Source: Pseudomonadota bacterium
GTDB lineage: Bacteria > Pseudomonadota > Gammaproteobacteria > Burkholderiales > Sulfuriferulaceae
DNA length: 34,829 nt
Reading direction: 5' to 3'
Assembly (NCBI GenBank): GCA_021790625.1
Contig: JAJYGL010000239.1
Coordinates: forward strand, 1 to 34,829
The translations under genes and the position numbers were made by a program. The notes beneath the pieces were generated by a model that worked only from the letters and a program-made list of their open reading frames with translations, was not told where the DNA came from and searched no databases. Shown here piece by piece: positions 1 to 34,829 of this stretch. Every line of letters begins with the position of its first letter. Position 1 is the first letter of the stretch.

Positions 1-1
1 G

Positions 2-217
2 TCGCTGCTCGCCGCCCGCGCACAAGCTGCCAAGCCTGCCCGAACCGGCCGCGCGAGCACCGGAAAATCAACGGGAAAGTCAACGGGAAAATCTGCCAGA
101 AAACCAGCCAAATCCACGACCGGCCGGGCACCGGCCGCCAACAAAGCCGGCAACGCGGCAGAAGCGCCAAAAACCCGCCGCACCGTCCGCAAGGCAGCTA
201 CACCCGACAACGCTTGA
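2..217 (+). CDS. 3' end of a gene entering the window; probable DNA topoisomerase I C-terminal basic tail (partial)
   Basis: Frame 2 is open from the window edge to TGA 215-217: SLLAARAQAAKPARTGRASTGKSTGKSTGKSARKPAK...TPDNA*. 'LLAARA' followed by a K/R/A-rich tail resembles the end of TopA C-terminal repeats. Too short to be certain. Confidence 0.5.
   Translation, partial: SLLAARAQAAKPARTGRASTGKSTGKSTGKSARKPAKSTTGRAPAANKAGNAAEAPKTRRTVRKAATPDNA
59..94 (+). repeat. 3 x 12-bp imperfect tandem repeat encoding (TGKS)3
   Basis: accggaaaatca / acgggaaagtca / acgggaaaatct. Confidence 0.8.
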
Positions 218-276
218 CCATCCCCGTCATGTACCGGCAACTCTTTCCACCCAAACAGGCACACCTGCACACAACC

Positions 277-1494
277 ATGCAAAACAAGTCTGGCTGCTCC
301 CAACCAGATATTTCCCGACGCACTGGTTTGCAGACCGTTCTTCAAGCCGTTTTACGCAACTCGCTACTCCCTGCTCTGTTGTTGTCCTCCTCTTTTCTTA
401 CCGCATGCAACCACCCTGCGACCGGCACCCTCCCCGTCATCAAAATTGGCTCCGCTTCACCACTCACTGGCCCGCAGGCGCATCTGGGGCAGGACAATGC
501 CAATGGCGCCCGCCTCGCGGTGGACGAAATCAACGCAGCGGGTCTTGTCATCGGCAAACAGCATTACCGCCTGCAACTGCTGGCCGAAGACGATCAGGCC
601 GATCCGCGCACTGCTACCACCGTCGCCCAACAATTAGTGGATGATGGTGTCGCGGGTGTCATTGGTCATCTGAATTCGGGCGCGACCATCCCTGCTGCCA
701 AAGTATACTTTGATGCCGGTATTCCACAAATTTCCCCCTCAGCCACCGCGACTGCCTACACCCATCTCGGCTTCAACACCGCCTTCCGTGTCATGAGCAA
801 CGACCACCAGCAAGGCGACGCACTGGGACAATACGTGGTGCGACGACTGCACATCAAACGTATCGCCATCATCGACGACCGCACGGCATACGGACAGGGT
901 CTGGCTGACGAGTTTTCCCATGCAGCAACAGCCGCCGGGGCAACCATCGTGGATCGCGAATACACCACCGACAAATCCACCGATTTCCTTGCCATTCTGA
1001 CCGCCATCAAAGCCGCCCAACCACAAATCATCTTTTTTGGTGGCATGGATCCGCAAGCCGGCCCCTTGGCGCGACAAATACAACAACTGGGTATTCACTG
1101 CCCACTCATCGGTGGCGACGGCATGCAAACCGAGCAATTCATCCGCTTGGCCGGCCAGGCGGCCGAAGGCGACTTTGCCTCCAACCCCGGCGTCCCCCTC
1201 GACAAAATGCCGCAAGGTACAGCCTTTGCCAAACGTTTTCGCGCACAATACGGCGAAATCCAGAACTATGCGCCGTATGCCTATGATGCGGTCTACGTCA
1301 TGGTAGACGCCATGCAACGCGCCGGATCACCTGACCCTGCCCGCTACCTGACCGAACTGCCAAAAACAGATTATCAGGGCGTGACCGGCCACATCCAATT
1401 CGATAGCCATGGCGACCTTGCCCACGGCAGCATCACTATTTACCAGGTACAATCCGGCCATTGGCAACCCGTCGAAACACTGAACGGGACGTAA
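277..1494 (+). CDS. Branched-chain amino acid ABC transporter substrate-binding lipoprotein (LivJ/LivK family)
   Basis: IKIG..SPLTGPQAHLG, EDDQADP, GVIGHLNSG, PQISPSAT, DDRTAYGQGLADEF and APYAYDA motifs; lipobox-like FLTAC. ATG 277 chosen over TTG 214; start uncertain. Confidence 0.9.
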   Translation: MQNKSGCSQPDISRRTGLQTVLQAVLRNSLLPALLLSSSFLTACNHPATGTLPVIKIGSASPLTGPQAHLGQDNANGARLAVDEINAAGLVIGKQHYRLQLLAEDDQADPRTATTVAQQLVDDGVAGVIGHLNSGATIPAAKVYFDAGIPQISPSATATAYTHLGFNTAFRVMSNDHQQGDALGQYVVRRLHIKRIAIIDDRTAYGQGLADEFSHAATAAGATIVDREYTTDKSTDFLAILTAIKAAQPQIIFFGGMDPQAGPLARQIQQLGIHCPLIGGDGMQTEQFIRLAGQAAEGDFASNPGVPLDKMPQGTAFAKRFRAQYGEIQNYAPYAYDAVYVMVDAMQRAGSPDPARYLTELPKTDYQGVTGHIQFDSHGDLAHGSITIYQVQSGHWQPVETLNGT

Positions 1495-1519
1495 CCCTCT
1501 CTCTCCGCAAGGATGCAAC

Positions 1520-2569
1520 ATGCTCCCCATCAGACTGACCCAGTTTTCCCATGGCGGCGGCTGTGGCTGTAAAATCGCCCCAGCCCTGCTGCACGACATG
1601 CTCAAGGATTTACCCTCCGGCATCTTGCCCCCTGCATTACTGGTTGGCACAGAAACCAGCGATGACGCGGCTGTTTACCAACTCAACGCCGAACAAGCCA
1701 TCATTGCCACCACCGATTTTTTCATGCCTATCGTAGACGATCCGCACAGTTTTGGCGAAATCGCCGCGACCAATGCCATTTCCGACATCTATGCCATGGG
1801 AGGAAAACCTTTGTTTGCATTGGCCATCGTCGGCATGCCCATCGACAAATTACCACTGGATGTCATGCAGGCGATTCTGGCCGGCGGCGAATCTGCCTGC
1901 CGTCGAGCCGGCATTCCAGTAGCCGGCGGACACTCCATCGATACAGTCGAACCCATTTATGGACTGGCTGTCATCGGCTTGGCACACCCCGACCACATCA
2001 AACGCAACAATGCGGCGCAAACCGGCGATGTCCTCATTCTTGGCAAAGCACTCGGCGTGGGCATTTTAAGTTCCGCGCTCAAAAAAGGCGAATTGCCCGA
2101 CGAAGGCTATGCCGAAATGCTCGCCACCACCACCCAACTCAACACCCCTGGCACCAGTCTGGCCAACCTGCCGGGTGTCCACGCCATGACCGACGTCACC
2201 GGTTTCGGCCTGCTCGGCCATCTACTCGAAATCTGTCGTGGCTCGCAACTGGATGCCCACATCGACTTTAACCGCCTGCCGTTACTGCCCGCTGCGGTAA
2301 CACTGGCCAAATCGGGCCATGCTCCTGGCGCGGCTGCCCGCAACTGGTCAAGTTATGGTGCTGATGTCAGCCTGCCGGAGAATACCCCGCTCTGGCAAAA
2401 AAATCTGCTCTGCGACCCGCAAACCAGCGGCGGCCTGTTGATCGCCTGCGCGCCCGACACCGTTGAACAGGTACTAACCTGCTTTGCCAACGATGGTTTT
2501 ATGCGTTCCACAACCATTGGCACGCTGCAACACGGGATACCGCACGTTCATGTCCATACCCAATCATGA
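1520..2569 (+). CDS. selD: Selenide, water dikinase (Cys form)
   Basis: RLTQFSHGGGCGCKI, SDDAAVY, TTDFFMPIVDDP, GGHSID, TDVTGFGLLGHL and DPQTSGGLL motifs; AAGGA upstream of the ATG. Confidence 0.97.
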   Translation: MLPIRLTQFSHGGGCGCKIAPALLHDMLKDLPSGILPPALLVGTETSDDAAVYQLNAEQAIIATTDFFMPIVDDPHSFGEIAATNAISDIYAMGGKPLFALAIVGMPIDKLPLDVMQAILAGGESACRRAGIPVAGGHSIDTVEPIYGLAVIGLAHPDHIKRNNAAQTGDVLILGKALGVGILSSALKKGELPDEGYAEMLATTTQLNTPGTSLANLPGVHAMTDVTGFGLLGHLLEICRGSQLDAHIDFNRLPLLPAAVTLAKSGHAPGAAARNWSSYGADVSLPENTPLWQKNLLCDPQTSGGLLIACAPDTVEQVLTCFANDGFMRSTTIGTLQHGIPHVHVHTQS

Positions 2570-2740
2570 ACGACACATCAATCACATCAACAAGATACTC
2601 TTCCTCCATGGGAACTTGTCGCTTGTCATCACCAGTAACAAATCAAAGCGTTTTTGTAACCTGATTTATCCCTGCCTCTGCCAAAATGAACGGGCATCAA
2701 CACTTGTCCATTTACCTGTTCATTCACGTGGAGGAATCCC

Positions 2741-3550
2741 ATGCAACCTACCCGTCATCCGCAACAAAAAAAATGTTCGATGGCTGACCAGATTCAGCAT
2801 CGCCCTGACCCTTGCCGTGGGCTTTATCCAGCCAACACTGGCAGCACAAACCAACGTAACACCGCTACGGGTGGTATCCACGCCCAACCCAAATGTCTTT
2901 CCGCTGTTACTGGCCATGAAACAAAATCCGCAACTGCCGGTCAGTCTGGTTCCCGTTGGAACAGGCAGCGATATCGTCAATGCGTTCTCCTCCGGCCAGG
3001 GGGACGCCCTGCTATCGATGACTTATACGGCAGCGCAGGATGTCACCTCTGGAAAAATCCCGCAACTGGAACTGGTTTCCGTCAACTTCTGGCGCGGGTT
3101 CTGGATTCTGGCGCCGAAATCGGCGCAAATCAGCCAGTTTTCGCAGCTGGCCAACGATGGTGTACTGATTGCCGGCCCCACAGCCGGCGGCAAGGGCGGC
3201 GGGCCTGATCTGATATTTCAGGCAGCAGCCCGGCAGGCAGGGATGGGCGCATCCAGTTTCAATCTGTGCTATCTGCCCGTGATGCAAGCTGCGCCCATGA
3301 TGGTGCAACAACAGCCCATGAACAGCAATTCCGCCTGCGCGTCAACCGACAGCATGGCGCCAACCGGCATCTCACTGGTAGAACCGGCAGCCACCGGACT
3401 GGTCATGCAAAGCAAAATGAGTACGGCCAGCAACGCAGTCGCCATCAATAAAGCCATTGACGTACAGACACTGTTTACCGATTATAATGCCTGGCCACAC
3501 ACCGAATTGCCACATGGCGGCATGTCGGTACTCGCTTCCGTACTGATTGA
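2741..3550 (+). pseudogene. Periplasmic substrate-binding-like protein (NitT/TauT-like), frameshifted at an A8 tract and 3'-truncated
   Basis: GGAGGA RBS precedes ATG 2741. That ATG is one base out of frame with the signal peptide and mature protein (NVRWLTRFSIALTLAVGFIQPTLAAQT...) across A8 at 2766-2773. After ~3550 the frame runs through the off-frame kinase sequence. Confidence 0.65.
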
Positions 3551-4500
3551 TCGGCGCCTTGCTCATCCAGTACAACCTGATTTTGCCGCTCAAGGCGCTG
3601 GAATCCGTTGCCTTGCGCATTGGTGACGGCAATATTGATGCCGAATGGCCTGAAAAAAATGCACTGCCCCTGGAATTCGTGCGCATCGTGGCAACCCTTC
3701 GGCAAATGCAGCAACAACTGCAACACCGCGAGCGCGAACGCACCATCATGCTGGCTGGCATTTCGCATGACCTACGCACCCCATTAACCAAATTATGGCT
3801 GGGCGTCGAGATGCTGCGAACCAATACCACCGAGAATGAAATTGTCGAGAATGAAGTTGTCGAACAACTCACCAGCCACATCAAAACCGCTGATCATATC
3901 ATCACCCAATTTATCGAATTTGCCCGCGACGGCAATGCCGAGCCTTTGAGCCTGTGTCACCCTCAAGCCATCATCTACCACGCTGCACAGGCAGCCGTTC
4001 CCGATTCTGCCTGGTTACATTTCGAATGGGGCGAGATGCCTGCCTGCCATCTCCGCGCAACAGGATTACAACGCATTGTCAGCAACCTGGTCGGTAACGC
4101 TGCCCGCCATGGCGCGCCACCAATTTTCATACAGGCCGGCTGGCACCACGGTTTTCTGCAACTGCGCGTCACCGATCATGGCAGCGGCGTGGCCGAACAA
4201 TTATTGCCGTCTATCGGTCAAGCCTTTACACGGGCGAACAGTACGACTCAAGCTGGTTTCGGCCTGGGATTGGCCATCGTCGAGCGCCTCGCTTCCGCCC
4301 ACGGTGGACAAATGCAATGGCGCAACGCGCCAGACGCGGGGTTTGAGGTCACAATCTGTCTGCGCACCACGCCAATCCCGTCAACACCCCATCAACACGC
4401 CGGCAACCACTCCAGCAACCAGCCCGACTCGCCATCTTGCGCCTGCCAGCCGCAAGCAACACCAACCCCCGGAATGCAGACCAACGCTTCCCCACAATAA
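3547..4500 (+). pseudogene. EnvZ/RstB-like sensor histidine kinase lacking its N-terminal sensor region
   Basis: Begins at the tail of TM2 plus HAMP (IGALLIQYNLILPLKAL). H-box LAGISHDLRTPL, N-box NLVGNAARHG, G1 DHGSG, G2 GFGLGLAIV. In-frame TGA lies immediately upstream (3544-3546), there is no RBS, and no cognate regulator is in the window. Confidence 0.75.
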
Positions 4501-5771
4501 ACCAATGGCCATTGCTCGCGTTGCCAGGGTGGTAACGCCGTGGTTTGCCAGAGGTATTTCAACGTGCGTTGCGGCCGATGGCAATCCGGTCTGAAGCGCT
4601 CTCCGCCATGCCGAAATCGAATTGTCAGGTTTTGTGCAGGAAGCAATCCTTTTCCCGTTGCCGTACGAACATGTAATGTGCCAGACAACAATGGCAGCGA
4701 GAACACTATTTCCTGTGTGCCAGACCGAATTCCGTCAAGGCAGAGCGACACAGGTACGCTATTTTTTCGTGCCGATTCATCCAGCATCGTCGCCTCATCA
4801 ACAACCCATACCTGTCCGGCAAAACGGCGCAGGCTGGTTTTTCCAAGACGAATATTCACCATTGCATCACGGCGCGCCTGCAACAACTGCTGCACGATCT
4901 GCGCCAACTGCGCCTCGCTGGGCATGGTCAATTGCTGCTGTGCCAGAAAATAACGCAACAGGTTGCGCGCACGCGCGGGGCTCAACTCGGCCAGTCGCTC
5001 GCATTGCAATCGGTTCTCTTGCCAGGCGCCCTTACCATCCTGAGCCGCCAATTCATCCAGCAGGATTGCCGCGTCGGCAAGATGCCGGGCGCTGCGTGCC
5101 AGCGTGGTTCGCCAGGCAGGGTCATGTTCGGCTATCAGCGGCAATATCCGATGGCGCAAAAAATTGCGTGCATAATGCACATCGGTATTGCTGTCATCTT
5201 CTACCCACTGCAAACGATGCTCGGTTGCCCATGCGAGCAACACAGCACGTTCAACATCCAACAGAGGGCGCAACAGAAATGAGCGGCCCGCTGCCAAGGA
5301 ACGTAGCACGGGCATGCCGGCCAATCCTTTGACACCCGCGCCGCGCAACAGCTGCAACAGCAAGGTTTCGGCCTGATCATCCCGATGATGCGCCAGAACG
5401 AGGTAGTCCGTCTCGATATTTGTAAAAATCTGGTACCGCGCTGTGCGTGCAGCGGCCTCGACCCCTTCACCGCTGTCACGCGGAACCATCACCGGCTGCA
5501 CAAAGCAGGGAACGTTCCATCGTTGACACAAGGCCACACAAAAATCACGCCAATCGTCCGCATATCGACTCAAGCCATGATGAACGTGCACGGCAGACAG
5601 GTGTATGTTCAGCGAATCGCGCAATCCGACGAGCAAATGCAACAGCACCACAGAATCCATGCCGCCGCTCAAACCCACGCAAACACGCGCCCCGGGCTGA
5701 AGAACCTGTTGTAATGAGCGGGCGAACCAGTCAGCCAGCGTTGCGCTGGTGACTGCTTTTGTAGCGCCCAT
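4392..5771 (-). CDS. tilS: tRNA(Ile)-lysidine synthetase
   Basis: PP-loop [42 protein letters not shown]; conserved accA-tilS linkage. Confidence 0.96.
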
Positions 5772-6711
5772 AACCCATCAGACGTTGATAACGCGCCGCC
5801 AGAAGAGCGTCAAGCGAAATTTGCTGCACCTCGGTGAGAATTTCACTTAACGCGAGTTTCATGTTATGCATCATGGCCGCCGGATCACGATGCGCGCCAC
5901 CAGGCGGCTCCGCCACAATGCGGTCAATCAAACCCAATGTTTTCAGGCGCAATGCGGTAATACCCATGATTTCTGCCGCAGTGGACGCCATGTCAGCATT
6001 TTTCCACAAAATAGACGCACAGCCTTCGGGCGAAATAACCGAATAGGTAGAAAATTGCAGCATCAGCGTCCGGTCACCAACGCCAATCGCCAGCGCGCCA
6101 CCCGAACCGCCTTCGCCAATCACCGTACAGATAACAGGCGTGCGTAATTCAGACATCACATACAAATTGCGTGCAATCGCTTCAGACTGATCCCGTTCCT
6201 CAGCGCCGATGCCAGGGTAGGCGCCAGGCGTATCGATGAAAGTAAGAATAGGCAAGCCAAATTTTTCTGCCAGGCGCATCAGTCGCAGCGCTTTGCGATA
6301 GCCCTCCGGACTTGGCATGCCAAAGTTACGGACAATTTTTTCCTTGGTGTCGCGGCCTTTCTGGTGGCCGATGACCATGACCGACTGATTGTTGAACCGG
6401 GCAATGCCGCCCACGATGGCGCGATCATCGGCAAATGACCGATCGCCGTGCAGTTCTTCAAAATCCGAAAACAGCGCGCCGATATAATCCAGCGTATAGG
6501 GACGTTGTGGGTGTCTGGCGAGCTGCGCTATCTGTACTGGCGTCAACTTGGCATAAATATCCTGCGTCAGTTTTTCGCTTTTTTTCTGCAACAAGGTGAG
6601 TTCCTTGGAAATATCCAGATCGCTGCTGTCCTCGTGCACGTTGCGCAACTCTTCTATCTTGACTTCCAGCTCGGCAATCGGTTGCTCAAAATCCAAAAAA
6701 GTGGTTTTCAT
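5731..6711 (-). CDS. accA: Acetyl-CoA carboxylase carboxyltransferase alpha subunit
   Basis: [67 protein letters not shown]. Confidence 0.98.
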
Positions 6712-6809
6712 GAATCATCACAGCACGCAATATCCGCGCGCGCAAAATTTAACGACCGGTCGCATCATACGTATGGATAACCCGCACAAGCAATAATATT
6801 TATAATTTA

Positions 6810-7298
6810 TCAATGCACATGACCATGATCGCCATGCGCATGTCCATGCGCCACTTCATCGGCCGTCGCAGGGCGTACATCAATAATTTTGCAATCAAAT
6901 TTCAATGTCTGTCCGGCAAGTGGATGATTTCCATCCACAACAACCGTATCGTCGGTCATGTCGGTCACGGTATACAGCAAATATTCGTCGCTGCCTTCCG
7001 GCGCACCCTCAAATTGCATGCCTACTGTCGTGCTTTCCGGAAACATGTGCCGTGGCTCGGTACGCAACAACTCTGCATCGTATTCACCAAAGGCATATTC
7101 CGGTTCCATGACCACGGCCACGGCGTCCCCGACATTTTTTCCTTCCAGCGCTTCTTCCACCGTCGGAAAAATGCCATCATAGCCGCCATGCAGATAGCTG
7201 ATGGCTTCCGTTTCGGTATCGGACTGTTCCAGCAATTCACCAGACAAGTTGCTCAATTGGTAAGTCAATGTGACAATGGTATTTTTGGCGACTTGCAT
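6810..7298 (-). CDS. slyD: FKBP-type peptidyl-prolyl isomerase, SlyD family
   Basis: YLHGG...VEEALEGK, VDGNHPLAGQTLKF, His-rich tail HGHAHGDHGHVH; GAGGAG RBS. Confidence 0.92.
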   Translation of the reverse strand: MQVAKNTIVTLTYQLSNLSGELLEQSDTETEAISYLHGGYDGIFPTVEEALEGKNVGDAVAVVMEPEYAFGEYDAELLRTEPRHMFPESTTVGMQFEGAPEGSDEYLLYTVTDMTDDTVVVDGNHPLAGQTLKFDCKIIDVRPATADEVAHGHAHGDHGHVH

Positions 7299-7359
7299 AC
7301 GCTCCTCGGCGGGCGGTAAAGAATGTGCCTATTTTAACGTATTTTCAGGAATCAGGTTA

Positions 7360-8499
7360 ATGCTATCGCTGGATTTATTGGGTGGATTATCGGCACAAAC
7401 GTTTTTGCGCGATTACTGGCAGAAAAAACCGCTGTTGATACGGCAGGCCATACCCGGATTTACCGGTTTATTAACGCCAGAGGAACTACTGGTTCTGACC
7501 GGACAAGACGACTGCACAGCACGTCTGGTTCGCCAACAAGGGGATGGCTGGCAACTTCGTCACGGCCCGTTCCGACGCAGCGCGTTTCCTGCACTGAAGA
7601 GTCGGCAGCCGTGGACAGTACTGGTGCAAGAATTGAATCATCACTTGCGCAGCGCCGAAGACCTGTTGCAACGGTTTTCTTTCATTCCGCACGCACGACT
7701 CGATGACCTGATGGTCAGCCTCGCCAGTCCCGGTGGAGGCGTTGGACCTCATTTCGACTCTTACGATGTCTTTCTGCTTCAGGGAATGGGAGAACGACAT
7801 TGGCAAATCAGCACTCAGGCCGACCTGACGCTGATTGACGACCTGCCACTAAAAATCCTGCGTCGCTTCACGCCGGAACAGGAGTGGGTGCTCGCTCCCG
7901 GCGACATGCTCTATCTGCCGCCCCATTGTGCGCACAACGGAATTGCCGTCGGCCCCTGCATGACGTACTCAATTGGTTTTCGCGCTCCATCCGCACAGGA
8001 AATCGCCACCCAGTTTCTGATTTATCTACAGGATCGCCTGCAACTGGATGGTGTTTACGCCGATCCCGATTTAAGTTTGCAGGAACATCCGGCGCAAATC
8101 GAGGAGCCAATGCTGGAAAAAATTGCCGGCATGGTCAACCAGATTCGTTGGGACAAACACGACATTGCCGAATTTACCGGTTGCTATCTGAGCGAACCCA
8201 AGGCGCACATTTTCTTCTCTCCACCAGAAACAATGCCTCCCCACGCCGAATTCTGTCGGCAAGTGCGCAAGACCGGCGTGCGACTGGCACCCCAGTCATT
8301 GATGCTGTGTCATGACAAGCGCTTCTTTCTCAACGGCGAACCCATTGATCTGGCCGGCGAATACGAGAGCCTCATCCAGCTCGCCGATACCCGCCAGCTT
8401 GCCGGTGCCGGATTATCGCCGGCCTGTCTGGACTGGCTGTACACCTGTCATGAAGCCGGCTTCGTGCTCATCGAGGAAGAGATCAGAAAATCCGGTTGA
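7360..8499 (+). CDS. roxA: JmjC/cupin 2-oxoglutarate oxygenase, RoxA/YcfD (ribosomal protein L16 Arg hydroxylase) family
   Basis: FLRDYWQKKPLLIRQA, RLDDLMVS, GGVGPHFDSYDVFLLQG, PGDMLYLPP..AHNG, YSIGFRAP. ATG 7360 preferred as start. Confidence 0.88.
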   Translation: MLSLDLLGGLSAQTFLRDYWQKKPLLIRQAIPGFTGLLTPEELLVLTGQDDCTARLVRQQGDGWQLRHGPFRRSAFPALKSRQPWTVLVQELNHHLRSAEDLLQRFSFIPHARLDDLMVSLASPGGGVGPHFDSYDVFLLQGMGERHWQISTQADLTLIDDLPLKILRRFTPEQEWVLAPGDMLYLPPHCAHNGIAVGPCMTYSIGFRAPSAQEIATQFLIYLQDRLQLDGVYADPDLSLQEHPAQIEEPMLEKIAGMVNQIRWDKHDIAEFTGCYLSEPKAHIFFSPPETMPPHAEFCRQVRKTGVRLAPQSLMLCHDKRFFLNGEPIDLAGEYESLIQLADTRQLAGAGLSPACLDWLYTCHEAGFVLIEEEIRKSG

Positions 8500-8938
8500 T
8501 CAAATCCTCACCCAGACCAATTCCCGCCCCCATTTCCATCGCGCGTCCGAAACCGGAATTCAGAAAGCCATCCAGCGCGCCCATCAAGCCAGCCTGCTGC
8601 GGCATCGGCGCGCCGTAGGGTACTTGACCACCGACAAACGGTTGGCCGGGATAAGGTTGGCCGGGGGCAGCTTGTCCAGCATTGGCCTGTGCAGGAAACT
8701 GCTGCGCCTGGTTTTGCCACATGCCATGAATCGCCTGCAACAGCGCCCCCATTTGCTGCTGTTGTTGCTGAAATGCCATGGCAATTTCACGCAAATCGAG
8801 TAACCATTCGCGCGCATCCGTGTTCCCTGCCTGCGCACTGGCCTGTAACTTGCCGGCCAACATCTGAAACTGCTGTACAAACTGCTGGCTTTGCCCCTGC
8901 ATTTGCTGATATTGCTGATCAATCGTTTGAATATCCAT
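8483..8938 (-). CDS. Hypothetical Gln-rich low-complexity protein
   Basis: GAGGAG 5 nt before ATG 8938; Q-rich helical N-half, PGQPYPGQPF linker, Gly-rich amphipathic C-terminus. Confidence 0.75.
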   Translation of the reverse strand: MDIQTIDQQYQQMQGQSQQFVQQFQMLAGKLQASAQAGNTDAREWLLDLREIAMAFQQQQQQMGALLQAIHGMWQNQAQQFPAQANAGQAAPGQPYPGQPFVGGQVPYGAPMPQQAGLMGALDGFLNSGFGRAMEMGAGIGLGEDLINRIF

Positions 8939-9039
8939 AACCACTCCTCATGCATGATGAAATACTGCATATAGGGGCGTTCTGTCGAAGTTGCAAGCCA
9001 CCGTCAAGCAAGACAAGACTTCGCGTTCAGCCTGCGGTC

Positions 9040-11277
9040 TCAACGCGTCAAGGTCATGAACAGGCGCGTCATCTGTTCGGGCAAACGTGCAACGTGGTCA
9101 ATAATGGTGTGATATTTACCAAAAATATCATGTACATAATCACCCGCATGTGGGTCGAGACTGACGCACCAGACAGCAATACCTTCTGCAGCAAGCTCGC
9201 GTACCGCCATGCGCGTATCTTCAATCAGCATACGGGCATCACTGCTATCAATGTCGGCCGGTTCGCCATCGGTCAACAACAACAAAATCCGGCGCTCTGC
9301 CTGCTGATGCGCAAGGTAATGCGCGGCATGACGCATGGCCGCTCCCATACGGGTAGAATAACCGGCTTCCATGGCGGCCAGCCGCGCTTTGACAGGGTCT
9401 CCCCATGTCTCACTGTAGCCTTTGATATGCCAGAAACGAACATCGTGCCGGGTGTTGGAATGAAAACCGCTGATGGCGTATTTATCCCCCAGCGCGGCAA
9501 TTGCCCAACCCAGCAGACTGATGGCTTCCTGGCTCAGCATCAGCTTGCTTTGCGCGCTTCCGGCCGGCACGTCATTGAGCGATGCCGACAAATCCAGTAG
9601 CAACGATACGGCGATGTTCCGTCCATCATGGCGATGGCTGAAATTGACGCGCGGGTCAGGTATCGCGCCACTACGATAGTCCGTCAACGCGCGTATTGCC
9701 ACATCAAGGTCAAGATCGGTTCCTTCTTCCTGATAACGCTGGCGCACTTTATTTTGCGGTTTGAGCTGATCAATCAGGCGTTTCAACTGTCGGGATAGCA
9801 AACGGTGTTTATCGAGGATGTGATCAATCTTCCCGGCATCCGCAGCAGGGTGCAGGTGCTCATAAACACTGACCCAGTCTGGCCGATATTGCTCGCTAAC
9901 GTAATCCCATTCAGCATACAAACGAGGCGGCAAACGTTGACCGGTTTCATCGACGTGTGGTGTTGGCTTCGGTTTTTCGTCTTGCCCTTCTTCATCACCT
10001 TCCTCGATAAATTGCCACATCAGCCGGTTGTCGTCACGATAGTCAATCACCGTATCGTCAAACCAGACTTTGGGGCTGAAATCGTCTACCACCCGGGTTT
10101 TGGCAACCCAGGCCACGCCCAGCTCGGCCATCTCGGCGGTTGTGCTTTCTGTCTGCGCCAGACGGGCATGAAAACGGGACACAAAGTCCAACAAAACCGT
10201 GTCCTGATAACCATGATCGGGATATAACAAGGCGTACGACAGCAAGGTCAACCGATGTCGTATGCAGGCATGCCCAGGTGGGCAGGCGTGTGGATCGGGG
10301 TGCGGATGCAGGCGTTGCCAAGCTACGCGCAAACCTGGATAACGCCGTCTGGCCAGATATTCTACCCGCGCATCTTCGAACATCTCGGCCGCCATGCGTT
10401 GAAACGGACTCAAATTATCAGCGACAATACGCTGCGTCCAAAGTTTGTGGGCGCTCACATGCGCCAATAGCGCGCGATAGCGATCAATACCGCGTACCCC
10501 AGCCCTGTCGTCATACACTTCCGGCAGATGCAAACCCTGCGCATCAAAATAAGGAACCGGTTTACGCAAGGTATCATACGCCAGCGAGTAAGGAATAAAG
10601 CGCATCTCACTTTGCCACAATCCGGCCAGATACAGATCCAGCCTGCGCTCTGCATCGACAAATAGCGTACCGTGCCGTTCACGTTGCAACACTGCGCGGC
10701 TATCGGGTGTGGCCAGTAAAAAATAGTCGCGTTGCCGATCCGGATCGGCGAAATGGGCGCGTACGCCATATTCAACCCAGCGAGACAACCCGGAAAAAGA
10801 CAATAACTGCACGACTTGCGGAATGCTGGTAAGCAATTCGACCAGACATTCACTGGGATACATTTTATCCAGTCCATGCACTTTTGGGCTGGTGCGCTGC
10901 ATGGTATGCCAGAGCAGATGCAAATATTCGCGCAACAAGTCCAGACTTTCATAGGCACGCGCCACCGACCCCATACCCTGCAGTAACGGCGTCAGCGCAC
11001 GACCATTCGGAGTGCGGGTCAACCGTTGCACAAAAGTCAGTACGGTATCGATTGCCGCATCCCCCAGCAACGTGGCCACGCCAGGCATTTCTTCCAGAAA
11101 AGCCAATACAGGCGCTTCACCGCGACCCATGCGACAAATCTGTTCTGCGCCCGCGACATAAATCGCCAGCGCTTCCACCGACAAAGTGCGGGCGGCATAC
11201 GCATGACAATCCGGAAAAATGCGCTGAACGCTTTGAAATCCGCAGGAAAGACTTTCCACGACCTGCGATGTATTCAT
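9040..11277 (-). CDS. cbbO: RuBisCO activase adaptor with C-terminal VWA domain
   Basis: YAEWDY...YRPDW, DLDLDVAIR, MIDAS-type LLLDLSASLN, GYSTRMGAAMRHA, LLLTDGEPADID; lies downstream of cbbQ. Confidence 0.95.
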   Translation of the reverse strand: MNTSQVVESLSCGFQSVQRIFPDCHAYAARTLSVEALAIYVAGAEQICRMGRGEAPVLAFLEEMPGVATLLGDAAIDTVLTFVQRLTRTPNGRALTPLLQGMGSVARAYESLDLLREYLHLLWHTMQRTSPKVHGLDKMYPSECLVELLTSIPQVVQLLSFSGLSRWVEYGVRAHFADPDRQRDYFLLATPDSRAVLQRERHGTLFVDAERRLDLYLAGLWQSEMRFIPYSLAYDTLRKPVPYFDAQGLHLPEVYDDRAGVRGIDRYRALLAHVSAHKLWTQRIVADNLSPFQRMAAEMFEDARVEYLARRRYPGLRVAWQRLHPHPDPHACPPGHACIRHRLTLLSYALLYPDHGYQDTVLLDFVSRFHARLAQTESTTAEMAELGVAWVAKTRVVDDFSPKVWFDDTVIDYRDDNRLMWQFIEEGDEEGQDEKPKPTPHVDETGQRLPPRLYAEWDYVSEQYRPDWVSVYEHLHPAADAGKIDHILDKHRLLSRQLKRLIDQLKPQNKVRQRYQEEGTDLDLDVAIRALTDYRSGAIPDPRVNFSHRHDGRNIAVSLLLDLSASLNDVPAGSAQSKLMLSQEAISLLGWAIAALGDKYAISGFHSNTRHDVRFWHIKGYSETWGDPVKARLAAMEAGYSTRMGAAMRHAAHYLAHQQAERRILLLLTDGEPADIDSSDARMLIEDTRMAVRELAAEGIAVWCVSLDPHAGDYVHDIFGKYHTIIDHVARLPEQMTRLFMTLTR

Positions 11278-11283
11278 ACTGGT

Positions 11284-11367
11284 ATCAATCCTAGCGTCAA
11301 TTCTGACATCAATTCTGACATCAATTCTGACATCGATTCCGATATCAACTCTGACATCAACCCTTCA
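11284..11367. repeat. 7 x 12-bp imperfect tandem repeat filling the cbbQ-cbbO spacer
   Basis: atcaatcctagc gtcaattctgac atcaattctgac atcaattctgac atcgattccgat atcaactctgac atcaacccttca. Confidence 0.9.
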
Positions 11368-12183
11368 TCACGCGTCGAACACGGCGTCGATGGCGTGATG
11401 AAGGGTATCACAAATATCAGCGTCATCGCTAATGGGTTGCACCAGCGCCATGCGGCAAGCTTCGCGAGCGGCAATGCCCTGCGTCATCAACTGTCCGGCA
11501 TAGACCAGAAGCCGGGTTGAAATACCTTCATCCAGCCCATGCCCTTTCAAGGCGCGGGCAGTCTGGGCAATCTGCACCAACCGGACGGCGACCTGTTCAT
11601 CGACATGGCTTTCCTGCTGCAAAATGGCCGCTTCGGTAGCAGGCAACGGGTAATCGAACGATAACCCGGTAAACCGCTGTTTGGTGGATTGCTTCAAATC
11701 TTTCATCAGGCTTTGATAGCCGGGATTATACGAAATGACGAGCTGAAAATCCGGGTGCGCCATCACCAGTTCGCCTTTTTTATCCAATGGCAAGGTGCGC
11801 CGATAGTCGGTGAGCGGGTGTATGACCACCGTGGTATCCTGCCGCGCTTCAACAATCTCATCCAAATAGCAAATGGCGCCGTATCGCGCAGCAAGCGTCA
11901 ACGGACCATCCGCCCAGCGCGTACCGTTGGCATCCAGAAGATAACGCCCGACCAGATCGGCAGCAGTCATGTCTTCATTGCAGGCCACGGTAATCAGCGG
12001 TTTCTGCAGCCGCCACGCCATGTGCTCAATGAAACGTGATTTTCCACAACCTGTCGGACCTTTGACCATCACCGGCAAACGCGACCGCCAGGCTGCTTCA
12101 AACAGCGTGATTTCGTTGTGTTGCGGGCAATAATACGGTTCTCGCGTTACCCGAAAGGCGTCGATATCAAAAGTGTCAGACAA
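11368..12183 (-). CDS. cbbQ: MoxR-type AAA+ RuBisCO activase
   Basis: Walker A GPTGCGKS, Walker B CYLDEIVEARQD, ISYNPGYQ, KDLKQSTKQRF, GLDEGISTRLL; TTG start with GGAGA RBS. Confidence 0.96.
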   Translation of the reverse strand: MSDTFDIDAFRVTREPYYCPQHNEITLFEAAWRSRLPVMVKGPTGCGKSRFIEHMAWRLQKPLITVACNEDMTAADLVGRYLLDANGTRWADGPLTLAARYGAICYLDEIVEARQDTTVVIHPLTDYRRTLPLDKKGELVMAHPDFQLVISYNPGYQSLMKDLKQSTKQRFTGLSFDYPLPATEAAILQQESHVDEQVAVRLVQIAQTARALKGHGLDEGISTRLLVYAGQLMTQGIAAREACRMALVQPISDDADICDTLHHAIDAVFDA

Positions 12184-12228
12184 AATGCGTTCTCCGCAAA
12201 AACAACAAGATCATAAATAATGGAACGT

Positions 12229-12310
12229 CGTCACGCAGCCATCAACAAAAGGGACGGCCGCGTGACGGCGCTCCCGAATCCGGAGCAACACGACTCTCTG
12301 CCGGATTCGG
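12229..12310 (-). other. Two stem-loops in the cbbM-cbbQ intergenic region
   Basis: cgtcacgc(12229-12236)/gcgtgacg(12260-12267) and ccgaatccgg(12274-12283)/ccggattcgg(12301-12310). Confidence 0.65.
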
Positions 12311-12323
12311 TCCCAGCCGCAAA

Positions 12324-13703
12324 TTACTTGTGCACACCCAGTTTTTCGCGCCAACCCGGATACAACTTGTCAGCATCCTTGGGGAAGGATTCAAAAGCAC
12401 GGGCAAATTCTTTGTGCTCTTTGGCAAACTCGATCGGATCCGCACCGGCTTTCCAGCATTCATACGATTGGCGCAACGAAGTAGCACCGGCAGCCGGGCT
12501 GTCGATATGACCGTATGCCCCACCACCTGCCGTATTGATGACGTTGCCATGCCCCAGATTTTCAAAGAAACCCGGCAAGCGCAACGCATTCATGCCCCCG
12601 GAGATGATCGGTGTGGTCGGTTTCATGCCATACCATTTCTGAAAGTAGACCGGACCTTGGCACTCATCACGCTCAATCATGTAAGCGATATTTTTATCAT
12701 CGGCGTCACCTTCCATCTTGCCGTATCCCATGGTGCCAACGTGGATGCCGGAAGCACCTTGCAGACGGGACATCTTGGCCAGCACGAACGCGGTATAGCC
12801 CCGCTTGGCGGAAGGCGATGTCACCGCACCGTGGCCGGCGCGGTGATAATGCAGATATTGGCTCGGATACTGACGACGAGCGGTGGTGACCATGCCCGGA
12901 CCGCCAACATAGCCGTCGACCAGAAATGCCACCTTGTCGGCGTCCGGCCCAAAGACTTCCAGAATGTAGTCGGCGCGAGCGCACATCTCATGGTGATCAT
13001 CAGCAGTGATATTGGCAGAAAACAGTTTGGCCTGACCCGTTTCATCTTGCGCACGTTTCAGCGCATCGGCGACCAATGGAATGACCTTTTTCATCGGGCA
13101 GAACACCTGATTGCCTTGGGGTTCATCGTTCTTGATGAAATCCCCACCCAGCCAGAACTGGTAGGCGGCTTTGGCGAACGGCTCGGGGCGCAGCCCCAGT
13201 TTCGGCTTGATGATGGTGCCAGCGATATAGCCGCCATCCTTGATAGGGCGCCCAAGAATACGCCACATATCGCTGATATCGCGCGCTGGTCCGTCAAACA
13301 ACTGGATAGCACGTTCCGGCACATGAAAATCAATCATTTTGGCGTGTTCGATATCGCCCATACCCTGATTGTTGCCGATCGCCAACGTCAGGAAAGACAC
13401 AATCATCATGCGACCATCGGTGACATTGCGATCGAACAGTTCCAGCGGATAAGCGATGCGCATGTCTTCGCTGGCTTCATCAATGTAATACACCAACGCG
13501 TCAACGCCGCGCGTAAAATCATCGGTGGTCGAAACTTCCACATTGGTGCCAGTAGAAGATTCTGCGGCAAAGTGTGCAGCGGCCTCAAGATAACCATGAC
13601 CGGACTTCGGTTTCATTTTATAAGCAACCAGAAGGTGTTTTCCGCCCTTGATCAGTTCGTCTTCTTTCAGACTGAGATCAGAATAGCGTGCAGATTGATC
13701 CAT
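12324..13703 (-). CDS. cbbM: Form II ribulose-1,5-bisphosphate carboxylase/oxygenase
   Basis: MDQSARY start, [31 protein letters not shown], catalytic [31 protein letters not shown]; 459 aa, no small-subunit gene. Confidence 0.99.
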
Positions 13704-13787
13704 GTAATGTTCTCCAATTCGTTAAAGGTGCGGCGCGCAGCGCGTGCTATCGTTATGCCACGTCGACACTATACGCTTACAATTCCA

Positions 13788-13834
13788 TAAGGAATATTCA
13801 GTAATTTTGATTATTTGTATAAGTAAATACTTAT
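13788..13834. promoter_or_regulatory. Putative CbbR (LysR-type) binding boxes upstream of cbbM
   Basis: TAA-N7-TCA (13788-13800), TCA-N7-TGA (13798-13810) and palindromic ATAAGTA-aa-TACTTAT (13819-13834, TAA-N8-TTA) fit the TNA-N7/8-TNA pattern, in an AT-rich tract. Confidence 0.65.
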
Positions 13835-13880
13835 CGATTTATTTTTATTCAGGAATTACCGAATAAATTTCGCGCCGACC

Positions 13881-13912
13881 AAAACAAAACCCCGCCATAT
13901 CTATGGCGGGGT
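13881..13912 (-). terminator. Rho-independent terminator downstream of the NYN gene
   Basis: Minus strand reads ACCCCGCCATA-GA-TATGGCGGGGT followed by TTTGTTTT. Confidence 0.8.
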
Positions 13913-13963
13913 AGAGCGCCCAATTCGGGCTGAGGACAACAACGCAAGACGACAAGCGGTTGG

Positions 13964-14093
13964 CAACAAGGGGGTAAGGAACCGCTGATTATGGGTGGGC
14001 GCTGGCTCGAAGGGCATCCCTGAGATTACAACAAGGGGGTAAGGAACCGCTGATTATGGGTGGGCGCTGGCTCGAAGGGCATCCCTGAGATTA
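13964..14093. repeat. Perfect 65-bp tandem duplication covering the NYN stop codon
   Basis: caacaagggggtaaggaaccgctgattatgggtgggcgctggctcgaagggcatccctgagatta occurs at 13964-14028 and 14029-14093. Confidence 0.95.
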
Positions 14094-14893
14094 CGCTTTT
14101 CTTGCTCGTCTAGCGCGCGTCCGAGCTCTTTTCGGCCTGTAGACAACAGACACCGATCCACTTCCTGCGGAAGCACACCCTCTTTTGGGATCTGTGCCTG
14201 CAATTCACGCGCAAGCGTAGCAAAGACGGTCTGAGCGATAACCGCGAAATCTCGCGGGTTAACAGGCAGGGCCTCTTCCGGTTGCACGGGCGCAGACACT
14301 ATAACGGAGGAGGGGGTCAGATTTAGATCCGGAACAGGGGCAGTCACAACCTTTGCCGACGCCGCAGTCACAAATTTCCGCACCTCGATATCATCCCAAT
14401 GAGTTTTGCGGTCAACTTCCGCCTTAAGGTACGGGGATGTCGCTTCCGTCGGGCCCATGGATAGCAAATGTACTCGGATACCCAGATTTTGCGCTGCCAT
14501 TACGCCGGGGGTTAGGTCTGCATCGCCTGTAACGAGTAGTGCTTCGGAAATCGCCTTGGTTTGCGCTAGGCTAATCATGTCCGCAATAATGAGGCCATCT
14601 ACCGCTTTTTGGGCGCCGACGCCATTGCGAGTACCGAGCCGAAGCTTAAAGTCGTCCATGTCTTCGATGGAGCGATGGCAGATCGTCTTACCACTAGGTC
14701 CCGGGCCATCGTACCAGTACACGCGAAGCAATTCTGCATTGGGGAACTGAGTACAGACTTGCTCAAGAAGGCTCTCACGGAGAGTGGGGTAGCAAATGGT
14801 CACCTCATCACGGCTAGCTTTCTTGCCCCAGATGATATGCACTGCTTGCACCCAAAAGTAACCTGCATCCACAAATACCGCGATTCTACGCAT
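14054..14893 (-). CDS. NYN-domain (PIN-like, LabA/DUF88) predicted ribonuclease
   Basis: AVFVDAGY, LRVYWYDG, QKAVDGLIIADM and LLVTGDADLTP supply the acidic NYN active-site residues; Pro-rich linker and helical C-terminal domain. ATG 14893 with AGGGG upstream. Confidence 0.88.
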   Translation of the reverse strand: MRRIAVFVDAGYFWVQAVHIIWGKKASRDEVTICYPTLRESLLEQVCTQFPNAELLRVYWYDGPGPSGKTICHRSIEDMDDFKLRLGTRNGVGAQKAVDGLIIADMISLAQTKAISEALLVTGDADLTPGVMAAQNLGIRVHLLSMGPTEATSPYLKAEVDRKTHWDDIEVRKFVTAASAKVVTAPVPDLNLTPSSVIVSAPVQPEEALPVNPRDFAVIAQTVFATLARELQAQIPKEGVLPQEVDRCLLSTGRKELGRALDEQEKRNLRDALRASAHP

Positions 14894-14899
14894 GGCTGC

Positions 14900-14992
14900 C
14901 CCTAGAAATGCGAAAGGGCGCCGAAGCGCCCCTTCTAGTAGAGGTGCCTTTGGGGCACCGATGTAGCAGGTGTTTTTGGACACCGAGTAGAA
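14900..14992 (-). ncRNA. Candidate structured leader/antitoxin RNA upstream of NYN
   Basis: CUACUC-GGUGU(CCAAAA)ACACC-UG-CUACAUC-GGUGCC(CCAAA)GGCACC-U-CUACUA-GAAGGGGCGC(UUCG)GCGCCCUUUC. The structure is read from sequence; expression is not shown. Confidence 0.5.
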
Positions 14993-14997
14993 GCCTC

Positions 14998-15027
14998 ACT
15001 ATAAAGCATGATTCGAGAATTTGTCAA
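14998..15027 (-). promoter_or_regulatory. Sigma70-type promoter for the leader RNA and NYN gene
   Basis: Minus strand TTGACA (15027-15022), 18-bp spacer, TATAGT (15003-14998). Confidence 0.7.
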
Positions 15028-15157
15028 GTGGTGTATAAATCAGTGTGCTTGATTTACCAGTTTTCATCTACGGCTTGGCATCGTCCTCCCGGCTACGACC
15101 TGCGCCGTACGCGTCATGATCTTCCCGATTTGACCCGCAACGCGACTCTTGGAGGAG

Positions 15158-16582
15158 TTAATCAGCGGTTCCCTGTGTATCGATGGCAGAGGCCCAGTTG
15201 ATAGCATCCATGTGCCATTGGTTGAGCTGTCGGGCATCCAGCCCAAGCGAGTCGGACAGTTGTTCAATCTGCTGCTGATCCGCCTGTTCAAAAGCGATGG
15301 CAAGCCGCAAAAAGGGGGCATACGGCCCATGCCGCTGTAAGAGCGCGCGTGTGACATCTTCAGTAAGATTCAAGCGTTCAATGGCTTGCGCCATGGTGGT
15401 ATTCAGCAACACATCCAACAGGGAAAAAATACCGATAATAAACAACTGGTCGGCCGCCTGCGCGGAAAGCAGTTGTTTCCCCAGCGTTTCGGTCAGCCGC
15501 GCCCGCACCAGCGCGTGTTGTAACAAAGCACGGTCGCGTGGAGAAGATGCATCATCGTCATTGAACAATAACAAGGTCAACCAGCGATACAGCGGCTCAT
15601 AGCCCAGATACATCAGCGCTTGCGCAATCGACTCTATTTTACGGCCAAGACCATTGAGCGGACAATTGATAAAAGCCAACAACTTGTATGGCAGCAGAAC
15701 GTCATGTTTGATGGCGTCATTCAGCACGGCAAATTCGGCGTGCTGTGCCGTCAGGTTGAGCAATTCTATCACCCGCAAGCGGTTGGCATCGATATGATTA
15801 GGCAATCCGGGAGATTTTTGCGCGAAATAATAACCCTGAAAAGCGTCAAAACCCATTTTCGAGGCCGCCAGATAATCATCCTCGCAACCCACGTCACGGG
15901 CGATAATCGGGCAGTTCTTCAAATGACGTAACGAAGCAAGCCGTTGACTCAACACCTGCGCATCCCAACCATGCAAGTTAAACCGCAGATAGCACGCCAG
16001 ACCCTGCAATTCTTGCGCGTCGGCCTCGTCCGGCAGATCATCAAATGCCAAGGCATAACCTTGCTCGATATAATGGCGACACCGATCGGCAAACTCCGCG
16101 TCCAGCTCCGCGCCCTTGACATCGATCACCAGCACGACGGACTCACAAGGAAGCATGTTCACCCACGTTCCCGCCAGAGAAGTTGCCGAAAGGCCAATAA
16201 ATGTGGTGCGATGCCCGCTGAACGAATGCAGATCGATTTGCACCAGCGCCGAAATCAGTGTTTCGTCGGCCAGTTGCCGGTCAGCCGCCGACAGGGATTC
16301 GTTCTCGACATGCCGAAACGCAAAATCGTACCCCAGCACTGCATGCTGCCGGTCCAGAACCGGCTCGCGCAACAAAAAGTTTTGCATGGAAGCAGGAACA
16401 CCTGGCGACGGTTGCGGCAAAACCCATTCCATTTCTTCCTGGCGGACAGGCGAGGGCGGTGCTTCGGCGTTGGCCGGAACTGGCGGCGCAGCAGACGTCA
16501 CCGACTCATCCGACGGCTTATCCGTTCCGGCAGGCTCATCGGTTACTTTACCCGTTGATTTCCACCAACGCCCAAAAATCAA
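15158..16582 (-). CDS. EAL-HDOD (YuxH/PdeH-like) protein with degenerate EAL motif
   Basis: REPVLD...GYDFAFR, LAFDDL, GFDAFQGYYF, YKLLAFIN, RARLTETL, FIIGIFSLLDVLL. Likely TTG start at 16582 behind GGAGAG (the ORF track extends to 16627). Confidence 0.85.
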   Translation of the reverse strand: MIFGRWWKSTGKVTDEPAGTDKPSDESVTSAAPPVPANAEAPPSPVRQEEMEWVLPQPSPGVPASMQNFLLREPVLDRQHAVLGYDFAFRHVENESLSAADRQLADETLISALVQIDLHSFSGHRTTFIGLSATSLAGTWVNMLPCESVVLVIDVKGAELDAEFADRCRHYIEQGYALAFDDLPDEADAQELQGLACYLRFNLHGWDAQVLSQRLASLRHLKNCPIIARDVGCEDDYLAASKMGFDAFQGYYFAQKSPGLPNHIDANRLRVIELLNLTAQHAEFAVLNDAIKHDVLLPYKLLAFINCPLNGLGRKIESIAQALMYLGYEPLYRWLTLLLFNDDDASSPRDRALLQHALVRARLTETLGKQLLSAQAADQLFIIGIFSLLDVLLNTTMAQAIERLNLTEDVTRALLQRHGPYAPFLRLAIAFEQADQQQIEQLSDSLGLDARQLNQWHMDAINWASAIDTQGTAD

Positions 16583-16646
16583 GGAGAGCTCCCCAAAGAA
16601 AACAACAGAACCCGACACAGACAACAAACGATGCCAACATCATCCA

Positions 16647-17981
16647 TCATCTGCCATCATTGTGCAACATATCTGCCTCTCGTACCCAGGACAGCGCCTC
16701 CACCTGCAGGCGATTGAGCAGGGCAGATGTCATATTGAACTTTGTAGCGAGCTCAGTCAACAAATCCGCCTCAGCGATTGGCGCGACATTCTCCAACTCT
16801 CTCGCGAAATGCAAAATATCGGTATACACATCCGGTTCGCCACGCAAAGCACGCTGCATGGGTGGGGCGAGCGTCACAAATTCCAGCACCTGCACCATCG
16901 GAACATTGAATAACGCATCCAGCAAAGAAAACATGCCAACAACAAACAAACTGTCGCCATTCATGGGTGGTTTGTGCTGCTGAGCCAACAATTCGCACAA
17001 CCGTCCACGCAACAATGCCTGGTACAACAGCAAGCGATCGTTAGGTGCCAGATTGCCGCTGGTGAACAGTAAAACAGTCAACCAGCGGTACAGTGGGTTA
17101 TAACCAAGAAAATACAATGCCTGCGTAATCGACTCCAACGGATGATCCAACCCGCTCAACGGCGAGTTGATGTAACTTAGCAAGCGATACGCCAACACGA
17201 CATCGCGCCGGATGACCGCATCCAGTTCAACCATTTCGGCATGCTGCGCCACCAGATTCAGCAACCGGATGATATGCAAACGGTCATGATCAATCCGTCG
17301 CGGCATCTCTGGCCGTACCTGGGCAAAAAAATAGCCTTGAAATGCCTGGAACCCCAACACGCGACAGGCTTCATATTCATCTTCCGATTCCACTTGCAAG
17401 GCAATGCGCATGGCTGACCATTTGGTTAGCGTGGCCATTTGACGCTCCAGCTCAACCATGTCGTACCGCCGCGTTTCAAACCGCAAAAATTTTACCAGCG
17501 GCAGCAGAACCTGCGCGGCGGGAACGTCCGGCAGGTTGTCCAAGGCAACGTTCACCCCTTGTTTTGCCACCATTTCAACTGCATCGACCAATGTCGTAAA
17601 ATCTACGATTTCCGCCATATCAATCGCGGGCACCACCTGCGCACCGGAGAAACAGTCGAGCCATTCGGTCAACAACGAAGCGTCCATACGTAAAAACAAT
17701 ACCTGCTGCACGGGCAAACTATCGGCCAAGCGTCGAATGATGGCGCAAAACTCCGGAGCCAGCACATTCAGCACCGCGTCCTGACCGGGGAGAGAAGGGT
17801 CTGCCCGAAAAGCCACATCATGGCCGACAAGATGGCCGGCAGCATCCACCACGGGTTGCCGCACCAAAAAAGAAGCCCCGGCACCAATAGTGCTATGTGG
17901 TCTTGAGTCAGCAACATCGGCCACCAGACTACTGGTCGTTGCCGAATGATGGTGAGAAAACTTCAACCAATGGTCAAACAT
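16647..17981 (-). CDS. EAL-HDOD protein with degenerate EAL motif (tandem paralog)
   Basis: RQPVVD...GHDVAFR, VALDNL, GFQAFQGYFF, YRLLSYINS, RGRLCELL, FVVGMFSLLDAL. Confidence 0.87.
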   Translation of the reverse strand: MFDHWLKFSHHHSATTSSLVADVADSRPHSTIGAGASFLVRQPVVDAAGHLVGHDVAFRADPSLPGQDAVLNVLAPEFCAIIRRLADSLPVQQVLFLRMDASLLTEWLDCFSGAQVVPAIDMAEIVDFTTLVDAVEMVAKQGVNVALDNLPDVPAAQVLLPLVKFLRFETRRYDMVELERQMATLTKWSAMRIALQVESEDEYEACRVLGFQAFQGYFFAQVRPEMPRRIDHDRLHIIRLLNLVAQHAEMVELDAVIRRDVVLAYRLLSYINSPLSGLDHPLESITQALYFLGYNPLYRWLTVLLFTSGNLAPNDRLLLYQALLRGRLCELLAQQHKPPMNGDSLFVVGMFSLLDALFNVPMVQVLEFVTLAPPMQRALRGEPDVYTDILHFARELENVAPIAEADLLTELATKFNMTSALLNRLQVEALSWVREADMLHNDGR

Positions 17982-18187
17982 CGAAAGTTTCCATAGCGGA
18001 TGGAGTGATCCATAAAACAGGTATAGGCATGATGCATTGAATTATGCAACAGCGTTGCAAAAATGCCAAATATTTTCAAGATATTTTGAAAATAATCTCA
18101 TCCATTACTTTATCAAAACTCACAGGCTCGCTGCTATCATGGCCGTAACGGCGGCTTGACAGAATAAATCAGCGCTCCAATCCTCGC

Positions 18188-18709
18188 TCACAACCAAGGC
18201 GCGACGTATTTTTGCAGGTCATCCTGTTTCCAGTTCGCCGCTGCGTGATCCCATCCATTATAAACCAGACGCCCCTGACGATTAATGACAAAATTCACCG
18301 GCACACGCCAAATACGACCGTACCCTCCCGCCTCGGTGCCACCCAACAATCCCACAGGAAAACCTAACTGCTGCGCCATGGCGCGAACCTGAGGCAGGTT
18401 TTCTGCGTCATCCAGACTAAAGCCAAGCAACTGTACCCCTTGACTGGCGTGTTGTGCCGCCCACTCCGACAATAATGGCAACTCCTCACGACAACCATCA
18501 CACCAGGTTGCCCAAAATACCAGCACCACCACCTTGCCACGCAAAGCGGACAAGGTGTACGTCTGCCCGTTGACCGCGTGCAGCGTCAAATCGGGCGCCG
18601 GTTGCTGCAAAACCGGCCCATTGGCAAAAGCAGGGTTGACCAACAACCAGCTCACGGCAAGACCACACCACCATCGGGTCACCCACAGAAATTTTCCGCC
18701 GCCGCGCAT
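18188..18709 (-). CDS. TlpA/ResA-family thiol-disulfide oxidoreductase, exported
   Basis: Signal peptide ending AFA, APDLTL, GKVVVLVFWATWCDGCREELP, cis-Pro RVPVNFVINRQG. Confidence 0.88.
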   Translation of the reverse strand: MRGGGKFLWVTRWWCGLAVSWLLVNPAFANGPVLQQPAPDLTLHAVNGQTYTLSALRGKVVVLVFWATWCDGCREELPLLSEWAAQHASQGVQLLGFSLDDAENLPQVRAMAQQLGFPVGLLGGTEAGGYGRIWRVPVNFVINRQGRLVYNGWDHAAANWKQDDLQKYVAPWL

Positions 18710-18737
18710 ATCCAGGGAGTCTCCAGCAAGATAAAAG

Positions 18738-19706
18738 TCAGAACAAATATGTTATACCCGCGCCAAACAATTCCGCTGCGACGAGCTGATACCCATTGGA
18801 TGCACGATACAAAGGAACATAAACGGACGCGTTCACCTGCCAATGGCGATCGAGATTGGCGAGCAGGCCAGGCGCAAGATACAGTGTCTTGTAACCGCTG
18901 TTCTGGTTGAAATAAACAGCATCCCCACCGCCTTCATCGTGCGCACGATACTGTGCGTTGAATTGCAACATCGGAATGATTTTTGTCGCATCGGCAATGC
19001 CGTTATAAGTAAACCCTGCCGTTGCATTCACACTGTCACCCGGCCGGTATCCCGCCATACTGTCCAGTGCATGGCGCCATGTACCTTGCGTGAACCAGGA
19101 AAAATTCGCATTGATATTGCCTTCATGATACCCGCCCAACAATAAATCGGTCGTGCCCGTACCCGGCGCAGTATCACGATCCATCACGGTTTCTTGATAA
19201 GGACCCGTCGGCAACTTCAAGCCGAATGTCAGCCCGGTTGATTTATCCTTGGAAAACCCCGTGTACATACCCTCAACCCGAATATCAGACAACGCATTCA
19301 CGGTTTGGCTCTGCAAATCTGGACTGACGCCTTGAGAAGCGTCAGTCACCCCCGGTATCCCATTCTCATCGGTGGTAAAAGATCGATGCCAGAAAGGAAT
19401 CATCGCCATGATCCCCCAGTCCTGATTAAACATGTGCTGACCATACAACGTATAAAAATCGGTTTGTATCTGTTTATCCGGGTTGAGGGCATTGGAGACA
19501 TTGTTGGTAAAATTATGATCCGTATTCTGATTCATGTAACTATACTGAAGAGATAACTGATCATTCATCCCCGTAACAGGCAAACCCGGCAAACCGACAT
19601 CAAAAATACCACAACCACAAGCACACGCCAGCGCCTGTCCTGGTAGCCAGACAGCACCAACCAACGTAACAGCAACACATTGCCTGAAAAAACGCATCGA
19701 CACCAT
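18738..19706 (-). CDS. Putative outer-membrane beta-barrel transporter with N-terminal CxCGC motif
   Basis: Signal peptide ending ALA then CACGCG; GLKLPTG and PGTGTTDLLLG motifs as in MetA-pathway-type channel proteins; alternating beta strands; terminal Phe (GITYLF). ATG 19706 behind GGGAG preferred. Confidence 0.7.
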   Translation of the reverse strand: MVSMRFFRQCVAVTLVGAVWLPGQALACACGCGIFDVGLPGLPVTGMNDQLSLQYSYMNQNTDHNFTNNVSNALNPDKQIQTDFYTLYGQHMFNQDWGIMAMIPFWHRSFTTDENGIPGVTDASQGVSPDLQSQTVNALSDIRVEGMYTGFSKDKSTGLTFGLKLPTGPYQETVMDRDTAPGTGTTDLLLGGYHEGNINANFSWFTQGTWRHALDSMAGYRPGDSVNATAGFTYNGIADATKIIPMLQFNAQYRAHDEGGGDAVYFNQNSGYKTLYLAPGLLANLDRHWQVNASVYVPLYRASNGYQLVAAELFGAGITYLF

Positions 19707-19950
19707 TTTTCTCTCCCTTGATAGACCTATATTCATTGTGTTCCACGACATCACCCCTTCGCCATTATCAGGAGAGAAAGCAGCGAGGTAAATGCGACAA
19801 ATTGTCGCACCCAACAAACCAGAAGCTTGGGGAACCATCACCTGATTCCCGCAAAACCGCCCTTGGCGGAACAAATCTCTGGCTTCTTTACACCAAGACC
19901 CGCCAAACGGCTTCGCAAATACGAATGAGTACGCTAAAATCGCCCCCATT

Positions 19951-20026
19951 GGGGATGTAGCTCAGTTGGGAGAGCGCGGCGTTCGCAATGCCGAGGTCGG
20001 GAGTTCGATCCTCCTCGTCTCCACCA
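19951..20026 (+). tRNA. tRNA-Ala(CGC)
   Basis: 76 nt; acceptor GGGGATG/CGTCTCC with G3:U70, D arm GCTC/GAGC, anticodon arm CGGCG-TTCGCAA-TGCCG, T loop GTTCGATC, encoded CCA. TAAAAT -10 at 19935-19940. Confidence 0.97.
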
Positions 20027-20032
20027 AAATTC

Positions 20033-20059
20033 AAAGCCGACTGTTCTCAGCCGGCTTTT
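20033..20059 (+). terminator. Terminator-like hairpin after the tRNA
   Basis: aaagccgactg-ttct-cagccggctttt, one mismatch and a short T run. Confidence 0.5.
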
Positions 20060-20321
20060 CCATTTCTGCCGTTCCCGCAAGCTACGCCGGGTTCCGCCCC
20101 GTTTTGCGTGTGCCACCCACCCCGCAACGCACCCCGAAATTGCGTCGTTTCCGGCACGGTTCGACTCTGTTCTGCTCTCTGTTCTCAAAAAATAATGGAG
20201 AACCGCATCGCTCTGGCACAGGCAGAACGCGTTTTTAGTCAATGTGTTATGCGCGTGCCGGAAAGCGCGGTTTGTCGGGTAGAGTGGTGCAGGGTTTGAA
20301 ATAACCGCCTTGATTCCCATG

Positions 20322-21824
20322 TCATTTTTTATCTTGCAATCCTTCCAACGCTGCATGTCCCAATATACCGCTGGCGGCGAGCAATTCCAGTCTGCTGGCT
20401 TCCCATTGCGCCAGACTTTGTACCCATTGCTGCCTGGCGTCGGTAAGCGATGACTGTGCAGTAAGCAGTTCAATCATGGTCCCAACACCGTGGTCATACC
20501 GATTTTGAGCAGACTCCATGGTCACTCGGGCGCTTTCCAGCAAAGATCTGGATGCATCGATGGCATCAAATGCCATCACAGCATCGCCATAGGCAGATAC
20601 AACCTGTTTCATTATTTGATGCTCCGTGTCCTGCATTTGCGCCTGCGCCACATCCGCCTGCGCTTTTGCCTCATCAATTTTATAATGTTGCATGAAGCCA
20701 TCAAAAATCGGCACATTCAAGGTCAAACCGACAGTGGTTATGTTGTTCTGGACGGGTTGCAGCCCTTGGTTGGGATAACCATTTTGATCGTACGTGGCGA
20801 CAAAGCTCAAGGTTGGCAATCCATCCGAACGCGAACTGCGTATTTTTGCCTGGGCGGCTACCCACCGTTTCCGAGCAGCACGAATTGCTGGCTGGTAATG
20901 TTCTGCGAAGTGTATCCAATCCGTCAATGCCGCTACTGTTCTGGATTTGTCTGGCGCTAACAAATCAGGCAGCACTATGGTCATATCTGGCGCCAAACCC
21001 AATGCATAAATCAGCTCGGCCAGCGTTTTGTCGCGCTCACCCGTATCGCGCGCAAGTGACAGATCCGCTTTCGCCGCTGCGGTTTGTGCCTGTGTCAGAT
21101 CACCGCGATCTCCCGTTCCGTGCTGCAGTTTCCTGTTTGCACTATCTTCGATCCGATGCGCCAATTCTTTTGCTTTTATGCTCGCATCAACTTTCGCTTG
21201 AGCCGCAATGGCGTTGAAATAATCCGAGATCACTTCTCCAAGCAATTTCTGCATTTCAGCATCATGATCATCGATTGCGGCTTTCAGCGCATTATCAGAG
21301 ACTTCCAGATTGGCAGACCTGCCACCAAAATCGAGCAACAACCAATTCAGAGAGGCATAAGTCATATGTCCTTGTGTCGTATTGTTTGCCGATGCGAAAC
21401 CAGGATATACCGTACGATTATTCAGTTCGCTGATCTGGGCTGAAACTGTTGGCAAATACGCGGATCGCGCTTGACCAACCTGTGCGACCTGAACCTTGAT
21501 TTGTGCCCATGTATCGCGAAGCTGCGGATTGCTGCAAAGCGCCAGATCAACAGCATCGACAAGCGACAATGCACGGCTCATGTCTATCTGCGGCGGGCAG
21601 AGTACTGGAGCAGCATCGCCTGGCAATGTAAAACCTTCCGGCAAGCTGGCGGGCTGAGCCGACAGCGGGTCATCCATCCAATGGCGTAAAATCCCCGATT
21701 GGTGCGTGGCTGGCTGCGGAGTCGTCTCCGCAGCTTGAGCCGGACGGAAACCATTCAAGAACAACATGAAACATACTGGCAGGCAAATCAGAGCACCAAA
21801 CATGATTTGCCGTTTACCGCTCAT
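20322..21824 (-). CDS. TolC-family outer membrane efflux protein
   Basis: LSLVDAVDLALCSNPQL, ARSAYLPTVS, LLLDFGGR, LNVPIFDGF, RYDHGVGTMIELLTAQ; overlaps the hlyD-like stop. Confidence 0.92.
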   Translation of the reverse strand: MSGKRQIMFGALICLPVCFMLFLNGFRPAQAAETTPQPATHQSGILRHWMDDPLSAQPASLPEGFTLPGDAAPVLCPPQIDMSRALSLVDAVDLALCSNPQLRDTWAQIKVQVAQVGQARSAYLPTVSAQISELNNRTVYPGFASANNTTQGHMTYASLNWLLLDFGGRSANLEVSDNALKAAIDDHDAEMQKLLGEVISDYFNAIAAQAKVDASIKAKELAHRIEDSANRKLQHGTGDRGDLTQAQTAAAKADLSLARDTGERDKTLAELIYALGLAPDMTIVLPDLLAPDKSRTVAALTDWIHFAEHYQPAIRAARKRWVAAQAKIRSSRSDGLPTLSFVATYDQNGYPNQGLQPVQNNITTVGLTLNVPIFDGFMQHYKIDEAKAQADVAQAQMQDTEHQIMKQVVSAYGDAVMAFDAIDASRSLLESARVTMESAQNRYDHGVGTMIELLTAQSSLTDARQQWVQSLAQWEASRLELLAASGILGHAALEGLQDKK

Positions 21825-23157
21825 GCAAGCTCTCGGTTGTATGCCGTATCAAAGGCGACAGGAAATATTCGATGACCCGCCGCCGGCCTGTCCGGATTTC
21901 CACCGTTCCTGACATGCCCGGATCAAGCGTACGTTTCGCGCCATCCACATCCAGAACAGGCCGCAGCAATGTGACCCGGACTGCATACTGCAATCCTTTT
22001 TTCTGATCTTCAACGGCATCACGTGCGACCAGGGTGACCCGTGCTGGAACGGTTCCATATTTCGTGTAATCAAAGGCATCGATTTTGACTTCGGCGCTTT
22101 GTCCGACATGAACAAACCCCACATCCTTGTCTGCAAGCATGGCTTCCATCGTCACAGACCTGTTTTGCGGCACAATCTGCATCAGCGCCTGTGCCACCGG
22201 AACTGCTGCACCAACCGTATGAACCTGCATTTGTTGCACGGTGCCAGCAACCGGCGAACGCAACACAAGCTGATTGATCTCGATTTGGACCCTTGCCGCA
22301 TCGGCTTGGGCATCTGCCGCTTGTTTGGTTGCCTGCGCCAGATCATCTTCAGCATTCTTGCCGGTTTCCGCAACCAGGGCAGCAAGCTGCATGCGAGCAG
22401 CGTCAAACTGGCCCTGCAAATCAACCTCGGTTTGCTTTTTGGTCAACGCATCCGTTCGTGCCACATCATTGGTTTCCGCCAACACGGCGTAATCCTCTGC
22501 AATACGTCTGGCAAGCGGCAATGCGGCGCCAAAACGCGCCATATCAGCACGCAACCGATCTCGCTTGGCCACAAAATCCGCCCACTGACCTTGCAAGTGC
22601 ATAGCCGCGTCACGCCACAAACCATGCTCAACCCCGGCTATCGGTGGCATTTGTGGTTGTCGTCCGCTTCGAAGCGAAGCCATCATCGCGCGCGATTGTG
22701 CGGCCTGGAGAACAGCCATTTGCCAGTCGGCCAGATCCTTTATCCGCTCATCCTCAAACGCGCGTGAATCCAGCAGGATCAAAGCTTGTCCTGCCTGAAC
22801 CCGCTGCCCGTCCTCGACAAGGATTGCTCTGACCGTGGCGACCTGAACAGCAGTAATAACCTTGGTCTGTCCATCGGGGATAATCTTGCCTTGGGCATCC
22901 ACCGTAATGTCGATATGTCCGAAAATCGACCAGATCAGCAAAATTGCCAACAGGGAAACCAACAATCTCGCCACCCAACGTGCCGTGGGTGACACCGGTT
23001 TGTGTTGCAGCGCCAGTGCGGCCGGCAAAAATTCGGCTTCATGGGAACGAAGTTCGGGCAAAGCCATTTCGTGTCTTTTGCGCCACCAGAACCGGAATAC
23101 GCTGGCATATCGCCCAAACAGTTCGCCCCATGCCTCCAAACGATGCTTGAAATTCAT
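21814..23157 (-). CDS. HlyD-family T1SS membrane fusion protein
   Basis: EAEFLPAALAL, TM helix, AQGKIIPDG, LRSPVAGTVQ, DVGFVHVGQ, KIDAFDYTKYG, PGMSGTVEIRTGRRRVIEYFLSP. Confidence 0.95.
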   Translation of the reverse strand: MNFKHRLEAWGELFGRYASVFRFWWRKRHEMALPELRSHEAEFLPAALALQHKPVSPTARWVARLLVSLLAILLIWSIFGHIDITVDAQGKIIPDGQTKVITAVQVATVRAILVEDGQRVQAGQALILLDSRAFEDERIKDLADWQMAVLQAAQSRAMMASLRSGRQPQMPPIAGVEHGLWRDAAMHLQGQWADFVAKRDRLRADMARFGAALPLARRIAEDYAVLAETNDVARTDALTKKQTEVDLQGQFDAARMQLAALVAETGKNAEDDLAQATKQAADAQADAARVQIEINQLVLRSPVAGTVQQMQVHTVGAAVPVAQALMQIVPQNRSVTMEAMLADKDVGFVHVGQSAEVKIDAFDYTKYGTVPARVTLVARDAVEDQKKGLQYAVRVTLLRPVLDVDGAKRTLDPGMSGTVEIRTGRRRVIEYFLSPLIRHTTESLHER

Positions 23158-25322
23158 GCGGCTGCTCTTATTCCCTGTTGCAATGCGTACAAGTGCGCAT
23201 AAACCCCTTGTGGATGATTCACAAGTTCAGTATGGGTGCCGGTTTCAATGATTTGACCGCGATCCATGACCACAATCCGATTCGCATCACGTACCGCCGT
23301 CAAACGATGGGCAATGATCAAAACCGTACGCCCGGCGGAAATACGACGCATATTGGCTTGAATAACACTTTCCGATTCATAATCCAGCGCACTCGTTGCC
23401 TCATCAAAAATCAGAATACGCGGGTTGCTGATAAGCGCCCGTGCGATTGCAATCCGTTGCCGCTGCCCTCCGGATAATCCTGTGCCATGTTCTCCGACCA
23501 TGGTGTCATATCCTTCGGGTAATTCACAGATGAAGTCATGCGCGCCCGCAAGCGTAGCCGCCGCAATGATCGCTTCGATTGACAAAGCCGGATTTCCCAG
23601 CGCAATATTATCCCGTACGGATCGGTTGAACAGCACGTTCTCTTGCAGCACCACACCAATCTGCTGCCGCAAGGATGCCGTATCGATCACCGATATGTCC
23701 TGACCATCAATCAGAATCCTGCCGCGATCCGGGACGTACAGACGTTGAACCAGACGTGTCAACGTGCTTTTACCCGATCCTGATCGCCCGACAATCCCGA
23801 TGACTTCTCCCGGACTGATTTCAAGCGATACTCCGCGCAAAACATCCACAGAATCGGGGTGATAGCGAAATGAAACCTGATCAAACTCTATGGAACCATT
23901 CAAACGCGGCAAACGGGTTTTATTGCCGGCTATTTCCGGATGTGTATTCAGAATATCGCCCAGACGGCTCATGGATATTCCGACCTGCTGGAAGTCGTTC
24001 CACATCTGCGCCAGCCGCAATACAGGACTGGACACCTGTCCGGCCAGCATATTGAACGCCACCAGTTCTCCCACCGTCAGTTGATGGTCGATAACACTCT
24101 TGGCACCAAACCATAGAATGGCGGCTGTCACCAGTTTGCTGACCAATTGCACCCCGTTGCTGGCAAATGTGGCCACGTTCGTCACCGACAATCCGGCCGA
24201 CACATAACCGGCAAGTTGCTGATCCCAGCGTTTGACCCATCCGGGTTCAACAGCCATCGCCTTGATTGTATCGATGCCACTGATGGTTTCGACCAGAAAC
24301 GACTGACTTTCAGCGCCACGATTGAATTTTTCGTCCAGTCGCACCCTGATGGCCGGAGTAAAGACTACCGAAAGCAGGATGTACAACGGAAACGATGCAA
24401 CCACAATCAGCGTCAGCTTGGCGCTATACCAGAACATGACCGCCAGAAAAACAACGGAAAACGCCAAGTCCAGCACCAGCGTCATCGCGTTGCCGGTCAG
24501 GAACGACCGGATATTTTCCAGCTCCCGAATGCGCGCCACCGAATCCCCTACACGCCGCGCCTGAAAATACGCCAATGGCAATCCAAGCAAATGCCTGAAC
24601 AGGCGCGCACCCAACTCGACATCGAGCTTGCTGCTGGTGTGGGCAAATACCCAGGTGCGAATGCCCGTCAATACGACCTCGAACACATTGGCCACAACCA
24701 ACCCGATGACAATGACATCCAGCGTGTCCATTGCCCGGTTTACCAGCACCTTGTCCATGACCACCTGAAAGAACAATGGCAAGACAAGGCCGATGATTTG
24801 CAGCACCAATGAGAGCAGCAGAATTTCACCCAACAAACTGCGATACTTGACGATTGCCGGGATAAACCAGGTAAAGTCAAATTTGGCCAGACTTCCGGCA
24901 AAACTGGCCTTGCTGGAAAACAGCAATAACTCGCCTGTCCACCGGTTCAGCAGTTCCGAAAGCGAAAACAACAGAGGCTGTTCGCCCGCATACTGGACCA
25001 GCACACGGTCAGGAGCGGCATTGGGCTCCGCAGAACCGACCCGTGCGATAATAAAGAACCGCCCATCACGGTCCTGCGCAATTGCCGGCAGCGGCGCATG
25101 TGTCAAGCGTTCCGGTCGTTGCTGCACGCTCCTCGCGCTCATGCCGAGATAATCGGCCGCAAGCAAAATCGTCTGTGCAGTTAAGGGTTGATGTCCAAAC
25201 TGATGGCGCAACGCAACCTCATCCGCCGCAATCTGGTGAAATTGCGCCATGGCAAGCAACGCCCATAACCCACTGTCAGGCACAGCTTCCGACTGCGCCT
25301 GACCTGTAGTCAACTCACTCAT
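23154..25322 (-). CDS. HlyB-family T1SS ABC transporter with C39-like domain
   Basis: DSGLWAL (no catalytic Cys), FDFTWFIPAIVKY, PLFFQVVMDKVLV, GRSGSGKST, LSGGQRQR, ILIFDEATSALD. ATG 25322. Confidence 0.95.
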   Translation of the reverse strand: MSELTTGQAQSEAVPDSGLWALLAMAQFHQIAADEVALRHQFGHQPLTAQTILLAADYLGMSARSVQQRPERLTHAPLPAIAQDRDGRFFIIARVGSAEPNAAPDRVLVQYAGEQPLLFSLSELLNRWTGELLLFSSKASFAGSLAKFDFTWFIPAIVKYRSLLGEILLLSLVLQIIGLVLPLFFQVVMDKVLVNRAMDTLDVIVIGLVVANVFEVVLTGIRTWVFAHTSSKLDVELGARLFRHLLGLPLAYFQARRVGDSVARIRELENIRSFLTGNAMTLVLDLAFSVVFLAVMFWYSAKLTLIVVASFPLYILLSVVFTPAIRVRLDEKFNRGAESQSFLVETISGIDTIKAMAVEPGWVKRWDQQLAGYVSAGLSVTNVATFASNGVQLVSKLVTAAILWFGAKSVIDHQLTVGELVAFNMLAGQVSSPVLRLAQMWNDFQQVGISMSRLGDILNTHPEIAGNKTRLPRLNGSIEFDQVSFRYHPDSVDVLRGVSLEISPGEVIGIVGRSGSGKSTLTRLVQRLYVPDRGRILIDGQDISVIDTASLRQQIGVVLQENVLFNRSVRDNIALGNPALSIEAIIAAATLAGAHDFICELPEGYDTMVGEHGTGLSGGQRQRIAIARALISNPRILIFDEATSALDYESESVIQANMRRISAGRTVLIIAHRLTAVRDANRIVVMDRGQIIETGTHTELVNHPQGVYAHLYALQQGIRAAA

Positions 25323-25332
25323 ATTTCTAAAT

Positions 25333-28300
25333 TCAATGCCAGTTGGCGGCCAGCACCGGAGCAAGTTGTTGTTGCTGGGTCGTGCTCAGATTCATTTGAC
25401 CCGACGGGGGCGGAGTCATGGATGCCATCGCCTGCACCAGAGAATTGATCCCGCTAGCCGAGATCGTGTCCCCCGATCCATCCCTGACAGTTCCAATCTG
25501 ATAATACGTGCTGTCAAACCAGTTGGTTACCGTCTCGGTTTCCGACGTGCCGTCAACGGTGATAAGCAGATTGTTGCCCGAACGACTGAACCAGAGCTGA
25601 TCTGCTGTCACATCTGAACCAAATGCCAGCGTGTCTGATGCGCCATTGGAAACGCTAAACGAATTAGCTCCGCTGCCATTGGCCAGCGTCAATGTTGCGG
25701 CAGAACCCATATTCACCGAATTATTCGATCCGTTCATCGTGGCATTGCCATTGACAACGAGTCCTGTCACGCCGGTTGCGTTGATCGTGTCCGAATTGCC
25801 GTTTATCGTCAGCCCCGTCGTTCCGGTCACATTGATCGTGTTGCTGTTGCCGCCAACGGTCAACCCGCTGACATTGTTATCATTGACCGTGTCACCAGTC
25901 AGATTGAGCGTACTGTAATTGCTGCTGACATTGACCGCCACACCCGAACTGGTCAGGTTCAGTGTATCGTACGATCCCGTCACCGACACGCTGCCGAAGG
26001 CATCGCCCCCCGTCTGGTTCAGCGCGTTGCCATATCCGGCCAGCGTCAGCGCATCACCGGTGGCATTTGCCGTGACATCAAATATGCCGTAATACCCCGC
26101 AATGGTGGTGCTCGTGTTGGCTGCCTGCTCGATCACATCCGCCGTCCCGTGGTACACGGTTTCCGTGATCGTATCATTACTGCCACTGGCCAGCGTCAGT
26201 GTGCTGGCTCCCATGTTCACCGTGTCATTCGAGCCGGTTAGCGTGGCGCTGCCGGTCAGGTTCATCGTGCCCACGCCGCTGGCCGTGATCGTGCTCGACC
26301 CGCCGTTCACCGTCAGGTTCGTGAGGCCACTTGTCGCATCGATGACGCTCGAATTGCCGTTCACCGTCAGGTTCGCCACGCCGCTGGTGTCAACCGTGTT
26401 GCCGTTGCCGTTCACCGTCAAATAGTTCGTGCTGCTGGCCGTGACCGTGCTGCTGGTCAGGTCGAGCGTATCGTAGTAGCCGTTGCCGCTCACAGTCACC
26501 GCTGCACCTGTGCTGGTCAGGTCCAGCGTGTCTTCACTTCCCGTGACCGACACGCTACTGAATGCATCGCCCCCCGTCTGGTTCAGCGCGTTGCCATATC
26601 CGGCCAGCGTCAGCGCATCACCGGTGGCATTTGCCGTGACATCAAATATGCCGTAATACCCCGCAATGGTGGTGCTCGTGTTGGCTGCCTGCTCGATCAC
26701 ATCCGCCGTCCCGTGGTACACGGTTTCCGTGATCGTATCATTACTGCCATTGGCCAGCGTCAGTGTGCTGGCTCCCATGTTCACCGTGTCATTCGAGCCG
26801 GTTAGCGTGGCATCGCCAGACAGGTTCAAGGTGGTAATACCGCTTGTGTCTATCGTATTGCCGTTGCCGTTCACAGTTAACGAATTGGCATTGCTGGCAG
26901 TAATCGTGCTGCCGCCCAGATTAAGCGTATCGCTATTCCCGCTGACAGTAACCGCCACGCCGGTGCTCGTCAGGTTCAGGGTGTCACTGGAGCCTGTGAC
27001 CGACACGCTGCCGAAGGCATCGCCTCCCGTCTGCGTCAGCGTATTACCGCCACCCGCCAGCGTCAGCACATCGCCGGTCGCCTGCGCCGTCACGTCGAAC
27101 GTGCCAGTATTTCCGCTCAGAGTATTGCTCGAATTTGCCGCCTGTACAAAGAAATTGATGAAATTTCCCGATTGCGTCACCGTGTTGCCGCTGCCACTGG
27201 CCAATGTCAGCGTCACAGGCGTACCCACGCTTACCGTGTCATTCGATCCGCTCAGTATAGTACTGCTATCCAACACCAGCGACGCATCATTTGATGAAAC
27301 AACGACAGAAGCCTGCCGGGTCGTCCCCAAGGTGGCGATAGTATTTTGAAACAAGGTTGACGGAGATGGGTAATACGCATTGAGTGCGCTCACAATACCA
27401 TTGTATGCACTCGATCCGGACAAGAATGTGCCAAATTCAAGTTGTTGCATCGTACTCATACTGCTCAAAGCATTGACAAGTCCGGAAACGTCATAAGTAA
27501 ACGATTGCGTCGTCGGGTTATAGCTCAGCTTTACATCTGTCAACAAATTCTGATTTGTTCCGTAATTCAGCAAACAACCGCTGACATAATTGACCAGTTG
27601 ATTCCATGCCGCCTCCACCATAGGAACGCCCGCCATCGTCACTAAGGTCGTAGACCAGCCACTATTGTTTGAATACTGGGCGCCGACGAATTTGGACAGC
27701 GCATCAATTTCGCGTGTGTCTCCCGTGAAATGATAAGCCTCCTCAGGAGAATTATTCTGCACCCCCGTCCAGGTAAAAATCAGGTTGCTGATCAATGACG
27801 GCTGTTCCGCTGGTGTGGCGGCAAGGTACTGCTTGACCAGATTGGCAAGGTTACCGGTGGTATCCAGCGCCATCGCCACTTGCAGATTATGCACATCGCC
27901 CCAGCCGGCCACATCGGGCAGGTTTGCATAGGCGCTATTGACGGTACCGGCGCTTTCGTCGATGGTATTGGAGGTGTTGATGGACATGTTCATGTCCGAG
28001 AGCGTGCCGGTCGTGCCGTTGCCATAGGTGACGGTGCTGGTCGCGAGCGTCTTGTCGCCGTTGGCATCCGTTGTGTTGACCGCCGTCGAATTCAGGCTGA
28101 TGGAGGTAATGCCCGCCTGCGCCAGCGTTTCAAGGTGTCCAGAGCCGGGCTGGCCGTTGGAACCCACCCAGATCTCGATCTGGTTGAAATCCGTATCGGA
28201 CGCGTTGATCACGCCATCGTGATTGGTATCCAGTGTCGCCAGTTGGGTAAACCCGGCCTGCCCAAGTTTGTTGCCGTTCTGGTTGGTGGTGCTGCTGCCG

Positions 28301-28983
28301 ATGATGGTGAACCCGTTGTTCAGCGTGCCTTTCGCATTGGTGACATCCACCAGTACTGCAGCATTGGAACTGAACCACGAGCTTTGTTCCGCAAAGCCCG
28401 TGTTCTGGTAATCCACAAACGCACCATTTGCCAACGAAGTCGTCGTCACCGCCTGACCGTTGGTGGAGATGACCAGCGGGTCGATGACCTGGTTCTGGGC
28501 GTTGCCAAGTAAACCAGAAACAATGTTGGCAAGTGTACTGCTGTCGGCAGCCCCCTGAATTCCGTTATTGATTGCATTGTCCAACAGATCTGTTAATGAA
28601 CTTAGAGTTGAAATCAAATCACTACCGTAATTTGCAGATGCGCTAATCAGAGCGCCCGCAAGAACAAGCTCCGGATTATCAGTCACGTTACCAACCGAAC
28701 TTATCAGTCCTCCCAAGCTACCAATTACATCGGAAATTGAACCAGTGCCAGCCTCGTATTGACTGATGTTATACATCAATGTTACTGCATTCGTTTGGAG
28801 TAAATTCCCGTTTAAAAAACCTTTTAGGTAATCATTTTGACTCAAATCGAAAACAAGCCCAGCCACATCTTGAGAAAAGACAAGAAAATTACTTGTTGTT
28901 TGATTTTGATACCAGGCATTAAAATCATGATAAGTATTACTCAAATCCAACAAATTTCCAGGTGTAAGAATTTTTCCAGCCAT
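25333..28983 (-). CDS. 1216-aa T1SS-secreted RTX-related protein with FrpC-like self-processing module
   Basis: GGAGG RBS. D168-P169 'IDPLVI' is followed by SPM-like GFTQLATLDTNHDGVINASDTDFNQIEIW...LETLAQAGITSISL; G/N/T/S beta-repeats; C-terminal QLWFSRSGNNLLI...LVQAMA...LAANWH typical of RTX-family C-termini. Confidence 0.88.
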   Translation of the reverse strand: MAGKILTPGNLLDLSNTYHDFNAWYQNQTTSNFLVFSQDVAGLVFDLSQNDYLKGFLNGNLLQTNAVTLMYNISQYEAGTGSISDVIGSLGGLISSVGNVTDNPELVLAGALISASANYGSDLISTLSSLTDLLDNAINNGIQGAADSSTLANIVSGLLGNAQNQVIDPLVISTNGQAVTTTSLANGAFVDYQNTGFAEQSSWFSSNAAVLVDVTNAKGTLNNGFTIIGSSTTNQNGNKLGQAGFTQLATLDTNHDGVINASDTDFNQIEIWVGSNGQPGSGHLETLAQAGITSISLNSTAVNTTDANGDKTLATSTVTYGNGTTGTLSDMNMSINTSNTIDESAGTVNSAYANLPDVAGWGDVHNLQVAMALDTTGNLANLVKQYLAATPAEQPSLISNLIFTWTGVQNNSPEEAYHFTGDTREIDALSKFVGAQYSNNSGWSTTLVTMAGVPMVEAAWNQLVNYVSGCLLNYGTNQNLLTDVKLSYNPTTQSFTYDVSGLVNALSSMSTMQQLEFGTFLSGSSAYNGIVSALNAYYPSPSTLFQNTIATLGTTRQASVVVSSNDASLVLDSSTILSGSNDTVSVGTPVTLTLASGSGNTVTQSGNFINFFVQAANSSNTLSGNTGTFDVTAQATGDVLTLAGGGNTLTQTGGDAFGSVSVTGSSDTLNLTSTGVAVTVSGNSDTLNLGGSTITASNANSLTVNGNGNTIDTSGITTLNLSGDATLTGSNDTVNMGASTLTLANGSNDTITETVYHGTADVIEQAANTSTTIAGYYGIFDVTANATGDALTLAGYGNALNQTGGDAFSSVSVTGSEDTLDLTSTGAAVTVSGNGYYDTLDLTSSTVTASSTNYLTVNGNGNTVDTSGVANLTVNGNSSVIDATSGLTNLTVNGGSSTITASGVGTMNLTGSATLTGSNDTVNMGASTLTLASGSNDTITETVYHGTADVIEQAANTSTTIAGYYGIFDVTANATGDALTLAGYGNALNQTGGDAFGSVSVTGSYDTLNLTSSGVAVNVSSNYSTLNLTGDTVNDNNVSGLTVGGNSNTINVTGTTGLTINGNSDTINATGVTGLVVNGNATMNGSNNSVNMGSAATLTLANGSGANSFSVSNGASDTLAFGSDVTADQLWFSRSGNNLLITVDGTSETETVTNWFDSTYYQIGTVRDGSGDTISASGINSLVQAMASMTPPPSGQMNLSTTQQQQLAPVLAANWH
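26000..26811. repeat. Intragenic direct repeat, 248 bp, copies at 26000-26247 and 26564-26811
   Basis: The copies are 564 bp (188 codons) apart; I saw one mismatch (ccactgg vs ccattgg, Ser/Asn). A more diverged copy lies at about 26995-27250. Confidence 0.9.
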
Positions 28984-28997
28984 GTGAAATCCTCCAT

Positions 28998-29453
28998 TTA
29001 CTTTAGAATTCGATCAAAAAAAACAGAAAACATCATTGTCATCATTGTGGCCACAACATTAATCTGTGCCAGAACATGAATATAACCACAAATTTTTCTA
29101 AATATGCTGATATTGCTTGTCATGGTAGAATAAAACATAGGTATCAAAGGCGCCAGCGCCCATCCAGCTCTGTAACTAACATGATCTTTCATGCTCCTTT
29201 GATACACATCAGGTGAATAGAAAAGTTGCGCAAGATAGTTTCCTAATATCCATATAATAATTGCAGATAAAATAAAAATGTTTCGATGCGAAAACAAAAA
29301 ATTGCTTTCACTGAAATAGTGCACGGCAAATCCAGTGAAAATCCCTAAAAATAGACCAACAAGCGGAAAGTAACGAAGCACAATCCAGGCCAACTTATGA
29401 AGTTTATTCATATTAAAATTTAAAGTGATTGTTGAACCGCTATTCAGCATCAA
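28998..29453 (-). CDS. Hypothetical small multi-pass membrane protein (candidate immunity protein)
   Basis: AT-rich ORF with 3-4 hydrophobic segments, ending 14 bp before the secreted-protein start; start codon uncertain. Confidence 0.7.
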   Translation of the reverse strand: MMLNSGSTITLNFNMNKLHKLAWIVLRYFPLVGLFLGIFTGFAVHYFSESNFLFSHRNIFILSAIIIWILGNYLAQLFYSPDVYQRSMKDHVSYRAGWALAPLIPMFYSTMTSNISIFRKICGYIHVLAQINVVATMMTMMFSVFFDRILK

Positions 29454-29492
29454 TGCAAGCTTATTCGATACGAATTTCTGTTAAAAATCGTT

Positions 29493-30065
29493 TTACTCCA
29501 CTCCGTTGCGCGCATCGTTATCGCCACCATCTTCCACCCTGATATGTATCCCGCCATACGCCGCTGCGATCAACCACCAGAAAGCCAGTACCTGCATAAT
29601 AATTTCAACGATGAAAAGCTTTGCAGGCAGAATGATTCCATAATCATGCAATATATACGACAGAGCTTTGACGAAAACGCGCCATCCCTGAACCAGCAAT
29701 ATTGTTCTCCAGAAAACCCCCCAGACCAAGGCCAATGCATGCTTGGCTGATAGCGGCAGATTGAGAAGTCGCCCGTTTTCTGTGACTGCTATTCGCCATT
29801 TTTTACCACGAACATTGACAGGTTTCCTGAAAAGTTTGCTGGAAAAAACATACCACTGAATTCCAAAAATCGAAATTATTGTAAAGATTATGATACCAAA
29901 ATGGGGATCATGATGGGTTTGCGACACCCCCATCAGCTTTATGAACAGACCGTAAAAAATGATACTGATCAAGGCGAAGCCGATTATATAAAGCAGTGAC
30001 CAGCGAAATAATCGCGACCACAAAATAAAGGAAATGAAGAACATTGATTTATTTGAAATTTTCAT
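29493..30065 (-). CDS. Hypothetical multi-pass membrane protein (candidate immunity/accessory protein)
   Basis: AT-rich 190-aa ORF with about 4 hydrophobic segments; GGGGG before the ATG; co-oriented with the T1SS operon. Confidence 0.7.
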   Translation of the reverse strand: MKISNKSMFFISFILWSRLFRWSLLYIIGFALISIIFYGLFIKLMGVSQTHHDPHFGIIIFTIISIFGIQWYVFSSKLFRKPVNVRGKKWRIAVTENGRLLNLPLSAKHALALVWGVFWRTILLVQGWRVFVKALSYILHDYGIILPAKLFIVEIIMQVLAFWWLIAAAYGGIHIRVEDGGDNDARNGVE

Positions 30066-30327
30066 TCAAGCCCCCACCCACTGCCAAAAAATATATTTAA
30101 AATTTGAGTAAGGCTTAATCATCCGATCGTGACTCTACGTAAGACAAATTCTTACAGACCGCCGCGTTTTTTTCTGCGGGGATGATACTCCTTGTTCAAA
30201 ACCATTACAACATAATTGTTATGAATGATATATGACAGCCAACCTACATCCATCAACCAACCTCCCTGCCACACGGTGACCCAGATATTACGTGCTCGGC
30301 TCTGGTTTATGCATTCCAGCACTGACA

Positions 30328-30804
30328 CTAAAACCCGAACATCCTCCGTTGCTCCTGCCAGTCCACCGGCACATCTGTCTCGCGACCACGCAACGTATGC
30401 AGATTGAGATGACGAGGCTGACGTCCTTCAAGGATGGCCTGCACGATGTCGGGCGCCAGCCGTGTCAGCCGTAACACCTCCGCGACCCAGCCTGGTTCCA
30501 GCCGGAGTTGCCGGGCCAATTCTGCGATGTTGGCGACTTTGCCGGTATCCAGCAATTTCTGCCAATAGCAGGCTTTGCCCAATGTGCGGATCATGGGCAG
30601 ATCAAATGATGATTTGACCTGTGCGCTGCTGTTTCCCGGCGGCGGAACCAATACCTTGCTGTAACTGCGACGCTTGATGCTCAATGGCACGAAGGTCACG
30701 GAGCGGCCACCAGCTTCAAACTGGCGTGCATCGCCCGCCATCATGATTTCCACCTTTCGCCGCGCCACCACTGCATGGAAGTTCCCGGTATCTGTTTCCA
30801 TCAC
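30328..30804 (-). CDS. Conserved hypothetical protein that accompanies island serine recombinases (HTH-like)
   Basis: TFVPLSIKRR, YWQKLLDTG...ELARQLRL...VLRLTRLAPDIVQAILEGRQP, PVDWQEQR; overlaps the recombinase stop. Confidence 0.8.
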   Translation of the reverse strand: MMETDTGNFHAVVARRKVEIMMAGDARQFEAGGRSVTFVPLSIKRRSYSKVLVPPPGNSSAQVKSSFDLPMIRTLGKACYWQKLLDTGKVANIAELARQLRLEPGWVAEVLRLTRLAPDIVQAILEGRQPRHLNLHTLRGRETDVPVDWQEQRRMFGF

Positions 30805-32222
30805 ACCATCTCCATTTCATCAACCGAATCCACCGCTGCGTCACGCTGTTCCTCGACGAAGGGATGACGTTCGAGTTCCCGTCGGAATGCTTGCCAGCCG
30901 TCATCACGCCAAACGATATCCAGCCCATCGGCGCGCAATTGCACCCGTTCGATCAGGAGCCGCACGATCCGGTGTTGCTCAACCGGAAACAGGTGATCCC
31001 ACACGGTGCCGATCTGGCGCATGGCAACCATGATGGTGGGTTCGTCAAGGGAGTTGCGTTCCTGCAAAGTCTGAGCGGATTGCCATACCGCAACCATTAT
31101 CTCGGGGGCTTGCAAAACTTGATGTACTTGGGACAAGACGGCAGTCTCGATTTCTACCGCTGGCAGTGCTCCCATACCACACCGGCCTGGCTGACTTGAT
31201 GCGCCGGCATTCTGTCGCTTTTCCAGATATGGAACATAGTACCGGTACCGCCGCCCATCTTTTTTGGTGGTGTGCGACGGAATCATGCGCTGCCCGTCCG
31301 GCGCGTACAGCAAACCCGACAGTAGTGCGGGGTTTGATGTGTGCTGCACCCGTGGGCCTCGTTTGCGCCCGTCGATCACCGCATGAACCGCATCCCACAC
31401 TTCCCGGTCGATGATCGCTTGATGCTGACCGGGATAAGATTGACCGTGATTGCTGATTTCACCGAGGTAGAGCCGGTTGCGCATCATCGAGAACAGATAC
31501 TGCTGGTCGATGGTTCTGCCGGGACGATGGCGCCCCGTTTGGGTGATCCAGGATTTTGTTGTGCGGCCCTCAATTTTCAGCTCGCGTACCAATTGCGCTG
31601 CCGAGCCGTGCTCGGCATAGCGGATGAAGATGTCGCGCACCAGATCTGCCTCCGACTCGTTGATGACCAGCTTGCGATCCTTGACGTCGTATCCCAGTGG
31701 CGGCATACCACCCATCCACATGCCCTTGGCCTTGCTCGCCGCCAGTTTGTCGCGGATGCGCTCACCGGTCACTTCGCGTTCGAACTGGGCAAAGGAGAGC
31801 AGGATGTTGAGCGTGAGGCGCCCCATGCTGGTTGTGGTATTGAACTGCTGGGTGACGGATACGAAGGTCACGCCGTGAGCATCGAACAGGTCGACAATCT
31901 TGGCGAAGTCACCGAGCGAGCGCGACAGCCGGTCGATCTTGTAGACCACCACGACATCGACGCGGCCATCCTCGATGTCAGCGAGTAGCCGCTTCAAGGC
32001 CGGGCGGTTCATGTTGCCGCCTGAAAACCCACCATCGTCATAACCATCGTCGATGGCAATCCAGCCCTCATGCCGCTGGCTGGCAATGAAGGCAAGCGCG
32101 GCATCCCGTTGCGCTTCCAGGCTGTTGTATTCCTGATCCAGCCCCTCGTCCGTGGATTTGCGGGTATAGACGGCGCAACGACGCTTCGGTGTCGTGGCAG
32201 GAGATGATGTCGATGGTTTCAT
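30801..32222 (-). CDS. Large serine recombinase (resolvase + recombinase domains)
   Basis: CAVYTRKS (catalytic Ser), YDDGGFSGGNMNRPALKRLL, VYKIDRLSRS, FAQFEREVTGERIRDK, GGMPPLGYD, HQAIID. Confidence 0.95.
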   Translation of the reverse strand: MKPSTSSPATTPKRRCAVYTRKSTDEGLDQEYNSLEAQRDAALAFIASQRHEGWIAIDDGYDDGGFSGGNMNRPALKRLLADIEDGRVDVVVVYKIDRLSRSLGDFAKIVDLFDAHGVTFVSVTQQFNTTTSMGRLTLNILLSFAQFEREVTGERIRDKLAASKAKGMWMGGMPPLGYDVKDRKLVINESEADLVRDIFIRYAEHGSAAQLVRELKIEGRTTKSWITQTGRHRPGRTIDQQYLFSMMRNRLYLGEISNHGQSYPGQHQAIIDREVWDAVHAVIDGRKRGPRVQHTSNPALLSGLLYAPDGQRMIPSHTTKKDGRRYRYYVPYLEKRQNAGASSQPGRCGMGALPAVEIETAVLSQVHQVLQAPEIMVAVWQSAQTLQERNSLDEPTIMVAMRQIGTVWDHLFPVEQHRIVRLLIERVQLRADGLDIVWRDDGWQAFRRELERHPFVEEQRDAAVDSVDEMEMV

Positions 32223-32683
32223 GCTTGTCCTTTCCGGCGTTCACGATGACAGGGTTTCAATCCGAAAAACACCGGTCCCGAGTAGTTGGTGCCGGTAATG
32301 GCGCGTGCCACAGCCGTGAGGCTTTTGTAGGGATGCCCCTGGTATTCAAAGCGTCCATCATCGAGTACGGTCACGTGATGGTCGATACCGTCGAATTCAC
32401 GTACCAGCATGGTTCCGGGCGCAATCCGGCTTTCCGATCGGCGCTTCTGGTTGGGCACCTCTCCGGTCTCGCCGATTTTTTCCAGGCGGCGGCGAATGGT
32501 TGCAGACAAACCGCCGAAAGCCCGCTCCTGCAGTTTGTACGCGATACGGCTTTCCAGATAGGTGCGATGGTGATGCCCCGGGCGACGATCGAAAAACTCG
32601 TCCCAAAGTCCCCACAGATTTTCCATGGAAAGATCGGGCAACTGCGCGATTTGCGCCGTTACGTTGGTTGCATGTGTCGTCAT
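32219..32683 (-). CDS. DUF2924-family protein
   Basis: LESRIAYKLQERAFGGL, PGTMLVREFDG, YKSLTAVARAITGT.YSGPVFFGL; ATG 32683 with GGAG RBS; coupled to the recombinase. Confidence 0.88.
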   Translation of the reverse strand: MTTHATNVTAQIAQLPDLSMENLWGLWDEFFDRRPGHHHRTYLESRIAYKLQERAFGGLSATIRRRLEKIGETGEVPNQKRRSESRIAPGTMLVREFDGIDHHVTVLDDGRFEYQGHPYKSLTAVARAITGTNYSGPVFFGLKPCHRERRKGQA

Positions 32684-32904
32684 TGGCGAACTCCTTCTTG
32701 ATAAGACGGGTTCACATGAACGCTCTGGTTGCCAGTAATAGCAAGACGAACCGCACTCGATTCGCGTGATTCGCAACCAGGGGGAACGGCGTGCATTCGC
32801 AATAGTGCTGCGGCCAGAAGATCGGCGATTTCGCGTTGCGGGCGCCGGGGACGGGGTTCTGTCACCGACTGGCGAAGAGTAGAGGGGAATTCCGGTTTTG
32901 ACAT
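32680..32904 (-). CDS. Small hypothetical protein of the island backbone
   Basis: 74 aa, EIADLLAAALLR...NQSVHVNP; stop overlaps the DUF2924 start (ATGA). Confidence 0.6.
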   Translation of the reverse strand: MSKPEFPSTLRQSVTEPRPRRPQREIADLLAAALLRMHAVPPGCESRESSAVRLAITGNQSVHVNPSYQEGVRQ

Positions 32905-33045
32905 GGTTGGCGATCCTGATGGAAAACGCTGTCCATGGTATCGCCCAACCCGATGCGGAGTAACTCGTTTGGTGGGGAATGTGCGGTAATGACGGGCCGA
33001 TCGGGATTCAACCCGTCAAGTGAATATCGAGGAGACTGAAACCCT

Positions 33046-33969
33046 CTACCTCACGGGAGGTTGCCCGCTATCGATGAAACGATCGAATGTGTCGTGCGTC
33101 TCCTCATCCTCCCATCCGCTGCGCACATATTGTCGTGGCGGCGCCGACTCCAGCATCAGCAAGGACAGCACCCGATTGCCACCGGGATAGCTGTGTTTCA
33201 GTTCCCGAATCTTGATGTCATTGGCCTCACTGGTGCACCAGATGTTCGCCGTCATGTCGACACCATCCCACTCCTGCTCGACGGAGTCATCGGCGGCCAG
33301 TGTGCCGTACAGCGGCTCTTGCGGATCAGAGGTCTTGCGCAAACGCACGCGGGTCTTGCGGGCTTCGCCGCTGGGCCACTGATATTTTAAGAAGCCATGA
33401 TCCCAGTACACCAGCATGGCACGCTGCTCGGTGTACTTGACGATGCGGATCGACATCGATTCCAGGGATACCCCGAACTCTTTGGCCAGATCGCCGATCA
33501 GATGGAAATCGATACGCTTGCCCGCAATCCGGTCACGCAGCATGTCGCCGGGCATCAACAGGTTGCTCGCGAAATCATCGGCTTCGCGTTCGATCTGCTT
33601 CAGGTTGTCGATGCCGGAATAGACGCTTTCCTTATCACACAGGAAACTGGGCTGGCTAGTGCGGTGCAGAATGAAATGTCCAAGCTCGTGGGCGATGGTG
33701 AAGCGTCTCCGTTCTGGCCGAGCCTTGGGGTTCACGAAAATCCCCCACTCGATTTCATTCTCCGGGTTGCGCACCAGTGCGCCTTCACTGGCATTCCAGG
33801 TCAGGTCGGCGGGTTCCTTGATCACGCTTCCACGACCGAACGGAGTGTCGGGCAATACCTGACGCACGAGATTCAAATCGATCGGCAGAGTCCGTAAACC
33901 CATTGCATCGAGCCAATTCAGGATGCGGACAGCTGCCTTGAATGCGTTCAGGTCGTCCGTGGCGGTCAA
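33046..33969 (-). CDS. ImmA/IrrE-family zinc metallopeptidase
   Basis: RRRFTIAHELGHFILH (HExxH), EREADDFASNLLMP, LAKEFGVS; TTG start overlaps the XRE stop. Confidence 0.92.
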   Translation of the reverse strand: MTATDDLNAFKAAVRILNWLDAMGLRTLPIDLNLVRQVLPDTPFGRGSVIKEPADLTWNASEGALVRNPENEIEWGIFVNPKARPERRRFTIAHELGHFILHRTSQPSFLCDKESVYSGIDNLKQIEREADDFASNLLMPGDMLRDRIAGKRIDFHLIGDLAKEFGVSLESMSIRIVKYTEQRAMLVYWDHGFLKYQWPSGEARKTRVRLRKTSDPQEPLYGTLAADDSVEQEWDGVDMTANIWCTSEANDIKIRELKHSYPGGNRVLSLLMLESAPPRQYVRSGWEDEETHDTFDRFIDSGQPPVR

Positions 33970-34319
33970 GATTTATTCTCCGACCCCGCTTTTGTCGGAG
34001 TACCGAACATGAGTTTCAACGCATCGCGGTATTTGCTTTTTTCAGCCTCACTCATACCAGCATATTCGCGGAAAAATGCGACGTCGGTCGGGCTTGGGCT
34101 TTGCATTGACTCAACGGGCTCACCGAGCAAATCCTGGATGGTGACTCCGAGCGTCTTGGCGATGGCATTCAGTCTTTCTGCGGTGGGTTTCTGGCCCTCG
34201 CGCATCTCCAATTCCCAGATATAGGCTTTGGTGCAGCCGACGTTGTCTGCCACCTGCTGCAGGGTCAGCCCCTTGGCTTCCCGAAATTCCCGCAGCCGCT
34301 TTCCAAATGGGTTTTGCAT
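33966..34319 (-). CDS. XRE-family HTH transcriptional regulator
   Basis: FGKRLREFREAKGLTLQQVADNVGCTKAYIWELE...PTAERLNAIAKTLGVTIQDLL. Confidence 0.93.
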   Translation of the reverse strand: MQNPFGKRLREFREAKGLTLQQVADNVGCTKAYIWELEMREGQKPTAERLNAIAKTLGVTIQDLLGEPVESMQSPSPTDVAFFREYAGMSEAEKSKYRDALKLMFGTPTKAGSENKS

Positions 34320-34350
34320 GGAATTCTCAATTTTATGATCAGACCGTCGG

Positions 34351-34422
34351 AGTATAGCAGAGAGAGCCTAATTGATGAAGATGTCCTGCTTTGATTGACA
34401 AGCGGAATTACGGGCGTAGAAT
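34351..34422. promoter_or_regulatory. Divergent promoters between the XRE gene and the rightward gene
   Basis: Plus strand TTGACA (34395-34400)-16 bp-TAGAAT (34417-34422); minus strand extended -10 TGcTATACT (34359-34351). Confidence 0.6.
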
Positions 34423-34549
34423 GGTAAATGTATCGTTCTGCTTTACTTTGTGTGCGATGCAGGCTTTTTTCGTGAAACCCAGTCGCCGCCGGCAGCGCGA
34501 ACGTCCACAAGACCCGAGCCCCTCGACGACAGCTCATAAGGATCAAAAA

Positions 34550-34829
34550 ATGAAGACTTACGCTGACGTTCTGTTCCACCTGCCGGTTGACGGCACCCTG
34601 CGCACCTACCTCGAAAACCAGGGACTGGCGCTGCCCCCTGAATTTGACTGGGCCGACAACGCCACAACGACCGAGCGCCTGATCGAGGCGATCCGGGAAT
34701 ATCCCGAGACCAAGGTACGCGACAAAATCGTAGCCGGATTGCAAGTGAGCGATCAGCTTGCTCACCCGCGCGGCAAACAGGCGATGTTCCAGATCGGCAC
34801 CTGGCATGCCGATGCCTTGATGGGTCTGA
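34550..34829 (+). CDS. Hypothetical protein, 5' part (runs off the window)
   Basis: TAAGGA RBS, ATG 34550, open to the end: MKTYADVLFHLPVDGTLRTYLENQGLALPPEFDW... Absent from the ORF track, presumably because it has no stop in the window. Confidence 0.75.
   Translation, partial: MKTYADVLFHLPVDGTLRTYLENQGLALPPEFDWADNATTTERLIEAIREYPETKVRDKIVAGLQVSDQLAHPRGKQAMFQIGTWHADALMGL

Follow-up and report, generated by a model that had tools for sequence, protein, structure and literature searches.

The window, meaning the whole stretch of 34,829 nucleotides that was analysed, carries on its minus strand an intact gene for a NYN-domain protein, preceded by a promoter and a structured leader and bracketed by MITE ends. 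The NYN module as a whole measures about 1 kb, and its features, in the order in which the minus strand is read, are as follows.

15069..15172, minus strand: left end of a genome-wide MITE, whose inverted repeat supplies the end of the upstream HDOD gene, both its last codons and its stop.
14998..15027, minus strand: sigma70-type promoter with TTGACA (15027), an 18-nt spacer and TATAGT (14998), an 11/12 consensus match.
14990-14987 and 14941-14938, minus strand: further CUAC motifs, read from the sequence; with that of the linker below, the three CUAC lie at plus-strand 14987, 14963 and 14938.
14969..14984, minus strand: distal hairpin (hairpin 1), 5-bp stem and variable loop.
14960..14968, minus strand: single-stranded linker with an invariant UA (CUAC here), from the sequence and 21 linkers.
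14943..14959, minus strand: proximal hairpin (hairpin 2), the core motif, 6-bp stem and conserved CCAAA loop.
14912..14935, minus strand: terminator-like GC hairpin with a 10-bp stem, UUCG loop and weak U-tract, ending 18 nt before the ATG at 14893.
14897..14904, minus strand: ribosome-binding-site-like purine run, from the sequence; aligned homologs have a G-rich run ahead of the start.
14054..14893, minus strand: NYN-domain RNase gene, 279 aa, an intact ORF from the ATG at 14893 (Pfam PF01936, E 8e-12).
14043..14056, plus strand: 14-bp MITE inverted repeat, 100% complementary to 15159-15172 and holding the NYN stop codon.

The earlier note had described the promoter, the three CUAC motifs, the hairpins, the UUCG stem-loop and the intact NYN reading frame, and each was found where it had placed them. 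By consensus scoring, the TTGACA/TATAGT promoter was the best among 7 candidate sites in 13000-16500, and NYN transcription is predicted to start near 14991. Folding of the 113-nt leader yields three hairpins with an energy of -45.3 kcal/mol (z -3.35), a stability that 0/200 shuffles matched; together with the conservation and covariation of the motif across homologs, described below, this bears out the view that the upstream RNA is structured beyond chance. The third hairpin has only 4 U in 8 nt and was not called at 14912-14935 by a strict terminator scan, and we predict it to be leaky. An alternate fold near the ribosome-binding site, CUAGAA with UUCUAG, can indeed pair in the window sequence but is absent from the consensus of 21 homologous leaders. 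At gathering score, a search of the window against Rfam 15 returned tRNA only, with nothing on the leader, and 18 homologous loci likewise gave only tRNAs; the best sub-threshold match was RsmW (E 0.93), and the sub-threshold matches are of the order expected by chance. The abiF RNA motif (RF03085) was not matched by the leader in the Rfam search. Mimicry of an anticodon arm by the hairpin found no support, the best alignment reaching 8/17 identities against the 24 tRNAs available from a genome that is 78% complete, a set that does not include tRNA-Trp.

NYN (PF01936) is the only Pfam family matched by the 279-residue protein. In the AlphaFold model (pLDDT 90.7), a NYN domain (residues ~1-177) containing D9, D99, D124 and D126 is followed by a disordered linker and a basic C-terminal domain of three helices (~214-277). 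The nearest solved folds are VPA0982 (2qip, Foldseek E 7e-8) and the NYN domain of MARF1, and all four aspartates are retained in 81/83 homologs. The protein has the PIN-like fold and acidic active site of PF01936 ribonucleases, and from the homologs we infer that it is a metal-dependent RNase. For the C-terminal domain no clear fold match emerged (best Z 6.0; no Foldseek match at E<=0.001), which does not imply a novel fold; its likeness to 1q1v, a helical domain that binds DNA (Z 5.7, rmsd 2.6, 58 aligned residues), is within noise. In other searches, 0/25 alignment members matched NCBIfam, a PDB sequence search gave 0 matches, blastn against E. coli genomes gave none, an atlas search using a homolog (P0026) returned NYN clusters only, and PADLOC 2.0 gave one weak match, HEC-09 (E 6e-4), spanning 69 residues. 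The bacterial NYN/LabA cluster is of unknown function in the PIN classification, as far as its accessible text goes (PMC5499597).

Homologous loci were gathered from genomes (28), from metagenomes (the best 80 of 172) and from a virus (1), giving 110 including the window. Four of the 110 had no mappable N-terminus and were dropped, leaving 106 loci with 83 distinct proteins. The window clade, marked by W after DAGYx, comprises 59 of these 83 proteins and yielded 55 non-redundant leaders; the other 24 serve as the outgroup. The NYN tree comes from a quick search without bootstrap. Named hosts belong to Pseudomonadota, Acidobacteriota, Desulfovibrionaceae, Myxococcota and Synergistota. The Desulfovibrio homologs (L022-L027) are 480-530 aa long, and their terminator, with a tract of 7 U, is found at a distance of 97-220 nt from the start; one locus (L078) encodes a repeated C-terminal domain.

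In these homologs we anchored the search on the CCCAAAG-like loop alone, at <=250 nt upstream, and tested pairing afterwards, which avoids circularity. All five flanking pairs were present at 43/67 loop-like sites in clade leaders versus 7/765 elsewhere in the loci, and among the controls fully paired sites numbered 0/26 in antisense and 0/7 in outgroup leaders; 39/55 clade loci have a fully paired loop site. When 53 loop-anchored units (50 distinct; 2/55 leaders have no anchor) were aligned by sequence only, 94% of cells in the proximal hairpin were paired, with 5/6 pairs compensatory and 52 cells with two-sided changes across the 50 distinct sequences. The percentage paired and the covariation score were reached by 0/500 shuffles, both for this alignment and for one of 21 leaders, whereas the compensatory-pair count alone (5/6) was attained by 39/500 shuffles of the unit alignment; slid controls were 33-59% paired overall and 33-53% in the unit alignment. 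The 21-leader alignment, which is hand-picked and consists mostly of two-unit leaders, recovered all three hairpins with 97.6% pairing and 16/22 compensatory pairs, the distal hairpin having 98% of cells paired and 4/5 pairs compensatory and the terminator-like hairpin 8/11. The consensus consists of simple hairpins, as given by RNAalifold, which cannot predict pseudoknots.

A covariance model of the motif gave 58 matches at E<=1 in 85 sources, 54 of them in NYN leaders, mostly training sequences, and the remaining 4 elsewhere in the NYN loci. In the window's own genome the sole match of model R1 was the proximal hairpin (150 of 173 candidates scored), and a held-out locus (L138) scored 34.7 bits. 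One locus has an additional motif copy of 27 bits ~270 nt upstream of the NYN start (L017 37-72). In 45/55 clade leaders, versus 1/292 random windows, the units are followed by a terminator-like hairpin that carries no fewer than 4 U; its U-tracts are modest, reaching at least 5 U in 30/45 terminator-bearing leaders, and by consensus match a promoter of at least 9/12 precedes 30/45 of these leaders versus 4/292 random windows. The comparison of homolog leaders proposed in the earlier note thus finds the hairpins conserved, covarying, specific to the NYN clade and located between promoter and terminator-like hairpin. Its picture of repeated hairpins holds for part of the family only: a crude caller, which misplaces some units, counts two units in 22 loci, three in 1 and a single unit in 23, and of the 24 spacings between units 20 are 23-28 nt. 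The loop that it described as kept between the sister hairpins is conserved in the proximal hairpin across the 21 leaders, where it reads CCAAA, but the distal loop is highly variable. In the linker between the hairpins UA is invariant (21/21), with C before it in 16/21 and C after it in 15/21. The covarying RNA motif that accompanies this mobile NYN clade across phyla is real and uncatalogued.

Palindromes just downstream of a promoter might also be DNA operators, with the C-terminal helical domain, given its weak likeness to 1q1v within the noise range, acting as an autorepressor. This is the least probable of the readings considered here and highly unlikely. G-U pairs outnumber A-C pairs 15 to 0 and 14 to 0, a bias suggestive of sense-strand RNA, and the asymmetric loop is strongly conserved while the stem sequence varies freely with pairing kept.

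Improbable too, if slightly less so, is a leader that serves as an attenuator or host-factor site, with signal-controlled read-through independent of NYN binding. Such a reading draws on the terminator-like hairpin directly ahead of the gene and on the tandem small hairpins, a common layout for protein binding. It sits poorly with the consensus fold of the 21 leaders, in which small hairpins and terminator do not overlap, and with the negative test of a pseudoknot between loop and RBS: loop variants show no improved pairing to the RBS region of their own locus, and the sister clade behaves alike. In addition, the motif spans phyla with very different regulators and follows the NYN tree, the sister-clade hairpin differs, and Rfam offers no match.

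The sister clade keeps the order promoter, hairpin, terminator and gene, but its hairpin is different and longer, with UA usually in the loop or 3' linker. Single-sequence folds, made for 20 of 22 loci, gave z < -2 for 17/20 leaders, and a terminator-like hairpin is present in 19/24. RNAalifold on a MAFFT alignment of 18 sister-clade leaders gave no consensus structure, so this hairpin is described from the single-sequence folds. One sister-clade locus, on plasmid pNGR234a, adjoins a RES-Xre toxin-antitoxin pair, and the clade also occurs on seven viral contigs. A further clade (YFYASA, 11 members) is leaderless.

Three single cases point to a mutual dependence of RNA and enzyme. In a relic in genome G005 (L146 2383-2560), the NYN gene is deleted after codon 13 and promoter and terminator survive, with both small stems broken and the model score down from 38.4 to 18.2 bits; this relic sits between two secretion or pilus genes. 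At L077 the leader is missing, and the protein has lost both the QK motif and D126. In one low-depth contig, positions 14466-15038 are deleted, which removes the promoter and leader along with half of the gene at its 5' end. There are counter-cases: at L083 the gene is broken and the leader is kept; at L007-L009 a single hairpin lies ~20 nt from the start codon, there is no terminator, and the catalytic aspartates are intact; and L011 and L057 have degenerate hairpins, again with the catalytic aspartates intact. Moreover, 14 leaderless proteins keep the four aspartates, namely the 11 of the YFYASA clade and those of L076, L090 and L117. Judging by these sequences, NYNs without a full leader are tolerated in the absence of excess RNA.

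The main rival to the RNA antitoxin favoured below is a feedback leader acting in cis only, in which NYN would recognise its own 5' leader hairpin and cut or block its own mRNA, the leaky terminator would limit expression, and the RNA would be a sensor rather than a stoichiometric antidote. Covariation, the gene dependence seen in the G005 relic and clade specificity are accounted for equally well in this way, and L007-L009, with the hairpin ~20 nt from the start and no terminator, fit it, as do the 23 single-unit loci. It also has precedent, since autoregulatory leaders are known for the RNase genes rne and rnc. We nevertheless consider it rather unlikely. In 45/55 loci the hairpins precede a terminator-like hairpin, which would put most copies on a separate short RNA, needless for a pure operator, and both the duplication of units at 23-28 nt and the mobile, patchy spread suit a toxin-antitoxin system better.

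A relative that is 92% identical (G010, L030) has 191 other bases and no NYN module between the same flanks, so on this comparison the module is an acquisition. The 191-bp insert of the relative (L030 1310-1500) has a palindromic repeat of its own, and the gap between HDOD and RuBisCO genes may be an insertion hotspot. NYN homologs were found in 0/26 other genomes of the genus and 0/399 of the class, and the wider NYN family in 7/400 genomes of the phylum. The downstream terminator that the earlier note had assigned to the NYN gene (13912-13889) predates the insertion, because the module-less relative already carries an equivalent hairpin at the same site.

The MITE, which we take to be IS5-like by its end and target patterns, is abundant, with ~56 left and ~54 right ends in the genome (G000), and copies of 275 and 302 bp elsewhere in that genome bear 4-bp YTAR target duplications. 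Simple transposition of the NYN module as MITE cargo was rejected: the module is bracketed by MITE ends, but the flanks have no matching target duplication. Positions 13964-14093 are a perfect 65-bp tandem duplication that takes in the 3' end of the NYN gene together with the MITE inverted repeat and flanking sequence; the contig of run X3 has one copy and X8 a different junction, so that either strain variation or an assembly artefact lies behind it.

No conserved neighbour, and therefore no candidate protein antitoxin, emerged from 141 of the 157 ORFs that flank the gene at 50 loci. Defence or mobile-element genes lie <=2 ORFs away in 14/50 loci and 36/50 have no such marker, counts that carry no background rate; the PADLOC neighbour check took in 75 ORFs. 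The neighbours at these 14 loci are type I RM, BREX, Thoeris, Schlafen, PLD-helicase, PDC-S27, TniQ/TniB, MobA (2), terminase, phage tail genes, Bro-N, umuDC-like genes and an IS5 transposase. In L071 and L119 the module lies within prophage tail regions, adjoining NlpC/P60 and tail-tip J genes in L071. Two exact-pattern scans of viral contigs for phage decoy RNAs each gave a single match, and this was the leader of L119, itself a viral NYN locus.

Type III loci have been found by their gene order, namely promoter, repeats, terminator and endoribonuclease, and for tenpI imperfect repeats and single-unit cases are reported (PMC12283969, accessible part). ToxIN, CptIN and TenpIN, as described there, share this order with the NYN locus, where one promoter, by consensus match, precedes RNA and gene and a predicted terminator-like hairpin lies between them. 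They differ in that the window's toxin candidate has another fold, matching NYN and none of their protein families, and in that its units are predicted as ~25-nt simple hairpins in 1-2 copies rather than pseudoknots, to which the prediction is blind. The AbiF-RCd22 system of C. difficile, in which the RNA attenuates and neutralises in cis and in trans, is also close in layout, having a promoter, two small motif copies, a Rho-independent terminator and a single RNase-type gene, an RNA of ~100 nt and an association with mobile elements (10.1101/2025.04.15.648962, accessible part). AbiF, however, is of the Abi_2/AbiD/F family linked to Cas13, whereas the window protein is NYN/PIN-like, and the window RNA does not match RF03085. 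AbiF toxicity and rescue in trans are demonstrated in the accessible text of that work; for the NYN module both are predictions. The protein family test fails and Rfam gives no match, so the NYN locus is not a member of ToxIN, CptIN, TenpIN or AbiF; in its mode of action it probably resembles a type III or AbiF system.

The Cas13 origins to which AbiF-type systems are linked (10.1101/2025.04.15.648962, accessible part), and ~25-nt repeat units with variable parts that recall a minimal array, lend some appeal to a cofactor or guide scaffold, in which NYN and a processed hairpin would form an active ribonucleoprotein aimed at other RNAs. We think this very improbable, falling between the attenuator and the DNA operator: linkers are just 8-10 nt and conserved, with no spacer-like variability, there are 2-3 units at most, and partner genes are absent.

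Other relatives share the enzyme and not the arrangement. The CRISPR-associated NYN of B. fragilis and LabA/COG1432 belong to the same Pfam family with the catalytic Asp set (PMC11346440, PMC5499597, accessible parts). The B. fragilis gene neighbours cas6, and its product trims crRNA non-specifically and was produced in E. coli without a partner RNA (PMC11346440, accessible part); the window clade, for its part, adds a conserved C-terminal helical domain. VapBC resembles the NYN module in its PIN-like RNase superfamily (PMC5499597, accessible part) and in forming standalone mobile modules, but VapB is a protein antitoxin, whereas the window module has an RNA motif and no conserved neighbouring ORF. 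The accessible text of PMC11346440 and PMC5499597 describes no cis RNA partner of any NYN. Our literature search, from whose scope subscription papers were largely absent, found no NYN-RNA antitoxin and no NYN leader motif. The main texts of motif catalogues, as accessible, contain no NYN, LabA or DUF88 term, the small supplement of PMC8632094 gave no match for these terms, and the supplements of PMC5737381 and PMC11109978, outside our scope, might list the motif. Within these sources and Rfam, the proposal that this is not an already described family stands.

The best explanation, and in our view a somewhat probable one, is that the NYN locus belongs to a new family of type III-like toxin-antitoxin modules, its hairpin RNA being predicted to bind the likewise predicted NYN ribonuclease and to inhibit it. 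An RNA antitoxin is favoured because the gene order is that of the type III working definition and mirrors AbiF/RCd22, and it is preferred over a cis feedback leader because the hairpins would be on a terminated transcript and vary in copy number. Most transcripts would stop at the leaky terminator, giving a ~80-nt RNA in excess over NYN mRNA, and since the small hairpins lie upstream of the terminator, the terminated RNA would carry them. NYN protein would bind the CCAAA-loop hairpin, probably via the basic C-terminal helical domain and the active-site groove, and stay inactive. When transcription stops, upon phage takeover or loss of the element, the unstable RNA would decay and NYN would degrade cellular RNA, which could result in abortive defence or addiction. 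Cutting of the UA linkers, which would free single units, is the least supported step, and cleavage at CUAC is the weakest part of the proposal, because the coding sequence shows no clear cut-site avoidance and the B. fragilis NYN is non-specific. In NYN coding sequences YUAY stands at 0.93 versus 0.91 in neighbours, with no stronger depletion, and CUAC at 0.84 versus 0.99 (z -2.3, from sequences that are not independent).

RNA antitoxins have been described for very few protein families, and if the RNA-antitoxin reading is true, this design arose again on another nuclease fold, the PIN-like NYN. Part of the bacterial NYN/LabA family, which is large and for the most part uncharacterised, would then gain a function, and the 17-nt hairpin, a very small RNA, would serve as inhibitor or tag of an RNase and as a potential switch. 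We are more hesitant about a broader reading, possible but in our view a little more doubtful than credible: that NYN ribonucleases with this C-terminal domain represent an independent origin of RNA antitoxins on a PIN-like fold beside the ToxN and AbiF types, that protein and antidote RNA co-diversified into short CCAAA-loop hairpins and the long UA-loop hairpins of the sister clade, and that the modules spread as one-gene anti-phage defence on prophages, plasmids and transposon ends. Even if the leader served feedback only, its RNA motif would still be an uncatalogued one with strong covariation, linked in several phyla to a single clade of the enzyme.

Several other features were noted in passing. 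Directly downstream of the insertion, at 9040-13703, lie a RuBisCO large-chain gene and then AAA-type and vWA-type ORFs, which we read by eye as a cbbM-cbbQ-cbbO cluster. Also by eye, 20322-28983 appears to hold the genes of a type I secretion set, among them one for a repeat protein of 1216 aa, and 30328-34829 serine recombinase, HTH and ImmA-like genes that suggest an integrated element. Elsewhere in the same genome, on contig C133 (~2247-4120), two inverted MITE left ends lie around 1873 bp; a 139-aa ORF within this bracket resembles a PIN-domain toxin by eye and may be a second MITE-bracketed RNase.

Follow-up and report, generated by a model that had tools for sequence, protein, structure and literature searches.

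A candidate back-to-front polymorphic toxin locus on an SPM-bearing type I secretion scaffold

Does one large secreted protein exchange its front end together with the genes upstream of it, and if so, what would such a protein be for? A sequence-only reading of the window (the whole stretch of 34,829 nucleotides analysed here) had proposed that immunity genes and an N-terminal toxin form an exchangeable cassette, joined at an Asp-Pro autocleavage site to a constant scaffold of self-processing module (SPM), stalk and type I secretion system (T1SS).

Layout of the locus

The putative toxin gene and its secretion genes comprise the following features:

28990..28995, minus strand: Shine-Dalgarno-like GGAGGA ahead of the toxin start codon, from the sequence
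25333-28983, minus strand: ORF of the 1216-aa SPM/T1SS protein, whose only Asp-Pro lies at 168-169 (Asp codon 28482-28480)
28510..28983, minus strand: exchangeable N-terminal cargo, residues 1-158, all-helical, a predicted membrane-acting toxin (three alleles, dN/dS)
28504..28512, minus strand: exchange junction L159-G160, the point from which scaffolds with other cargos are homologous
28477..28482, minus strand: Asp168-Pro169, predicted cleavage site, equivalent to FrpC D414-P415 by alignment
27949..28479, minus strand: FrpC-type SPM in a de-acidified form (6sjw, E 4e-18)
27304..27948, minus strand: conserved post-SPM scaffold domain (73-91% identity over residues 150-560 in four close homologues)
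25684..27303, minus strand: Thr/Gly/Ser/Asn-rich repeat stalk, variable in length among relatives
25333..25683, minus strand: C-terminal region, predicted T1SS secretion signal (weak HCBP_related match)
23154..25364, minus strand: HlyB-type T1SS ABC transporter (TIGR01846 above cut-off)
21814..23157, minus strand: HlyD-type T1SS adaptor (TIGR01843 above cut-off)
20322..21824, minus strand: TolC-family outer membrane channel (PF02321; TIGR01844 below its cut-off)

The HlyB, HlyD and TolC-family genes follow the 1216-aa ORF on the same strand and, together with an RTX-like C-terminal region and the absence of a signal peptide, give the protein the characteristics of a T1SS substrate. A profile containing the corresponding C-terminal region of a close homologue (P0002) aligns with the C-terminal portion of RTX domains of known structure (E 1.5e-7). 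Canonical RTX nonapeptides are missing from the stalk (0 motif matches; no PF00353 match), and the protein lies outside the RTX class as strictly defined by Gly/Asp-rich nonapeptide repeats. A promoter scan stayed at chance level. A serine recombinase module adjoins the locus.

Residues 169-335 match the FrpC SPM (6sjw) and Pfam PF26745, named SPM, with the homology beginning at the Asp-Pro, as is characteristic of this class. The Asp-Pro itself is retained in 10 of 10 close scaffolds. The full SPM set of four calcium loops plus D478/D579 is incomplete here: in FrpC numbering, D419/D421/D423, D456, E474, D478, D521 and E532 are replaced, D462, D579, W451 and W519 are kept, and the D499-D511 loop is the sole intact calcium site. 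The D+E fraction is 0.079, against a mean of 0.171 in 74 other SPMs. Since three of the four calcium sites are eroded, Asp-Pro autocleavage in this module remains a prediction only.

The abrupt change in base composition that had been noticed near 28500, a few codons before the Asp-Pro, was recovered as a step in GC3: the best change point over codons 1-345 lies at codon 159 (28506), and was equalled in 0 of 1,000 shuffles. Similarly, the contrast between a GC-rich module after the Asp-Pro and AT-rich first ~160 codons was borne out (GC/GC3 of 0.39/0.32 for codons 1-160 and 0.58/0.78 for codons 161-345; genome GC 0.52). The N-terminal hydrophobic helices that had been described are present, though their hydrophobicity is only moderate (best Kyte-Doolittle mean over 19 residues, 1.27).

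Exchange of the cargo, and the genes upstream of it

Several lines of evidence indicate that different N-termini replace one another on a constant scaffold of SPM, stalk and T1SS, as had been proposed. Nine close scaffolds with 75-97% identical SPMs carry seven unrelated N-terminal types, so that the N-terminus is not conserved in step with the scaffold, and N-terminal similarity is detectable in only 2 of their 36 pairs. All fusions are in frame and share one junction, and the SPMs that carry the window cargo are not monophyletic (AU p 1.5e-5). A constant scaffold with unrelated, exchangeable effector domains is a hallmark of polymorphic toxin systems. The swap point was placed slightly too far downstream in the earlier reading: the junction does lie near the composition step, but at L159-G160, nine codons before the Asp-Pro bond. 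Alignments by blastn against four non-cognate scaffolds stop at 28504-28512, in agreement with the DNA alignment. Additionally, contigs have loose ends at 28479-28510, and in one metagenome run several different sequences are joined there; contig depth drops at the junction, although depth does not equal copy number and no count was drawn from it.

The cargo exists in three alleles that are 73-78% identical, two of them added by a word search, and its dN/dS is 0.21. No family was found for it in the Atlas, Pfam, PHROGs, NCBIfam or two fold searches, nor any homologue of known function; HMMER against 1.84 billion representatives gave one match, via the linker only. Measured against a pore-former hairpin, the cargo offers an all-helix model at low confidence (pLDDT 55), no fold matches beyond generic bundles (best Z 7.8) and a hydropathy of 1.27.

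Two genes lie upstream:

28998..29453, minus strand: U1, a three-helix membrane protein of ~140-151 aa, likely the cognate immunity protein (co-travels with the cargo)
29493..30065, minus strand: U2, a multi-pass membrane protein of 190 aa, first gene of the locus (no co-variation with the cargo)

Comparison with a congener (G017) separates the two. One of its contigs (C10) is syntenic with the window, with 79-82% DNA identity on both flanks, and carries a different cargo and a different upstream gene at the syntenic site. On a second (C3), a homologue 84% identical to U1 stands directly before the same N-terminus as in the window, and U1 was not found ahead of other cargos. U1 ends 14 nt before the toxin start, has a GC of 0.34, three hydrophobic segments and a dN/dS of 0.14, and is likely the cognate immunity protein of the window cargo. 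A co-fold of cargo and U1 scored 0.00, with the partner itself poorly folded, and is thus uninformative either way. Among 400 genomes of the class no convincing U1 homologue was found (three weak matches), and the Atlas gave no usable match. U2, for which no family was found, has four hydrophobic segments and homologues at both G017 toxin loci, as well as beside an IS on contig C15. At the syntenic site with the other cargo it is retained at 53% identity, and its dN/dS relative to that copy is 0.31. As it stays put while the cargo differs, it was rejected as cognate immunity gene of the window cargo, and may be either an orphan immunity gene or a constant accessory gene. U2 departs from the rule of one toxin, one immunity gene. 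Thus, of the proposed cassette of immunity genes plus toxin, the part concerning U1 stands: it moves and co-varies with the N-terminus, and U2 does neither. Likewise, only U1 is clearly AT-rich; U2 is mildly so (GC 0.43, GC3 0.49).

Contig C3 of the congener also carries spare cassettes. Its first cassette consists of a U1 homologue, the window-type cargo and an SPM, cut off at 383 aa; the second encodes a transglycosylase and is interrupted by IS630; the third is a lysozyme-type cargo on a full scaffold. Each has its own small gene ahead of it, which for the lysozyme-type cargo encodes a protein of 186 aa. The upstream genes of the spares are intact and under purifying selection, and the SPM arm of the spare shares 97% identity with the neighbouring scaffold. 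Such orphan cassettes with a homology arm are also found in order-level arrays (for instance, G710, G444, G478 and G697), and none was found within the window itself. IS elements break cassettes in G017. The cargos of G017:C10 and P0002, which we take from motifs to be papain-like, and that of L002, presumably pesticin-like, received no confirmation of these labels when checked.

Of 301 genomes from the order, 81 contain SPM matches, as do 82 of 401 from the phylum; many of these matches lie in other architectures. Across the order, lipase, M23, NlpC/P60 or helical cargos lie behind small low-GC genes, often in tandem arrays, and the layout recurs across many families. Among 46 cargo-SPM genes from fetched order-level loci, an adjacent upstream ORF is present in 40, has lower GC in 37 and a hydrophobic segment in 33; the corresponding counts in the control class are 4, 1 and 2 of 9. 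Four lipases, one M23 and one NlpC/P60 domain were recognised in 36 scanned N-termini, and 22 gave no family. The Asp-Pro is kept in 27 of the 46 genes, and the architecture therefore does not depend on cleavage. Where the upstream genes of a pair are related, so are the cargos in 5 of 6 cases, three of these five stemming from three related lipase loci, and 15 of 20 cargo-related pairs have no detectable upstream similarity. Co-variation of cargo and adjacent gene holds for U1, and partially in the wider test.

Possible functions of the exchanged unit

Overall, the locus probably encodes a polymorphic antibacterial toxin system whose polarity is reversed: the cargo and the adjacent upstream gene would be swapped as a unit on an SPM-stalk T1SS scaffold. 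It could instead be an adhesin with a variable tip, whose cleaved N-terminus becomes covalently attached to a surface through the SPM anhydride while the upstream protein holds the tip, variation changing the targets. Such a model has been published for FrpC and ApxIVA (PMC7078468; available text of PMC5472700), the stalk is adhesin-like and the cargo has no enzyme signature. However, siblings on the same scaffold are of lysozyme and transglycosylase type, U1 is a multi-pass membrane protein and not a surface lipoprotein, and the spares hold intact upstream genes under purifying selection; we regard an adhesin as improbable. A set of modular secreted hydrolases or anti-predator effectors, scavenging dead cells or acting on protists, with the upstream genes as chaperones or inhibitors during export, seems slightly less probable still. 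Lipases and proteases are classic T1SS substrates (available text of PMC3034196), enzymes that are released do not have to enter living rivals, and no entry mechanism was found here. Yet T1SS substrates bypass the periplasm, and cognate periplasmic or membrane partners are therefore better explained as shielding the cell from incoming cargo; an arms race would account for the spares and for seven unrelated cargos within a single small clade. Finally, the locus might be mosaic debris at a recombination-prone island, with foreign AT-rich DNA fused to an RTX-like gene and no selected function, as the neighbouring serine recombinase module and the IS-broken cassettes of G017 could suggest. In-frame fusions at one junction, the dN/dS of the cargo and of U1, and the recurrence of the layout in many families have already largely refuted this reading, which is very unlikely.

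Under the reversed toxin system, the scaffold is predicted to be exported through the adjacent T1SS. With the back of the gene fixed by the C-terminal secretion signal, variation would fall to the front, and spare cassettes would lie upstream. The scaffold would be reloaded by recombination between SPM-coding arms, and a post-export Asp-Pro cut would free a 168-residue cargo. The helical cargo may then harm the inner membrane of rivals, with U1 blocking it in the producer and U2 being a left-over immunity gene or constant accessory protein. Upstream spares keep their start codons, and some would therefore be translated; in some lineages, a C-terminus resembling the tmRNA tag may send these products to ClpXP. 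Such motifs end eleven truncated cassettes in eight genomes, a pattern defined only after the first loci had been seen. In a second order-level batch, 1 of 17 short-tail ORFs carried such an end and one further ORF came close. A held-out phylum batch chosen by ORF length only failed to reproduce the pattern (0 of 24), although most of its members were intact C-terminal-SPM proteins and at least two were apparent spare cassettes.

A broader generalisation is possible but tentative. SPM-bearing T1SS proteins may be a widespread class of back-to-front polymorphic antibacterial toxins, reloaded from upstream spares, with translated spares destroyed via gene-encoded tmRNA-tag mimics that recombination removes; in the mine-drainage clade, SPM and stalk may have been rebuilt so as to function in the absence of the usual calcium carboxylates, possibly with cleavage of the Asp-Pro bond driven by acid. 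If true, FrpC-like proteins would be recast as interbacterial weapons. The reversed T1SS version offers a testable answer to the old question of what FrpC-like SPM clip-and-link proteins are for, and a mining rule for new antibacterial domains and immunity proteins: the sequence before the SPM plus the gene upstream. Additionally, the de-acidified SPM could broaden SPM-based protein ligation tools.

Comparison with known systems

The nearest likeness is to FrpD-FrpC/FrpA of Neisseria meningitidis and to ApxIVA, which share an SPM after Asp-Pro, T1SS export and a binding-partner gene directly upstream; FrpA and FrpC likewise have unrelated N-termini on one scaffold (available text of PMC3034196). 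In contrast to FrpC/ApxIVA, the window protein lacks RTX nonapeptides and has lost three of four calcium sites, its partner is a multi-pass membrane protein and not a lipoprotein like FrpD, and its relatives have enzyme cargos and upstream spare cassettes, the latter not described for FrpC/ApxIVA in the source sections at hand. Bayer-Santos et al. suggested that FrpC acts as a T1SS antibacterial effector and that FrpD is its immunity protein, and an effector homologous to RTX N-termini, whose antibacterial activity has been tested, comes with an FrpD-like immunity protein; within the accessible part of that article, the T1SS toxin-immunity idea was proposed for FrpC alone (PMC6759196). No description of a reversed SPM system was found in the literature searched; the supplements of PMC3482391 and PMC6759196, with their lists of domain architectures, may nonetheless include such proteins.

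T1SS-exported antibacterial proteins are also known as RTX bacteriocins (RzcA and relatives; PMC3034196) and Caulobacter CdzC/CdzD (PMC5380434); cargo swapping, SPM and cassette arrays are not mentioned for these in the available portions of both sources. CDI ionophore toxins similarly pair a helical toxin with a small hydrophobic membrane immunity protein, CdiI (available text of PMC11630599), although no sequence or fold link was found and U1 is the larger protein, with three segments where CdiI is a two-helix hairpin. According to the available text of PMC8092301, mycobacteriophage repressors in integration-dependent immunity encode an ssrA-like C-terminal tag whose removal by recombination turns a degraded protein into a stable one; in the present case it is truncated toxin cassettes that bear the tag-like ends, and degradation is putative.

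CDI, Rhs and MafB share the constant delivery scaffold, the variable toxin with a cognate immunity gene, and spare cassettes whose homology arm adjoins a processing motif (available portions of PMC3150448 and PMC5472700). Spares keep their start codons here, whereas most CDI orphans are without them, as stated in the accessible part of PMC3150448. In published polymorphic toxin systems the toxin is C-terminal and the immunity gene lies downstream, and the available text of PMC3482391 does not list type I secretion as one of their routes. That order is reversed here: unlike in CDI, Rhs and MafB, the toxin is N-terminal, immunity gene and spares lie upstream, and the predicted route is type I secretion.

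Layout and composition of the predicted toxin locus

The predicted toxin locus is ordered on the minus strand as follows:

29493-30065, minus strand: U2, a small membrane-protein gene at the head of the locus
28998-29453, minus strand: U1, a small membrane-protein gene between U2 and the 1216-aa gene
25333-28983, minus strand: the 1216-aa predicted toxin-scaffold gene, followed on the same strand by HlyB, HlyD and a TolC-family gene

Residues 169-335 of the 1216-aa protein match the FrpC self-processing module (SPM; E 4e-18), which begins at its sole Asp-Pro, D168-P169. The abrupt composition shift near 28500, a few codons before D168-P169, that was claimed from sequence alone is confirmed: GC3 is 0.32 over codons 1-160 versus 0.78 over codons 161-345, and the change point fits best at codon 159 (28506), equalled in strength by 0 of 1000 shuffles. 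The hydrophobic helices claimed for the N-terminus hold in part, as a low-confidence model of the cargo (residues 1-158) is all-helical, but the hydrophobicity is just moderate.

Serine recombinase, DUF2924, IrrE-like M78 peptidase and HTH genes (30328-34319, minus strand) lie just upstream of U2, and likewise at C10, the syntenic site of the congener G017; the toxin locus is therefore probably the cargo of an integrative element. Directly after TolC, two ORFs (403 and 179 aa; 18738-20473, minus strand) with zero Pfam/NCBIfam matches may be secretion operon members. Also on the minus strand are an NYN-domain gene with two tandem EAL/HDOD-like genes (14054-17981), and RuBisCO large chain, CbbQ and VWA (CbbO-like) genes (9040-13703), which indicate an autotrophic host. 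A second toxin gene is present only as its end (G000:C177, L018, 1-3895), with a 74% identical C-terminus and a separate HlyB-HlyD pair; the assembly lacks the part coding for its SPM and cargo. Window DNA occurs in mine-drainage metagenomes from a single study, possibly its source, and to a minor extent in runs of another study.

Cargo exchange and the altered SPM

A search of 7993 candidates with residues 150-560 matched nine proteins, of which four are 73-91% identical; the N-termini of the matched proteins are unrelated. Exchange of the N-terminus on a constant scaffold, as the sequence-only reading proposed, is borne out: identity over the first 140 SPM residues is 75-97% among nine close scaffolds, while N-terminal similarity occurs in just 2 of 36 pairs, giving seven types. 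DNA homology to four non-cognate scaffolds starts at 28504-28512, and alignment places the junction at L159-G160. Monophyly of the three SPMs with the window's cargo was rejected (AU p 1.5e-5, on ten rows and a tree that is largely unresolved). These comparisons demonstrate cargo exchange. In metagenome run X1, a single contig carries the window's allele across the junction, and others depart at 28479-28510 into three different loose-end sequences, one matching the related protein P0003; these variants may come from several related organisms. In P0003 and the loose ends at 28479, one allele has a small acidic insertion immediately ahead of the SPM that includes a second Asp-Pro.

G017:C10 shares 79-82% DNA identity with the window on both flanks, and its SPM is 94% identical, but its cargo differs and the gene ahead of it encodes a 147-aa protein whose N-terminus includes a hydrophobic segment. 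At G017:C3 a U2-like gene is followed by U1' (84% to U1) and by the window's cargo (78%), whose SPM stops at 383 aa. Next come a 158-aa gene before a transglycosylase cargo that IS630 interrupts, then a 186-aa gene before a lysozyme-type cargo on a full scaffold, and finally HlyB and HlyD. The SPM arm of the 383-aa spare (truncated cargo-SPM cassette) is 97% identical to the neighbouring scaffold and 85% to the window's SPM. Both upstream membrane genes had been thought to be exchanged with the N-terminus. This is upheld for U1, which was seen only ahead of the window's cargo type, a demonstrated pairing, but not for U2, which stays at G017:C10 with another cargo (53% identity, last helix apparently missing). 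Diverged U2 copies occur at G017 C3 and C15, and strong matches in 2 of 301 order genomes; U2 heads these loci and lies outside the swapped unit.

Relative to the FrpC structure paper (PMC7078468), the window's SPM retains W451, W519, D462, the D499-D511 loop and D579, and other ligands are lost. Its D+E content is 0.079, versus 0.094-0.221 in 74 other SPMs, and the stalk of the 1216-aa protein has zero RTX nonapeptides. These features may be an adaptation to acid, in which carboxylates bind calcium poorly. Asp-Pro is acid-labile, yet slow to break without catalysis, according to PMC7078468. Its presence in 10/10 close scaffolds, versus 27/46 order-level cargo-SPM genes, makes cleavage of the window's protein likely. 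In one branch of cargo-SPM genes Arg-Pro/Arg-Ala replaces Asp-Pro, often with a second SPM, and others have Ser-Pro (L060, L061, L064, L077, L017). Such genes are unable to use FrpC chemistry, and thus the SPM fold may serve an additional function.

Cargo-SPM loci and spare cassettes across the order

SPM profile matches were found in 81/301 order and 82/401 phylum genomes. The order-level loci analysed comprise most SPM matches, with the majority of standalone 340-410-aa proteins set aside, and a rough criterion of domain position gave 46 cargo-SPM and 9 C-terminal-SPM genes. An adjacent upstream ORF is present for 40/46 versus 4/9 of these, has lower GC than the SPM in 37/46 versus 1/9, and has a hydrophobic segment in 33/46 versus 2/9. 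Small gene, cargo and truncated SPM form tandem arrays in G710, G444, G478 and other genomes. The cargo-SPM layout with a small upstream gene is general. The small-upstream-gene pattern did not appear in two other architectures: one in which a C-terminal SPM ends giant ALTTAQ-repeat proteins, the other a standalone protein of 340-410 aa (L069-L072, L076, L078; L008, L010).

The 36 scanned N-termini comprise 4 lipases, 3 DUF6973, 1 M23, 1 NlpC/P60, 3 ALTTAQ repeats, 2 weak or repeat matches and 22 without family. Among 31 cargo-upstream pairs, the 465 pairings, which include kin and hence are not independent, were related in both members in 5 cases, in cargo only in 15 (all at <=41% identity) and in the upstream gene only in 1. 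By inspection, multi-pass proteins accompany helical cargos and single N-terminal hydrophobic segments accompany enzyme cargos, a pairing by type that agrees with immunity sited at the cargo's place of action. In two genomes (L060, 13103-14554; L073, 3088-4572), related WD40-like (PD40) proteins precede related cargos that we take, by motif, to be phospholipase-A2-like; the combination is a candidate new effector-immunity pair.

Upstream spares retain start codons and ribosome-binding-like sites, unlike most CDI orphans as described in PMC3150448. Many terminate in a motif resembling the tmRNA tag of the window's genome, ANDETYALAA, e.g. AANDGVWRVAA. The tag pattern, defined after the fact, occurs in 14/7616 six-frame ORFs of SPM loci (11 are distinct truncated scaffold ORFs from eight genomes, two are duplicates and one is a chance match) and in 0/4680 own-genome ORFs. 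It was found in 0/24 of a held-out phylum batch, and such ends are therefore lineage-limited at best. Tag-ended truncated SPM cassettes, enriched at the SPM loci, lie in L017, L060, L061, L065, L067, L073, L077/L138 and L120; similar ends occur in P0010 and P0019 (a truncated allele of the window's cargo), and the G017 spare has the terminal Ala-Ala with the rest of the motif missing. A terminal Ala-Ala tag is a potent signal for ClpXP (PMC10862746), and degradation of tag-ended spares is conceivable at somewhat under even chances. Three SPM proteins (L171, L186; G942) share a terminal Ala-Asp-Asn ... Ala-Ile-Val motif outside the tag pattern.

Proposed mechanism, alternatives and known systems

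The C-terminal type I secretion (T1SS) signal would fix the back of the gene, and thus conflict-driven variation is most likely shifted to the front. New cargo and its upstream gene would be loaded via recombination in SPM-coding DNA. The protein would be exported and then cut at Asp-Pro, and the freed cargo would attack the envelope of rival bacteria; for the window's helical cargo the target would be the inner membrane and U1 the antidote. The steps from export and cleavage to entry, toxicity and protection are ones that we infer.

A cargo-swapping, envelope-attacking toxin-immunity system exported by T1SS is probable overall. An adhesin is unlikely, and scavenging or anti-predator enzymes marginally more so. 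With dN/dS of 0.21 for cargo and 0.14 for U1, both are under purifying selection, and debris is highly improbable.

FrpA and FrpC have unrelated N-termini, ascribed to foreign DNA or immune pressure in PMC3034196 and PMC5472700. PMC6759196 describes a T4SS effector with homology to RTX N-termini that slows the growth of bacteria, and proposes FrpC-FrpD as a T1SS effector-immunity pair. The accessible text of the polymorphic toxin survey PMC3482391 had no match to T1SS or FrpC, and in the main text of open-access papers neither reversed cassette arrays nor the cargo repertoire nor tag-like ends were found to be described. Judged by its stalk, the window's protein falls outside strict RTX proteins. 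Its sequence places it in the SPM family, although its calcium sites do not, and the locus, while departing from the usual polarity, appears to work like polymorphic toxin systems.
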